DNA from: Candidatus Micrarchaeota archaeon
Lineage (GTDB): Archaea > Micrarchaeota > Micrarchaeia > Anstonellales > Bilamarchaeaceae
Direction: 5' to 3'
DNA: 34,611 bases
Assembly (NCBI GenBank): GCA_964479815.1
Contig: CAYZNP010000001.1
Coordinates: 1 to 34,611 of the forward strand
The position numbers and the translations under genes were made by a program. The notes under the pieces were generated by a model that searched no databases, was not told where the DNA came from, and saw nothing but the letters and a program-made list of their open reading frames with translations. Within the stretch, counting starts at the first letter, position 1, and each line of letters opens with the position of its first letter. This document shows, one piece after another, positions 1-34,611 of this stretch.

Positions 1-74
1 CATGCCATATCTTTTTATTCGGTTGCCGGACAGAATAGGTTGGACGGCAGCCGTATGCCAGTCACGGTGTTCAT

Positions 75-1079
75 TTGGACAAACGCATGCAGCTCGTGCT
101 CAACCTCCTCGTATCGCTCGCCATTTTCGTGGTGGTGTTCTGGCTGGTCGGAGCGGGCAAGATATACAATACGCTGCTGAGGGTCAGGCCCGAATTCCTC
201 GCCCTGGCACTCGTGGCTTACTCGGCAGTCACGTTCGTGATGGCGTACCGGATAAAATTCGTACTTGCCGCCATGGGGGAGCGGCTCAGCCTGATGCAGG
301 CGGCACCATCCAACCTGGCCGGGCTTCTGGCCTCTGACTTCACGCCCGCGCGGGCTGGCTATTTCTTCACCGCGTTCTCCCTCTCCTCCAAATTCGGCAT
401 GGCCACGGAGAAGACCGTCACCGCCATTTTCGGCCCGCAGCTTTTCGATTTCCTGATAAAAGCCCTTGCGGCCATCGTGCTCACCCTGCTCATAGTATCC
501 AAGGCTGGTATCGGCGGGATGGTGCTGAACCTCCTGGTTGTCTGTGCGGCCCTCGGCGCAATATTATTCGCAGGGCTGTTTGTCTTCCACCCCCCTTTTC
601 TGGAGCACTTCTCATTCGCCGAGCGGCTACCCGTCGTTTCAACCCTGTTCTCCTTCCTCAGGCGCATGCACACCCACTCAGGCCGGATCCTGGACCTGAA
701 ATGGGGCGTCATGGGCATTACGCTGGTCACCTGGGTTCTGAAAGCCGTGGAATGGCTCTGCATTTCCCATGCCCTAGGCATATCGGTCACCGGCAGCCTC
801 CCGTGGGACCTGGTTTTCATGATGGTGTTCCAGGCGGCCATAACCATAATACAGTTCATCCCGACCCCGACACTGGCCGGCGCCGGCGCGAGCGAGGCTG
901 CATTTGCCGCCGTGCTGCTGCCTTTCGGCGTGCCTTTCGAGTCAAGCGTGGCATTCGGCTTCCTCACCCGCATCAGCATGATTGTGGTGGATTCATTCTC
1001 GCTGCCGGTGATAGTCGCCTACCTGCACAAGCACAGCATGGAGGGTGTCCTGGAACGCATATCCGGGATAGAAAGCTAG
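75..1079 (+). CDS. Polytopic membrane protein, flippase-like / lysyl-PG-synthase TM-domain family (UPF0104-type)
   Basis: Long ORF that is hydrophobic throughout, with multiple predicted TM helices. The N-terminus (LVSLAIFVVVFWLVG...YRIKF) resembles the flippase-like domain family that often sits beside Dpm1-type GT2 genes, as it does here. Codon 75 is TTG, preceded by GGTG at 66-69. The first ATG is at 87, so the start is uncertain. Confidence 0.55.
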   Translation: MDKRMQLVLNLLVSLAIFVVVFWLVGAGKIYNTLLRVRPEFLALALVAYSAVTFVMAYRIKFVLAAMGERLSLMQAAPSNLAGLLASDFTPARAGYFFTAFSLSSKFGMATEKTVTAIFGPQLFDFLIKALAAIVLTLLIVSKAGIGGMVLNLLVVCAALGAILFAGLFVFHPPFLEHFSFAERLPVVSTLFSFLRRMHTHSGRILDLKWGVMGITLVTWVLKAVEWLCISHALGISVTGSLPWDLVFMMVFQAAITIIQFIPTPTLAGAGASEAAFAAVLLPFGVPFESSVAFGFLTRISMIVVDSFSLPVIVAYLHKHSMEGVLERISGIES

Positions 1080-1094
1080 ACTCCAGGCACTTCA

Positions 1095-1102
1095 TTAATA
1101 AT
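1095..1102 (+). promoter_or_regulatory. TATA-like box (TTAATAAT) about 27 nt upstream of the ATG at 1126
   Basis: A/T-rich octamer in a GC-rich background. The spacing to the start codon fits an archaeal TATA box driving a leaderless transcript. Confidence 0.4.
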
Positions 1103-1125
1103 GTTTTCCGCCCAACTGTCTCCCT

Positions 1126-1788
1126 ATGCCTTCTGTCTCCGTATTACTCCCCACGCTCAACGAGGAAGAGAGCATCGGCAGGACCATAAAGGCGGTCCGG
1201 GCTGCCGTGCCGCAGGCGGAAATCGTCGTCATAGATGGCCTGAGCACGGACAAAACAGTTGAAATCGCCAAATCGCTTGGCGCACGCATCCTGTTGGAGA
1301 AAAGGAAGGGCAAGGCGTTCGCCATAAAGGCGGCCTTTAGGGAGATAGACTCTGATTATGCTGCCATGATTGACGCAGACCTGACCTACCCAGTCAAGGA
1401 CATACCGAAGTTCCTCTCCAAACTCAAGGATTACGACGTTGTCATGGGCTCGCGCTTCAAGGGCCATTTCGAGAAGGGCGCGATGTCTTTCATGAATGGC
1501 TTTGGCAACCAGATGATCTCCCTGGTGGCGACCGTGCTTTACCTGAAGCCGGTCAGCGACGTATGCACGGGCATGTGGGCGTTCAGGAAAAGCGCCTACA
1601 AGGCCATACAGGTCACGGCGTACACGTTCGAGCTGGAGTGCAACCTCTTCGCACAGTCCGTGAAGAAGGGGCTCAGGATAGCCGAGGTCCCCATAAACTA
1701 CGCGCGGAGGGGCGGCATGTCCAAGGTCCAGCTCATGGACGGCGTGAAGGATTGCGTATTCCTGCTCAAGGAAAGGTTCAGGCCGTAG
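1126..1788 (+). CDS. Glycosyltransferase family 2 (dolichyl/polyprenyl-phosphate sugar synthase-like)
   Basis: N-terminal VSVLLPTLNEEESIGRTI, then IVVIDGLSTDKT and the IDADLTYP (DxD) motif typical of Dpm1-like GT2 enzymes. 220 aa. Confidence 0.8.
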   Translation: MPSVSVLLPTLNEEESIGRTIKAVRAAVPQAEIVVIDGLSTDKTVEIAKSLGARILLEKRKGKAFAIKAAFREIDSDYAAMIDADLTYPVKDIPKFLSKLKDYDVVMGSRFKGHFEKGAMSFMNGFGNQMISLVATVLYLKPVSDVCTGMWAFRKSAYKAIQVTAYTFELECNLFAQSVKKGLRIAEVPINYARRGGMSKVQLMDGVKDCVFLLKERFRP

Positions 1789-1797
1789 TTTCCGCAC

Positions 1798-1807
1798 TAT
1801 TTTTAAG
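1798..1807 (+). promoter_or_regulatory. TATA-like box (TATTTTTAAG) about 30 nt upstream of the gmhB ATG; the T-run could also terminate the upstream gene
   Basis: This is the only A/T-rich element in the 43-nt spacer between 1788 and 1832. Confidence 0.4.
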
Positions 1808-1831
1808 ACGCTCAAGACAGATTACATCCGT

Positions 1832-2401
1832 ATGAAACCTGGTTTTCTGGCGCTGGTTGACAGAGACGGCACCATAAACGAAGAGGTCGACCTTCTCCAC
1901 CACGAAAGCAGGCTTGCCCTAATCCCAGGCTCAGCAAAGGGCATAAAGCTGCTCAATTCCCACGGCGTCAAGGTTGCTGTGGTCACCAATCAGCCAGTGG
2001 TGGCGCGCGGCCTCTGCACCGAGGAGGACGTCCAACAAATCAACAAAAAGCTGGAGTCCCTCCTGGCCAGGGAGGGCGCGCACGTGGATGCCATCTACTA
2101 CTGCCCGCACCACCCCGAGCACCACCCCGAAGGCGACCCCAAATACCGCACTGACTGCTACTGCAGGAAGCCGAAGACAGGGATGCTGGAAGAGGCGTCA
2201 AAAAAGTTCAATGTGCCGCCGGAACGGTGCTTCATGATAGGTGACAGCACAAGGGACATGGCCGCGGGGAAAAGCTTCGGCTGCACAACGATTCTCGTCA
2301 GGACTGGATACGGCGGAAAGGACGGAAGGTACGAGGCAGCCCCTGACCACACATGCAACAGCCTCTACGAAGCAGCGAAGCTGGTGGTGGGCAGGATATG
2401 A
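1832..2401 (+). CDS. gmhB: D-glycero-D-manno-heptose 1,7-bisphosphate phosphatase (HAD-IIIA)
   Basis: HAD motif I LVDRDGTIN, VVTNQP, the Zn-finger-like segment YYCPHHPE...CYCRKPKTGM, and motif IV MIGDSTRDMAAG. These are the classical GmhB/histidinol-phosphatase-family signature. Confidence 0.85.
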   Translation: MKPGFLALVDRDGTINEEVDLLHHESRLALIPGSAKGIKLLNSHGVKVAVVTNQPVVARGLCTEEDVQQINKKLESLLAREGAHVDAIYYCPHHPEHHPEGDPKYRTDCYCRKPKTGMLEEASKKFNVPPERCFMIGDSTRDMAAGKSFGCTTILVRTGYGGKDGRYEAAPDHTCNSLYEAAKLVVGRI

Positions 2402-3096
2402 AGGGCGTCATAGTCGCAGGCGGCCTTGGCACCCGGCTCGGCCAGCTGACGAAAAAACTGCCGAAAGGCCTTGTCATGGTGAAGGGAAAGCCCGTTCTGG
2501 AACACCAGGTCCTCTGGCTGGCGCGCTATGGCATAAAGGACATCGTCATCTGCGCCGGCTACCTGGCAGAGCTGATACAGGCGCATTTCGGCAATGGCAG
2601 CAGGCTCGGCGTGCACATCGAATATTCCATAGAGAAGGAACTCCTTGGCACCGGCGGCGCCCTGAGACAGGCCGCACCCCTGCTCAGAGACCGGTTCATC
2701 ATGATGTACGGCGACCTGCTCGGCGACATGGACCTGAGGAAGCTCGCTGAGTTCCACGCCGCAAAGGGCGGGCTGGGCACGCTCACGGTGCATGAGAGCG
2801 ACCACCCCTACGATTCCGACATACTCGAGGTCACGCCGGACTGGGAGATAACCAAGTTCCTCGGGAAGCCGAAGCCAGGCGACAAATTCGCCAATATCTC
2901 CAACGCTGGCGTCTACTGCTTCGAGAAGGCAATCTTAAAGTATTTTCCTGATGGTAAATCTATGCTGGACAAGGAAGCCCTGCCCGGAGTCCTTAAGAAA
3001 GGCGGGAAGCTTTACGCTTACATGACACGGGATAGCATCCTTGACATCGGCACACCTGAGCGCCTGAAAAAATCGCTCGGCGGAGGGATAGCATGA
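2398..3096 (+). CDS. hddC: Sugar-1-phosphate nucleotidyltransferase, HddC-like (heptose-1-phosphate guanylyltransferase candidate)
   Basis: MKGVIVAGGLGTRLG nucleotidyltransferase P-loop-like motif, LGTGGAL, and a YGDLL core. The ATG at 2398 overlaps the gmhB stop (ATGA). The track ORF start at 2353 lies inside gmhB and was rejected. The heptose/GDP assignment is by gene context. Confidence 0.7.
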   Translation: MKGVIVAGGLGTRLGQLTKKLPKGLVMVKGKPVLEHQVLWLARYGIKDIVICAGYLAELIQAHFGNGSRLGVHIEYSIEKELLGTGGALRQAAPLLRDRFIMMYGDLLGDMDLRKLAEFHAAKGGLGTLTVHESDHPYDSDILEVTPDWEITKFLGKPKPGDKFANISNAGVYCFEKAILKYFPDGKSMLDKEALPGVLKKGGKLYAYMTRDSILDIGTPERLKKSLGGGIA

Positions 3097-3665
3097 ATGC
3101 GCCTGATTTGCGCTCCTATATGAAAATGCTGAAAGAATGCCTGGACGTCATAGACGAGGGTGAAGTGGCTGCGCTTGCCGGGCTCCTGCTGGAAATGAAT
3201 GCCCGCGGCGGCACAGCCTATGTTTTCGGCAATGGCGACAGCGCCACGAACGCAGTCCATTTCGCTGCGGACCTGTCAAAGGGCACCATAGTCCCTGGCA
3301 AGAAGCGCCTCCGGATTATCTGCCTCAACGAGAACGTGCCGCTGATGACTGCCTGGGGCAATGACACGTCATACGACATGATATTCAAGGAGCAGCTGGA
3401 GAGCCTGCTTAAGCCCGGCGACGTCGTCATGGGCATAAGCACGAGCGGCAATTCGCCCAACGTCCTGCGTGCCATAGAGTACGCTAATGGCGCGGGCGCG
3501 CACACAGTCGGCCTGTCCGCATTCAAGGGCGGCAAGCTCGCTTCGCTTGCGAAACACAGCATAATCGCGAAAACGGACAATGTGGAGATAGCCGAGGATG
3601 CGCATTTCATCATCGGCCACCTGCTCAAGATGCACCTGATAAGAAAACAGATGGGGAAGGCCTGA
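3093..3665 (+). CDS. gmhA: SIS-domain sedoheptulose-7-phosphate isomerase-like protein (paralogue 1)
   Basis: FGNGDSATNAVHFAADL and GISTSGNSPNVLRAIEYA are SIS/GmhA-type motifs. ATGA overlap with the upstream gene. More divergent than the second copy at 32968. Confidence 0.7.
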   Translation: MNAPDLRSYMKMLKECLDVIDEGEVAALAGLLLEMNARGGTAYVFGNGDSATNAVHFAADLSKGTIVPGKKRLRIICLNENVPLMTAWGNDTSYDMIFKEQLESLLKPGDVVMGISTSGNSPNVLRAIEYANGAGAHTVGLSAFKGGKLASLAKHSIIAKTDNVEIAEDAHFIIGHLLKMHLIRKQMGKA

Positions 3666-3669
3666 TGCC

Positions 3670-4653
3670 ATGCTTACGTCAAGGACGCCGTTCCGCATAT
3701 CCTTCTTCGGCGGAGGAACCGATTTCAGGAAATACTACGAGCTGGACCATGGATGCGTGCTCAGCGCGGCCATAGACAAGTACGTCTACATAATGGCAAA
3801 CCACAAGTTCGACAATGCCATACAGCTGAACTACCGCCTTACCGAGATAGTGGATTCCGTGGACCAGATACTCCATCCAACGCTGCGCGAGGCGCTGCGC
3901 TTCACAGGGGTGGACCGGGCGATAGAAGTGAGCGCAATCGCCGATTTTCCTTCCCACGGCACAGGCCTCGGGTCGTCCAGCAGCTTCCTTGTCGGTGTCC
4001 TGAACGCGCTCTACGCGTTCCGCGGCGAATCTGCGGATGCCGAGAAGCTGGCCAGGGCCGCCTGCAGGATAGAGATAGACGTCCTCAACGAGCCCATCGG
4101 CAAGCAGGACCAATACATAGCTGCCTTCGGCGGCTTCAACCTAATACGCTTCAACAAGGACGACTCCGTTTCTGTCGAGCCTGTGAAAATAAAGCAGGAC
4201 ACGCTGGCCGCCTTCAGGAAAAAGCTCCTGTTCTTCCACACCGGCGTAAGCAGGAGCTCTGGCAGGGTGCTCAAGGAGCAGAAGGAGAAGATAGGCGACA
4301 AGACCGAATACCTCAACCGCCTGCGTTCCATGGCAGAGCAGGCGAAATCAAAGCTGGAGCGCGGGGACCTCAGCTCGTTCGGCGAGATGCTTGACGAGTC
4401 CTGGCAGCTGAAGAGGACGTTCGCTTCCGGCGTCAGCACAGAGCTCATAGACAACTACTACTCTGCGGCAAAGGAAGCTGGCGCAACCGGTGGCAAGGTC
4501 CTTGGCGCAGGTGGCGGCGGTTTCTTCATGTTCTACTGCGAAGAGGAGAAGCAGGCGGCGGTGCGCAAGGCGCTCTCTCCCATGCGCGAGATGAAATTCG
4601 GCTTCCCAAGCGAGGGCTCGCGCATCGTCTTCAACGACAGGGCGGTGCGCTGA
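3670..4653 (+). CDS. hddA: GHMP-family sugar kinase, HddA-like (D-glycero-alpha-D-manno-heptose-7-phosphate kinase candidate)
   Basis: N-terminal RTPFRISFFGGGTDF, GHMP motif II PSHGTGLGSSSSF, and C-terminal GGKVLGAGGGGFFMFY. This matches the HddA/LmbP kinase pattern, and the gene sits with gmhA/gmhB/hddC. Confidence 0.8.
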   Translation: MLTSRTPFRISFFGGGTDFRKYYELDHGCVLSAAIDKYVYIMANHKFDNAIQLNYRLTEIVDSVDQILHPTLREALRFTGVDRAIEVSAIADFPSHGTGLGSSSSFLVGVLNALYAFRGESADAEKLARAACRIEIDVLNEPIGKQDQYIAAFGGFNLIRFNKDDSVSVEPVKIKQDTLAAFRKKLLFFHTGVSRSSGRVLKEQKEKIGDKTEYLNRLRSMAEQAKSKLERGDLSSFGEMLDESWQLKRTFASGVSTELIDNYYSAAKEAGATGGKVLGAGGGGFFMFYCEEEKQAAVRKALSPMREMKFGFPSEGSRIVFNDRAVR

Positions 4654-5609
4654 TGTTCGCCGGAAAGAACGTTATTGTCACAGGCGGCGCGGGTTTCATC
4701 GGCTCGCACGTAGTCGATGAGCTGCTGTCGCAGGGCGCGAACGTGCTCGTTTTGGACAACATGCGCACAGGCCAGCCGAAAGTCGTTGCAGGGCACAAAA
4801 AGGCCAAAAACTACTCATTCCAGAGGCTTGACATCCTGAAGAAGGGCGCCCTCATCAAGGCATGCAAGGGCGCTGATTTCATATTCCACCTGGCTGCCAA
4901 CGCAGACATCCGCGGCGGAATGGCAAATACCTCGATAGACCTGGAGCAGAACACCATAGCGACGCACAACGTGCTTGAGGCCATGCGGCTCAACGACATA
5001 AAAGGCATTGCGTTCAGCTCATCAGGCGCGGTCTATGGCATCCAGAAGGTATTCCCGGTGCCGGAGGATGCGCCCATGGTGCAGAACTCGCTCTACGGGG
5101 CGTCAAAGCTGGCCGGCGAGGCGCTCATTGAAGCATATTCAGAGTATTACGGGATAGCGAATTCCATCTACCGTTTCGTTTCCATAGTCGGCGAGCGCTA
5201 CCCGCATGGAGTTGTAATTGACTTCTACCGCAAGCTGAAGAAAGACCCGAAGCGGCTGGAAATCCTCGGCGACGGGAAGCAGAAGAAGTCCTACCTTTAT
5301 GTCAAGGACTGCGTGGCCGGGATGATGGCGGGCGCCAGAGCAGCGAAAGCCGGCGCCACTTCCATCTACAACCTCGGGCAGAACTACACCATAGGCGTGG
5401 ACACCGTGGCTGACATGATAGTGCAGGCGATGGGCCTGACTAACGTCGAGTACAGCCACACCGGTGGCGCAGGCGGATGGGTCGGGGACCAGCCGGTCGT
5501 CCTGCTTTCAACAAAGCGCATGGAAGCGCTCGGCTGGAAGCCGAAGGTCAGCATAGAAGACGGCGTGAGAAGGACGATACGATACCTCATCGAAACTAAT
5601 TCACTTTGA
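4653..5609 (+). CDS. NAD-dependent nucleotide-sugar epimerase/dehydratase (extended SDR), paralogue A
   Basis: VTGGAGFIGSH Rossmann motif and the YGASKLAGE catalytic YxxxK. ILGDGKQKKSYLYVKDCV is shared with the paralogue at 7516. The start overlaps the hddA stop. Confidence 0.8.
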   Translation: MFAGKNVIVTGGAGFIGSHVVDELLSQGANVLVLDNMRTGQPKVVAGHKKAKNYSFQRLDILKKGALIKACKGADFIFHLAANADIRGGMANTSIDLEQNTIATHNVLEAMRLNDIKGIAFSSSGAVYGIQKVFPVPEDAPMVQNSLYGASKLAGEALIEAYSEYYGIANSIYRFVSIVGERYPHGVVIDFYRKLKKDPKRLEILGDGKQKKSYLYVKDCVAGMMAGARAAKAGATSIYNLGQNYTIGVDTVADMIVQAMGLTNVEYSHTGGAGGWVGDQPVVLLSTKRMEALGWKPKVSIEDGVRRTIRYLIETNSL

Positions 5610-7446
5610 GCGTGATGAATGCCTGGTTCGTGTATTGCTGCACCACCGTGAGCCTGCCATCGCTGCCCAACCCGTTGAGCTTGGCGTTTATCTGGTCTGC
5701 GGTGAACGCCTTCAGGCAGCTCTGGTCGATGACAGCGTATTGGTAGCCGTATTTCTTGAGGAACGCATAGTTGCCGTCCATGCTGTCGGTGATGGACCGG
5801 TTTTTGTAATCGCGCACTTCCTTAATCCATGCATAGCCTGCCTTGTCCATGCCGTCTGCGAACTGCTCGCCCATACAGAAGCCGAATATAGGCGTGTTCG
5901 CTGGCAGGCCTTTGAGGGCGGTGTAGCCTGATATCTGCTCCTCAGACACCCATTTGGCGCCAGGCGGCCATTGCCACGTCTCTACGACGCCCTTGGGATA
6001 CGCCGACGTGAACAGCAGCGCAGCCACTATGAGCGCCTTGGCAATCAGTTCCATGCCCTTCCTGTTCTTCTCTACGTACTCAAACACCTTCACCGCGCCG
6101 TATCCGGCGAGGATGGCTACTGGTATCGCAAGGAATACCCAGAAGCGGTGCGGGACGAGCTTGATTGGCAGCAGGTTGCCTTCAGTGCCAACCAGGCCGT
6201 AGGCAAGCCACAGCAGCATGATGGCTGCCGTGTCCCTATTCTCCTGGGAACGCAGCGCGTATATGGCCGCAATAACGCCGATAACCAGCAGCAGGGCCAT
6301 CGCCGGCCCGAAGCCGACCGGCTGGTCTATCTTTGACGCGAACGGCGCGTCGATGAAGTCGCTTATGCCGTAAACGAGCCCGCCGCCGGTATCCCCCTGC
6401 ACGTCAGTGAGCAATTTTGCGCTCAGGCTGTTCTGCGCGAACACCTTGTCCACAGGATACATGGCGAACATCGGGCCCCAGAAAAGCGCGATTGAGATGA
6501 GAAGGCCTGCGCCGAACGCGATTGCCGGGGGCCTGAGCTTCGCGAAGCTTAGCGTCCGCGATGCCGCAAGGTCAGACAATGCAAGCGCGGCGATATACGC
6601 GACCATCAGCCCTCCGAACATGGCTCCGGTTGAGGGCTGCGTCATGAATACGGAGGCGATGGCAAGGGCGGCGAGCGCCCCAAACGCCTTCTTCTGGCTG
6701 TCAGCCGCCTTTGAAAACCTCTCAATGAAGTACAGGGCAGGGAACACGAGCATAACCGCGAGCGTCTGGGCCCAGATGAAATGGCTCATGAAGCATGGCA
6801 GCACCGCGAGCGCTAACGCCGCCCAGAGGGCCGTGCGGCTGCCAAGCCTCTCCTTCGCCCAGCAGAAGAACAGCGGTATGGCAAGGCTGACCAGCAGGGC
6901 ATTGAAGAACTTAAGTACGAGCTGCATGGACGAGCTGTCGACCTGGAAGAGCACGCCCATGAGCACGTCGTAGAACGGCGTGTAGGGCGCGAGGTAGTGC
7001 AGGGGCAGGTCAGTAGGCTGGACGTAGCTGCCGAACAGCGATACGTAATGCGTGGCGGCTGCGTGCTCCCACGGGTCGTCGTCCTCAAGCCAGGGGTAAG
7101 AGAATGCGCCGCTGGCGTAAACGTAGAGATGGACTAGGAAGATGAGGCAGACAAGCTTCCATTCCAGGCCCAGCACCGGCATCCTCAGGCCGTATTTGAT
7201 GCCCGCTTTGCTGTCTTTCCAATAGGCAGCGCCAAGAAGGGCAGCGGCGATGGCAAGGTATGCAACCCAATTCGCCTGGCCGATGAAGCCAAGCACCATG
7301 GCCGCCATCACGAAAACGATGATGCCTGTCGCCAGCCAGAGGAAGGCTTTCGTACAGTCATCCTCCTCCTCAACACCCAGGAGCCGCCATGCGGCGAAAC
7401 CAATGGCAAGCATCACTGCCAGAAAATACGCAAGCAGAACTATCAT
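5596..7446 (-). CDS. GT-C-fold integral membrane glycosyltransferase (PMT/ArnT/STT3-like) with a C-terminal soluble domain
   Basis: About 13 hydrophobic segments, an acidic first-loop motif YPWLEDDDPWEHA, and a roughly 150-aa non-hydrophobic C-terminus. No WWDYG motif was seen. The ATG at 7446 (MIVLLAYFL) is preferred over the track start at 7590, which would overlap the divergent gene at 7516. Confidence 0.6.
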   Translation of the reverse strand: MIVLLAYFLAVMLAIGFAAWRLLGVEEEDDCTKAFLWLATGIIVFVMAAMVLGFIGQANWVAYLAIAAALLGAAYWKDSKAGIKYGLRMPVLGLEWKLVCLIFLVHLYVYASGAFSYPWLEDDDPWEHAAATHYVSLFGSYVQPTDLPLHYLAPYTPFYDVLMGVLFQVDSSSMQLVLKFFNALLVSLAIPLFFCWAKERLGSRTALWAALALAVLPCFMSHFIWAQTLAVMLVFPALYFIERFSKAADSQKKAFGALAALAIASVFMTQPSTGAMFGGLMVAYIAALALSDLAASRTLSFAKLRPPAIAFGAGLLISIALFWGPMFAMYPVDKVFAQNSLSAKLLTDVQGDTGGGLVYGISDFIDAPFASKIDQPVGFGPAMALLLVIGVIAAIYALRSQENRDTAAIMLLWLAYGLVGTEGNLLPIKLVPHRFWVFLAIPVAILAGYGAVKVFEYVEKNRKGMELIAKALIVAALLFTSAYPKGVVETWQWPPGAKWVSEEQISGYTALKGLPANTPIFGFCMGEQFADGMDKAGYAWIKEVRDYKNRSITDSMDGNYAFLKKYGYQYAVIDQSCLKAFTADQINAKLNGLGSDGRLTVVQQYTNQAFITLKVN

Positions 7447-7482
7447 GGCAACCTGCAACTCCCGGCAGTTCTTCGTCTTCAG

Positions 7483-7492
7483 TATATTTAAA
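7483..7492 (+). promoter_or_regulatory. TATA box (TATATTTAAA) about 28 nt upstream of the ATG at 7516; possibly also serves the divergent GT-C gene
   Basis: Only A/T-rich element in the 69-nt divergent spacer. The spacing fits a leaderless transcript for 7516. The minus-strand gene would then have a 5' UTR of about 14 nt with AGGT upstream of its ATG. Confidence 0.5.
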
Positions 7493-7515
7493 CATAGCAC
7501 AGCAATTGTTTCCTG

Positions 7516-8439
7516 ATGAGAATCGCGGTTACGGGCGGAGCCGGTTTCATAGGCTCCCACCTCGTGGATGAGCTTATTGCCGGAGAGCACCGCAGCGGCA
7601 TCGAAGTGGTCGTCATCGATGACCTCTCCTGCGGAAAGAAGGAGAACGTCAGCCCGAAGGCCAGGCTGGTGCGCAAGGATATCAGGCAGGATATTTCAAC
7701 CGAGCTCCGTGGCGTGGATGCAATGTTCCATTTCGCCGCTGACCCGGATGTGCGCTCGAGCGCGGCCAACCCGGCCAAGAGCTTCGAGCAGAATGTCGCA
7801 GGCACGTTCGCCGTGCTGGAATCATGCAGGAAGTCGGACGTGAAGCACGTCATCTTCGCCTCCACCTCCACGGTCTACGGTGAGGCGGAAATGATCCCCA
7901 CCCCAGAGACGTGCCCCTGCGTCCCCATAAGCAACTACGGCGCATCCAAGCTTGCCTGCGAAGCATATCTCTCTGCCTACTCAGGCTCCTACGGCATCAA
8001 GGGCACCTCGCTCCGCTTCGCCAACATCTTCGGCGAAAGGAGCACGCATGGCGTCATGCTGGACTTCTACCGCAAGCTCAGGGCAAACCAGGGAGAGATG
8101 GAAATCCTGGGCGACGGCAAGCAGGATAAGTCCTACCTGCACGTTTCCGACTGCGTATCTGCAACGCTTACCGCATGGAAAAAACAGAAGGCGGCATATG
8201 ATGTCTTCAATGTGGGCAGCAAGGGCAAGGTTAGCGTCGATGAAATCGCAGGGCTGATGTGCCGCATTATGAAGGTAAAGCCGAAGTTCTCATACACCGG
8301 CACGCCCCGCGGCTGGGCAGGCGACGTCCGCGTGATGCTTCTCAGCACGGAAAAGATAGGGCGGCTGGGCTGGAAGGAGCAGGTTTCGTTTGAAGAAGGC
8401 GTGAAAAAATACTTGGCGTGGTTGGAGAGGAATGGCTAG
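7516..8439 (+). CDS. NAD-dependent nucleotide-sugar epimerase/dehydratase (extended SDR), paralogue B
   Basis: VTGGAGFIGSH, YGASKLACE, and ILGDGKQDKSYLHVSDCV. Clearly paralogous to 4653..5609. Confidence 0.8.
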   Translation: MRIAVTGGAGFIGSHLVDELIAGEHRSGIEVVVIDDLSCGKKENVSPKARLVRKDIRQDISTELRGVDAMFHFAADPDVRSSAANPAKSFEQNVAGTFAVLESCRKSDVKHVIFASTSTVYGEAEMIPTPETCPCVPISNYGASKLACEAYLSAYSGSYGIKGTSLRFANIFGERSTHGVMLDFYRKLRANQGEMEILGDGKQDKSYLHVSDCVSATLTAWKKQKAAYDVFNVGSKGKVSVDEIAGLMCRIMKVKPKFSYTGTPRGWAGDVRVMLLSTEKIGRLGWKEQVSFEEGVKKYLAWLERNG

Positions 8440-9445
8440 GGACCTTATGCTGCTGACCGGCGCGCACCCAGTGCACCGCCGTTTCGGAGAGTCATGCAAC
8501 GCGAGCTATAAGCTAAGGATCTTGGCTGCCAAAAGCCAGCCCGCGCCGCTCAAGGCCCTGAACCTCCTGCGCTCGTCGCTTTCAGTGCCGGCCGGCTACG
8601 ACTACGTCGTCTGCGAGTCATGCTACTACTACCCTGCGCTGAAAAGGCGCATTGGCCTTCTTGGAAAGAGCAAAATAATCAACATGAGCTGCGGCCCCTT
8701 GTTCTACCATCTCGTGAGCGGCCGCATATCAGGCCTGGAGCGCAGGATGCTGCTCAGCCTGCTAAAGGATGTGGACGGCCATCTTGTCTACGGCACCTAC
8801 GGAATGGAGCTTCTCGCACGCCTTAAGCAGCCGAAGCCAGCAGGCATAATCTACCCGTTCGTGAGCGATGCTTCAATGGCAGCGCTGTCCAAGGTGAAGC
8901 CTGCCCTTCAGTCGCATTCAATAGCGATCATCGCCACCAGCGACCCGTACAACAAAGGGCTAGACGTTCTTTTCTCTGCCATGAAGACCGTCCGTGCGCA
9001 TTACGGTGATGCGGAGCTGGAGATAATCACCCGCATGGAGCCAGGCGGAATCGAAGCCGTGGCCGGCTTCAACCCCTCTTTCATGACCGTAAGCCGGCAC
9101 GTGCCTTCCGTCGCCGACGTCCTCGCCCGCTCTGCACTTTACGTGCAGCCTACCCGCGGAGACATGTTCCCTGTGGCATGCGTCGAGGCCATGGCCGCAG
9201 GCGTGCCGTGCATCGTGTCGGACGAGAACGGCATGAAGGAGTTCACAGCGAAAATAGACCAGGGCCTGGTGGTGCCGGTTAATTCGGAGGAGCTAGCTGG
9301 CGCAATAACCAAATATTTTGGCAAATCTCAGAAGGAAAAGAAGGCATTTTCTGATGAATCGCGCAAGGCCGCCTCGTTCTTCAACGAAAAAGACATGGTC
9401 GCACGCTTCAAAAATGAATTAGCAAAACTCGAAAAGCGCATCTGA
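8432..9445 (+). CDS. Glycosyltransferase family 4 (GT-B, Glycos_transf_1 type)
   Basis: The C-terminal domain has LYVQPTRGDMFPVACVEAMAAGVPCIVSDENGMKEF, the EX7E-type GT4 signature. The N-terminal domain is atypical. 8-nt overlap with the upstream gene. Confidence 0.7.
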   Translation: MARDLMLLTGAHPVHRRFGESCNASYKLRILAAKSQPAPLKALNLLRSSLSVPAGYDYVVCESCYYYPALKRRIGLLGKSKIINMSCGPLFYHLVSGRISGLERRMLLSLLKDVDGHLVYGTYGMELLARLKQPKPAGIIYPFVSDASMAALSKVKPALQSHSIAIIATSDPYNKGLDVLFSAMKTVRAHYGDAELEIITRMEPGGIEAVAGFNPSFMTVSRHVPSVADVLARSALYVQPTRGDMFPVACVEAMAAGVPCIVSDENGMKEFTAKIDQGLVVPVNSEELAGAITKYFGKSQKEKKAFSDESRKAASFFNEKDMVARFKNELAKLEKRI

Positions 9446-9467
9446 GCCTGATTGAATGGGCGGATCA

Positions 9468-10376
9468 CTACAGCATCTGCCCTATGCTCTCCGCAAAGCT
9501 TATCCTGGGTTTCCAGTCGGTATCCTTGGTTATCTTCGCCGTGCTGCCGTACACGTCCGGCACCTCTTTTTTCCTGATGCGTGCCGGATCGGTTTTTATC
9601 TCGGCGCGGACTCCGGTCTGCTTCATCATGAGCTCCAGCAGTTCGCCCAGCCTGTGCGATTTGCCTGAGCAGACGTTGTAGATTTCGCCCGGTCTGCCCT
9701 TCTCTGCGATTGCAAGGAAGGCGCGCGAAGCGTCCTCTATGTCTACGAAATCGCGTTTCGCTTCAAGGTTGCCCACGAGTATCGGGCCCTGCCGTTTTCC
9801 GTTCGCTATTTCCGCCACCTGCCTTGCGAATGAGCCAGGAGCCATGGTTTCGGACACTCCGCGGCCGAGCGGGTTGAACAATCTTCCAATCGTCACATTG
9901 CAGCCCAGCTGCGCGTAGCCGGCGGCTATGGCTGTCCGTGCGGCCATCGATATCCCGTAGGGGGTTACGGGCTTGGGAGCCCTGGTTTCCCTGAGCGGCA
10001 GTTCCTTCGCATCAGCAGCGCCGTATTCTGCAGCAGAGCCTACCACGAAAACCTTCGGCTTCTTATCCAGCTTCAGCGCAGCCTCAAGCACCGCCACCGT
10101 AGTCTGGATATTCGCCCTCAACAGGTCGTTCCAGTCAGAAGAGCCTGGCGCGCCTGCGAAGTGGAATATGAAATCCGGCCTGACGTCAGCGACGAGCGCT
10201 GCGGCGGCCGCAAAGTCAGCAAGGTCAGTTTTACGGTACTCGAATCCCTGCGCTCCCAGCGTGCAGTCGCCCAGCCCTGCGCCAACTATGCGCGAGCCGG
10301 GCCTTTCCTTCGCCAGCAGTTCCACAAAGTTCCTGCCGACGAACCCGCATGCGCCGGTGACAAGATAATCAGCCAT
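9468..10376 (-). CDS. NDP-4-keto-6-deoxy-sugar reductase, Rmd-like (extended SDR)
   Basis: VTGACGFVGRN, a PYGISMAA-type YxxxK region, and VGNLEAKRDFVDIEDASRAF, which resembles the GDP-6-deoxy-D-mannose reductase family motif. Last gene of a three-gene minus-strand operon. Confidence 0.6.
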   Translation of the reverse strand: MADYLVTGACGFVGRNFVELLAKERPGSRIVGAGLGDCTLGAQGFEYRKTDLADFAAAAALVADVRPDFIFHFAGAPGSSDWNDLLRANIQTTVAVLEAALKLDKKPKVFVVGSAAEYGAADAKELPLRETRAPKPVTPYGISMAARTAIAAGYAQLGCNVTIGRLFNPLGRGVSETMAPGSFARQVAEIANGKRQGPILVGNLEAKRDFVDIEDASRAFLAIAEKGRPGEIYNVCSGKSHRLGELLELMMKQTGVRAEIKTDPARIRKKEVPDVYGSTAKITKDTDWKPRISFAESIGQML

Positions 10377-11100
10377 CGAGATACTTCTCCGGGTGCTCTT
10401 CCATCTCCTTCTGTGCCAGTTCGTAGTCGTCCGGCCTGCCTATGTCCAGCCACTCGCACCTGTCCTTGAAGCAGCAGACCGTTTCGCCCTTCTTCTTCAG
10501 CCTGAGCATCAGGTCAGGCATGCCCAGCGCCTCGCCCCTCTTTATGCTGGCCAGCGCCTTCCGGCTGAGCACGTTCACGCCCATGCTGACAAGGAACGGC
10601 ATGGCCGGTTTCTCGACATAGTCCTGCAACGCCAGGTCCTTGCCAGCCGTTATGACCCCGTAGTCTATCTTCTGCACACGCTCGAATACGCCTATCGTCG
10701 CCACGGCTTTCTTCTCCTTGTGGAACTTCATGAGCTTCCCATAATCGAGCGTGGTCAATATATCGCCGTTCATCACGAGGAAATCATCTTCAAGGCGGAT
10801 GCCTGCGCCTTCCACGATGCCGAGCGCGCCGGCCGTGTTCAGCGGCTTCTCCTCGCGGACGTACCTTATCTTCACGCCCAGCTTTTCGCCGTTGCCGAAA
10901 TAAGCCTCTATCAGCCCTGCAAGATGGCCCGTGGACACGATTATGTCATTGAATCCTGCCTTCTTCAGCTGCCTGATGACGATTTCAAGTATGGGCCTCT
11001 CGCCCAGCGGGACGAGCGGCTTCGGGAACGTAGCCGTGTATGGCATCAGCCGTGTCCCTTTCCCGCCCGCCAGAAGTATCGCCTGCATAATATCACTCAT
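10369..11100 (-). CDS. Sugar-1-phosphate nucleotidyltransferase
   Basis: AILLAGGKGTRLMPYT...PKPLVPL motif. Same architecture as 2398..3096 (GNGEKLGVKIRY, NTAGALG). ATGA overlap with the dehydratase gene. Confidence 0.8.
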   Translation of the reverse strand: MSDIMQAILLAGGKGTRLMPYTATFPKPLVPLGERPILEIVIRQLKKAGFNDIIVSTGHLAGLIEAYFGNGEKLGVKIRYVREEKPLNTAGALGIVEGAGIRLEDDFLVMNGDILTTLDYGKLMKFHKEKKAVATIGVFERVQKIDYGVITAGKDLALQDYVEKPAMPFLVSMGVNVLSRKALASIKRGEALGMPDLMLRLKKKGETVCCFKDRCEWLDIGRPDDYELAQKEMEEHPEKYLDG

Positions 11101-12089
11101 ATGTTGTAGATGTCCGGCTTGTAGCGCGCCAAATTCGCCTTTATGTGCTCCACCGTCTCGGCCATGCCCTTCTCAAACGTGTATTCGGGCTTCCAGCCTG
11201 CGAGCTCAGCGATTTTTTTGTTGCCGCAGACGAGCCGCATGACCTCGCTCTTGCCAGGCCTCACGCGCTCCTTCTCCTTCACTATGGCTGCCTTGCTGCC
11301 CGTGAGCTTTTTAGCCAGCTCCACGACCTCGCCTATGGTCCTGCCCTGGCCGGTGCCCGAGTTGACCACTGTGCCGACCGTCTTCTGCGATTCAGCCACC
11401 TTGATGAACGCCCCTACCGTGTCCTTCACATAGGTGAAGTCCCTCACAGGCTCGAGCGAGCCGAGCGAAATCTCCTTTTTCCCTGCTGCCATCTGCGCTA
11501 TTATCGCCGGAATCACTGCGCGCGCGGACTGACGCGGCCCGAACGTATTGAACGGCCTTAGCGTAGCTACAGGCAGGTCGAAAGACGAGTAGAAACTCTC
11601 CGCGATCATGTCCGCGCCGATTTTGCTGGCGGAATAGGGCGATTGGCCCTGGAGGGGGTGGTTCTCGTCTATGGGCACGTATTTTGCCGTGCCGTAGACC
11701 TCGCTGGTGGATGTGTGCACGACCTTTGACACGTTTTCATCGCGGCACGCCTGCATCACGTTTAGCGTGCCGTTGACGTTCGTATCTACGAAGTCCCTGG
11801 GCGCTATGTAGGAGTATGGTATGGCTATGAGCGCAGCCAGATGGAAGACAGCGTCGCAGCCCTTCACGGTCCTGCGCACGAAGAACGGGTCGCGCACGTC
11901 GCCTGCGACTATGTCCAGCGCATTGCGTGTTTCCTTCGGCAGCAGCTCGAGGTTGCCCCAATGGTTGCCAGAATTGTAGTGTACCATCGCCCTGACGTCG
12001 GCACCCAGCCCCACGAGCTCTTCGGTGAGGTGGCTCCCTATGAAGCCGCCTGAGCCGGTGACCAGGACCTTTCTGGATTTCCAGTTCAT
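11097..12089 (-). CDS. NDP-sugar 4,6-dehydratase of the LegB-like SDR subfamily
   Basis: VTGSGGFIGSHLTEEL, then YNSGNHWGNLE, FHLAALIAIPYSY, STSEVYG, PYSASKIGADM, RPFNTFGPRQSARAVIP, and a C-terminal RYKPDIYNI. From memory this pattern matches the Campylobacter LegB (GDP-GlcNAc 4,6-dehydratase) family. The substrate is not determinable here. Confidence 0.7.
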   Translation of the reverse strand: MNWKSRKVLVTGSGGFIGSHLTEELVGLGADVRAMVHYNSGNHWGNLELLPKETRNALDIVAGDVRDPFFVRRTVKGCDAVFHLAALIAIPYSYIAPRDFVDTNVNGTLNVMQACRDENVSKVVHTSTSEVYGTAKYVPIDENHPLQGQSPYSASKIGADMIAESFYSSFDLPVATLRPFNTFGPRQSARAVIPAIIAQMAAGKKEISLGSLEPVRDFTYVKDTVGAFIKVAESQKTVGTVVNSGTGQGRTIGEVVELAKKLTGSKAAIVKEKERVRPGKSEVMRLVCGNKKIAELAGWKPEYTFEKGMAETVEHIKANLARYKPDIYNI

Positions 12090-12110
12090 GGTTTCTACTA
12101 TCCTCGTTAG

Positions 12111-12119
12111 TATTTAAAA
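12111..12119. promoter_or_regulatory. Single shared TATA element (TATTTAAAA) for two divergent leaderless genes
   Basis: Centred about 26 nt from the minus-strand ATG at 12089 and about 28 nt from the plus-strand ATG at 12143. The whole spacer is only 53 nt. Confidence 0.5.
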
Positions 12120-12142
12120 CAGCGAGCGGGCAAGTGTTTTCC

Positions 12143-12679
12143 ATGGAGAAACTGCGGATTGAAGGCCAGCGCATATGCCTGCGCCCAGTAGCGGTTTCCG
12201 ATGTGGACGGGCCCTACTGCGGCTGGATGAACGACCCTGCAGTCACGCGCTTCCTTGAAGCGCGCTTCTCGAAGAACGACAAGGCATCCCTGAAGAAATT
12301 CGTGCAGCGTGCGCTGGAAAACAAGGACATCGTCTTCCTCGCCATAGTCCTGAAGGACGGCAACAGGCACATCGGCAACATCAAACTCGGGCCGATAAAC
12401 CGGGAGCACGGCTACGGCGACGTCGGCATAATCATAGGAGAGAAGGACTGCTGGGGGAAGGGGTATGCCACCGAAGCCCTGAAGCTCCTGTCTGATTACG
12501 CCTTCCAGAAGCTCAAGCTTCACAAACTGACCGCAGGCTGCTATTCAAGCAACACCGCTTCGGCGAAGGCATTCCTCGCCGCTGGGTTCGACCAGGAAGG
12601 CATCAGGAAAAGCCACTACCTCTGCGAAGGAAAATACGTGGACGGGCTGCTTTTCGGGAAGGTCAATCTTTATATGTGA
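12143..12679 (+). CDS. GNAT-family N-acetyltransferase (RimJ/RimL-like)
   Basis: LRPVAVSDVDGPYCGWMNDPAVTRFL, then IGNIKLG...GDVGIIIGEKDCWGKGYATEALKLL and the CYSSNTASAKAFLAAGF motifs. The ATG at 12143 is preferred to the GTG at 12134 on promoter spacing. Confidence 0.75.
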   Translation: MEKLRIEGQRICLRPVAVSDVDGPYCGWMNDPAVTRFLEARFSKNDKASLKKFVQRALENKDIVFLAIVLKDGNRHIGNIKLGPINREHGYGDVGIIIGEKDCWGKGYATEALKLLSDYAFQKLKLHKLTAGCYSSNTASAKAFLAAGFDQEGIRKSHYLCEGKYVDGLLFGKVNLYM

Positions 12680-12819
12680 CCAGCTCGGCCGCCTTGCCGA
12701 CGCTCTTCGAGCAGAGCACGCCACATTTGCGGAACACCCTCTTTAGCCCTTCATCACCTTTGTATCCCTGGCCTCCATGATACTGAGCGCCGTGGAATCT
12801 ATGATTGCGCCGCCGCTGC

Positions 12820-13473
12820 CTAGCCAGTATTTTTTATCGCCACTATCCTGAGTTCTCTGTACCCAAGAATCGCGCCTGCAAGGAACGTGGCAAGCTCGTA
12901 AATTTTTGGATGGATCCTGGAAACGGGCAGCAATTTCTTTTTGCCCGTGGGTATGGACAATGTTTTGTTTTCCACGGGCCTGAACCCAGTTTTGCACAAC
13001 AGGTTGTTTATGGTCCTGAAAGTCCACGCGTAGAGGTGCTGGTGTGTATCCAAGTCGAACGAACTTCTCCCCTGGGCCTCGAGAGGTAGGACCAGGACTA
13101 CTCTGCCGCCCTTTTTCAATTTCCTGCCCATCTCACGCAGCGTGTCGAAAGGCCGGTCCACGTGCTCCAGGACATGAGAGCAGAGGATGATGTCAAGCGA
13201 ACCGTCTTCAATCTTATCCAGATCGCCCACCGTCGCTATGCCTTTGCTTCTGCAGAATTCAAGCGCATAGGACGAGATGTCATACCCAATGGCCCCCTCG
13301 GAGAGATAGATGTTCTGCCCGACACCGCACCCGTATTCCAGGATGCGGTCGCCGTTTTTTGCAATGCCAAGATATTCGCGTTTGGCCCTTTGCGCATCCA
13401 TCTCATAGATCAGAGTGTTTTTTATCCGCCCCTCGTGAACCTTGGCGTGATACTCCTCTTCGTAGCCAGCCAT
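12820..13473 (-). CDS. Class I SAM-dependent methyltransferase
   Basis: Motif I ILEYGCGVGQN and the post-I/II segment LDIILCSHVLEHVDRP. The track start at 13491 is TTG. The ATG at 13473 (MAGYEEEY) lies about 25 nt from a TATA box. Confidence 0.75.
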   Translation of the reverse strand: MAGYEEEYHAKVHEGRIKNTLIYEMDAQRAKREYLGIAKNGDRILEYGCGVGQNIYLSEGAIGYDISSYALEFCRSKGIATVGDLDKIEDGSLDIILCSHVLEHVDRPFDTLREMGRKLKKGGRVVLVLPLEAQGRSSFDLDTHQHLYAWTFRTINNLLCKTGFRPVENKTLSIPTGKKKLLPVSRIHPKIYELATFLAGAILGYRELRIVAIKNTG

Positions 13474-13494
13474 GTGAAAACGACGCACCAATCC

Positions 13495-13502
13495 TTTTTA
13501 TA
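13495..13502 (-). promoter_or_regulatory. TATA box (TATAAAAA on the minus strand) about 25 nt upstream of the ATG at 13473
   Basis: A/T-rich octamer with spacing that fits a leaderless transcript. Confidence 0.45.
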
Positions 13503-13561
13503 CCCATTCGCCCCCGTCCTACGCGAGGTTTCAGCGCATCAGGAAGCCGTCGCAGACCACG

Positions 13562-13570
13562 TTATTTAAA
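13562..13570 (+). promoter_or_regulatory. TATA box (TTATTTAAA) about 29 nt upstream of the ATG at 13595
   Basis: A/T-rich nonamer with spacing that fits a leaderless transcript. Confidence 0.45.
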
Positions 13571-13594
13571 CCATTCCGCTGCTATCAGAATCCT

Positions 13595-14581
13595 ATGAGC
13601 GGATTCTTTAGTCGTGCCACTTCCCTACTCTCAGACCCCCGCCTGCCGATTTACTATCCCTTCAACCGGACAAGGTGGGATTCCCTGAATCTGCGCATGG
13701 ACAAGGTGGAACTTGGCAGCCGCCCCGCACTGGACTTCCTCTTCACCGTCGATGTGGAAGATGATTACATAGAAGAAGGGGATGAACAACGCCGGAAGGC
13801 CGATTGTGTAATCCCCTACCTTAAGAAGGTGAAGGGATTTTTCGCGAATCAGGGCATCCGGGCCACGCTTTTCGTGCAGGGCAACCTGGTGGGCCGGGCT
13901 TCAGAGGAGCTTCACGGCCTCGGCAATGGCCATGAAATCGCCCTACATGGCTATGCCCATGAGCTGTGGGGCAGCTCTTGGTTCGTGAGGGCCCCGCCGC
14001 CTCCTCCGGAAGTGCGCAAAAGCGGCCTCACGAAATCACTCGCGGCTTTCGCGGATGTGGGCTTCCCACGGCCGCTCTCCTTCCGAGCCCCGCGGATGAT
14101 TCTGGACGACACCTCGTTAGGGCTGTTGAAAGCCACGGGCTTCACTGTAGATTCTTCATTCCCTTCCTATGCCGGAGGGACACCCGTCCTTGGCATGCGG
14201 CAGGGTGTTGCCGAAGTTCCGGTCTCTTTCGACCCCCGCCCCGCGTTCAGGCGCTCTCTGACCGCCAGGTACGCCATGTTCAACACGTGTAACATTGCCA
14301 CCGGCGCGTTCACCGATGGCATTGTAGCCGCAGCCATGCGGGTGGCGAGGGTGCAGGCGCTTTCAGGCCAGCGGCCGTTCATTGTTTCCTACAGCCACGA
14401 CTGGGAGTTCTTCAGGCCACCGGAGTGGGCCGACCCTACACAGTACGGATTTTCCTCCGATGATAACTTCAGGGTGTTGGCGGATGCGCTGGGCGCCCTC
14501 AGAAAGGCATTCTCATTGCGTTTTACCACGATGCAGGAATTCGTCCGCTCCCGGCTGCCCCTTCCTGGCGGCAGGGACTAA
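13595..14581 (+). CDS. Polysaccharide deacetylase family protein (CE4 / NodB-like)
   Basis: FTVDVEDDY (Asp-Asp metal/catalytic motif as in DVEDYF-type deacetylases) and IALHGYAHE (His-His motif). 328 aa. Confidence 0.6.
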   Translation: MSGFFSRATSLLSDPRLPIYYPFNRTRWDSLNLRMDKVELGSRPALDFLFTVDVEDDYIEEGDEQRRKADCVIPYLKKVKGFFANQGIRATLFVQGNLVGRASEELHGLGNGHEIALHGYAHELWGSSWFVRAPPPPPEVRKSGLTKSLAAFADVGFPRPLSFRAPRMILDDTSLGLLKATGFTVDSSFPSYAGGTPVLGMRQGVAEVPVSFDPRPAFRRSLTARYAMFNTCNIATGAFTDGIVAAAMRVARVQALSGQRPFIVSYSHDWEFFRPPEWADPTQYGFSSDDNFRVLADALGALRKAFSLRFTTMQEFVRSRLPLPGGRD

Positions 14582-14678
14582 AAACAGCATCGGAATTCCG
14601 GGGTGCGATGACAGGGCTGAAAAGAGCGTTCCGGGTGAGGTTCGCTACCCTGCCGAAGATCGCGATGCGGGAAGAATG

Positions 14679-14687
14679 ATATAAAAA
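14679..14687 (+). promoter_or_regulatory. TATA box (ATATAAAAA) about 27 nt upstream of the ATG at 14710
   Basis: A/T-rich element in the 128-nt spacer with leaderless-type spacing. Confidence 0.45.
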
Positions 14688-14709
14688 CATCTCTGCCCAA
14701 TAGCGTCTC

Positions 14710-15873
14710 ATGACAGAGGGACCGGAACGGTGCAGTGTTTACACCGCGTCCACCCCGCTCTTGGTCCTACTCGCCACGGGCACTGCCTCCTTCCAGGACA
14801 AGAACCGGATTAAATACCTCATCCTTCCCTTCGACTTCCGCGGTGCGGACCGATTCAGGGACGCGCTCGAGCGGTGGAAGGGCAATCCATTCTCCCGCAT
14901 ACTGCTCCTCGAAGGCCAATACGGCAAGGTTCAGGTGCGTTTCGGGGCGATACGGCGGGCCGTCGCCAGCAGGAAGAACATAGGCGCGCTGAGGGCTTTT
15001 TTCGCAAGCGAGCCCACGCTTGCGCAGGGCTTCGATGCCTTCATATCCGCGGTGGAAAAACCCGAGGGGCAGTTCATAGGCCACGTGAACCGGCAGCGGG
15101 GAGGCACCAACTATCATCTGGGCGGCATGGGCGCCTACCTGTCCGATTACCTTGTCGAGTCCCGCTGGCGGACACTGCTGAAGAAAGCTATCTACGGCCC
15201 CTGGTATTCCCATGCGCCTTCCTACCCTGACTACGCGTATATAGACAAGCTCGTCATCATACGCCCGGACCTGGTTGCGAAAGGCGCGCTGGGCAAGGGC
15301 GCGGCCGGAAAGGAGGTGGTCCCGCTCCCGCAGGACCTGTTCGTCCGCCTTGCTGGTGCAGGGCTCGCCGCCGAAATCCTGAAGGAATGGGGTATCGGCC
15401 GGCTTCCAGAATGGGACGTGTTCATAATTGCGCCGCTGTCCGAGATGAATGCGCAGCTGGGGGGCGTGGAAAGGCTGAAGGCCCTTTTCGGCCGGCTGCT
15501 TGACGCGCTTGGAAAAAGCGGCAGGCGGACGCTGTTCAAATACCACCCGAGAGAGGAGCTCGGCGACTTTCTGGGCGCTGAGGGGAGGCCGGGCGTGAGC
15601 ATGGCGCCAGCGGCCATACCCTCCGAGATACTGTGCATGTGCAGCAGGTCCGGCAGGGGGAAGACGGCGGTGAGCGACGTCTCAACAGCGCTGTTCCTTT
15701 TCAAGCTCATGAATCCTGAAGCCGTGGCAATATCCATAATGGGCGTCCTCGGTTACCAGTACGCCGAAACCGAGGAAGTCTTCCTCAGCTGCGGCATACT
15801 GATACCAAAGACCATGGAAGAGCTGGAAGCCCTTGCCGTGCGGCAGGAAAAGCGGCCCGCTAGAGCCCGTTGA
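14710..15873 (+). CDS. Uncharacterised 387-aa protein; candidate CMP-sugar-dependent (sialyltransferase-like) glycosyltransferase
   Basis: No classical GT2/GT4 motifs. The N-terminus VYTASTPLLVLLATG, the segment FIIAPLSE, then LFKYHPREE and AIPSEIL recall the HP-motif region shared by bacterial sialyl/Kdo transferases (GT38/GT52/GT80 type). This is recognition by eye only. Confidence 0.35.
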   Translation: MTEGPERCSVYTASTPLLVLLATGTASFQDKNRIKYLILPFDFRGADRFRDALERWKGNPFSRILLLEGQYGKVQVRFGAIRRAVASRKNIGALRAFFASEPTLAQGFDAFISAVEKPEGQFIGHVNRQRGGTNYHLGGMGAYLSDYLVESRWRTLLKKAIYGPWYSHAPSYPDYAYIDKLVIIRPDLVAKGALGKGAAGKEVVPLPQDLFVRLAGAGLAAEILKEWGIGRLPEWDVFIIAPLSEMNAQLGGVERLKALFGRLLDALGKSGRRTLFKYHPREELGDFLGAEGRPGVSMAPAAIPSEILCMCSRSGRGKTAVSDVSTALFLFKLMNPEAVAISIMGVLGYQYAETEEVFLSCGILIPKTMEELEALAVRQEKRPARAR

Positions 15874-16438
15874 AGCGCACGACGTCCTTCAGCCTTCTTT
15901 TTGGCACCATGAGGGTTCTCCCTTCCAGGAAATATGCGGTGCTGCCGCCTGGCCCGCCCATGTCTAATGCCTTCGATTTCCAGGCAGGATAGCCGAGCGC
16001 CACCGCCAGGGTGAATGCGTAACGGCTGCCAGTCCCAAGCAGCTCCGCAGCCTTCCGGCCGTCTGCCACTGCCAGACAGCACGAACCAAGGCCGGACGCG
16101 GTGGCAGCAATCATGATGCTCTGGGCCGCAAGGCCTGCGTCGTATTCGTAGCCTGACTGCCTTATCTCCCTGTCTGCGAGTATGAAAATGTATGCCGCAG
16201 GCGCCTTTCCAGGCGGCTGCTTCCAGCCTGGCAGCCTGGCCGCCCACCTGAACGCGGCGCCTGCCTTCGTTGCCAGTTCAGGGTCGTCCACGACGAGGAA
16301 GACTAGCGGCTGGAGGTTGGCTGCGGTTGGCGCGAGCCGCCCTGCATCACATACTCTTCCCAGCACCTTCCTGGTGATTTTGCGCGCTGTAAATTCGCGT
16401 ATGGCCCTTCTCCTGATTATCGCGTCATAGGCGTCCAT
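15860..16438 (-). CDS. Nitroreductase-family flavoprotein
   Basis: RRRAIREFTARKI...L..V.DAGRLAPTAANLQPLVFLVV is the typical nitroreductase N-terminal signature. 192 aa. It overlaps the convergent gene by 14 nt. Confidence 0.8.
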   Translation of the reverse strand: MDAYDAIIRRRAIREFTARKITRKVLGRVCDAGRLAPTAANLQPLVFLVVDDPELATKAGAAFRWAARLPGWKQPPGKAPAAYIFILADREIRQSGYEYDAGLAAQSIMIAATASGLGSCCLAVADGRKAAELLGTGSRYAFTLAVALGYPAWKSKALDMGGPGGSTAYFLEGRTLMVPKRRLKDVVRFNGL

Positions 16439-16452
16439 GGCAGCCCCTGTCT

Positions 16453-16499
16453 CTTTAAGAATAGCACTTTTAAATATACCTTCACCTCATATATACACG
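16453..16499. promoter_or_regulatory. Divergent promoter region with several TATA-like elements (CTTTAAGAATAG, CTTTTAAATATA, CATATATACAC)
   Basis: A/T-rich cluster between the nitroreductase ATG (16438) and the TTG start at 16571. Assigning individual boxes to strands is uncertain. The plus-strand unit appears to have a real 5' leader ending in GAGAGGT (16556-16563). Confidence 0.35.
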
Positions 16500-16570
16500 G
16501 GATAGGGATACACAGCAACGAAAGGTGAGCCATCACCATCTGGTGGCATTTTTCGTGAGAGGTAGTCTTC

Positions 16571-17434
16571 TTGGATGACTGGACATTCAAATCCATAACC
16601 ATACTGCCCGGCACGGACAAGGCCGGCAAGCCTGAGGGATTTGACAGGCTGACGCTGAAGCCAGGCGACGTGCTGTCCATAGTTGGGCCGACCGGCTGCG
16701 GCAAGACGACGTTCATAAACGACCTGGAGCTGTTCGCAAGGGGAGACACCATAACCCGGCGTCACGTGCTTGTCAACGATGCCGTGCCGAGCCGCGATTT
16801 CACCGATGACGCATCTAGGAACCCGATTGCGCTGATAACGCAGAACACCAAATGCCTGGCAGACCTCAGCGTGCACGCTTTCCTCACCGTGCACGCAAGG
16901 GCCCGCAAGATAACCAGCCCGGCGGTCGTCACCGAAACCGTGGGCCTGGCGAACAAATTCACCGGCGAGCCCATAGACCCGGAGAGCAAGACGACCACCC
17001 TTTCAGGAGGGCAGACGCGGGCCATGCTCATCGCCGACGCCATAGTAATAGGCAACGCACCGGTCATCCTCCTGGACGAGATAGAGAATGCCGGCATATT
17101 CAAGGACGAGGCCCTGGCGGAGATAAAGCGCCACAAGAAGGCAGTCATCTTCGTCACCCACGACCCGTCCGTCTCGCTGCTTTCTGACCGGCGCTTGGTC
17201 ATGAAGAACGGCGCAGTGGTCAAGATAATTGAGTTCAGCGCGGACGAGGACACGGCCCGTGACCGGGCGCTGTTCTACGACCGGAAGATCGCCGAGCTGC
17301 GCGAGCACGTCCGGCAGGGCAAGCTGGTCTCCAAGCATCTGCTGGCTGAGCTCGACCGGAAATACCGTGAGACCGACATGGGCTCCGCAGAGCCGGCAAA
17401 AGCCGGCAAAAACGAGGAAGAGGCAGGGATATGA
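16571..17434 (+). CDS. Stand-alone ABC-type ATPase (single nucleotide-binding domain, no cognate permease in the window)
   Basis: Walker A GPTGCGKTT, Q-loop ITQN, signature LSGGQ, Walker B ILLDEIE, H-loop FVTHD, and a charged coiled C-terminal tail. The start is TTG, with no in-frame ATG before the Walker A. It is preceded by a GAGAGGT Shine-Dalgarno at 7-nt spacing. Confidence 0.75.
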   Translation: MDDWTFKSITILPGTDKAGKPEGFDRLTLKPGDVLSIVGPTGCGKTTFINDLELFARGDTITRRHVLVNDAVPSRDFTDDASRNPIALITQNTKCLADLSVHAFLTVHARARKITSPAVVTETVGLANKFTGEPIDPESKTTTLSGGQTRAMLIADAIVIGNAPVILLDEIENAGIFKDEALAEIKRHKKAVIFVTHDPSVSLLSDRRLVMKNGAVVKIIEFSADEDTARDRALFYDRKIAELREHVRQGKLVSKHLLAELDRKYRETDMGSAEPAKAGKNEEEAGI

Positions 17435-17508
17435 GTACGGCGCCAAAACGATTGTTTCATTATTCAATATATATTGTTTCAGCTCCATGAAACACAAGAG
17501 GTGAAGAT

Positions 17509-18219
17509 ATGAAACTGATAATAATAGCAGGACCGTCTTCGTCAGGCAAGACCGCCGTGGCAAAGCAGGTCATAAGGAAGCTGCAGAAGGATGATAAAAT
17601 CTCCTACCTGAAGATAGACGTCGTCAGGGCGTTCGAGGACGAGGAGATACGCAAGGAATTCGGGATTCCGGCCAAGAAAATATATTCCGGGGACCTGTGC
17701 CCTGACCATGCCGGCGTGATGGTGATCGGCGATGCCATAGACTGGGCCGAGAAGAACGGCTCCACCCTGCTTCTCATCGAAAGCGCAGGCCTGTGCCTCC
17801 GCTGCTCCCCCTACCTGACGCAGGGGCTCGGCATAGTGACCCTCAGCGCAGAAAGCGGCATGAACACGCCGCTGAAGATGGGCGCGATGCTCGGGCTCGC
17901 GGACCTGGCGGTGGTCACGAAGATTGACCTGGTTTCCCAGGCAGAGCGCGAGGTTTTCAGGGAAAAGATAAAGGAGGTCCGGGGCGACATGAAGATAATA
18001 GAGACCAACGCGCTCCAGGGCACTGCCATAGAGAGGCTTGCCGATGCGGTCCGTGAATCAAAGGATATAGACCCCAAGAACCTCTATCTCAAGGGCACGC
18101 CCCCGCTGGGAACGTGCACGCTGTGCGTGGGCATCAAGAAGATTGGATGGAAAAACCACTTCGGCGTCATACGCAAGCTGGAAGGCGGCGTGGCCGATTA
18201 CATGTACCGCGGGGAATGA
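17509..18219 (+). CDS. G3E-family (HypB/UreG-like) P-loop GTPase metallochaperone with a C-terminal CxxC extension
   Basis: Walker A GPSSSGKT. SGDLCPDHAGVM resembles the HypB GxCHLDAHM metal site. LLLIESAGLCLRCSP resembles ENVGNLVCP. VVTKIDL is the NKxD equivalent. There is an extra roughly 45-aa tail with GTCTLCVG. A strong Shine-Dalgarno, GAGGTGA, lies 5 nt upstream. Confidence 0.7.
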   Translation: MKLIIIAGPSSSGKTAVAKQVIRKLQKDDKISYLKIDVVRAFEDEEIRKEFGIPAKKIYSGDLCPDHAGVMVIGDAIDWAEKNGSTLLLIESAGLCLRCSPYLTQGLGIVTLSAESGMNTPLKMGAMLGLADLAVVTKIDLVSQAEREVFREKIKEVRGDMKIIETNALQGTAIERLADAVRESKDIDPKNLYLKGTPPLGTCTLCVGIKKIGWKNHFGVIRKLEGGVADYMYRGE

Positions 18220-18230
18220 GGTGCATCTGC

Positions 18231-18887
18231 ATGACTACGAAAATAAACTGGAAGCCGCCGGGAAAGAACTGCGGCATGTGCGGCGCGAAGAGCTGCGCTG
18301 AGCTGGTAAGGCTGGTCCAGGAAGGGAAGAAGGACCCGGGAGAGTGCCCGTTCTACAGCTCGGATCAGGGCGGCATATGCGAAGTGAAGCATGACTACGG
18401 CACCAAGGACGTCCTGGGCGCGGAGTTCGATTTCGTGCTCGAGTCGCTGCCCGGCGAGAAGTCATCGCGCAAGATTGTGCTGCCTTTCCGCGGAGACCTC
18501 GTGGAGAAGATGGGCATAAAGAAGGGCGATATAGTGCTCGGCAGGCCCATGGGTCAGGGTTGCCCGCTCCAGCATGTGATTGAGGTGATTGACGCGGATC
18601 CGATCAGCGGCGTCATAACCGGCTGGGTGGTTGGGCCGAAGTTCGCGCGCGACAGGGCCGCAGCCAGCATCAAGGACGTGAAGGCCTACCATGTCATTGC
18701 CTTCGAGGGCATCGCCCGCAAGGTGAAGCGCGACCCCATATTCGGCCTGCGGCAGCGCTTCCTGCCAGGCTACTGCATGATGGGCCTGGGCCACACCGCA
18801 GTGGTCAACACGGTCCTCAAGCGCGACGACGGGAAAATATTCGTGCACCTGGAGGACATCCGGGTGGGAGTGGCATGCAGCCCCTGA
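18231..18887 (+). CDS. Fe-S protein: N-terminal RnfB/CFeSP-type [4Fe-4S] motif plus a roughly 175-aa domain of unknown function
   Basis: PGKNCGMCGAKSCAELVRLVQEGKKDPGECP gives exactly Cx2Cx4Cx16C. I do not recognise the rest of the protein. GAGGTG lies 7 nt upstream of the ATG at 18231. An alternative ATG at 18216 overlaps the upstream stop (ATGA). The track start at 18114 was rejected. Confidence 0.65.
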   Translation: MTTKINWKPPGKNCGMCGAKSCAELVRLVQEGKKDPGECPFYSSDQGGICEVKHDYGTKDVLGAEFDFVLESLPGEKSSRKIVLPFRGDLVEKMGIKKGDIVLGRPMGQGCPLQHVIEVIDADPISGVITGWVVGPKFARDRAAASIKDVKAYHVIAFEGIARKVKRDPIFGLRQRFLPGYCMMGLGHTAVVNTVLKRDDGKIFVHLEDIRVGVACSP

Positions 18888-18925
18888 AGCAGGATGCGGC
18901 CAGCTCGATGTGAAAGGTGTGTCAT

Positions 18926-19963
18926 ATGGCAAAAGTGAAGCTCGGGAAACGATTTGTGGGCGATGGAGAGCCCTGCTACGTGGTATTCGAATGCGGGGCT
19001 ACTTTCAACGGCCTGGAGGGCGCTAAGAAGCTCGTCAAGGCCGCGGCAGATGCTGGCGCGGACGCCATAAAGTTCCAGGTGCTGGACCCGGACCGCCTCA
19101 TGGGCGACCACAGCCTCACAATATCCTATACCACAGCCACAGGCCCTAAGACCGGCAACCTCTACGACATCCTTAAGAAGCGCGTGCTCACGAAGGCGCA
19201 GTGGAAGGAGCTTAAGAAGCATGCGGACCAGCAGGGCATAACCTTCTGCGCCACAGCCTCCTTCCCCGACGAGGTGGACTTCCTGGTGGAAATCGGCTCT
19301 GCGGCCATCAAGATAAACGCCGGCGACGTCAACCACTACTATCTCATAGATTACGCATCGAAAAAGAAGGTGCCCATGATGCTCGACGGCAGGGCGAAGT
19401 ACGACGAGCTGGAAAAGGCAGTGGAGATATGCGAGAAGAACGGCAACAGGAACATAGTGATAATGCACTGCCCGTCCGGCTACCCTGCCCGCAACGACGG
19501 CGTGAATCTAAGCACGCTTTCCTCGCTTAAGGAGATATACGACTACCCCATAGGCTTTTCCGACCATTCGCGGGAGAAACTCATGAACTACCCAGCCATG
19601 GTGATGGGCGCGGACATCCTGGAGAAGACACTCACGCTCAACAAGAACGCCGAGGGCATCGAGCACCTCATGTCCCTGGAGCCCAAGGAGGCGAAGGAGT
19701 TCGTGGCTGAGGTCCGTGCCATAGAGGAGGCCATCGGCTCGCCCCGCATCATGTTCAGCAAGAAGGTCAATGACTCGGCCAGGCGGAGCATCGCCGCGTC
19801 AAAAGACATCGCGGAGGGCGAGGAAATAACGCTCAAATCCATAGAGTTCAGGCGCCCGGGCAACGCCGGCGTCTCCTGCGCGGACTATGAGGCCGTATGT
19901 GGCAGGAAGGCGGCGAGGCACATCAGGAAGGACGAGTTCATCACCTGGGAGATGCTGGCCTGA
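18926..19963 (+). CDS. Divergent NeuB-family nonulosonic acid synthase (TIM barrel plus C-terminal SAF/antifreeze-like domain)
   Basis: CYVVFECGATFNG...AGADAIKFQ, IMHCPSGYP, IGFSDHS, LEKTLTLNK...EHLMSLEP, and a C-terminal RRSIAASKDIAEGEEIT (SAF). The canonical E-x-G-x-NH-x-G motif is replaced by ECGATFNG. The ATG at 18926 follows AAAGGTG. The track start at 18917 is GTG. Confidence 0.75.
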   Translation: MAKVKLGKRFVGDGEPCYVVFECGATFNGLEGAKKLVKAAADAGADAIKFQVLDPDRLMGDHSLTISYTTATGPKTGNLYDILKKRVLTKAQWKELKKHADQQGITFCATASFPDEVDFLVEIGSAAIKINAGDVNHYYLIDYASKKKVPMMLDGRAKYDELEKAVEICEKNGNRNIVIMHCPSGYPARNDGVNLSTLSSLKEIYDYPIGFSDHSREKLMNYPAMVMGADILEKTLTLNKNAEGIEHLMSLEPKEAKEFVAEVRAIEEAIGSPRIMFSKKVNDSARRSIAASKDIAEGEEITLKSIEFRRPGNAGVSCADYEAVCGRKAARHIRKDEFITWEMLA

Positions 19964-20829
19964 TGCTCTGGGCGCTCCTCTGCCTGCTGGCCGCAGTTGC
20001 GTCCACCGGCGCCATCGTCGTGAGCAAGCGGCTTGCGCAGGAGTGCGACCTGTTCCATGTGGCTGCCGCGCAGTTCTTTTTCACCGCGCTGTTCCTCGTG
20101 CCTGCCGCGGCCCTTATGCCAGCGCCGCCCGAAGGCTATGCGCTTCCGTTGCCCGCGGCCGGGGCGATTTTGCTGGCCGCGCTCCTGAACGTGTCCTCGG
20201 TTTACATATATCTCCGGGCGATAAAGTCCGGCAGCATATCTATCCTGGTGCCGCTCAGGAACACCACCCCGCTTTTCGTGGCGTTTCTAGCCATCGTGCT
20301 CCTCTCCGAGCAGGTGACTGCGACTGTGATCGGCGCGGCGCTGCTCATAGTTGCCGGCGCTGCGCTGCTCAACCAGGCTAGGGAGAAAGGCAAGGCAGCG
20401 CTCGCCCGCGGCGCCGGCGCCGCGCTACTGGTCGCGCTCATGGCCGCATTCGTGTTCATCATCGTGAAATACATAACAACCATCTCCGGCCCGGTACCAT
20501 ACCTTGTATTTTCTTCCCTCGCGGCCGCGGTCATCTCAGGTGCATTCCTGGCGCTCGCACCTGGCCTGCAGCCTTTCGTCCATGCCGCCAGGCGCCATGG
20601 CCGCGCGTTCCTGCTGCTGGGCATCCTTGCCGCAGCCGCCTCGCTTGCCACGGTGTACGCCATCTCCCTGGAAAAGGCGTCGGTGGTGTCGACCTTCCTG
20701 CGGGTGGAGCTGCTCTTCGCAGTGGCAGCCGGCGCTCTGTTTTTTAAGGAAGAAGTGGGGATATCAAAGATCGCAGGGGCCCTCCTAGTGCTTGCGGGGC
20801 TCGTGCTGGTAATCATGAGAGGCGGCTGA
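19963..20829 (+). CDS. EamA/DMT-superfamily transporter (about 10 TM)
   Basis: Two hydrophobic EamA-like repeats, ending in the typical AGALLVLAGLVLV tail. The ATG at 19963 overlaps the upstream stop (ATGA). The track start at 19897 was rejected. Confidence 0.7.
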   Translation: MLWALLCLLAAVASTGAIVVSKRLAQECDLFHVAAAQFFFTALFLVPAAALMPAPPEGYALPLPAAGAILLAALLNVSSVYIYLRAIKSGSISILVPLRNTTPLFVAFLAIVLLSEQVTATVIGAALLIVAGAALLNQAREKGKAALARGAGAALLVALMAAFVFIIVKYITTISGPVPYLVFSSLAAAVISGAFLALAPGLQPFVHAARRHGRAFLLLGILAAAASLATVYAISLEKASVVSTFLRVELLFAVAAGALFFKEEVGISKIAGALLVLAGLVLVIMRGG

Positions 20830-21855
20830 ATGGAAATGCCAAAGGAGCTCAGGGACGCGGTAGAGGCCGAATACCACTCGCTCGGCAGCATAGGGAGCTG
20901 GGCGGACGCAGGCGGCCACGCCATAAACAGCAAGAATTACGTGCTCACTTTCGCAGGTGGCAAAAAGCTGCTCTGCAAATACCTGGAAGGGGCGGACGAG
21001 GGCCGCCTCAGCTCACTGCTCGCCATCCTGGAGTTCTGCAGGAAAAAGGGCGCGAAGGTGCCCGCCCTGGCCCCATCGGATTCCGGAAGGGAAATCTGCA
21101 CGCACGGCCAGGGGCTCTTCTACCTCCGTGCCTTCCATGAGGGCGGATACTTCAGCGGCGGCATGGGAGAACTGGAGGATTTCGCCTCGTCGCTGGCAAA
21201 GCTCCACCACATACTCAAAGCATGCACGCTTGAATATCCGCTTTCTGCCCCGCAAAAAACCCACCTGCGCAAGTACGTGCACCCCAAGCCCGAGGAACTG
21301 GAGCGCATCAGGTCAGCGGCAGGGAGTAGCCATGCGGACGTGGACCGGCTTTTCCTCGCCAATTTCGATTTCCTGAAGTCAGAGTACGCTTCGGATGCCG
21401 GGCGGGAGCGCGGCATTGACCGGAGCAGGATACGCGAGCAATACGTGCACGGGGACCTCCATCCCCTCAACGTCATCTTCAATGGCGGCAGGACCGAGGC
21501 CATACTGGATTTCGACGGCCTTTCACACGGGGCACTGGCGTATGACGTCTCCTTCGCGTGCTTCCGCTTTGCCATGTACGGCGGCAAGGACAGCATGGCC
21601 GACATGAAAACCGCTGCGGCGCGTGCAAGGGTGTTCCTGGGGGCCTACGAGGCTAAAAATCCCCTGGACAAGGAGGAGCGCAGGCTTATCGGCCATTATT
21701 TCATCCACGAGTGCCTCAACCGCATAAGTTATATTCTTAGGGATAAAACAGATACTGGCGCGTGGAATTCCGATCTACGCAGGCAGTTGGATTATCTTAA
21801 CATGGCCAAGGCCATGAAAATAGAAAGACTGCTGGGGACTGGTGACAATGGCTAA
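20830..21855 (+). CDS. APH/choline-kinase-fold phosphotransferase (small-molecule or sugar kinase)
   Basis: Catalytic loop HGDLHPLNVIF (HxDxxxxN) followed by ILDFDG (DFD metal-binding). 341 aa. The start abuts the upstream stop. Confidence 0.7.
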   Translation: MEMPKELRDAVEAEYHSLGSIGSWADAGGHAINSKNYVLTFAGGKKLLCKYLEGADEGRLSSLLAILEFCRKKGAKVPALAPSDSGREICTHGQGLFYLRAFHEGGYFSGGMGELEDFASSLAKLHHILKACTLEYPLSAPQKTHLRKYVHPKPEELERIRSAAGSSHADVDRLFLANFDFLKSEYASDAGRERGIDRSRIREQYVHGDLHPLNVIFNGGRTEAILDFDGLSHGALAYDVSFACFRFAMYGGKDSMADMKTAAARARVFLGAYEAKNPLDKEERRLIGHYFIHECLNRISYILRDKTDTGAWNSDLRRQLDYLNMAKAMKIERLLGTGDNG

Positions 21856-22549
21856 GCGCATGGATAATCTCTGCATAATCCCGGCCAGGGGAGGCTCCAA
21901 GAGGATTCCGCGGAAGAATGTTGCGGAACTCTGCGGCAAGCCCCTCATCGCCTACACCATAGAGGCAGCCCTGCGCTCAGGCCTGTTCGGCGCAGTGGTG
22001 GTATCCACGGACGACGCTGAGATAGCGTCGGTTTCCCGCAGGTACGGCGCCGAAGTGATGGACCGCAGCAGCAGGCTCAGCGGCGACAGGGCCACGGTCA
22101 TAGATGTCTGCCTTGATGTCGTCGCCAGGTGCAAGAAGCAGGGCAGGCGCTTCAGGCGCCTGTGCATCCTCCTCCCAACCAGCCCGCTGCGTGATGCTGA
22201 CGACCTGCGCGCCGCGTTCAGGAAGTTCAGCAAAAGCAGCGCCAACGCGCTCATGGCAGTGACCACCTACGCGATTCCGCCGTTCTGGGCGCTCAAGGAG
22301 GAGAAGGGCTTCCTTGTTCCCTATTTCGGCCAGGACTGCATGGTGAGGAGCCAGGACCTGCCGGAGGTTTTCGTTGACAATGGCGCCATATACCTGTTCG
22401 ACATGGGCGCTTTCATGAAGGAGAAGCGCTTCTACTGCTCCAAGCTCGTGGCGTTCAGGATGCCCAGGGAGAAATCCGTGGACGTTGACACGCCTGCAGA
22501 CCTGAGCATGGCGGGGTTTTTCCTAAGGCAGAGGAGGCGCGGAAAATGA
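21848..22549 (+). CDS. CMP-nonulosonic acid synthetase (acylneuraminate cytidylyltransferase family)
   Basis: CIIPARGGSKRIPRKN, GKPLIAYTIEAA, LLPTSPLR, and NGAIY are classical NeuA/PseF/LegF motifs. The start is ambiguous: GTG 21842, ATG 21848 or ATG 21860. Confidence 0.8.
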   Translation: MAKRMDNLCIIPARGGSKRIPRKNVAELCGKPLIAYTIEAALRSGLFGAVVVSTDDAEIASVSRRYGAEVMDRSSRLSGDRATVIDVCLDVVARCKKQGRRFRRLCILLPTSPLRDADDLRAAFRKFSKSSANALMAVTTYAIPPFWALKEEKGFLVPYFGQDCMVRSQDLPEVFVDNGAIYLFDMGAFMKEKRFYCSKLVAFRMPREKSVDVDTPADLSMAGFFLRQRRRGK

Positions 22550-23556
22550 TCCTCGGCGTACTCGGATGCGGCTCCATAGGAAAGAGGCACATCGCCAACC
22601 TGCTCGCACTCGGCCTCCAGGTCGTGGCATCCGACCCCTCGGTCCAGGCGCTGGATGAAGTCAGAAAGGCACACGGTATCAGGACGTTCAGCAGCGCGGG
22701 GGCCATGCTCAAGGAAGCCAGCCCGGATGCGGTGCTGGTGTGCACGCCCACCCACCTCCATGCGGCCCATGCGGCGCTGGCGCTTGAGAACGGCTGCCAC
22801 GTATTCATAGAAAAGCCGGTTTCCGACAGGCTGGACGGCCTTGGCAAGCTTGAGGCCCTGGCCAGGAAAAAACGCAGGGTGGCGTTCGTGGCCTGCAACA
22901 TGAGGTTCCACCCTTCGGTCATGCACATGAAGGCAAGGCTGGAAAGCGGCGCCCTCGGAAAGATATACTCCGCCAGGCTGGAATTCGGCAATTACCTCCC
23001 TGACTGGCGGCCCGGAACGGACTACTCCAAGACCTACAGCGCGCACAGGGCACAGGGAGGCGGCATAATCCTGGACGCAGTGCACGAATTCGACTACCTT
23101 TCGTGGCTGCTGGGCGAGCCTTCGGACATCTTCTGCTTCGCAGGACGGCTGGGCGGCCTCAAGATAGACGTGGAGGACGCGGCCGGAGTGCTGGTGCGTA
23201 TGAAGAGCGGTGCAATCGCCGAAGCCCACCTTGACTACCTGCAGAGGAGCAAGAGGCGCTCGTGCCAGTTCATAGGCTCTAAAGGCACGATAATCTGGGA
23301 GAGCACAGGAAAAAACCCGGAGAAGTCAGTCGTCCGGGAATACCTTTCCGCGACCAAGCGCTGGAAGGTGCGTAAGGAGTCCCTCGGCGCCAAAGAGGCC
23401 AATGACATCTACGTGCGGGAGGTCAGGCATTTCATGGACTGCGTGCGCGGCACGGCAAAGCCGGTCTCCACCATAGCTGCCGGAAGGCTTGCGCTGGAGA
23501 TGGCGCTTGCGGCAAGGAAATCAGCGGAAAGCGGGAAGAAGATAGCATTCAAATGA
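22546..23556 (+). CDS. Gfo/Idh/MocA-family NAD(P)-dependent oxidoreductase
   Basis: N-terminal Rossmann LGVLGCGSIGKRH, VCTPTHLH, and the ENGCHVFIEKP (EKP) motif. ATGA overlap with the upstream gene, and a GAGGAGG Shine-Dalgarno. Confidence 0.8.
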   Translation: MILGVLGCGSIGKRHIANLLALGLQVVASDPSVQALDEVRKAHGIRTFSSAGAMLKEASPDAVLVCTPTHLHAAHAALALENGCHVFIEKPVSDRLDGLGKLEALARKKRRVAFVACNMRFHPSVMHMKARLESGALGKIYSARLEFGNYLPDWRPGTDYSKTYSAHRAQGGGIILDAVHEFDYLSWLLGEPSDIFCFAGRLGGLKIDVEDAAGVLVRMKSGAIAEAHLDYLQRSKRRSCQFIGSKGTIIWESTGKNPEKSVVREYLSATKRWKVRKESLGAKEANDIYVREVRHFMDCVRGTAKPVSTIAAGRLALEMALAARKSAESGKKIAFK

Positions 23557-23571
23557 AGATGAGGAGATGGC

Positions 23572-24870
23572 ATGAAGCTGAACACGGACTTTTCACGGAG
23601 CACTGAACTGCTGAAGAAGGCAAAGGAGCTCATACCCACGGCGTCGCAGACCTACAGCAAAAGCTACATGTATTTCTGCGAGGGCGCCGCGCCTGCGTTC
23701 ATGGAACGGGGGAATGGTGCAAGGGTGTGGGACGTGGACGGCAACGAGTACGTGGATTTCGTGCTCGGCCTCGGTGCCATAACCGTCGGCTACAACAACC
23801 CCACCGTCAACGCGGCAATCAAGCGCCAGCTTGCGAAGGGAATCTCATTCTCCCAGCCCAGTCCAGTGGAGGTGGAACTGGCCCTGAAGCTCACCCAGAT
23901 AATCCCCTGTGCCCAGATGGTCAAGCTCGTGAAGAACGGCTCGGACGCGACTTCGGCTGCAGTGAAGCTGGCACGGGCACACACCGGCCGGGACATGGTG
24001 CTCTGCTCCGGCTACCACGGCACAGGAGACTGGTACATCGGCACAACCACCAACAGCCGCGGCGTCCCTGAGGGCGTGAAGAAATTCACGGCAACATTCA
24101 AGTACAACGACATCGAGGGCCTCAAGGCCGTGTTCGCCAAATACCCCGGCCAGGTCGCGGCAGTGATACTCGAGCCCATGCAGGGGGACGGCCCCGCGCC
24201 CGGCTACCTGGAGGCGCTCAGGCAGCTCACCCACGAGAACGGCGCGCTCCTCATATTCGACGAGGTCGTTTCAGGCTTCAGGATGGGCATCGGCGGCGCG
24301 CAGGGCCATTTCAAGGTGACGCCGGACCTGTCCGCTTTCGGGAAAGGCATGGGGAACGGGATGTCCATATCAGCGCTCGTGGGCCGCAGGGACGTGATGA
24401 AGCTCATAGACGAGGGCGTGTTCATATCAAGCACTTTCGGGGGCGAGGCGCTCGCAATAGCAGCTTCGCTTGCCGCCATAGGGCTCCTTGAGAAGCCTGA
24501 AAGCTTCAGGCACATCTGGGCTCTGGGCGAACGCTGGACCGCTGGCGCCCGCAGGCTGGTCGCGGAGAAGGGGCTGGCCGGGGCGGCAAAGGTCACCGGC
24601 GCGCCGCCGCACTGCGGCATGGAGTTCTCTGACAGCGGAAATCTGTCAAAGGCAGACCTGCTGTCCGTCTACCAGCAGGCTGTCATAGCCCGGGGCATAC
24701 TCACCACCGGCATAAACAATTTCTGCCTCGCGCACACAGCCGCGGACATCGACCTCTACCTGGAGGCCGCGTCAGCGGCCCTGGACGACGTGAAAAAGGC
24801 TCTTGACAAGGGAAGCACTGAAGGCATCCTGCGCGGCCAGAAAATCAGGCCGGTATTCAAGAGGCACTAG
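23572..24870 (+). CDS. Class-III PLP-dependent aminotransferase (glutamate-1-semialdehyde aminomutase-like)
   Basis: VKNGSDATSAAVKLAR, LIFDEVVSGFRMG, and AFGKGMGNGMSISA (PLP-lysine region). GAGGAG Shine-Dalgarno. 432 aa. Confidence 0.8.
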   Translation: MKLNTDFSRSTELLKKAKELIPTASQTYSKSYMYFCEGAAPAFMERGNGARVWDVDGNEYVDFVLGLGAITVGYNNPTVNAAIKRQLAKGISFSQPSPVEVELALKLTQIIPCAQMVKLVKNGSDATSAAVKLARAHTGRDMVLCSGYHGTGDWYIGTTTNSRGVPEGVKKFTATFKYNDIEGLKAVFAKYPGQVAAVILEPMQGDGPAPGYLEALRQLTHENGALLIFDEVVSGFRMGIGGAQGHFKVTPDLSAFGKGMGNGMSISALVGRRDVMKLIDEGVFISSTFGGEALAIAASLAAIGLLEKPESFRHIWALGERWTAGARRLVAEKGLAGAAKVTGAPPHCGMEFSDSGNLSKADLLSVYQQAVIARGILTTGINNFCLAHTAADIDLYLEAASAALDDVKKALDKGSTEGILRGQKIRPVFKRH

Positions 24871-25677
24871 TCAGATCTTGTATCTTGGCCTGCGTGGCAC
24901 CTGCACCGTGTAGAATTCGGGCTCGCGGACGTTGATTCCCGCGCTTTTCATGAAGTTCTTCGCCTTGGTCGTGCTCTGCTCTGAATAATGGAAGATGTTG
25001 GCCGCGGACACGGCATCGGCCTTCCCTTCCGCGATGCCATCCACCAGATGCTGCCAGTCGCCCACGCCACCGGACGCTATCACCGGTATGTCGACCGCTT
25101 CAGACACACTCCTCACAAGCCCAAGGTCGTAGCCCTTCCGCATGCCGTCGTTGTCTATGGAAGTGAGGAATATCTCTCCTGCGCCGCGCTTCTCCGCCTC
25201 CTTTGCCCAGGCCGGAGCCGAAAGGCCGGTGGCCGTGCTGCCGCGGTCTATGAAAACCTCATGCCCGCCCCCGGCGTTCCGCTTGGCGTCGATGGACACC
25301 ACGATGCACTGGTTGCCGAAAACCTGCGCCGCCTCCCTGATGAATTCCGGCCGCCGGACAGCCTCGGTGTTGATGGCCACCTTGTCGGCACCCTCGCTGA
25401 GCAGGGTCCTGATGTCAGCGACGCTCCTCACCCACCCGCCCACGGTCAGGGGCACGAAGCACCTGCTGGACAGTTCCCTGAGGTCCTCGTGGAACTTCCC
25501 CCTGCTCCCCTCCTCACGGGTGACGTTCAGGAGCACTATCTCGTCTATAGCCCAGGTGTTGAAGAAATCCACTGCGGTGTAGGCGTTTCCCACGGAATTG
25601 ACGTGCCTGAAGCCCATGCTCTGGACGAGCATCCCGTCCCGCCACAGGAGGCACGCGATGAGGCGGTGCTTAAGCAT
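24871..25677 (-). CDS. HisF-like cyclase subunit (WbuZ-type) of the N-acetyl-sugar amidotransferase system
   Basis: RLIACLLWRDGMLVQS, the DEIVLLNV motif, PLTVGGWVRS, and VIASGGVG are HisF-fold motifs. Co-located with HisH-like and WbuX-like genes, not with his genes. Confidence 0.8.
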   Translation of the reverse strand: MLKHRLIACLLWRDGMLVQSMGFRHVNSVGNAYTAVDFFNTWAIDEIVLLNVTREEGSRGKFHEDLRELSSRCFVPLTVGGWVRSVADIRTLLSEGADKVAINTEAVRRPEFIREAAQVFGNQCIVVSIDAKRNAGGGHEVFIDRGSTATGLSAPAWAKEAEKRGAGEIFLTSIDNDGMRKGYDLGLVRSVSEAVDIPVIASGGVGDWQHLVDGIAEGKADAVSAANIFHYSEQSTTKAKNFMKSAGINVREPEFYTVQVPRRPRYKI

Positions 25678-26347
25678 CCGTTCCGCCCCCCGCCGGCGTT
25701 TTGCCCGCCTGCCTGCTCTTTTTGGCGTAATCGATGAAATTCTTCAGCAGCCTCAGCCCTGCCTTCTGGCTTTTCTCAGGATGGAACTGCACGCCGAATA
25801 TGTTGCCCTTGCGGATGCTCGCGACCACATCCTCGCCATGCCAGCACGTTGATGAGACGGTGCCTTTCTCGCTTTCAGCCGGCTCAAGGAAATAGCTGTG
25901 GACGAAATAGAATACCGGCCCCGTGCCCAGCCCCCCGAAAAGCACCGGGTCTGCCCGCTCCCGGACCGCCACGTCGTTCCAGCCCATGTGCGGGACCTTT
26001 ATGCGCTGGTCCTTCGGCTGGATTTTCCTCACCACCCCTTTCACCCAGCCAAAGCCAGCGTGCTCGCCGTGCTCCAGGCCGCGCTCCGCGAGGAACTGCA
26101 TGCCCAGGCAGATTCCGAGGTAGGGCTTTTTTTTGCCGATGACTTCGGCACGAAGGGTCTCGAGGAAGCCGGCCTTCTTCAGGTTCGCCATGCCGTCCCC
26201 GAAAGCGCCCACGCCCGGCACGACTATCGCATCCGCAGCGGCGAGTGCGGACGGCTCTTTCACTATGGCCACCTGCTCGCCCAGGGCCTCGAACGCGTTG
26301 GCTATGGAGCGCAGATTTCCCATACCGTAATCAACTATGGCAATCAT
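25670..26347 (-). CDS. HisH-like class-I glutamine amidotransferase subunit (WbuY-type)
   Basis: IAIVDYGMGNLRSI, GICLGMQ (nucleophile Cys), and FGVQFHPEKS. The ATG at 26347 with an AGGAG Shine-Dalgarno is preferred. The track start at 26449 would overlap the upstream gene by 41 nt. Confidence 0.8.
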   Translation of the reverse strand: MIAIVDYGMGNLRSIANAFEALGEQVAIVKEPSALAAADAIVVPGVGAFGDGMANLKKAGFLETLRAEVIGKKKPYLGICLGMQFLAERGLEHGEHAGFGWVKGVVRKIQPKDQRIKVPHMGWNDVAVRERADPVLFGGLGTGPVFYFVHSYFLEPAESEKGTVSSTCWHGEDVVASIRKGNIFGVQFHPEKSQKAGLRLLKNFIDYAKKSRQAGKTPAGGGTDA

Positions 26348-26408
26348 ACCGTTTGCTCCTGCATTGCCGGGCGGCCGCCTGCACGCCGGCTCATCTTCGT
26401 TCTCCTGG

Positions 26409-27680
26409 CTATAGCCAGATGTACTCGCTGTCTTCGGGGACGTGGTCATCCCTTGAGTATTTGGGCTGGTTGTGCGACCTCAGGATGCCGCGGTCCGCGA
26501 CCTGCGGTATCCTCGCCTTCTCAACTCCAGGGTCCTTGACATGGTTCGCGACCGAGTCCAGCACCTTCCATCTGCCGTCGCGGCCCTTCTCCCATATTTT
26601 CGGGTCACGCATGGGCTCCACGCAGCTCATGAACTCCTCCTCGCTCATGCCCACGAACTTCAGGAACAGGTCAAGGTCGCTCGGGCGCACGTGGTCGTAC
26701 TTCTTCACCATCTCTATGCCCTCCTCGCGCGTCATCCTGCCGTGCCGTATGTCGTTGCTCGCGTCGTCGGTGGCCCGGCCATAGCCGAACTTCAGGTACT
26801 TCAGGTAGTCGTGCGCGCCGTTCGCGTGTATGTCGTCCAGCTTGTCGTAAAGATGGTACGTCCGCTCCCTCGACACCGCGGTTTCGAACCCGAATTTCTC
26901 TATCATCATGCGTGTCTGCGCCCTCGCATCCCAGCTGATGTAATTGGACAGGTAGATGCCGCGCACGCCGACCGCTTCTATCTCCTCGTCGCTCGGATAG
27001 TAGAACGGCGCGAGGTCCAGCTTTGTGATGCCTCCGTTGTCCGGGTCGTCGAGCACGTCGTCGGGCTCGAACCCCCGCATGCTGTGCTCCTGCCTCACCT
27101 TCTTGGAGAACTCTATCATATCATCCTGGTTGAACATGCCGACCAGCTCGGCAAAGCCGTGCTCGCCCCAGATGATGAGCGGTATCTTGTACATGACCGC
27201 GGCCTTTATCGGGAACGTCATTATGCCTGCGTGGTAGTGCCAGGTTATGTCACCGACCTTCCTGAGCATGTAGCGCGATATCTTCCTGACCGATTCGGGG
27301 TTCGATGTGAACCTGAGAAGGTCGCAGTTGAACTGCTTCAGCATGTTCGTGAGGTTCCTTATGCCCCTCTTGGTGTTGAAGCCGTGGTTGTAGGTAACGA
27401 ACAGGGGGTTGTAGCCGAGGACGTTCTTGATGAAATATGCCTGGAAGTGGCTGTCCTTGCCGCCGCTCACCGGGATTATGCAATCGTAGGGTGAGCCGTT
27501 CGCCCTGGCCTTCGCGCTGTATTCCTTCAGCAGGCCCTTGAGTATCTGCAGCCTCTCGTCCCAGTTCTGTATCTTCGGCCTGCTCTCCTGGAGCCGGCAT
27601 CCGCTGCACACCCCTTCCTCGTCGAATATGATTGTCGGCTTGGCATTTTCAGGGTAAACGCACCTGGCGCAATATCTCAT
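26409..27680 (-). CDS. N-acetyl sugar amidotransferase (WbuX/PseA/PtmG family, PP-loop ATP pyrophosphatase)
   Basis: N-terminal zinc ribbon CARC...CSGC, the PP-loop IIPVSGGKDSHFQAY, and a size of 423 aa. Gene order with the HisH/HisF-like partners is as in the WbuXYZ acetamidino modules. Confidence 0.8.
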   Translation of the reverse strand: MRYCARCVYPENAKPTIIFDEEGVCSGCRLQESRPKIQNWDERLQILKGLLKEYSAKARANGSPYDCIIPVSGGKDSHFQAYFIKNVLGYNPLFVTYNHGFNTKRGIRNLTNMLKQFNCDLLRFTSNPESVRKISRYMLRKVGDITWHYHAGIMTFPIKAAVMYKIPLIIWGEHGFAELVGMFNQDDMIEFSKKVRQEHSMRGFEPDDVLDDPDNGGITKLDLAPFYYPSDEEIEAVGVRGIYLSNYISWDARAQTRMMIEKFGFETAVSRERTYHLYDKLDDIHANGAHDYLKYLKFGYGRATDDASNDIRHGRMTREEGIEMVKKYDHVRPSDLDLFLKFVGMSEEEFMSCVEPMRDPKIWEKGRDGRWKVLDSVANHVKDPGVEKARIPQVADRGILRSHNQPKYSRDDHVPEDSEYIWL

Positions 27681-27700
27681 GTGCTCACCTGCTTCGCTTC

Positions 27701-27713
27701 ATTAAGAATTATG
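27701..27713 (-). promoter_or_regulatory. TATA-like element (ATAATTCTTAAT on the minus strand) about 27 nt upstream of the ATG at 27680
   Basis: A/T-rich element in the 120-nt spacer. This suggests the amidotransferase trio is its own transcription unit. Confidence 0.35.
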
Positions 27714-27800
27714 CCCGGGATTATGGCCGGTATTGTGCCTCAATCGCATTATCAAGATTGTTCAGCAGTGGTTTTAATCCTTGTTTTCGCCTATGGCCTG

Positions 27801-28427
27801 CTACCTCTCCCCGACAATCACCGCCGAGCGGCCGAATCCTTTCACGAAAATGTTCCTGCCTAGCACCAGGTCCGCCCCCGGCACCCGCAGCACCCGGTAT
27901 GCAGCCGTGGTCCTGAAGCCAGCCCGGGCCAGCAGCCCCTCCCATTCCACAAGGCTCCTCGCATTGCCTGCGGACGCAGGCCCTAGCCCAGCCCCTTCGC
28001 CCGGCGCGTTGGCAAACAGCACGCCGCCCTTCTCCAGGTGGCTGGCAGCGTTCTCCAGGAATTCCGCATGCGATTCCCTGGCGACAAGGCCAAGCGTGCC
28101 GAAGCATGTGATGAGCGCGAACTTCTCATCGAACGGGATTTCCGGGCATTCAGCCTTCTCAAAGCGCATGCCCGGATACCGCTCCCTGCACGTCCTTATG
28201 GCACGGCCTGACTTGTCCATCCCGAAGCATCTTGCGCCCGCCGCGCGGAACCTGGAAAGGAAAAGCCCGAAGCCGCAGCCGACGTCAAGAACTCTCCTGC
28301 CAGCCATCATTTCCGGCCTGATGCCCTCCAGTGCCAGGAGGTCGAGGTTATACCTTGCGTTTGCAGGCTGTGCCCGCTCGTACGTTTCCACATCCCCGGG
28401 CGTTTTGAAATACGCATCTTCAGCCAT
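27801..28427 (-). CDS. Class I SAM-dependent methyltransferase
   Basis: Motif I RVLDVGCGFGLF and post-I FDEKFALITCFG. The ATG at 28427 (MAEDAYF) has GGAG upstream. The track start at 28439 is GTG. Confidence 0.75.
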   Translation of the reverse strand: MAEDAYFKTPGDVETYERAQPANARYNLDLLALEGIRPEMMAGRRVLDVGCGFGLFLSRFRAAGARCFGMDKSGRAIRTCRERYPGMRFEKAECPEIPFDEKFALITCFGTLGLVARESHAEFLENAASHLEKGGVLFANAPGEGAGLGPASAGNARSLVEWEGLLARAGFRTTAAYRVLRVPGADLVLGRNIFVKGFGRSAVIVGER

Positions 28428-28454
28428 GTCAAGGAGCACTCCGCGCCGCCGTTT

Positions 28455-28898
28455 TTAGAGTTCCAGCTCGTACCTTCCGTTTTTCTCCACGAACCCGTTC
28501 TTTATGAAAATCGCGGCCGAGGCCGCGTTGCCCGGTTTCACCCGCGCTATGAGCAGTCTCATGCCCTTCTGCCTTGCAAGGGAGATCACGGCCCCCAGCG
28601 CCCTGGTCCCGATGCCCTGCCCCTGCATTTCCGGGCTCACTATTATGCCAACCTCAAACCCGTCATCCCTCTTATCCAGCCTTGCGAAGCCGATTTTCCT
28701 GCCGCCGAGGACCACCATGAACGAGAGGGCATCCCTGTCCGCAAGCCTTTTCCGCCAGAACTCAGCGTGTTCCCCCCAGGCTATCGGGCCGCCCTGGAAC
28801 ATCGTCTTCCTGACGGCCGGGTCGTTCCTCAGCTCATAGATGAGCCTGATGTCCTCTTCGGAAACCGCCTTCAGCGAAACCTCATTCTCCTTCCGCAT
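28455..28898 (-). CDS. pseH: GNAT N-acetyltransferase, PseH-like
   Basis: LKAVSEEDIRLIYELRNDPAVRKTMF...WGEHAEFW matches the PseH-type N-terminus (WRN-P...EH..F). The QGQGIG acetyl-CoA loop is present. 147 aa. Sits in a pse context. Confidence 0.55.
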   Translation of the reverse strand: MRKENEVSLKAVSEEDIRLIYELRNDPAVRKTMFQGGPIAWGEHAEFWRKRLADRDALSFMVVLGGRKIGFARLDKRDDGFEVGIIVSPEMQGQGIGTRALGAVISLARQKGMRLLIARVKPGNAASAAIFIKNGFVEKNGRYELEL

Positions 28899-28922
28899 CG
28901 ATATTCATCTATGCGGCGGCGG

Positions 28923-28933
28923 TTATAAATTTT
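28923..28933. promoter_or_regulatory. Single shared TATA element (TTATAAATTTT) for divergent leaderless genes
   Basis: Centred about 30 nt from the minus-strand ATG at 28898 and about 24 nt from the plus-strand ATG at 28952. The spacer is 53 nt. Confidence 0.5.
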
Positions 28934-28951
28934 TCCCACGCGTATTCCGGC

Positions 28952-29728
28952 ATGGACTGGCGCCTCATAATATACACCCCTGCCTATAACGTCGCTGATT
29001 CGGTTCCCGAACTGCTTGCCCGGACGAGGAAGTGCGCTGCCGCGCTTGCACGCATCGGCGTCGCGCTGGAATCGCTCATTGTCATAGAGGATGGCAGCAG
29101 CGACGGCACCGCAGCCCTGCTGGACGCCGAGGCACGCAGGACGCCTTTCCTGCGCGTGGTCCACCGGCAAAAGAACCAGGGCCCTGCCTCTGCGGTGCTG
29201 GACGGCATGCGCCGCGCACTGGCTGCCGCAGGCGCAGGCCCGGAAAGGGTGATACTCGTCCGCATGGACGCCGACCTTGAGCACCAGCCCGAGGACATCC
29301 AGAAGGTCATAGCGCCGGTCATTTCCGGCAGAAGCCGGATTTGCGTCGGCTACATAAGGTATGACAACCGCAACGGCCTGCTCTTCAGGATATTCAACGA
29401 ATGGGCAGGGGGAAGCGAGGGGAGGAGGTCCGCCGGGGTTGCGATGCCGCAGTTCTGCCCTGGCTTCCATGCCGTGCGCGCAGACCTTTTCAGGGAGCTT
29501 TTCCCGCAGCTAGAGGCGCAGCTGGACGGGTTCAGGAAACAGACAGGCAAGGAAATGGTCACCCTGGACGTCGCATTGCTTGCCCTCGCCAGGAAATCTG
29601 GCGAGAAGAGTGCCGTGGTGGAGCTGCGGCCGATAGAGGCCAGGTGGATAAAGAAGCAGCCGCTTTCCAAGCTGCTGCGCTACCTAGATATGCACAGGCT
29701 CACCATGCGCTTCCTTGGGGATCGCTGA
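28952..29728 (+). CDS. Glycosyltransferase family 2
   Basis: IIYTPAYNVADSVPELL, VIEDGSSDGT, QKNQGPASA, and VRMDADLEHQPEDI (DxD). 258 aa. Confidence 0.75.
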   Translation: MDWRLIIYTPAYNVADSVPELLARTRKCAAALARIGVALESLIVIEDGSSDGTAALLDAEARRTPFLRVVHRQKNQGPASAVLDGMRRALAAAGAGPERVILVRMDADLEHQPEDIQKVIAPVISGRSRICVGYIRYDNRNGLLFRIFNEWAGGSEGRRSAGVAMPQFCPGFHAVRADLFRELFPQLEAQLDGFRKQTGKEMVTLDVALLALARKSGEKSAVVELRPIEARWIKKQPLSKLLRYLDMHRLTMRFLGDR

Positions 29729-29729
29729 T

Positions 29730-30782
29730 TCATTCAACAAATTCCAACGACATAGGCGTGCCGCGCCTGACCGCCTTCTTGGCTTTCTTCCCAAGCAGCG
29801 ATTCGTAGAATTTCGGATGGAGGCCATGGCCCGGCCGTATGACCCTTATGTTTTCCTTCGTCAGCCTCTCCCCTTCGCGGATGTCTTTCACCGCAAATAT
29901 GGAGCGCATCGCGAAGACGTGGCCTTTCGTTTCCTCCCCCCGCTCATAAGTCGCTTTGCCAAGCTCCTGCTCCGCCTCCCTGACCGCGCCCACCATCGCT
30001 GCGAATTCCTTCGGCTCGAGCGAGAATGCGGCATCCGGCCCGCCCATCTTCCGGTCGAGTATGAAATGCTTCTCTATGACCTTCGCGCCGAGTGCCACTG
30101 CGGCTATGGGCGCGACGGTGCCCGCGGAATGGTCGGACAGCCCTGGCACGACCCCGAAGCGTTCCGCGATGTCCGCTATCGTCCGCAGGTTCATCTCGTC
30201 CGGCGGCGCTGGGTATGCGCTGGTGCATTTCAGGATTATTATCTTGTCGTTGCCCTGGCCGCGTATGGTCTTCACCGCCAGCTCAAGGTCCTCGAGTGTC
30301 GCTACCCCGCTGGATATTATCACCGGCTTCCTTTTCGCCGCCACGTATTTGAGCAGCGGGATGTGGTTGATCTCGAAAGAAGCGATTTTGTATGCGGGAA
30401 CGCCGAGCTTCTCAAGGAAATCGACCGCGGTCTCATCGAAGGGTGACGAGAAGAAGATGAGCCCTTCCGCCTCGGCTTTCTCCTTCAGCTCCGGGAACCA
30501 GTCCCACGGGGTGTACGCCTCTTCGTAGAGGTCATAGAGCGTTTTTCCGGCCCACAGCGTGCCCTTTATCCTGAAATACTCGCTGTCCGCCTTCATGGTG
30601 ATGGTGTTCGGGGTGTAGGTCTGGAACTTGACAGCATCAGCGCCCGCCTTCTTCGCCTCCTCTATGAGCTTCAGTGCGTATTCCTTCTTCTGCAGGTGGT
30701 TGCAGGATATTTCTGCGACCATGAGGCACGGCGCGTTTCCGCCGACCTTCCTCCCGCCGATGGAGACCTCCTTCGCCATCAT
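29730..30782 (-). CDS. pseI: Pseudaminic acid synthase
   Basis: CLMVAEISCNHLQKKEYALKLIEEAKKAGADAVKFQTYTP, SSPFDETAVDFLE, KIASFE, LKCTSAYPAPP, GLSDHS, and EKHFILDR..GGPDAAFSLEP, plus a C-terminal SAF domain. Canonical NeuB/PseI motifs, and the gene is downstream of pseB-pseC. Confidence 0.85.
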   Translation of the reverse strand: MMAKEVSIGGRKVGGNAPCLMVAEISCNHLQKKEYALKLIEEAKKAGADAVKFQTYTPNTITMKADSEYFRIKGTLWAGKTLYDLYEEAYTPWDWFPELKEKAEAEGLIFFSSPFDETAVDFLEKLGVPAYKIASFEINHIPLLKYVAAKRKPVIISSGVATLEDLELAVKTIRGQGNDKIIILKCTSAYPAPPDEMNLRTIADIAERFGVVPGLSDHSAGTVAPIAAVALGAKVIEKHFILDRKMGGPDAAFSLEPKEFAAMVGAVREAEQELGKATYERGEETKGHVFAMRSIFAVKDIREGERLTKENIRVIRPGHGLHPKFYESLLGKKAKKAVRRGTPMSLEFVE

Positions 30783-31921
30783 CGCGCCTCCCTGATGCTC
30801 TCGCCGAGCGCCTTTGCCACGCGCTCCACGTCGCTTTCCTTCATGCCGTAGAACAGCGGCAGGGTGAGTATGCGTGAGAACGCATCCTCCGTGGCCGGAT
30901 AGTCTGCCTCGTGTACCGGGAAATTCTTCCTGTAGTAGGTGAATTTGTAGGCTGGTATGTAATGCACGTTCACGCCTATGCCTTTCTTCCGCATGGCTGT
31001 GAAAACCCGGTCACGGTTCATGCCCCTGTCAAGCAAAACTGTGTAGAGATGCCAGGCGCTTTCAACACCCGGTGCCACGTACGGCGTCGTGACCCCCTCA
31101 GCCTTCCCGAGCGCTTCGTTGTATCCCCGTGCGATTTCCTTCCTGCCCTTTATGAACATGTCAAGCTTTTTCATCTGCGATATCCCCAGCGCGCACTGCA
31201 TGTCTGTTATGCGGTAGTTCCTGCCGAGCATCTTGATGTCGTAGGCGTAGCCGGCATCCGGTCCGAACCGCTCGCGCGCGTTCTTGTCCATGCCGTGATT
31301 GCGGAGCATGCGCAGCTTCTCCGCTAGCGCGCCGTCCTCGGTGCTCACGGCCCCGCCTTCCCCCGTGGTTATGTGCTTGACCGGATGGAATGAGAACGTG
31401 GTCATGCCTGCGAACGTGCCGACCACCCTTCCGCCGTATTTCGCGCCGAGCGCGTGCGCAGCGTCCTCAATCAGGAAAAGGCCCTTCTCCGCTGCGATTT
31501 CACGCAGCGCCTTTATGTCGCAGGGCTGGCCTGCATAGTCAACGTAGATGATGGCCCTCGTCTTCGCTGTGATCCTCTTCCGCACCTGCGCCGGGTCGAT
31601 GTTCAGCGTTTTCGGGTCGATGTCGGCGAATACTGGCTTGCAATTGTTGTAAGCGATGCAGTTTGCCGACGCGGCGAACGTGAAAGGCGTCGTTATGACC
31701 TCGCTTCCGGCAGGAAGCCCGAGCGCAGCGACTGCTATGTCCAGCGCCGCGGTGCCGGAATTCACTGCCACCGCGTGCTTCGCGCCGGTATACGCGCAAA
31801 TCGCCTTCTCGAACTCATCGACCTTAGGGCCGGTCGTGAGCCAGTCGCTCTTCAGGGTCGCTACGACCGCGTTGATGTCATCATCGTCTATGAACTGGCG
31901 GCCGTATGGAAGCTGGTTCAT
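30779..31921 (-). CDS. pseC: DegT/DnrJ/EryC1-family aminotransferase, PseC-type (UDP-4-amino-4,6-dideoxy-N-acetyl-beta-L-altrosamine transaminase)
   Basis: LPYGRQFIDDDDI N-terminus, SGTAALDIA, the EDAAHALGA motif, and FSFHPVKHITTGEGG (PLP-lysine). Positioned between pseB and pseI. Confidence 0.8.
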   Translation of the reverse strand: MNQLPYGRQFIDDDDINAVVATLKSDWLTTGPKVDEFEKAICAYTGAKHAVAVNSGTAALDIAVAALGLPAGSEVITTPFTFAASANCIAYNNCKPVFADIDPKTLNIDPAQVRKRITAKTRAIIYVDYAGQPCDIKALREIAAEKGLFLIEDAAHALGAKYGGRVVGTFAGMTTFSFHPVKHITTGEGGAVSTEDGALAEKLRMLRNHGMDKNARERFGPDAGYAYDIKMLGRNYRITDMQCALGISQMKKLDMFIKGRKEIARGYNEALGKAEGVTTPYVAPGVESAWHLYTVLLDRGMNRDRVFTAMRKKGIGVNVHYIPAYKFTYYRKNFPVHEADYPATEDAFSRILTLPLFYGMKESDVERVAKALGESIREAR

Positions 31922-31924
31922 TAA

Positions 31925-32911
31925 TCAGAGCCACCCCTCTTTCTTCAGGACCTTCTTCAGCTCGTCCTTGCTGAGCCGCCAGTCGTTGTTGTCGCTGGAG
32001 TATGAGAAACCCTCGGGCAGCGGCTTCGCACCGGAATGGTTCGCTGTATCCCAGAATGCGTACTCTGGCTCTATGACGAAAATGCCATCAAGCTGCTTGG
32101 TGTGCCTCGCCTCCTCCGGCGTTATGAGGACCTCGTGCAGCTTCTCCCCCGGCCGTACGCCGATTATTTTCTTTTTCGCGCCCGGCGCGATGACATCGGC
32201 CAAATCCGTGATTTTCGTGCTTGGTATCCTCGGCACGAATATCTCCCCGCCTTTCATCGACCCTATGGCCTTGAGCACGAGCGCCACGCCCTCTTCGAGC
32301 GTTATCCAGAATCTCGTCATCCTCTCATCGGTTATCGTCACCGCGCCGCCCTCCTTCTGTTTTATGAAAAGGGGCACGACGCTGCCGCTGCTGCCGATCA
32401 CGTTGCCGTACCTCACACAGCTGAACCGCGTCTTCTTGACGCCAGCGTATGCGTTGGCCTGGGTGAAGAGCTTCTCTGCAACCAGTTTTGTCGCGCCATA
32501 CAGGTTTACCGGCTGCACCGCCTTGTCGCTGCTCAGCGCCACCACCTTCCCCACGCCGTTGTCTATGGCAGCGTCTATCACGTTCTCGGCGCCGTGTATG
32601 TTCGTCTTCACCGCTTCCATCGGGTTATACTCGCACACGGGCACGTGCTTGAGCGCAGCCGCATGCACCACGATGTCCACGCCGTTCATTGCACGGTAGA
32701 GCCGTTCCCTGTCCCTTACATCACCGACGAGGAAGCGCAGCTTGGGCTGGCCGAGCTTCCGCTCCATTTCCACCTGCTTGAGCTCTCCCCTCGAGTACAC
32801 CCTTATGGCCTTGGGGTTATGGTCCCTGAGCAGCACCTCAGCGAACTTAGTGCCGAACGAACCCGTGCCGCCGGTCACGAGGACCACCTTGCCGTCTAAA
32901 ACGTCATCCAT
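31925..32911 (-). CDS. pseB: UDP-N-acetylglucosamine 4,6-dehydratase (inverting), PseB/FlaA1/CapD-short type
   Basis: VLVTGGTGSFG, VGDVRD, AAALKHVP, NIHGAENV, LSSDKAVQPVNLYGATK, and RYGNVIGSSGSV. The ATG at 32911 (MDDVLDGK) is preferred over the track start at 33013. Confidence 0.85.
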   Translation of the reverse strand: MDDVLDGKVVLVTGGTGSFGTKFAEVLLRDHNPKAIRVYSRGELKQVEMERKLGQPKLRFLVGDVRDRERLYRAMNGVDIVVHAAALKHVPVCEYNPMEAVKTNIHGAENVIDAAIDNGVGKVVALSSDKAVQPVNLYGATKLVAEKLFTQANAYAGVKKTRFSCVRYGNVIGSSGSVVPLFIKQKEGGAVTITDERMTRFWITLEEGVALVLKAIGSMKGGEIFVPRIPSTKITDLADVIAPGAKKKIIGVRPGEKLHEVLITPEEARHTKQLDGIFVIEPEYAFWDTANHSGAKPLPEGFSYSSDNNDWRLSKDELKKVLKKEGWL

Positions 32912-32938
32912 AAACACACCAGAAGATAACCTATTAGG

Positions 32939-32947
32939 TATAAAAAA
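32939..32947. promoter_or_regulatory. Shared TATA element (TATAAAAAA) in the 56-nt divergent spacer between pseB and gmhA
   Basis: About 25 nt from the plus-strand ATG at 32968 and about 32 nt from the minus-strand ATG at 32911. A second A-rich stretch follows. Confidence 0.45.
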
Positions 32948-32967
32948 GAATAAAAACCGTCCCCGAT

Positions 32968-33558
32968 ATGATGTCTGTGATGAAACCGTCCGATTTGCTG
33001 TTGGAGCATGCAAAAGTCTGCCAGGGCCTCAGGGCAGCAGACATAGAGGCAACTGCATCGCCAATCCTATCCGCCCTCAAGGACGGCGGCAAGGTCCTCA
33101 TCTGCGGCAATGGCGGAAGCGCAGCGGATGCGCAGCATTTCGCCACGGAGCTCACCGGGAGATTCATGCGCGAACGCAGGGCGCTGCCGGGCATAGCGCT
33201 GACCACGGACAGCTCGGCAGTCACGGCTATTTCGAACGACTATGGCTTCGGGCGCGTGTTCGCACGGCAGGTAGAGGCGCTCGGCAAAAGGGGCGACGTG
33301 CTCGTGCTCCTGAGCACCAGCGGCGAGTCCGAGAATCTGCTGGAGGCTGCGAGGACTGCGAAGGCCATGGGCATCCCCACGGTGGCGCTCCTCGGAAAGG
33401 GTGGCGGGAAACTCAGGCAGATGTGCGACCGGGCGCTCGTGGTCGCCTCGGACAGCGCGCCCACGATACAGGAGATGCACATACTCATAATCCACTGCAT
33501 CTGCGGTCTGGTGGACGACGCGTTCGCCATCAGGCCTGTGCCACACAAGAGCGGGTAA
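32968..33558 (+). CDS. gmhA: Sedoheptulose-7-phosphate isomerase (canonical GmhA, paralogue 2)
   Basis: [52 protein letters not shown], and [10 protein letters not shown] are textbook GmhA motifs. Confidence 0.85.
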
Positions 33559-33565
33559 CTGTCCT

Positions 33566-34507
33566 ATGTCAAAGACGAAAATACTTGTCATCGGCGACAT
33601 CATGCTCGACCATTACGTTTACGGCGTTGTCAACCGCATGTCGCCCGAAGCTCCGGTGCCTGTGCTCGACGTGGAAAAGGCCGAGGAGTTCCTCGGCGGG
33701 GCAGGCATAGTGGCATCTACCCTGTCAGCGCTGGGCGTTCAGGTCGCGTTCCTTTCTGTAGTAGGAGATGACGAAGGCGCAGGGCATGTTAGGAAACTGC
33801 TGTCTGCCCCTGGGATGCCCGACCTGCTGGTCAGCGAGAAAGGCAGGAAGACCACCATGAAGACGCGTTTCGTCAAGACGAAGCCGCGGTTCGAGATGCT
33901 TTTGCGCATGGACAGCGAAACCCGCCAGCACATAAAGCCAGCGACGGAAAGCGCGCTGCTCGGCAAGCTGGAAACGGCCGCCGAGGGCGCGGATTTCATC
34001 GTCATCTCCGATTATGCCAAAGGCCTGCTCACGGAAAAACTGATTGCCGAACTGCTGAAGTTCGCACGCGAGAAGGGGAAAAAGCTCGTGGTTGACAGCA
34101 AGAGCGACATTCACGCCTACGCGGGCGGCAATGTAATCCTTGTCCCGAACCTGCATGAACTCGGCATCGCGTCCAAAAAAGAAATACAGAATGAGGATGC
34201 TGACGTCCGGGCGGCTGCGCTTGCTTTGTCCAAATCAAGCGGCAGCGTGGTGATCGTGAAACGTAGTGGGAAGGGTGCGTCCATAGCTGACGCGAAAGCC
34301 AACGTGTTCCGCACCTGGTCGTCCATGGCAAAGGAGGTGGTCAATGTTTCCGGCGCTGGCGACATATTCGTTGCTATATTGACGCTGGCGCTCGCCTCTG
34401 GGAAGGGCATGGACGAGGCGGTGAAGCTGGCGAACGCAGGCTGCGCGAAGGCAATCACAAAGCAGCACCCGTCGATAACAAGGACCGAATTGCCAGAACT
34501 GGGCTGA
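33566..34507 (+). CDS. rfaE1: PfkB-family D-beta-D-heptose-7-phosphate kinase (RfaE/HldE domain I as a separate protein)
   Basis: KILVIGDIMLDHYVYG....MSPEAPVPVL is the typical RfaE-I N-terminus, and VVNVSGAGDIFVA is the PfkB motif. Followed by an RfaE-II-like gene. Confidence 0.8.
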   Translation: MSKTKILVIGDIMLDHYVYGVVNRMSPEAPVPVLDVEKAEEFLGGAGIVASTLSALGVQVAFLSVVGDDEGAGHVRKLLSAPGMPDLLVSEKGRKTTMKTRFVKTKPRFEMLLRMDSETRQHIKPATESALLGKLETAAEGADFIVISDYAKGLLTEKLIAELLKFAREKGKKLVVDSKSDIHAYAGGNVILVPNLHELGIASKKEIQNEDADVRAAALALSKSSGSVVIVKRSGKGASIADAKANVFRTWSSMAKEVVNVSGAGDIFVAILTLALASGKGMDEAVKLANAGCAKAITKQHPSITRTELPELG

Positions 34508-34511
34508 TGAC

Positions 34512-34611
34512 ATGGGAGAACTGCTTACGCTTGAAAAGCTTGCGGCCGTGAGGCAGAGGCTGAAGGCGGAAGGCAAAAAGGTCGTCTTCACCAACGGCGT
34601 CTTCGACCTGA
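34512..34611 (+). CDS. rfaE2: D-beta-D-heptose-1-phosphate adenylyltransferase (RfaE/HldE domain II), 5' fragment truncated by the window end
   Basis: My translation is MGELLTLEKLAAVRQRLKAEGKKVVFTNGVFDL, which ends in the start of the cytidylyltransferase-fold TNGxFDxxHxGH motif. Only 33 codons are visible. Confidence 0.6.
   Translation, partial: MGELLTLEKLAAVRQRLKAEGKKVVFTNGVFDL

Follow-up and report, generated by a model that had tools for sequence, protein, structure and literature searches.

A GT38-like candidate nonulosonate transferase with a degenerate catalytic-base motif in an archaeal pseudaminic acid gene cluster

The 387-aa protein examined here is encoded within a 34,611-nt stretch of archaeal DNA (hereafter the window) and is a GT-B-fold homolog of bacterial HP-motif sialyltransferases in which both acidic residues at the site of the catalytic base have been lost. 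We consider it probable (roughly 60%) that this protein is a GT38-like enzyme that transfers a CMP-activated, pseudaminic-acid-type nonulosonate to a surface glycan. The initial annotation had proposed that the gene may encode a nonulosonic acid (NulO) transferase, a reading now supported by the GT-B fold, the HP motif, a near-invariant glutamate in the IPSE segment and the surrounding pseudaminic acid (Pse) gene cluster. Positions of the relevant features are given in Table 1.

Table 1. Features of the 387-aa ORF and of the window that contains it (residue numbers refer to the 387-aa protein)
Feature	Positions	Strand	Remarks
TATA-like element ATATAAAAA	14679–14687	+	AT-only; ends 23 nt before the ATG of the 387-aa ORF
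387-aa ORF, ATG start	14710–15873	+	From the ORF list; GT-B, GT38/GT52-related HP-motif CMP-nonulosonate transferase homolog
T15-P16-L17-L18	14752–14763	+	Degenerate TPYH motif, β1-α1 loop; His18 → Leu
Y135-H136-L137-G138-G139	15112–15126	+	Degenerate D/E-D/E-G motif; aligns with I-E-E-G of NeuS
K277-Y-H279-P280-R281-E282	15538–15555	+	HP motif; aligns with KPHPKE of NeuS and KGHPR of PmST1
E306 of IPSE	15625–15627	+	27 residues after H279; aligns with the glutamate of PmST1 'SFEVLMM'
S325-T326 of SDVSTAL	15682–15687	+	Family GDxSTAL; aligns with GLTSSSL of NeuS
Divergent second NeuB-family synthase	18917–19963	+	PF03102; below the NeuB and PseI equivalog cut-offs
PseF-type cytidylyltransferase	21842–22549	+	Presumed maker of the CMP-sugar donor; TIGR03584 213.2 bits (cut-off 205.7); PF02348
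HisF-like, HisH-like and WbuX-type amidotransferase genes	24871–27680	−	TIGR03573 352 bits for the WbuX/amidotransferase group
PseI	29730–30782	−	NCBIfam equivalog above cut-off; NeuB family
PseC	30779–31921	−	NCBIfam equivalog above cut-off
PseB	31925–33013	−	NCBIfam equivalog above cut-off
Start codons with an upstream AT-only run	1126, 1832, 7516, 8432, 12134, 13595, 16438, 17509, 28952

In Pfam and NCBIfam the protein itself had no match with a threshold as loose as E ≤ 10, in agreement with the earlier remark that it lacks GT2 and GT4 motifs, and it misses the gathering threshold of PF07388 (GT38 polysialyltransferase; 23.3 bits). A phmmer search from it retrieved about 208 relatives, 74 of them at E ≤ 1e-10 and nearly all full length (about 340–390 aa). 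PF07388 was matched at E ≤ 1 by 64 of the 70 relatives scanned and PF07922 (GT52) was matched weakly by 12. A Micrarchaeia homolog (P0008) that is 29% identical to the target scored 57.9 bits against PF07388 and covered model positions 2–311 of 316; the homolog at positions 9992–11080 of the Ca. Iainarchaeum MAG locus L006 scored 17.8 bits, under the cut-off. At the profile level, the family aligned with E. coli K1 NeuS (hhalign 94%, E 1.3e-7) in a register that pairs YvEDG with IEEG, KYHPRE with KPHPKE and GDxSTAL with GLTSSSL, and against PDB sequences it matched PmST1 over the HP...E stretch.

In phmmer comparison with the PDB, a dehydrogenase match due to chance (E 0.46) was all that the target returned, and its relative P0045 had no match. 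A word-indexed homolog search returned the target alone, to which a 70-sequence profile added only one more protein, and scans of GTDB genomes and of JGI metagenomes with a single protein as query yielded no relative above 37% identity. Judged from sequence, the link of the target to GT38/PF07388 is transitive or profile-profile, and its family is best explained as a large, mostly uncharacterised branch of the bacterial polysialyltransferase/LOS-sialyltransferase superfamily (GT38/PF07388, GT52 and, more remotely, GT80). The initial annotation held that no archaeal NulO transferase family is well established, and we found no biochemically tested member of this GT38-like family in the literature searched; yet the family is already partly charted, with most members matching PF07388.

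The AlphaFold (AF2) model of the target (pLDDT 92.8, pTM 0.92) is a GT-B fold with two Rossmann domains. Its best Foldseek match in the PDB is the M. haemolytica polysialyltransferase MhPST (5wcn_A; E 7.9e-10, TM 0.53), followed by GT80 sialyltransferases, and the GT52 enzyme NST also matches.

GT38, GT52 and GT80 sialyltransferases share a set of motifs that comprises the HP motif and a D/E-D/E-G motif (Freiberger 2007; PMC2169525), and the donor-side part of this set is complete in the C-terminal domain of the target, with the HP motif, a glutamate ~27 residues after it and a Ser/Thr pair ~46 residues after it all present. The KYHPRE segment was correctly identified as a sialyltransferase HP motif, its PmST1 counterpart being KGHPR...E, and in our alignment of 136–138 relatives H279 is kept in 135 of 136 sequences and P280 in all 136. 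P280 is one of four invariant columns, the others being K277, G139 and Y143, and the motifs are therefore no product of chance. Glutamate occupies position 306 in 134 of 136 relatives, and the distance from H279 to E306 (estimated earlier at about 25 residues) equals that between H311 and the ribose-hydroxyl ligand E338 in PmST1. The columns of S325 and T326 hold serine in 117/136 and threonine in 109/136 relatives, respectively; their counterparts, S339/T340 in MhPST and S355/S356 in PmST1, coordinate the CMP phosphate (PMC5517516). Given the ribose-binding role of the glutamate and the phosphate-binding role of the Ser/Thr residues in PmST1 and MhPST (PMC2169525, PMC5517516), E306 and S325/T326 would fit as ligands of the CMP ribose and phosphate, respectively. 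Overall, 10 of the 11 highly conserved columns in the C-terminal domain are intact in the target, which equals the family median.

The N-terminal domain differs. The HP motif had been taken as the whole signature of the enzyme and is indeed present, but the D/E-D/E-G motif that goes with it and supplies the catalytic base (PMC2169525, PMC5517516) is degenerate in the target, and this had been missed. Where the family consensus reads Y-V-E-D-G the target reads Y-H-L-G-G, so that both acidic residues including the general base are lost and only the glycine is kept. In the AF2 model this segment lies between β5 (residues 133–138) and the next helix, and E153 of MhPST occupies the matching site at the end of β5 (PMC5517516). 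The catalytic-base column holds D or E in 133 of 136 relatives, all of the closest ones included; the other base-less relatives are P0080 and P0119, both of which are on contigs too short to inform on gene context. Position 18, which is histidine in 103 of 126 aligned relatives, is leucine in the target, and across the family alignment loss of His18 is coupled to loss of D138. H136, two residues before the lost base, is unique to the target. The N-terminal domain as a whole keeps 11 of 15 conserved columns, the fourth lowest value among 138 sequences. Mutations at these acidic positions are severe in characterised enzymes: E153A inactivates NmB-polyST (PMC2169525), E153A in MhPST lowers kcat/Km from 117,488 to 0.01 and E152A makes the same enzyme 300-fold worse (PMC5517516), and D141A reduces PmST1 activity 20,000-fold (as quoted in PMC2169525). 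Because both the D/E-D/E-G motif and His18 are lost, the target would be a transferase that relies on a non-canonical base or else one that is crippled. Simple decay is disfavoured by the conservation of the C-terminal domain and the confinement of the losses to the N-terminal domain.

The genomic setting points to a pseudaminic-acid-type donor. The core pathway genes PseI, PseC and PseB are 81–88% identical to those of locus L006, and the products of the WbuX/HisH/HisF genes presumably equip the sugar with an acetamidino group. The initial annotation had counted two NulO synthases and one CMP-synthetase in the window, and these correspond to the two NeuB-family genes and the PseF-type gene of Table 1. 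It had also noted the lack of PseG, which we detected in none of the window ORFs tested, and of any other recognisable NulO transferase; the target is the only HP-motif glycosyltransferase homolog and the only member of its family in the window. The cluster further contains several glycosyltransferases (GT2, GT4) and heptose and 6-deoxyhexose pathways, and no Kps-type export genes are present in it. NeuB and/or CTP_transf_3 genes also occur within 10 kb of family members at other loci (L002, L004, L006, L007, L010 and L014). Family members were found here in Iainarchaeia and Micrarchaeia MAGs, and a gene neighbouring the family member in the Micrarchaeia locus L007 has an MptE-like domain.

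Window genes flanking the target are 81–95% identical to their counterparts in L006. Relative to that locus, the target gene sits at a rearrangement junction and adjoins ~12 kb of inserted genes. A variable block has co-diverged, with identities to L006 of 37% for the target, 24% for the CTP-transferase, 41% for GFO and 34% for the aminotransferase, which is the pattern expected of a donor-specific transferase.

All parts of the apparatus for binding a CMP-sugar are retained in the C-terminal domain of the target, where the phosphate of the departing CMP would be stabilised by H279-P280-R281 and bound by S325/T326, with E306 as the presumed ribose ligand. The donor would be a CMP-activated pseudaminic-acid-type nonulosonate made through the neighbouring PseB, PseC, PseI and PseF, with amidination by the WbuX/HisHF gene products, and an inverting reaction would then place the sugar on a surface glycan intermediate in the host, a DPANN archaeon that is a close relative of Ca. 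Iainarchaeum. The N-terminal domain, which would provide the acceptor and catalytic site, has been remodelled by replacement of the Asp/Glu base pair with Leu-Gly and the coupled change of His18 to Leu. Deprotonation of the acceptor, if the target is active, would then have to come from elsewhere: His136 might serve, the phosphate or carboxylate of the donor itself might take over, or the acceptor might be one that reacts without a base. His136 as the replacement base is conjecture. It is a tentative possibility, though one we would not bet on, that the target is an active pseudaminic acid transferase in which the His18/Asp138 pair has been replaced by a relocated base (His136) or by substrate-assisted catalysis; such a change could accompany a switch to different acceptor chemistry.

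Alternatively, the target might be a dead or strongly impaired pseudo-glycosyltransferase in which the fold and the CMP-sugar pocket survive, either as a recent casualty of the cluster rearrangement or as a CMP-nonulosonate-binding, scaffolding or regulatory protein. We regard this as unlikely but deserving of serious weight. The change from ED to LG at the base motif together with H18→L would be expected of such a protein, since single substitutions at the matching sites all but abolish the activity of NmB-polyST, MhPST and PmST1 (PMC2169525, PMC5517516), and the low N-terminal conservation and the position of the gene beside inserted DNA at the rearrangement junction fit as well. Moreover, with no relative above 37% identity in the GTDB and JGI scans the target is a singleton, and hence there is no sign that its variant residues are conserved. 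However, the reading frame is unbroken and preceded by a TATA element that resembles a promoter, the AF2 model is very confident, and the donor-side motifs are fully kept, which random decay does not favour. The PseB/C/I/F set is also complete and has no other candidate CMP-sugar transferase, so that an inactive copy would leave the pathway no outlet within the window. Some inverting GT-B enzymes, such as POFUT1, also work without an enzymic base.

True GT38 enzymes are polymerases, and the best Pfam and structural relatives of the family are polysialyltransferases; synthesis of a nonulosonate homopolymer instead of a single addition is nevertheless improbable, because the similarity to GT38 is remote (13–15% identity, with the target under Pfam detection), a cluster that encodes several further glycosyltransferases and sugar pathways typically makes a hetero-oligosaccharide, and the Kps-type export genes found alongside polysialic acid synthesis in bacteria are absent. 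The Pse genes and the hetero-glycan character of the cluster argue against polymerisation of Neu5Ac in particular. Still less probable is the alternative role put forward in the initial annotation, that the protein supplies the missing PseG-like step and removes UDP from UDP-2,4-diacetamido-2,4,6-trideoxy-L-altrose. PseG is likewise a GT-B enzyme and is missing among the window ORFs, but the target matches neither TIGR03590 nor Glyco_tran_28_C even at E ≤ 10, its family signature is the CMP-type HP/E/ST set of GT38 and GT80 and not that of UDP-binding GT28, and PseG is absent from the top 50 Foldseek matches, the first of which are sialyltransferases. In C. jejuni PseG the base is a histidine in the β1-α1 loop, and the target has leucine at the expected site. 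Furthermore, P0007, the closest metagenomic homolog, shares its cluster at locus L002 with a PseG-like Glyco_tran_28_C+GNAT fusion gene, a distinct gene ~3.5 kb away.

Compared with GT38 enzymes (E. coli K1 NeuS, N. meningitidis SiaD and MhPST, 5WCN), the target shares the GT-B fold, the HP motif, the spacing of Glu (~27) and the S/T pair (~46 residues) behind it, and a genomic association with genes for NeuB and CMP-sugar synthetase; the β5 catalytic loop and the HP motif are 141 residues apart in the target and 125–138 in GT38. It differs in its archaeal host, in its low identity to the solved structure (~15%) and in having L-G-G in place of the acidic pair; its donor is likely a pseudaminic acid derivative rather than Neu5Ac, and it probably adds single residues, within a hetero-glycan cluster without Kps genes. 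With GT52 (Neisseria Lst/NST) and GT80 (PmST1) it has the GT-B fold and the logic of the HP and D/E-D/E-G motifs in common (PMC2169525), but there is no significant full-length sequence match to either, GT80 has ~50 extra residues between the motifs, and the equivalent of the catalytic D141 of PmST1 is a glycine. The target has the Pse-cluster setting and the fold of PseG but a nucleotide-binding signature of CMP type.

The proposed job, transfer of CMP-Pse/Leg onto a surface glycan or protein, is also that of Maf/MptE-like flagellin transferases, FlmG and the T. forsythia TagB-domain enzymes Tanf_01245 and TFUB4_00887, of which the last two are reported to contain D/E-D/E-G and HP motifs (PMC5420450). 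Unlike these, the target is a compact, stand-alone, GT38-like protein without PF01973, TPR/FlmG or TagB-domain signals. A Maf/MptE-like assignment was rejected for lack of the PF01973 domain, and a KpsC/S-type assignment was rejected also.

The N-glycans of archaea can carry nonulosonic acids. By 2018 no legionaminic acid transferase had been identified in any organism that uses Leg in protein glycosylation (PMC6137143), and we found no later report of one for Archaea in the literature searched. The compact GT38-like family, tied here to CMP-nonulosonate clusters, offers a concrete candidate that is cheap to assay, and the target is a natural test of whether the sialyltransferase fold functions without its canonical base. 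Were it active, Archaea would gain a first assignable nonulosonate transferase and GT-B sialyltransferases a natural case of catalytic-residue migration; its lost base also warns that the HP motif by itself is no safe ground for annotating function.

At the level of the gene, the motifs quoted earlier all appear in the translation (TPLLVLLATG at 15–24, FIIAPLSE at 238–245, LFKYHPREE at 275–283 and AIPSEIL at 302–308). The possibility that the ORF is spurious was rejected on the basis of its 208 homologs and confident fold. The claim that it has its own TATA box is reasonable because the spacing of ATATAAAAA is that of archaeal promoters from which leaderless mRNAs are transcribed, and at least nine further start codons of the window have AT-only runs 15–34 nt ahead of them; the element is likely such a promoter for the target ORF. 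No tRNA genes were found in the window, and a sigma-70/terminator scan of it gave nothing significant. A second copy of the target gene is present on Logan contig L001; over 4168 nt this contig and the window show 2 differences, neither of them inside the gene. Being identical, this copy carries no information on selection.

A word-indexed homolog search with the target recovered only the target itself, and Pfam and NCBIfam scans returned no match even at E ≤ 10, so the statement in the initial annotation that the protein lacks GT2/GT4 motifs is correct. When 1.84 billion cluster representatives were scanned exhaustively with phmmer, 208 relatives passed E ≤ 1e-3; of these, 74 reached E ≤ 1e-10 and 11 reached E ≤ 1e-30. 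Almost all of them have lengths of 340-390 aa and align with the target end to end; the top relative among these representatives is 34% identical. Scanned singly, 64 of 70 relatives matched PF07388 (alpha-2,8-polysialyltransferase, GT38; lowest E 4e-23) and 12 matched PF07922 (GT52). The Micrarchaeia homolog P0008 covered positions 2-311 of the 316-position PF07388 model and scored 57.9 bits, where the gathering threshold is 23.3. In a GTDB scan, the closest subgroup falls in DPANN archaea (a Ca. Iainarchaeum MAG, locus L006, and a Micrarchaeia MAG, locus L007).

Alignments of 70 and of 136-138 family members gave a consensus of TPYH in the beta1-alpha1 loop, ND..PE.Q, Y-V-E-D-G-x-x-A-Y, K-Y-H-P-R-E, P-x-E and G-D-x-S-T-A-L. 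The strings quoted initially are all present in the target translation: TPLLVLLATG (residues 15-24), FIIAPLSE (238-245), LFKYHPREE (275-283) and AIPSEIL (302-308). Because K277 and P280 are invariant (as are G139 and Y143), H279 is kept in 135/136 sequences and E306 in 134/136, KYHPRE and IPSE are the family's two most conserved C-terminal elements rather than chance strings. The proposed resemblance to bacterial HP-motif sialyltransferases also held: the family profile matched E. coli K1 NeuS (sequence from UTI89) with an hhalign probability of 94% (E 1.3e-7), and YvEDG, KYHPRE and GDxSTAL are in register with I-E-E-G, KPHPKE and GLTSSSL of NeuS. The profile further matches the Pasteurella GT80 sialyltransferase PmST1 over KGHPR...SFE.

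An AlphaFold2 model of the target built on the 70-sequence alignment is of very high confidence (pLDDT 92.8, pTM 0.92) and has two Rossmann-like domains. The suggested comparison with GT-B sialyltransferases, made against the PDB, placed the M. haemolytica polysialyltransferase MhPST first (5wcn, E 7.9e-10; also 5wc6), followed by the GT80 sialyltransferases of P. dagmatis and P. multocida; further down came GT-B enzymes of generic type, along with NST, the GT52 enzyme of Neisseria. GT38, GT52 and GT80 have the D/E-D/E-G and HP motifs in common; NmB-polyST loses all activity with E153A or G154A, whereas its Km for CMP-Neu5Ac goes up with H278A/P279A (PMC2169525, which also quotes a 20,000-fold loss for PmST1 D141A). 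In MhPST, mutation of the catalytic base E153, on the beta5-alpha5a loop, lowers kcat/Km from 117,488 to 0.01, E152A is 300-fold worse, and H291, aided by S339/T340, stabilises the CMP leaving group (PMC5517516). In the target model, the matching segment is where strand five (133-138) ends, ahead of a helix (140-143). Base position and HP are 141 residues apart in the target (125-138 in GT38), HP and Glu 27 (as in PmST1), and HP and the Ser/Thr pair 46 (48 in MhPST). Homology, fold and motif mapping of the target are established.

The HP signature identified initially is real and conserved, but its companion D/E-D/E-G motif was overlooked and reads L-G-G in the target (Y135-H136-L137-G138-G139; position 138 is window 15121-15123). 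The base column is Asp or Glu in 133/136 relatives, and all the nearest ones retain the acidic pair (YGEDG in L006 and P0008, YVEEG in locus L010, YVEDG in P0012 and in P0007, the closest metagenomic homolog). Position 18 (window 14761-14763), the His of TPYH in 103/126 sequences, is Leu in the target. Among 128 sequences, all three without the acid also lack His18 and none has His18 without the acid (contingency table 105/20/0/3; hypergeometric probability about 0.005, calculated by hand). This covariation suggests that His18 and the catalytic Asp/Glu work together, much as Q41/Q44 work with E153 in MhPST, and hints that the GT38-like family uses a His-Asp pair.

The target keeps 11 of 15 highly conserved columns in its N-terminal (acceptor/catalytic) domain, the fourth lowest count of 138, and 10 of 11 in its C-terminal donor-binding domain (family median 10); by this measure the loss is restricted to the N-terminal domain, the C-terminal one being fully typical. 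We consider an inactive or impaired pseudo-glycosyltransferase less likely than an active enzyme. His136 is unusual for its column and lies two residues ahead of the lost base; that it compensates for that base is conjecture. The target is the only candidate CMP-nonulosonate transferase in an otherwise complete CMP-Pse cluster, and a family HMM search of the window found no other member. The most economical reading is a CMP-nonulosonate (Pse-type) transferase with a non-canonical catalytic centre, and we put the probability that it is active, using a non-canonical base, at roughly 0.6.

Of the two roles proposed initially, nonulosonate transferase or PseG, the first is supported by the GT-B fold, the HP motif and the target's position as sole candidate. 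PseG was indeed not detected in any window ORF tested, yet we consider it very improbable that the target fills this step: it carries no PseG sequence signal, PseG is absent among the top 50 PDB structural matches, its signature for nucleotide binding is CMP-type, and in locus L002 the cluster that holds P0007 has its own, distinct PseG-like/GNAT fusion gene some 3.5 kb away. Moreover, the target has Leu at the position of the PseG catalytic His (His17 in C. jejuni PseG). The target might instead act as a polymerase in the manner of true GT38 enzymes, but the hetero-glycan context of the window does not favour this.

Features of the window and of related loci
Feature	Coordinates	Strand	Remarks
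Target ORF	14710-15873	+	ATG start, 387 aa
AT-only element ATATAAAAA	14679-14687		Ends 23 nt from target ATG
Nitroreductase gene	15860-16438	-	Convergent, 14-nt overlap with target 3' end; no L006 counterpart
HAD phosphatase, nucleotidyltransferase, SIS isomerase, GHMP kinase, epimerase in a row	1832-5609	+	
Second, divergent NeuB-family synthase	18917-19963	+	Below NeuB and PseI equivalog cut-offs (254 and 206 bits); no L006 counterpart
Stand-alone ABC ATPase, HypB/CobW-like GTPase, Fe-S protein, EamA, APH-like kinase, HisF/HisH/WbuX			Central block; no L006 counterpart
Cytidylyltransferase/oxidoreductase/aminotransferase trio	21842-24870; L006 5252-8345; L002 7703-9899		
664-aa ORF	5596-7590	-	No Pfam/NCBIfam match
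GT2 ORF	28952-29728	+	E 5e-20; 67% identical to L006
Overlapping ORF	28871-29470	-	No family match; probably spurious

The window is a surface-glycan cluster. PseB, PseC, PseI and PseF all exceed NCBIfam equivalog cut-offs, and with the second NeuB they bear out the two nonulosonate synthases and CMP-synthetase initially described. Also present are two GT2 genes, one GT4, a 6-deoxyhexose nucleotide-sugar set, GNAT, methyltransferase, polysaccharide deacetylase, WbuX with HisH/HisF-like amidotransferase genes, a GFO/IDH/MocA oxidoreductase and a class III aminotransferase. Besides 14710, at least nine further start codons (1126, 1832, 7516, 8432, 12134, 13595, 16438, 17509 and 28952) are preceded, at a distance of 15-34 nt, by AT-only 8-12-mers (1094-28934); this spacing fits archaeal TATA boxes whose transcripts are mostly leaderless.

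The genes on either side share 81-95% identity with their L006 counterparts (dehydratase 95%, epimerases 87% and 89%, PseB 88%, GNAT 84%, PseI 82%, PseC, GT4 and nucleotidyltransferase 81% each), so the window must derive from an archaeon closely related to that one. The central block (13595-28458; L006 5252-11080) is rearranged and 24-55% identical (deacetylase 55%, oxidoreductase 41%, target 37%, aminotransferase 34%, cytidylyltransferase 24%), and about 12 kb of it is missing from L006. The block has the appearance of a serotype-style variable region of a DPANN archaeon, and co-divergence of CMP-sugar synthetase, tailoring enzymes and target would be expected if the target were such a region's donor-specific transferase. 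NeuB and/or CMP-sugar synthetase genes adjoin family members in L002, L004, L006, L007, L010 and L014, the exception being one 10.8-kb contig.

Since the superfamily and motifs are known and PF07388 already catches most relatives, the system is not novel in kind. The novelty lies in three points: an archaeal (DPANN) subgroup beside CMP-nonulosonate biosynthesis genes at most examined loci, a member so divergent that Pfam and NCBIfam miss it, and the loss, in nature, of the catalytic acidic pair together with the His that partners it. Our literature search found no paper connecting DPANN archaea with nonulosonic acids or characterising a GT38-like Pse/Leg transferase; as of 2018, the legionaminic acid transferase was described as still to be identified in any organism using this sugar in protein glycosylation (PMC6137143).

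The gene row at 1832-5609 resembles the NDP-glycero-manno-heptose pathway, unusual in an archaeon. The second NeuB is only 34% identical to the PseI-type gene of L006. The 664-aa ORF, inside the glycan cluster, matches L006 only over a 38-aa stretch; it could encode a polymerase of the membrane, a flippase or an oligosaccharyltransferase-like protein. Two long ORFs near 29 kb overlap on opposite strands, and only the forward one has a family match, hence our assessment of the other. The trio (PseF-like cytidylyltransferase, GFO/IDH/MocA oxidoreductase and glutamate-1-semialdehyde-aminomutase-like class III aminotransferase) is found repeatedly beside family members and could serve to introduce a further amino group into the nonulosonate or its CMP form. 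In L007 (5056-6801) and L004 (7366-8979), a CTP_transf_3 gene and the family homolog are immediately preceded by an HMGL-like (pyruvate aldolase-type) protein, which in L007 is fused to an MptE-like/Maf-like domain; this protein could act as an alternative synthase of ulosonic acids or represent a second type of transferase.

Follow-up and report, generated by a model that had tools for sequence, protein, structure and literature searches.

A conserved ABC-type ATPase, G3E GTPase and Fe-S protein trio, frequent beside sulfonate biosynthesis genes, in a nonulosonic-acid operon

No methane is formed without coenzyme M, whose sulfonate group derives from sulfite. For methanogens living on sulfide, the source of this sulfite is unclear (PMC6286981). 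The coenzyme M genes have companions: the legend of Figure 2 of a 2025 paper (PMC12068725) places genes for an ATPase, a 'Ni2+-binding GTPase' and a COG2000 Fe-S protein beside them in methanogens. That paper gives no function for the trio, stating that its role 'remains unknown', and the figure legend was the single mention of the trio returned by our literature search.

We analyzed a 34.6-kb contig, referred to throughout as the window, in which the same three gene families occur in the same order. The preliminary description of this DNA had proposed an undescribed system, a view that has to be given up because the trio is already recorded, in the legend cited above, beside methanogen coenzyme M genes. 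The window proteins are orthologous to the members whose genes immediately precede those for MMP16, cysteate synthase and ComDE, with identities of 50-58% for the ATPase, 60-70% for the GTPase and 51-57% for the Fe-S protein. The setting is different, however: the trio of the window lies in a nonulosonic-acid operon, and tblastn found no match to ComA, ComB, cysteate synthase, ComDE or MMP16, with no coenzyme M or sulfonate gene in view in the 34.6 kb. The bacterial distribution of the trio and its ComA and nonulosonic-acid contexts, described below, are not mentioned in the accessible part of PMC12068725.

The three genes are close-set and all lie on the + strand. The first (16571..17434) encodes an ABC-type ATPase of 287 aa with a single nucleotide-binding domain (NBD) and no membrane partner; it starts with TTG, with GAGAGGT 7 nt upstream. 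The second (17509..18219) encodes a G3E-family GTPase of 236 aa and starts with ATG, with GAGGTGA 6 nt upstream. The third (18231..18887) encodes the COG2000 Fe-S protein of 218 aa, whose real start is the ATG at 18231; its GAGGTG lies 8 nt upstream and overlaps the GTPase stop. What the preliminary description had read from the sequence, the Shine-Dalgarno sites included, was confirmed throughout, and its treatment of the genes as one unit is borne out by about 150 other loci in which the same three are adjacent in the same order, so that the arrangement is not due to chance.

The best-studied relatives of the GTPase are HypB and UreG. The window protein passes the family test for PF02492 (CobW/HypB/UreG; 44.1 bits, gathering score 20.7), it matches HypB and UreG in the PDB (E about 1e-7), and it carries the motifs GPSSSGKT, CPDH, ESAG and TKID, the last being a variant of the base-recognition motif NKxD. 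Like HypB and UreG, it has the PF02492 fold, Walker A, ExxG and a Cys-containing switch II, and its Cys-Pro-(Asp)-His sits where the metal site of UreG (CPH) or HypB (CH) is found. Across 128 sequences, GPxxxGKT, C64-P-D-H67, E91-S-A-G-L-C96-x2-C99, TKxD and C203-x2-C206...H218 are invariant, confirming that the full set of G3E motifs is present together with a Cys/His metal site. The GTPase differs from both relatives in having TKxD rather than NKxD, an additional CxxC in switch II and a C-terminal CxxC...H tail, and it is paired with an ABC ATPase rather than with HypA or UreEF. It also falls far below the equivalog cutoffs of HypB (TIGR00073, 68.2 bits against 121.2) and UreG (TIGR00101, 33.9 against 204.2), and is therefore neither HypB proper nor UreG. 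Bacterial and archaeal members share 60-70% identity, and the closest relative of the window protein (P0122) reaches 81%. Judged from its sequence, the GTPase represents a new G3E subfamily with invariant Cys/His motifs. Hydrogenase and urease genes, which encode usual clients of such GTPases, are absent from the window and from the sampled neighborhoods; the lack of hydrogenase, urease, CODH and mutase clients, first remarked for the window, extends to about 170 related loci.

SufC is a soluble ABC ATPase that works without a permease and acts in Fe-S assembly as part of SufBCD. The ATPase of the window resembles it in having a single NBD and soluble partners rather than a membrane domain. 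Its partners, however, are a G3E GTPase and a COG2000 protein, and it has no specific sequence relationship to SufC, which is absent from the best 25 NCBIfam matches listed. Walker A, the Q-loop, LSGGQ, Walker B and the H-loop can all be read in the sequence and are conserved across 117 sequences; the motif ANKFTGEPI of the helical subdomain is conserved as well. The protein passes the ABC ATPase test (PF00005, 53.5 bits against a gathering score of 25), and its best sequence match in the PDB scores only 73.9 bits. No NCBIfam transporter equivalog was matched at its cutoff, the best score being 64.9 bits against a required 499. Neither an ABC permease nor a binding protein turned up when all large open reading frames of the window were scanned with Pfam, in agreement with the original observation of a complete single-NBD ATPase without a transporter partner, and none adjoins the trio in the sampled loci elsewhere. 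Lacking both a cognate permease or binding protein and an equivalog match, the ATPase does not qualify as part of an ABC transporter. Among its orthologs at 50-58% identity, the GTPase gene is adjacent in 149 of 167 loci.

The Fe-S protein consists of two parts. Its N-terminal [4Fe-4S]-type domain (residues 1-45; 18231..18365, + strand) matches PF04060 with 34 bits over residues 10-41 and has the pattern C14-x2-C17-x4-C22-x16-C39; this Cx2Cx4Cx16C motif is invariant down to 29% identity. It is shared with RnfB and with the large subunit of CFeSP, onto whose cluster domain 37 residues superpose in Foldseek with an rmsd of 1.4 Å (probability 0.96-0.97); the CFeSP N-terminus was also the sole match in a PDB sequence search. 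What is shared with these proteins is limited to a module of about 40 residues, however, and the TIM-barrel/corrinoid or Rnf ferredoxin domains required of a CFeSP large subunit or an RnfB are missing.

The remainder is an all-beta domain (residues 55-218; 18393..18887, + strand), for which the AlphaFold2 model is confident (pLDDT 89.9, pTM 0.85). R80, R105, C111-x3-H115 and C182-x5-H188 are conserved in it down to 29% identity. Pfam has no family for residues 45-218, even with the threshold relaxed to E <= 10, at which five divergent homologs of the protein gave PF04060 alone. Foldseek searches of the PDB returned nothing at E <= 1e-3 for the domain (top TM-score 0.27) or for the full-length model, and nothing was found among viral structures at E <= 1e-3 or with a TM-score above 0.25. 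The preliminary description, which saw an RnfB/CFeSP-type motif fused to a domain that could not be placed, was thus correct on both counts. This is a small family: 1.84 billion proteins yielded 99 representatives, which share a single architecture; an exhaustive phmmer search gave same-architecture proteins only and no other fusions. The motif GIKKGDIVLGRP gave the impression of an ADC-like or double-psi barrel, for which neither Pfam nor Foldseek offered support.

The trio is a conserved, self-contained module of several hundred anaerobic bacteria and archaea. The Fe-S protein is encoded in 313 GTDB species and 301 metagenome stretches, and almost every sufficiently long locus has the ATPase and GTPase genes next to the Fe-S gene, arranged as in the window. 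Of 167 loci, nearly all follow the order ATPase, GTPase, Fe-S protein, and their genes overlap or are separated by 0-15 nt. The host of the window groups with the bacterial members of the trio. Loci with flanks of at least 4 kb were dereplicated at 80% identity of the Fe-S protein, leaving 43 lineages. A cysteate synthase or ComA gene lies within 8 kb of the trio in 28 of the 43. Another 14 have no sulfonate synthase within that distance, and their neighbors vary (e.g. SLH proteins, cation efflux, POR and chemotaxis genes).

The sulfonate genes occur in several arrangements. Methanogen loci carry MMP16, cysteate synthase and ComDE; in archaea the order downstream of the trio is MMP16-CS-ComDE or MMP16-ComA-ComB, and the MMP16 gene begins 0-19 nt after the Fe-S gene in 63 loci. 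In Peptococcia, ComA with or without ComB lies upstream, and neither MMP16 nor ComDE is present. Two further lineages combine the trio with pseudaminic acid (Pse) genes: one has ComA alone within a Maf/FliS pseudaminic-acid operon (L085), and the other has cysteate synthase, ComDE and a SafD-like dehydrogenase within another Pse operon (L168). Several of these assignments exceed the curated cutoffs, with 492 bits against 364 for MMP16 (TIGR03287), 669 and 459 against 325 for cysteate synthase (TIGR03844) and 322 against 280 for ComA; ComD and ComE also reach theirs. In an unbiased Pfam tally of 142 neighbors, ComA ranks first, and hydrogenase, urease and CODH are all absent. Across the surveyed neighborhoods the trio adjoins neither Ni-enzyme nor transporter genes, and its adjacency to a NeuB gene is not peculiar to the window but recurs in two further, unrelated lineages.

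Since the trio usually adjoins genes that form sulfonates from sulfite (coenzyme M, sulfolactate and cysteate), it may be a missing step of sulfite supply or handling. The partners belong to two non-homologous routes whose sole common feature is the consumption of sulfite. Our best explanation, offered tentatively and with less than even confidence, is that the ATPase and the GTPase install a metal centre on the Fe-S protein, whose task is then to supply or channel sulfite to the sulfonate synthases. As the anatomy of the proteins suggests, the G3E GTPase, aided by the soluble ABC-type ATPase, would load or maintain a metal centre in the C-terminal domain, where Cys111, His115, Cys182 and His188, flanked by invariant arginines in a putative new fold, are candidate ligands. 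The N-terminal [4Fe-4S] domain would link this putative centre to cellular electron carriers. From the gene context, the loaded protein would produce or channel sulfite, S(IV), for the C-SO3-forming enzymes ComA (phosphosulfolactate synthase) or cysteate synthase. The module of the window would serve to decorate the nonulosonic-acid glycan, the product of the downstream operon, with sulfonate; the gene for the sulfonate synthase would then lie beyond the 34.6-kb contig. That the window holds no such synthase weakens the sulfite reading for this locus.

A stronger form of this proposal, which we consider doubtful, is that the trio is a previously unrecognized NTP-dependent enzyme system: starting from sulfide or some other available form of sulfur, its Fe-S metalloprotein of new fold would generate sulfite anaerobically and pass it on to ComA or cysteate synthase. 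We know of no sulfite-forming enzyme that resembles the Fe-S protein, and to our knowledge there would be no precedent for a protein of 218 aa that oxidizes sulfide by six electrons without sirohaem. The pairing of CysDN ATP sulfurylase with the Fe-S APS reductase is comparable in that this sulfite route also combines an ATP-consuming enzyme, a GTPase and a [4Fe-4S] protein. The comparison is a functional analogy, a lead rather than evidence: no homology was found or is claimed, and ABC ATPases hydrolyze ATP and do not transfer AMP. Gene context alone cannot separate the making of sulfite from its delivery or buffering, or from some other need that the pathways share.

The trio might instead mature or repair a separate client metalloenzyme of the sulfonate pathway, such as the archaeal coenzyme M synthase MMP16. 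The GTPase and ATPase would then deliver Ni, Fe, Zn or a cluster, and the COG2000 protein would be a scaffold, adaptor or electron donor rather than an enzyme. The tight spacing between the Fe-S and MMP16 genes in the 63 loci agrees with this, as do the similarity of the GTPase to HypB and UreG within PF02492, G3E GTPases being the classic metal insertases, and the precedent of SufC. We nevertheless rate it as rather unlikely: no family that could be the client recurs in every context, MMP16 is missing from the bacterial loci, ComA and cysteate synthase are known to be neither Fe-S nor Ni enzymes, and the sole constant companion of both NTPases is the COG2000 protein itself. Less likely again is a role of the trio in general metal homeostasis or in Fe-S repair in strict anaerobes, tied to no particular pathway, with its sulfonate neighbors reflecting inherited synteny and hitch-hiking. 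The 14 lineages with unrelated, variable neighbors would fit it, and, going by a tree, the methanogen association could be a single inherited event. The sulfonate association as a whole, however, arose in several separate arrangements and with two non-homologous synthases, and since ComA and cysteate synthase are normally present in a single copy at most, repeated adjacency by chance is very unlikely.

For the window itself, the preliminary description had favored an accessory metallocentre or redox system serving a sugar-modifying enzyme of the downstream nonulosonic-acid pathway. The trio is apparently co-transcribed with NeuB-like, PseF, oxidoreductase and aminotransferase genes, and it lies inside Pse-type operons of two other lineages, one of which has an SDR epimerase/dehydratase gene inserted between the Fe-S and ATPase genes. 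We now find this reading improbable, as the dominant partner across both domains is sulfite-dependent sulfonate biosynthesis. A nonulosonic-acid context is seen in 3 of the 43 lineages only, and glycan genes are wholly absent from most trio loci; moreover, the other two such lineages carry ComA or cysteate synthase, which explains the presence of the trio there without a sugar client. The inserted SDR (L051/L168) is not otherwise unusual; the idea that it might be a sulfite user like UDP-sulfoquinovose synthase (SQD1) was dropped, since it resembles ordinary epimerases and dehydratases. The original alternative, a self-contained system drawn into an operon with glycan genes, comes closer given the dominance of sulfonate partners and the synthases in the other nonulosonic-acid operons. 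As for transport, the ATPase has all the motifs of a transport-type NBD and its nearest sequence relatives are transporter NBDs, so it could in principle energize a sulfite, sulfonate or metal transporter with membrane parts encoded elsewhere and with the GTPase and Fe-S protein as cargo-handling accessories. This we regard as barely credible: no permease or binding protein adjoins the trio in the window or the sampled loci, no equivalog cutoff is approached, and strict three-gene synteny without a membrane gene in two domains of life argues for a soluble complex.

The trio accompanies the sulfite-consuming step on two non-homologous routes and in two domains of life, and is thereby a candidate for the missing step that is concrete and open to test. 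If it does make sulfite, it would close the gap in the sulfite supply for methanogen coenzyme M and would also explain how anaerobic bacteria come by the sulfite that goes into sulfolactate and into sulfonated sugars of flagella or surfaces. Whatever its function, its three components are unusual: the GTPase belongs to a new G3E subfamily, the ABC ATPase is soluble, and the redox protein has a conserved domain to which no solved structure is related. From the related loci, pseudaminic acids that bear sulfonate groups are predicted on the flagella or surfaces of bacteria; the literature searched held no paper linking phosphosulfolactate synthase with pseudaminic acid. A separate homolog search showed ComA to be common in anaerobic Firmicutes, Thermincolia included.

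Upstream of the trio, a hairpin followed by a T-run, forming a terminator-like site (16529..16556, + strand), lies directly 5' of the ATPase Shine-Dalgarno site, inside the 132-nt divergent intergenic region that follows a minus-strand nitroreductase gene. It may be an attenuator; Rfam gave no match in the leader or elsewhere in the window. A defence system was ruled out, the PADLOC match being to a generic ABC protein only.

Downstream, no terminator-like site was found between 18887 and 18926, and the first gene (18926..19963, + strand) encodes a divergent NeuB-family PEP-condensing enzyme (PF03102, 212 bits, plus a SAF domain). It has an ATG start at 18926 and a Shine-Dalgarno site, and remeasurement of the gap gave the 38 nt after the Fe-S stop noted originally. 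The protein stays below the cutoffs for NeuB (254 against 400) and PseI (206 against 340). The rest of the apparent operon (19897..24870, + strand), assigned with Pfam, encodes an EamA transporter, an APH-type kinase, a PseF cytidylyltransferase, a GFO/IDH/MocA oxidoreductase and a class-III PLP enzyme resembling GSA aminomutase, with junctions that overlap or measure <=15 nt. PseF exceeds its curated cutoff (TIGR03584, 213.2 bits against 205.7), and with a NeuB-family synthase and PseF the operon passes as one for a nonulosonic acid of the pseudaminic-acid type.

The three genes follow one another on the forward strand and encode an ABC-type ATPase (16571-17434, 287 aa, TTG start), a G3E GTPase (17509-18219, 236 aa) and a COG2000 Fe-S protein (18231-18887, 218 aa). 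For the last, the mechanical ORF runs from 18114; the start was placed at ATG 18231, which follows a GAGGTG site and agrees with all homologues. ORFs, Shine-Dalgarno-like sites, Pfam, motifs and a gap scan together confirmed what the preliminary description had read from the trio: the sites it quoted are present ahead of all three starts, and the ATG of a NeuB-like gene (18926) lies 38 nt past the Fe-S stop, with no terminator-like site in a consensus scan of the 38-nt gap. All three Pfam matches exceed gathering scores, i.e. ABC_tran (53.5 bits), cobW/HypB/UreG (44.1 bits) and PF04060 'FeS' (34 bits, residues 10-41). The motifs are legible as reported, namely Walker A, Q-loop, LSGGQ, Walker B and H-loop in the ATPase, GPSSSGKT, CPDH, ESAG and TKID in the GTPase, and C14-x2-C17-x4-C22-x16-C39 in the Fe-S protein. 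Directly 5' of the ATPase Shine-Dalgarno site, in the divergent intergenic region, lies a G+C-rich hairpin followed by ATTTTT (16529-16556, +), which has no Rfam match and may act as an attenuator in the leader.

The three genes are conserved as a unit. Their Fe-S protein falls in a compact family with members in Methanomicrobiales, Heliobacteria, Peptococcia/Pelotomaculum, Thermincola, Dethiobacter and others, and relatives are encoded by 313 GTDB species representatives and on 301 metagenome stretches. Of the 167 loci fetched, 165 have the GTPase gene adjacent and 149 the ATPase gene, contig ends accounting for most of the exceptions. Almost all loci run ATPase, GTPase, Fe-S, and the genes overlap or are 0-15 nt apart; one lineage has a rearranged trio, led by the Fe-S gene, which an SDR gene separates from the ATPase gene. 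Identity between bacteria and archaea is 60-70% for the GTPase; for the ATPase it is 50-58%, and for the Fe-S protein 51-57%. The window forms a lone deep branch among bacterial members in a rough NJ tree.

The usual clients of G3E GTPases had been noted as missing here, and no hydrogenase, urease or CODH gene occurs in any sampled trio neighbourhood. What recurs beside the trio are genes of sulfonate biosynthesis, arranged in four ways, two of them within pseudaminic-acid operons (below). In archaea, methanogenesis marker 16 (MMP16; TIGR03287, 492 bits against a cutoff of 364), described in PMC12068725 as the coenzyme M (CoM) synthase, begins 0-19 nt after the Fe-S gene and is followed by cysteate synthase (TIGR03844, 669 against 325) and then sulfopyruvate decarboxylase ComDE. 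Some archaea have MMP16-ComA-ComB downstream of the trio (loci L007, L077 and L166) and others cysteate synthase immediately 3' of it (L149, L153, L163 and L164). Peptococcia have ComA, alone or with ComB, immediately 5' on the same strand; ComB is missing from about half of ComA loci. Dereplication at 80% Fe-S identity left 43 lineages with flanks of 4 kb or more on each side: cysteate synthase or ComA lies within 8 kb in 28, neither does in 14, and the window is the one with NeuB only. When the Pfam families of 142 flanking ORFs in 26 non-MMP16 lineages were tallied without bias, ComA came first, and sulfur-amino-acid genes (Cys_Met_Meta_PP, PALP, HTS) also appeared.

In several Bacillota loci, genes of the Cys_Met_Meta_PP family (3 members) and for homoserine O-succinyltransferase (2 members) recur close to the trio, which suggests a broader link to sulfur assimilation. 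Eight Peptococcia loci, among them L006 (at 4135-4533) and L023 (at 4284-4682), have a conserved ORF of ~132 aa ahead of ComA or ComA-ComB and the trio, in the same orientation; it has no Pfam family and may be an extra member of the operon. Twelve Methanomicrobiales loci, L005 (at 5926-6417) among them, have a conserved HTH_3 (Xre-type) gene just 5' of the trio and divergent from it, a candidate for regulating the trio-CoM operon.

The trio also recurs within pseudaminic-acid operons. In L085 (GCA_964622965.1, contig CAZURO010000005.1, 1-11911), it lies in a flagellin glycosylation operon of this type, with ComA (TIGR03849, 322 against a cutoff of 280) just 5' and two acetyltransferase-like genes between; DegT, Maf flagellin glycosyltransferase, NeuB, PseG-like, ATP-grasp ligase, cytidylyltransferase and FliS genes complete the operon, which predicts a sulfolactate-derived decoration on a nonulosonic acid (NulO). 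A lineage of UBP3/Aureabacteria-like bacteria (L051, L056, L150 and L168-L170, with the close relative L167, whose contig ends earlier) has the rearranged trio, Fe-S gene leading and SDR gene inserted, within a pseudaminic-acid operon. In L168 (2327-20309), this operon runs on into cysteate synthase (459 against 325), ComD, ComE and a SafD-like aldehyde dehydrogenase beside an ATP-grasp ligase; a cysteate- or sulfoacetyl-type acyl group on the sugar is predicted. By Pfam, the window itself carries a glycan-biosynthesis island with two NeuB paralogues, PseF, DegT, a PseB-like gene, heptose-type genes, glycosyltransferases and methyltransferases. In the rough NJ tree these three NulO contexts do not group as sisters, so the association arose more than once.

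The N-terminal 40 residues of the Fe-S protein superpose on the CFeSP [4Fe-4S] domain (37 residues, 1.4 A). The remainder (residues 55-218), which the preliminary description could not place, is a confidently modelled all-beta domain (pLDDT 89.9, pTM 0.85) with no Pfam family even at E <= 10 and no PDB fold match at E <= 1e-3 (top TM-score 0.27). An exhaustive phmmer search with this domain, covering 1.84 billion representatives, returned only 99 relatives, all of ~150-290 aa and one shared architecture, with no fusions among them. Family members as divergent as 29% identity retain all four N-terminal cysteines together with R80, R105, G-C111-P-x2-H115 and F-L-P-x2-C182-M-M-x3-H188; from these residues we infer that the C-domain may hold a second, Cys2His2-type metal site beside oxyanion-binding arginines. 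The GTPase is a G3E protein similar to solved HypB and UreG structures (E ~1e-7). We rejected its assignment to either family, as its HypB (68 bits against 121) and UreG (34 against 204) scores fall far under the equivalog cutoffs. Over 128 sequences, C64-P-D-H67, placed as the UreG CPH/HypB CH metal site, is invariant, as are the switch II E-S-A-G-L-C96-x2-C99 and the C-terminal tail C203-x2-C206...H218. In the ATPase, a helical-subdomain motif, ANKFTGEPI, is conserved and family-specific.

Two non-homologous enzymes serve as entry points in the sulfonate contexts, ComA (PEP plus sulfite) and cysteate synthase (phosphoserine plus sulfite), and later steps differ; the single feature common to all of these contexts is sulfite consumption. 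Reverse sulfite reductase activity has merely been proposed as the source of sulfite for CoM (PMC6286981). Building on the observed unit, domain identities, conserved residues and gene contexts, we envisage, as the best-supported model, two chaperone-type NTPases, a redox module and a conserved Cys/His/Arg site carried by the protein that always accompanies them. The GTPase, together with the ATPase, would load a metal centre on the COG2000 protein, which would then make or channel sulfite for sulfonate synthases; in the window, this would mean sulfonate decoration of a NulO glycan. Metal loading, client identity and any sulfite chemistry are inferred, and we hold the model as a whole tentatively, as somewhat likelier to fail than to stand. 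Its chief weakness is that the 34.6-kb contig shows no sulfonate synthase.

Several rivals deserve consideration. The trio could mature a separate client such as MMP16, its close archaeal neighbour; MMP16 and ComDE are absent from Peptococcia loci and L085. It could be an accessory of a sugar enzyme, as originally proposed, a reading in keeping with the NeuB-only setting of the window; the other two NulO operons include sulfonate genes. The preliminary interpretation is partly supported. A generic metal or Fe-S housekeeping module would suit the lineages with neither entry enzyme nearby, and sits less easily with the recurrence of sulfonate genes elsewhere. Finally, the ATPase, in which all catalytic NBD motifs are present, might be part of a cryptic transporter; it approached no transporter equivalog (best 64.9 bits against a cutoff of 499; best PDB sequence match 73.9 bits), the sampled neighbourhoods contain no transporter genes, and Pfam scans covering every large ORF in the window upheld the earlier remark that it has no ABC permease or binding protein.

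The trio belongs to the 'CoM-cluster' gene trio noted in 2025; a single sentence, in the legend to Fig 2 of PMC12068725, is the only published mention found. To this remark the analysis adds that the trio is widespread in bacteria, is linked to ComA and to two non-homologous routes that use sulfite, and recurs within pseudaminic-acid operons, and that the Fe-S protein has a conserved 2Cys/2His/Arg signature and no structural relative. Assignments to HypB, UreG, any ABC transporter family or CFeSP were rejected, and the trio lies outside them because their defining features were tested for and not found. Only by analogy would it function like a G3E metallocentre-delivery system; its partner combination and unplaced C-domain distinguish it from those characterised systems that were compared, and there is a real chance that it is categorically new, beyond NTPase-assisted metalloprotein systems.

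Elsewhere in the island, two large ORFs, 5596-7590 (-, 664 aa) and 14710-15873 (+, 387 aa), have no Pfam or NCBIfam match. The NeuB paralogue adjoining the trio (18926-19963, +) is divergent and scores under both NeuB and PseI cutoffs; the second (29730-30782, -; Pfam 315 bits) is canonical and accompanied, on the opposite strand, by DegT and a PseB-like dehydratase. A mechanical EamA ORF overlaps the 3' end of the former by 67 nt (19897-19963), and its true start is probably a later ATG. At 24871-27680 (-), HisF-like and HisH-like genes adjoin a 423-aa ORF with no Pfam family, a set that presumably resembles the amidotransferase sets making acetamidino groups on nonulosonic acids. At 1832-5609 (+), genes for a HAD phosphatase, a nucleotidyltransferase, an SIS isomerase, a GHMP kinase and an epimerase follow one another and look like a nucleotide-heptose pathway.

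Follow-up and report, generated by a model that had tools for sequence, protein, structure and literature searches.

The window analysed here, a 34,611-nucleotide stretch of DNA from a Candidatus Micrarchaeota archaeon, carries at positions 18926-24870 six tightly coupled open reading frames on the plus strand, each with a significant Pfam match, which encode a NeuB-family synthase (hereafter NeuBx, a name also given to its clade), an EamA transporter, an APH-fold kinase, a CMP-sugar synthetase, a Gfo/Idh/MocA oxidoreductase and a class-III aminotransferase (Table 1). The gene families and tight coupling put forward in a preliminary description agree with the ORFs, Pfam matches and junctions, as do its gaps of 15 nt or less: the transporter stop at 20829 is followed by the kinase ATG at 20830 (gap 0), and 15 nt lie between the oxidoreductase and aminotransferase genes. 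Its ATGA overlaps hold for the synthetase and oxidoreductase genes (22546-22549) but not for the synthase and transporter genes, which are joined by a TGATG with a 1-nt overlap at 19963. NeuBx starts with the ATG at 18926, the mechanical ORF opening at GTG 18917. The start of the synthetase gene is ambiguous, being either GTG 21842 or ATG 21848, both of which overlap the kinase gene (stop at 21855), or ATG 21860, which leaves a 4-nt gap. The aminotransferase stop (24870) abuts that of a convergent HisF-like gene (24871).

Table 1. Features of the window with their positions, strands and the matches on which they rest.
Feature	Position	Strand	Basis or remark
NTP-transferase (sugar-1-P nucleotidyltransferase)	10369-11100		MurU and archaeal-GlmU-like matches
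LegB-like dehydratase	11097-12089		474 bits (LegB cut-off 475)
GNAT (Acetyltransf_3), family 'f21'	12134-12679	+	Pfam
Nitroreductase-family gene	15860-16438	-	Pfam; maybe an associated neighbour
NeuBx, NeuB-family synthase (TIM barrel and SAF domain)	18926-19963	+	Pfam NeuB 1.1e-62, SAF 9.3e-11; distinct clade
EamA/DMT-family 10-TM transporter, between synthase and kinase	19963-20829	+	Pfam EamA 4.5e-28, two repeats
APH-fold small-molecule kinase, rare family	20830-21855	+	Pfam APH 3.1e-13
PseF-type CMP-nonulosonate synthetase	21842-22549 (start perhaps 21848 or 21860)	+	Pfam CTP_transf_3 3.9e-23; TIGR03584 213.2 bits (cut-off 205.7)
Gfo/Idh/MocA NAD(P)-dependent oxidoreductase	22546-23556	+	Pfam GFO_IDH_MocA N- and C-terminal domains, ~1e-22
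Class-III (GSA-aminomutase-like) PLP aminotransferase	23572-24870	+	Pfam Aminotran_3 1.3e-57
HisF/WbuZ-like, HisH and WbuX N-acetyl-sugar amidotransferase set (acetamidino formation)	24871-27680	-	Pfam; NCBIfam WbuZ 278.9, HisH 221.4, WbuX 352.4 (cut-off 203.2)
SAM methyltransferase	27801-28439	-	Pfam
PseH-like GNAT	28455-28898	-	Pfam; PseH 45 bits (cut-off 93)
GT2 glycosyltransferase, inside the minus-strand Pse operon	28952-29728	+	Pfam Glycos_transf_2 5.4e-20
PseI, canonical	29730-30782	-	NCBIfam 477.9 (cut-off 340.25)
PseC, canonical	30779-31921	-	NCBIfam 456.5 (cut-off 423.5)
PseB, canonical	31925-33013	-	NCBIfam 485.5 (cut-off 407.75)

As stated in the preliminary description, no NeuC/LegG, PseG, DegT or acetylase gene is found in the operon; however, a canonical PseB/PseC/PseI set accompanied by a PseH-like GNAT, WbuX and HisH/HisF lies immediately downstream on the other strand, convergent with it (24871-33013). 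PseG-PseH fusions in other loci match this GNAT with their C-terminal domain. PseG itself, the UDP-sugar hydrolase, was not detectable anywhere in the window, so that on this contig the canonical branch, too, seems to be incomplete. The cytidylyltransferase of the operon passes the cut-off of the NCBIfam PseF equivalog and has no CTP_transf_3 counterpart elsewhere in the window, where tblastn with further families of this kind matched its gene alone. The GT2 gene has a homologue, 42% identical, behind PseF in L001 (L001:6538-7326), the locus of the closest relative. A minus-strand ORF at 28871-29470 overlaps this GT2 gene and looks spurious.

The divergence of the synthase, also claimed beforehand, was confirmed by its scores against the NCBIfam equivalogs for NeuB (254 bits; cut-off 399.65) and PseI (205.8 bits; cut-off 340.25) and by its roughly equal distance from the solved PseI, SpsE and NeuB structures (115-129 bits). 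In a neighbour-joining tree, all 55 NeuBx sequences were monophyletic and apart from 52 canonical synthases and four PDB references, and no clustering with a characterised NulO synthase clade was found, while the PseI of the window itself grouped with solved PseI (8h2c). At the level of sequence, the NeuBx clade is separate from every characterised NulO-synthase group compared, and no characterised member of the clade was found. Within it, T26, D134, D154, T235 and E246-H247 replace canonical N, E, S, H and D; T26, D154 and T235 occur in 100% of NeuBx sequences, as N, S and H do in 100% of canonical synthases, which appears at motif level as 'EKT' for the universal 'E[KR]H', 'D-G' for 'S-[TRA]-G' and 'TF' for 'NH'. 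T235 aligns with the second metal-binding histidine (second Mn ligand) of canonical synthases, and the serine replaced by D154 is a residue that contacts the PEP phosphate. Likewise clade-specific are D134 (NmNeuB numbering; 55/55), R86 (98%), W93 and E246-H247. The loss of N, S and H means that the canonical reaction may not run at all. Nevertheless, E22, K49, K129, D213-H214, E233-K234 and R310 are kept in both groups, on which grounds NeuBx is argued to be an active enzyme; R310 aligns with R314 of NmNeuB, described as essential (PMC8208679). As judged from the alignment, the catalytic pocket of NeuBx is rebuilt, with the other catalytic residues conserved.

The kinase belongs to a rare family (a search of 1.84 billion representatives gave 250 relatives at E<=1e-10, the top one at 42% identity), conserves the HxDxxxxN and DxD motifs and yields a predicted structure of pLDDT 93.2. 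Foldseek returned 2ppq, AmiN, YtaA and NahK as its top matches, the closest being type-II homoserine kinase, AmiN, YtaA and NahK (TM 0.69-0.75), whereas choline kinase LicA reached only TM 0.55. The likeness to LicA suggested earlier is not supported; nor does the operon contain a LicC-type nucleotidyltransferase. The matches of the oxidoreductase, which shows GxGxxG and EKP motifs, are weak, be it to iolG and archaeal UDP-GlcNAc 3-dehydrogenase or to its best PDB sequences, 3q2k and 3q2i (88 and 75 bits), which are WlbA enzymes. The aminotransferase falls below the cut-offs of PRK06209 (405 bits against 486) and hemL (267 against 527), matches GSAM (~236 bits) and a C-6' aminotransferase (149 bits) in the PDB, and has orthologues 42-55% identical in NeuBx loci.

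Members of the NeuBx clade were found in 62 loci, which are spread over archaea, CPR bacteria, Planctomycetes, Verrucomicrobia and Proteobacteria. PseC was found in 37, PseF in 36 and a PseB-like gene in 32 of 56 NeuBx loci; a CTP_transf_3 gene (PseF or SpsF-like), where present (45/56), usually adjoins NeuBx. Of the 33 loci in which NeuBx is flanked by 8 kb or more on each side (full-flank loci), 27 hold a second, canonical synthase and six hold none, and NeuBx may therefore sometimes be the sole synthase. Proteobacterial loci typically run PseB-PseC-NeuBx-PseF-PseG(H)-PseI. Because many of them have NeuBx and PseF without kinase, oxidoreductase or aminotransferase, these three are regarded as optional tailoring rather than core functions. 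The full set of NeuBx, APH, AT3, GFO and CTP_transf_3 occurs, in differing gene orders, in six loci: the window, an Aenigmatarchaeota, a Nealsonbacteria, a Parcubacteria and a Pirellulales locus, and that of a deltaproteobacterium. The kinase gene lies directly 3' of NeuBx in most loci having it. In a comparison with 20 canonical-synthase control loci, which were more distant matches of the same scan, the loci not being phylogenetically independent, APH (18/62 against 0/20, p=0.004) and GFO (23/62 against 2/20, p=0.03) are enriched in NeuBx loci, the enrichment of AT3 is not significant (18/62 against 2/20, p=0.13), and WbuX occurs in 21/62 against 1/20. The five components (NeuBx, CTP_transf_3, GFO, AT3 and APH) recur jointly in distant phyla and in varying order, which marks them as a functional unit with a plausible role in making or tailoring an unusual nonulosonate, as had been suggested beforehand. 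The EamA gene, on the other hand, accompanies NeuBx in only 2/56 loci (the window and L001) and is a lineage-specific insertion between synthase and kinase; uptake or a licB-like logic, as suggested earlier, is thus not conserved. Another recurring gene is the 'f21' GNAT upstream of the operon (9/62 NeuBx loci against 0/20 controls), which has homologues of 38-45% identity in L024, L031, L036, L041, L047, L049 and L061 and, fused to DegT as its GNAT partner, in L003 and L005. It is a candidate for the N-acetyltransferase of the NeuBx branch.

The preliminary description presented the operon as a second nonulosonic-acid pathway; it does not stand alone, however, as the clade usually lies within Pse-type clusters and the operon holds the only cytidylyltransferase of the island. 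The operon probably makes a second sialic-acid-like surface sugar, and the reading we favour, with a probability of roughly 0.5, is that of an accessory arm of one composite Pse-type nonulosonate island, making a second, probably extra-aminated, CMP-activated ulosonic acid. NeuBx would act as an aldol-type synthase joining PEP (or a related 2-oxo-acid donor) to an N-acyl-amino aldose that differs from the PseI substrate and branches off the PseB/PseC route, and PseF would add CMP to the resulting second ulosonic acid. The oxidoreductase and aminotransferase would form a dehydrogenase/transaminase pair converting a hydroxyl via a keto group into an amine; the most plausible target is the ulosonate once made, or its CMP ester, with C8 or C4 as example positions. 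The kinase may phosphorylate the NeuBx substrate or product, the least certain step, and EamA would be a lineage-specific add-on.

Compared with the Pse pathway of Campylobacter and Helicobacter (PseB, PseC, PseH, PseG, PseI and PseF), the island has PseB, PseC, PseI and PseF above their equivalog cut-offs, and related loci usually follow the order B-C-[NeuBx]-F-G(H)-I. It differs in having a further synthase paralogue, its active site rebuilt, beside PseF, in PseF being encoded in the accessory operon and in the undetected PseG, and the known pathway has no counterpart of the kinase, the Gfo/Idh/MocA enzyme or the class-III aminotransferase. NeuBx shares the NeuB TIM barrel and SAF domain with the solved synthases (N. 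meningitidis NeuB 1xuu/1xuz, PseI 8h2c and B. subtilis SpsE 1vli), despite its low scores and separate place in the tree. The WbpB/WbpE (WlbA/WlbC) logic invoked earlier stands as chemistry, a Gfo/Idh/MocA dehydrogenase being followed by a PLP aminotransferase, but the latter is here a fold-type-I class-III enzyme and not DegT/WbpE; moreover, amination at hexose C3 puts the nitrogen at the ring-closing C6 of the ulosonate, which would make a different site more likely. In Acinetobacter baumannii, EpaA (a CTP_transf_3-aldo/keto reductase fusion) and EpaB (an SDR) turn Pse5Ac7Ac into its 8-epimer (PMC12053666), likewise coupling a CTP_transf_3 enzyme genetically to oxidoreductases, which act on finished Pse, presumably via a keto intermediate. 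Unlike that system, the operon has a second synthase and a Gfo/Idh/MocA oxidoreductase paired with a transaminase, so that amination rather than epimerisation is predicted. Uncharacterised pairs of oxidoreductase and class-III aminotransferase also flank pseF in the group I flagellin glycosylation islands of Aeromonas (PMC7874193), and such a pair, together with a WbuX/HisH/HisF set, is found in the O-antigen locus of L. pneumophila Sg6/Sg12 (PMC3694923). In these loci, too, the genes for an oxidoreductase and a class-III aminotransferase of the GSA-aminomutase-like kind are interspersed among pseB/pseC/pseF/pseG/neuB-type genes, but the oxidoreductase is an aldo/keto reductase and, as described, there is a single synthase.

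Other readings of the operon were weighed against this one. NeuBx may no longer be a synthase, serving instead as a binding or regulatory paralogue, a PseI partner or a reversible pyruvate-type aldolase/epimerase on Pse, with the remaining genes decorating ordinary pseudaminic acid with, for instance, one more amino group, a phospho group or an uncommon N-acyl substituent. The replacement of all the canonical invariant N, S154 and H236 equivalents, the usual presence of a canonical synthase and the precedent of EpaA/EpaB (PMC12053666) speak for this. We consider it unlikely, given that the other catalytic residues, including the SAF-domain Arg, are strongly conserved while new invariants (D154, E246-H247, R86 and W93) have been gained, which argues for a site rebuilt rather than decayed; in addition, the six full-flank loci have no other synthase, and NeuBx usually adjoins the cytidylyltransferase gene, as expected if its product is activated. 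Similarly improbable is a legionaminic-type or salvage pathway with non-orthologous replacements, in which EamA would import an N-acetylhexosamine, the kinase would form the sugar 1-phosphate in the manner of NahK/AmgK, the NTP-transferase at 10369-11100 and the LegB-like dehydratase would lead to the NDP-sugar and then the 4-keto-6-deoxy sugar, the class-III aminotransferase and the 'f21' GNAT would stand in for LegC and LegH, NeuBx would be a LegI-like synthase and PseF the equivalent of LegF. The kinase model does superpose on N-acetylhexosamine 1-kinase (TM 0.72), yet its best structural match is type-II homoserine kinase. The dehydratase falls one bit short of the LegB cut-off, adjoins the sugar-1-P nucleotidyltransferase gene and has a cluster mate (at least 90% identity) annotated as LegB, but these genes lie 7 kb off on the other strand, and a homologue more than 50% identical occurs in one other NeuBx locus only (L008), otherwise accompanying canonical EKH-type synthases. 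The 'f21' GNAT recurs with NeuBx, L008 joins LegB-like, LegC-like and PtmE-sized genes to NeuBx, and Gly133 of NeuBx sits at a position that is Gly in Neu/Leg and Phe in Pse synthases (PMC7371886). Against this stand the scarcity of EamA, the hydrolysing 2-epimerase (Epimerase_2), absent from the window and rare in NeuBx loci, and the NTP-transferases of the window, which at 243-247 aa and with no CBS domain match differ from the LegX/PtmE marker (bioRxiv 10.1101/2022.03.25.485807).

A phosphorylated-substrate route of the animal or Bacteroides kind, with a NanK-like kinase, NeuBx as a NANS-like nonulosonate-phosphate synthase and then a phosphatase and PseF, is also unlikely in our estimation. 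Human NANS keeps the N, S and H lost in NeuBx; Pse-type precursors are 6-deoxy sugars and offer no 6-OH for phosphorylation, no conserved HAD phosphatase accompanies the module, and the clade-specific residues are unchanged in the 38 of 55 NeuBx sequences whose loci lack the kinase. In its favour are the NeuBx-APH pair, kept across archaea, CPR, Verrucomicrobia, Planctomycetes and a deltaproteobacterium, the clade-specific Arg86, which could bind an anionic group, and the invariant Asp134, a substitution typical of archaeal and eukaryotic synthases that has been speculatively linked to the use of ManNAc-6-P (PMC8208679). A reading in which an amino alcohol such as choline or ethanolamine is imported and phosphorylated in the manner of LicB/LicA, to end up as a phospho-substituent of the glycan, is very improbable: although a DMT-family transporter gene lies directly upstream of the kinase gene and choline, ethanolamine and aminopropanol kinases are among the structural matches of the kinase, LicA superposes far less well than type-II homoserine kinase (TM 0.75), LicD is missing from the operon as is LicC, the cytidylyltransferase is of the PseF type, and the transporter, unlike the conserved kinase, recurs in a single related locus only.

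In L001, a homologue (50% identity) of the minus-strand nitroreductase-family gene upstream of the operon is the immediate upstream neighbour of NeuBx, the two genes being divergent there.

Flagellins, S-layers, capsules, and LPS are capped by nonulosonic acids, which shape immune recognition and phage sensitivity and whose biosynthesis is currently ascribed to three types of synthase, NeuB, LegI, and PseI. Judged by sequence comparison, the divergent NeuB-family synthase of the operon at 18926-24870 (hereafter NeuBx, together with its clade) was shown to belong to a fourth, monophyletic synthase clade in which three catalytic-site residues are replaced. The six consecutive plus-strand genes of this operon and their families, as given in the preliminary description, were confirmed by Pfam, with matches in gene order to NeuB plus SAF, EamA, APH, CTP_transf_3, Gfo/Idh/MocA, and Aminotran_3. 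Their tight coupling also stood, with slight corrections to the junctions as read from the sequence: the synthase and EamA genes overlap by 1 nt (TGATG), EamA and the kinase are separated by 0 nt, the kinase and PseF either overlap or lie 4 nt apart depending on the choice of PseF start, PseF and the oxidoreductase share an ATGA overlap, and a 15-nt gap precedes the aminotransferase. A scan for sigma-70 promoters and terminators inside the operon gave nothing informative, and the window, a 34.6-kb island of glycan-biosynthesis genes with a G+C content of ~0.59 that apparently represents a complete NCBI contig, contains no tRNA genes.

The aminotransferase stop abuts a convergent operon (see the table of coordinates), of which PseI, PseC, and PseB all exceed the NCBIfam equivalog cut-offs (477.9 bits vs. 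340.25 for PseI), while the GNAT protein aligns with the PseH domain of PseG-PseH fusions and matches the PseH model weakly (45 vs. 93 bits). The sole cytidylyltransferase of the window is that of the NeuBx operon, which exceeds the TIGR03584 (PseF) cut-off (213.2 vs. 205.7 bits, profile positions 1-218 of 222). PseG was not found in the 34.6-kb contig using Pfam, NCBIfam, tblastn, and hhalign, nor was a NeuC/LegG-type epimerase (Epimerase_2 homologue) found in the window. The operon is therefore not a self-contained pathway; an ordinary Pse pathway lies in the same island and has at least CMP activation in common with it. No PseG emerged when the gap at 28899-29729 was probed by tblastn and hhalign using the PseG portions of ~30 fusion proteins, and a minus-strand ORF of 199 aa at this site (28871-29470), rich in Ala, Arg, Gly, and Pro, looks compositionally spurious. 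The gap, between GNAT and PseI, is filled by a GT2 glycosyltransferase gene antisense to the surrounding operon and 42% identical to the GT2 located after PseF in L001, the related locus closest to the window.

Coordinates of the features of the island
Feature	Position	Strand	Remarks
GDP-heptose-like set: HAD phosphatase, NTP-transferase, SIS isomerase, GHMP kinase, then two SDR epimerase/dehydratases	1832-5609, 7516-8439	+	
664-aa ORF	5596-7590	-	only a weak PMT_2 (dolichyl-phosphate-mannose transferase-like) match, E=0.002
SDR epimerase/dehydratase	9468-10376	-	first of three genes in a row (9468-12089)
Sugar-1-P nucleotidyltransferase, 243 aa	10369-11100	-	mannose-1-P guanylyltransferase, archaeal GlmU, and MurU-like matches
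4,6-dehydratase, LegB-like	11097-12089	-	
Polysaccharide-deacetylase-domain protein	13595-14581	+	
387-aa protein	14710-15873	+	no Pfam or NCBIfam match
ABC-type ATPase, HypB/CobW-like GTPase, PF04060 Fe-S protein	16571-18887	+	between nitroreductase and NeuBx
NeuBx operon	18926-24870	+	
Convergent operon: HisF/WbuZ, HisH, WbuX N-acetyl-sugar amidotransferase, methyltransferase, GNAT, canonical PseI, PseC, PseB	24871-33013		
GT2 glycosyltransferase	28952-29728	+	

NeuBx comprises a NeuB TIM-barrel followed by a SAF domain (212 and 42.6 bits in Pfam), falls below the equivalog cut-offs of NeuB (TIGR03569, 254.0 vs. 399.65) and PseI (TIGR03586, 205.8 vs. 340.25), and is approximately equidistant from the solved PseI (8h2c), SpsE (1vli), and NeuB (1xuu and 6ncs). 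The divergence from characterised synthases suspected in the preliminary description was upheld by a neighbour-joining tree, in which 55/55 NeuBx sequences formed one clade excluding every canonical (NeuB/PseI/LegI-type) sequence and all four PDB references; the canonical PseI of the window clustered with the solved PseI. Relatives of NeuBx numbered 976 at E<=1e-20, mostly metagenomic and up to 79% identical, and a scan of species-representative genomes yielded 80 loci, the closest match (68% identical) being from an uncultured Methanosarcinales archaeon. The scan also returned other archaea (Aenigmatarchaeota, Woesearchaeota, Nitrosotalea, Nitrosopumilaceae, and Thermoplasmatales), bacteria including CPR/Patescibacteria, Dehalococcoidia, Verrucomicrobiota, Pirellulales, Omnitrophota, many Alphaproteobacteria, Legionellales, Coxiellaceae, and Gammaproteobacteria as well as Desulfobacterota; the clade is likewise present in Rhodospirillales, Magnetococcales, and Methanosarcinales genomes. 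NCBIfam holds no model for the clade, the PDB no solved structure close to it, and neither of these nor the searched literature a characterised member, while PLSDB plasmids carry only canonical NeuB/PseI (<=33% identity) and no NeuBx. Many of the NeuBx loci are labelled “N,N'-diacetyllegionaminate synthase” by JGI.

When 55 NeuBx and 52 canonical sequences were compared, T26, D154, and T235 were present in 55/55 of the former, as opposed to N, S, and H at these positions in 52/52 of the latter. An “EKT” motif characterises essentially all NeuBx members in place of the universal “E[KR]H”, canonical synthases of the same loci retaining “EKH”. D134, R86, W93, P183, G185, and E246-H247 are further clade-specific residues, while E22, K49, K129, D213-H214, E233-K234, and R310 are common to both groups. 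In NmNeuB (1XUZ), H215 and H236 are presumably the two histidine metal ligands, with His236 as the second Mn ligand, and Ser154 is taken to contact the PEP phosphate; NeuBx retains H214 at the metal/PEP site, the equivalents of H236 and S154 being T235 and D154. The active site looks rebuilt rather than decayed, and such a rebuilt metal site would constitute a natural experiment on the NeuB mechanism. The H236, S154, and N substitutions are unmentioned in the searched literature, including a phylogeny of 13,941 synthase sequences. Residue 133 of NeuBx is Gly, as in Neu/Leg synthases at a specificity position that is Phe in Pse synthases (PMC7371886), and its D134 corresponds to the residue of archaeal and eukaryotic synthases, which has been linked, speculatively, to the use of phosphorylated substrates (PMC8208679). 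Both residues hint that the acceptor sugar differs from that of PseI, although neither is decisive.

To describe the neighbourhood of NeuBx, ORFs were called and clustered over 87 loci, and the resulting families were counted and set against canonical-synthase controls as tabulated.

Gene families at NeuBx loci: counts among 56 non-redundant loci, and Fisher comparison of 62 NeuBx loci with 20 canonical-synthase controls from the same scan (the loci are phylogenetically non-independent and p is only indicative)
Family	NeuBx loci, of 56	NeuBx loci, of 62	Controls, of 20	p
PseC	37			
PseF	36	39	5	0.004
PseB-like	32			
PseG(-PseH); PseG in the comparison	28	32	2	0.001
Gfo/Idh/MocA	21	23	2	0.03
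WbuX	18	21	1	0.01
HisF	18			
APH kinase	17	18	0	0.004
Class-III aminotransferase	16	18	2	0.13
Capsule_synth-like protein (~480 aa)	15			
PIG-L	13			
Formyltransferase	12			
SpsF-like CTP_transf_3	12			
CysH-like PAPS_reduct	9			
EamA (window and L001)	2			

A CTP_transf_3 gene is found in 45 of the 56 loci and, where present, usually adjoins NeuBx. In Proteobacteria the usual arrangement is PseB-PseC-NeuBx-PseF-PseG(H)-PseI, and in archaea and CPR bacteria CTP_transf_3-NeuBx-APH(-CysH-like). Of the 33 loci flanked by 8 kb or more on each side, the second synthase is strongly PseI-like in 20 and weaker in 7, with none in 6. The complete set of NeuBx, APH kinase, class-III aminotransferase, oxidoreductase, and CTP_transf_3 occurs in six loci, namely the window, L006 (Aenigmatarchaeota), L007 (Nealsonbacteria), L022 (Pirellulales), L023 (Parcubacteria), and L063 (deltaproteobacterium), and is regarded as a functional module because its gene order varies among them. 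L001, with a 76% identical synthase, has a nitroreductase followed by NeuBx-EamA-APH-PseF-GT2, convergent with a Pse-like operon; the oxidoreductase and aminotransferase are absent there and are therefore taken as optional tailoring functions. By distance matrix, the second, canonical synthase of L008 and L010 is closer to SpsE, the legionaminic acid synthase of B. subtilis, than to PseI, which indicates that the synthases found alongside NeuBx can be of the Leg type and not only of the Pse type. The clade is distributed over archaea, CPR bacteria, and several bacterial phyla, and it recurs as part of a module that includes a kinase family of its own and a pair of oxidation/transamination enzymes.

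The kinase retains the HxDxxxxN and DxD motifs and belongs to a small family: an exhaustive HMMER search of 1.84 billion representative sequences yielded 250 relatives at E<=1e-10 (best 42% identical). Word-indexed homology searches with the single sequence or an 18-sequence profile gave almost no matches, exact-sequence look-ups found the kinase on no other contig, and cluster look-ups of the module proteins returned no names. Its predicted model (pLDDT 93.2) best matched the type-II homoserine kinase 2ppq (TM 0.75/0.81), also the sole match of a PDB sequence search (E=0.004), followed by the amicoumacin kinase AmiN, YtaA, which we take to be a CotS-family spore kinase, and the N-acetylhexosamine 1-kinase NahK (TM ~0.72, 14-16% identity). 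The modelled fold points to a “small-molecule hydroxyl kinase” without pinning down a substrate. A NahK/AmgK-type kinase would be expected to pair with a sugar-1-P nucleotidyltransferase; the window has a MurU-like NTP-transferase 10 kb upstream, but this gene does not recur with the kinase.

Both the GxGxxG and the EKP motif are intact in the Gfo/Idh/MocA protein, which matches inositol and UDP-GlcNAc 3-dehydrogenase models weakly and finds its best PDB matches in 3q2k and 3q2i (88 and 75 bits), both presumably WlbA. The WbpB/WbpE pair to which it had been compared combines a 3-dehydrogenase of this family with a DegT-family aminotransferase acting on a UDP-sugar, whereas its operon partner is of class III (Aminotran_3), so that this parallel holds for the chemistry alone. 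The aminotransferase is GSA-aminomutase-like but far under the HemL cut-off (TIGR00713, 266.9 vs. 527.3) and also under that of PRK06209 (405.2 vs. 486), lies in a glycan-biosynthesis setting, and also matches aminoglycoside C-6' aminotransferases in the PDB. An oxidoreductase and a class-III aminotransferase surround pseF in Aeromonas group I flagellin islands (PMC7874193), and the same accessory genes recur in the O-antigen locus of L. pneumophila Sg6/Sg12 (PMC3694923); neither aminotransferase is assigned a function in the cited work. EpaA, a CTP_transf_3-AKR protein, and EpaB convert Pse into 8-epi-Pse (PMC12053666). The searched literature offers only descriptive mentions of second NeuB paralogues, kinases, and GSA-type aminotransferases in nonulosonate clusters.

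The most likely role of NeuBx is that of an active aldol-type synthase, which would form a second ulosonic acid from a branch of the PseB/PseC route; PseF would then activate this product with CMP. The oxidoreductase and aminotransferase would turn a hydroxyl, via a keto intermediate, into an amine, for which C8 or C4 of the formed acid seems chemically most reasonable because amination at C3 of the hexose would put nitrogen at the ring-closing C6, and the kinase may phosphorylate the substrate or product of NeuBx. The three substitutions would also allow that NeuBx is no longer a synthase, an improbable reading given the conservation pattern and the six loci without another synthase. A NANS-like route via a phosphorylated substrate is quite doubtful, being weakened by 38 kinase-less NeuBx loci that retain identical signature residues. 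The likeness to licB/licA drawn in the preliminary description did not survive, given that the choline kinase LicA is clearly more distant from the kinase model (TM 0.55 vs. 0.75 for the homoserine kinase) and the transporter is not retained alongside the kinase; a phosphocholine system of LicB/LicA/LicC type, which uses a LicC-type NTP-transferase in contrast to the CTP_transf_3/PseF enzyme here, is very improbable.

A Leg-type or salvage pathway drawing on the upstream LegB-like dehydratase and NTP-transferase finds favour in the score of the former (474 bits vs. a LegB cut-off of 475), yet this gene accompanies NeuBx in only one other locus, L008, and was rejected as a general partner. The window has no 2-epimerase for a Leg route, and its only DegT protein is PseC (249 vs. 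420 bits on the LegC model), short of a legionaminic pathway. The NTP-transferases (243-247 aa) have no CBS domain match, unlike LegX/PtmE, the CBS-nucleotidyltransferase marker of that pathway (bioRxiv 10.1101/2022.03.25.485807), and such a route is unlikely. Should NeuBx indeed make a new sugar acid, genome-based prediction of nonulosonic acids mislabels the NeuBx loci, and orphan ulosonic acids known from mass spectrometry would become genetically tractable.

Mass spectrometry of Magnetospirillum gryphiswaldense revealed CMP-activated “higher-carbon” (C10-type) ulosonic acids next to ordinary C9 NulOAcAm; a Methanococcus sample contained them at a low level, and no genes have been assigned (bioRxiv 10.64898/2026.04.20.719630; PMC8157484). 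From the 693.2139 ion we calculate a sugar mass of 389.180 Da, which fits C16H27N3O8 and hence three nitrogens; in the reported fragmentation, ammonia is lost together with two N-acetyl groups and an O-acetyl group. There is a slim chance that the genes missing for such acids outside the Neu/Leg/Pse scheme are those of the NeuBx module, a reading that fits a clade whose metal and PEP site appears rebuilt, whose genes usually have a cytidylyltransferase gene beside them, and which is often accompanied by a dehydrogenase/transaminase pair. NeuBx would then catalyse a condensation outside the canonical NeuB repertoire, with another acceptor, donor, or stereochemistry. A local heptose pathway feeding a C10 sugar acid was discarded, as the GDP-heptose genes (1832-4653) have no homologues in the 87 loci.

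Sulfur-activation genes adjoin NeuBx in other versions of the module. CysD-like and CysN-like genes lie directly upstream of a 67-68% identical NeuBx in L003 (7909-13197) and L005, and L003 further has a TauE-family permease, Rrf2 regulator, and CysH-like gene downstream. Genes of family f16 occur in L006, L007, L011, L021, L022, L023, and L063, and a ~235-aa PAPS-reductase-family protein follows the kinase in several loci, its L023 representative ending with an ECGIH motif. These genes, none of which (CysD/CysN/CysH-like or f16) occurs in the window, hint at sulfite or sulfate chemistry in some versions. The ~480-aa Capsule_synth (PF05159, KpsS/KpsC-like) protein, found in L003 (13218-14633), L052 (16456-17934), and 13 further NeuBx loci, may act as a CMP-ulosonate transferase; it likewise has no homologue in the window.

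As for the rest of the island, the gene set at 16571-18887 ends 38 nt upstream of NeuBx but does not travel with it, having no homologues in the 87 loci, and the polysaccharide-deacetylase-domain and 387-aa proteins have none in the related loci. The three genes at 9468-12089 may form the first part of a Leg-type or other 6-deoxy-amino-sugar pathway; a cluster mate at least 90% identical to the LegB-like dehydratase is annotated LegB in a “Candidatus ainarchaeum sp.” MAG. The GDP-heptose-like set, which likewise lacks homologues in the 87 loci, suggests a (6-deoxy)heptose in the same glycan, and the 664-aa ORF may encode a membrane glycosyltransferase or polymerase of the island.
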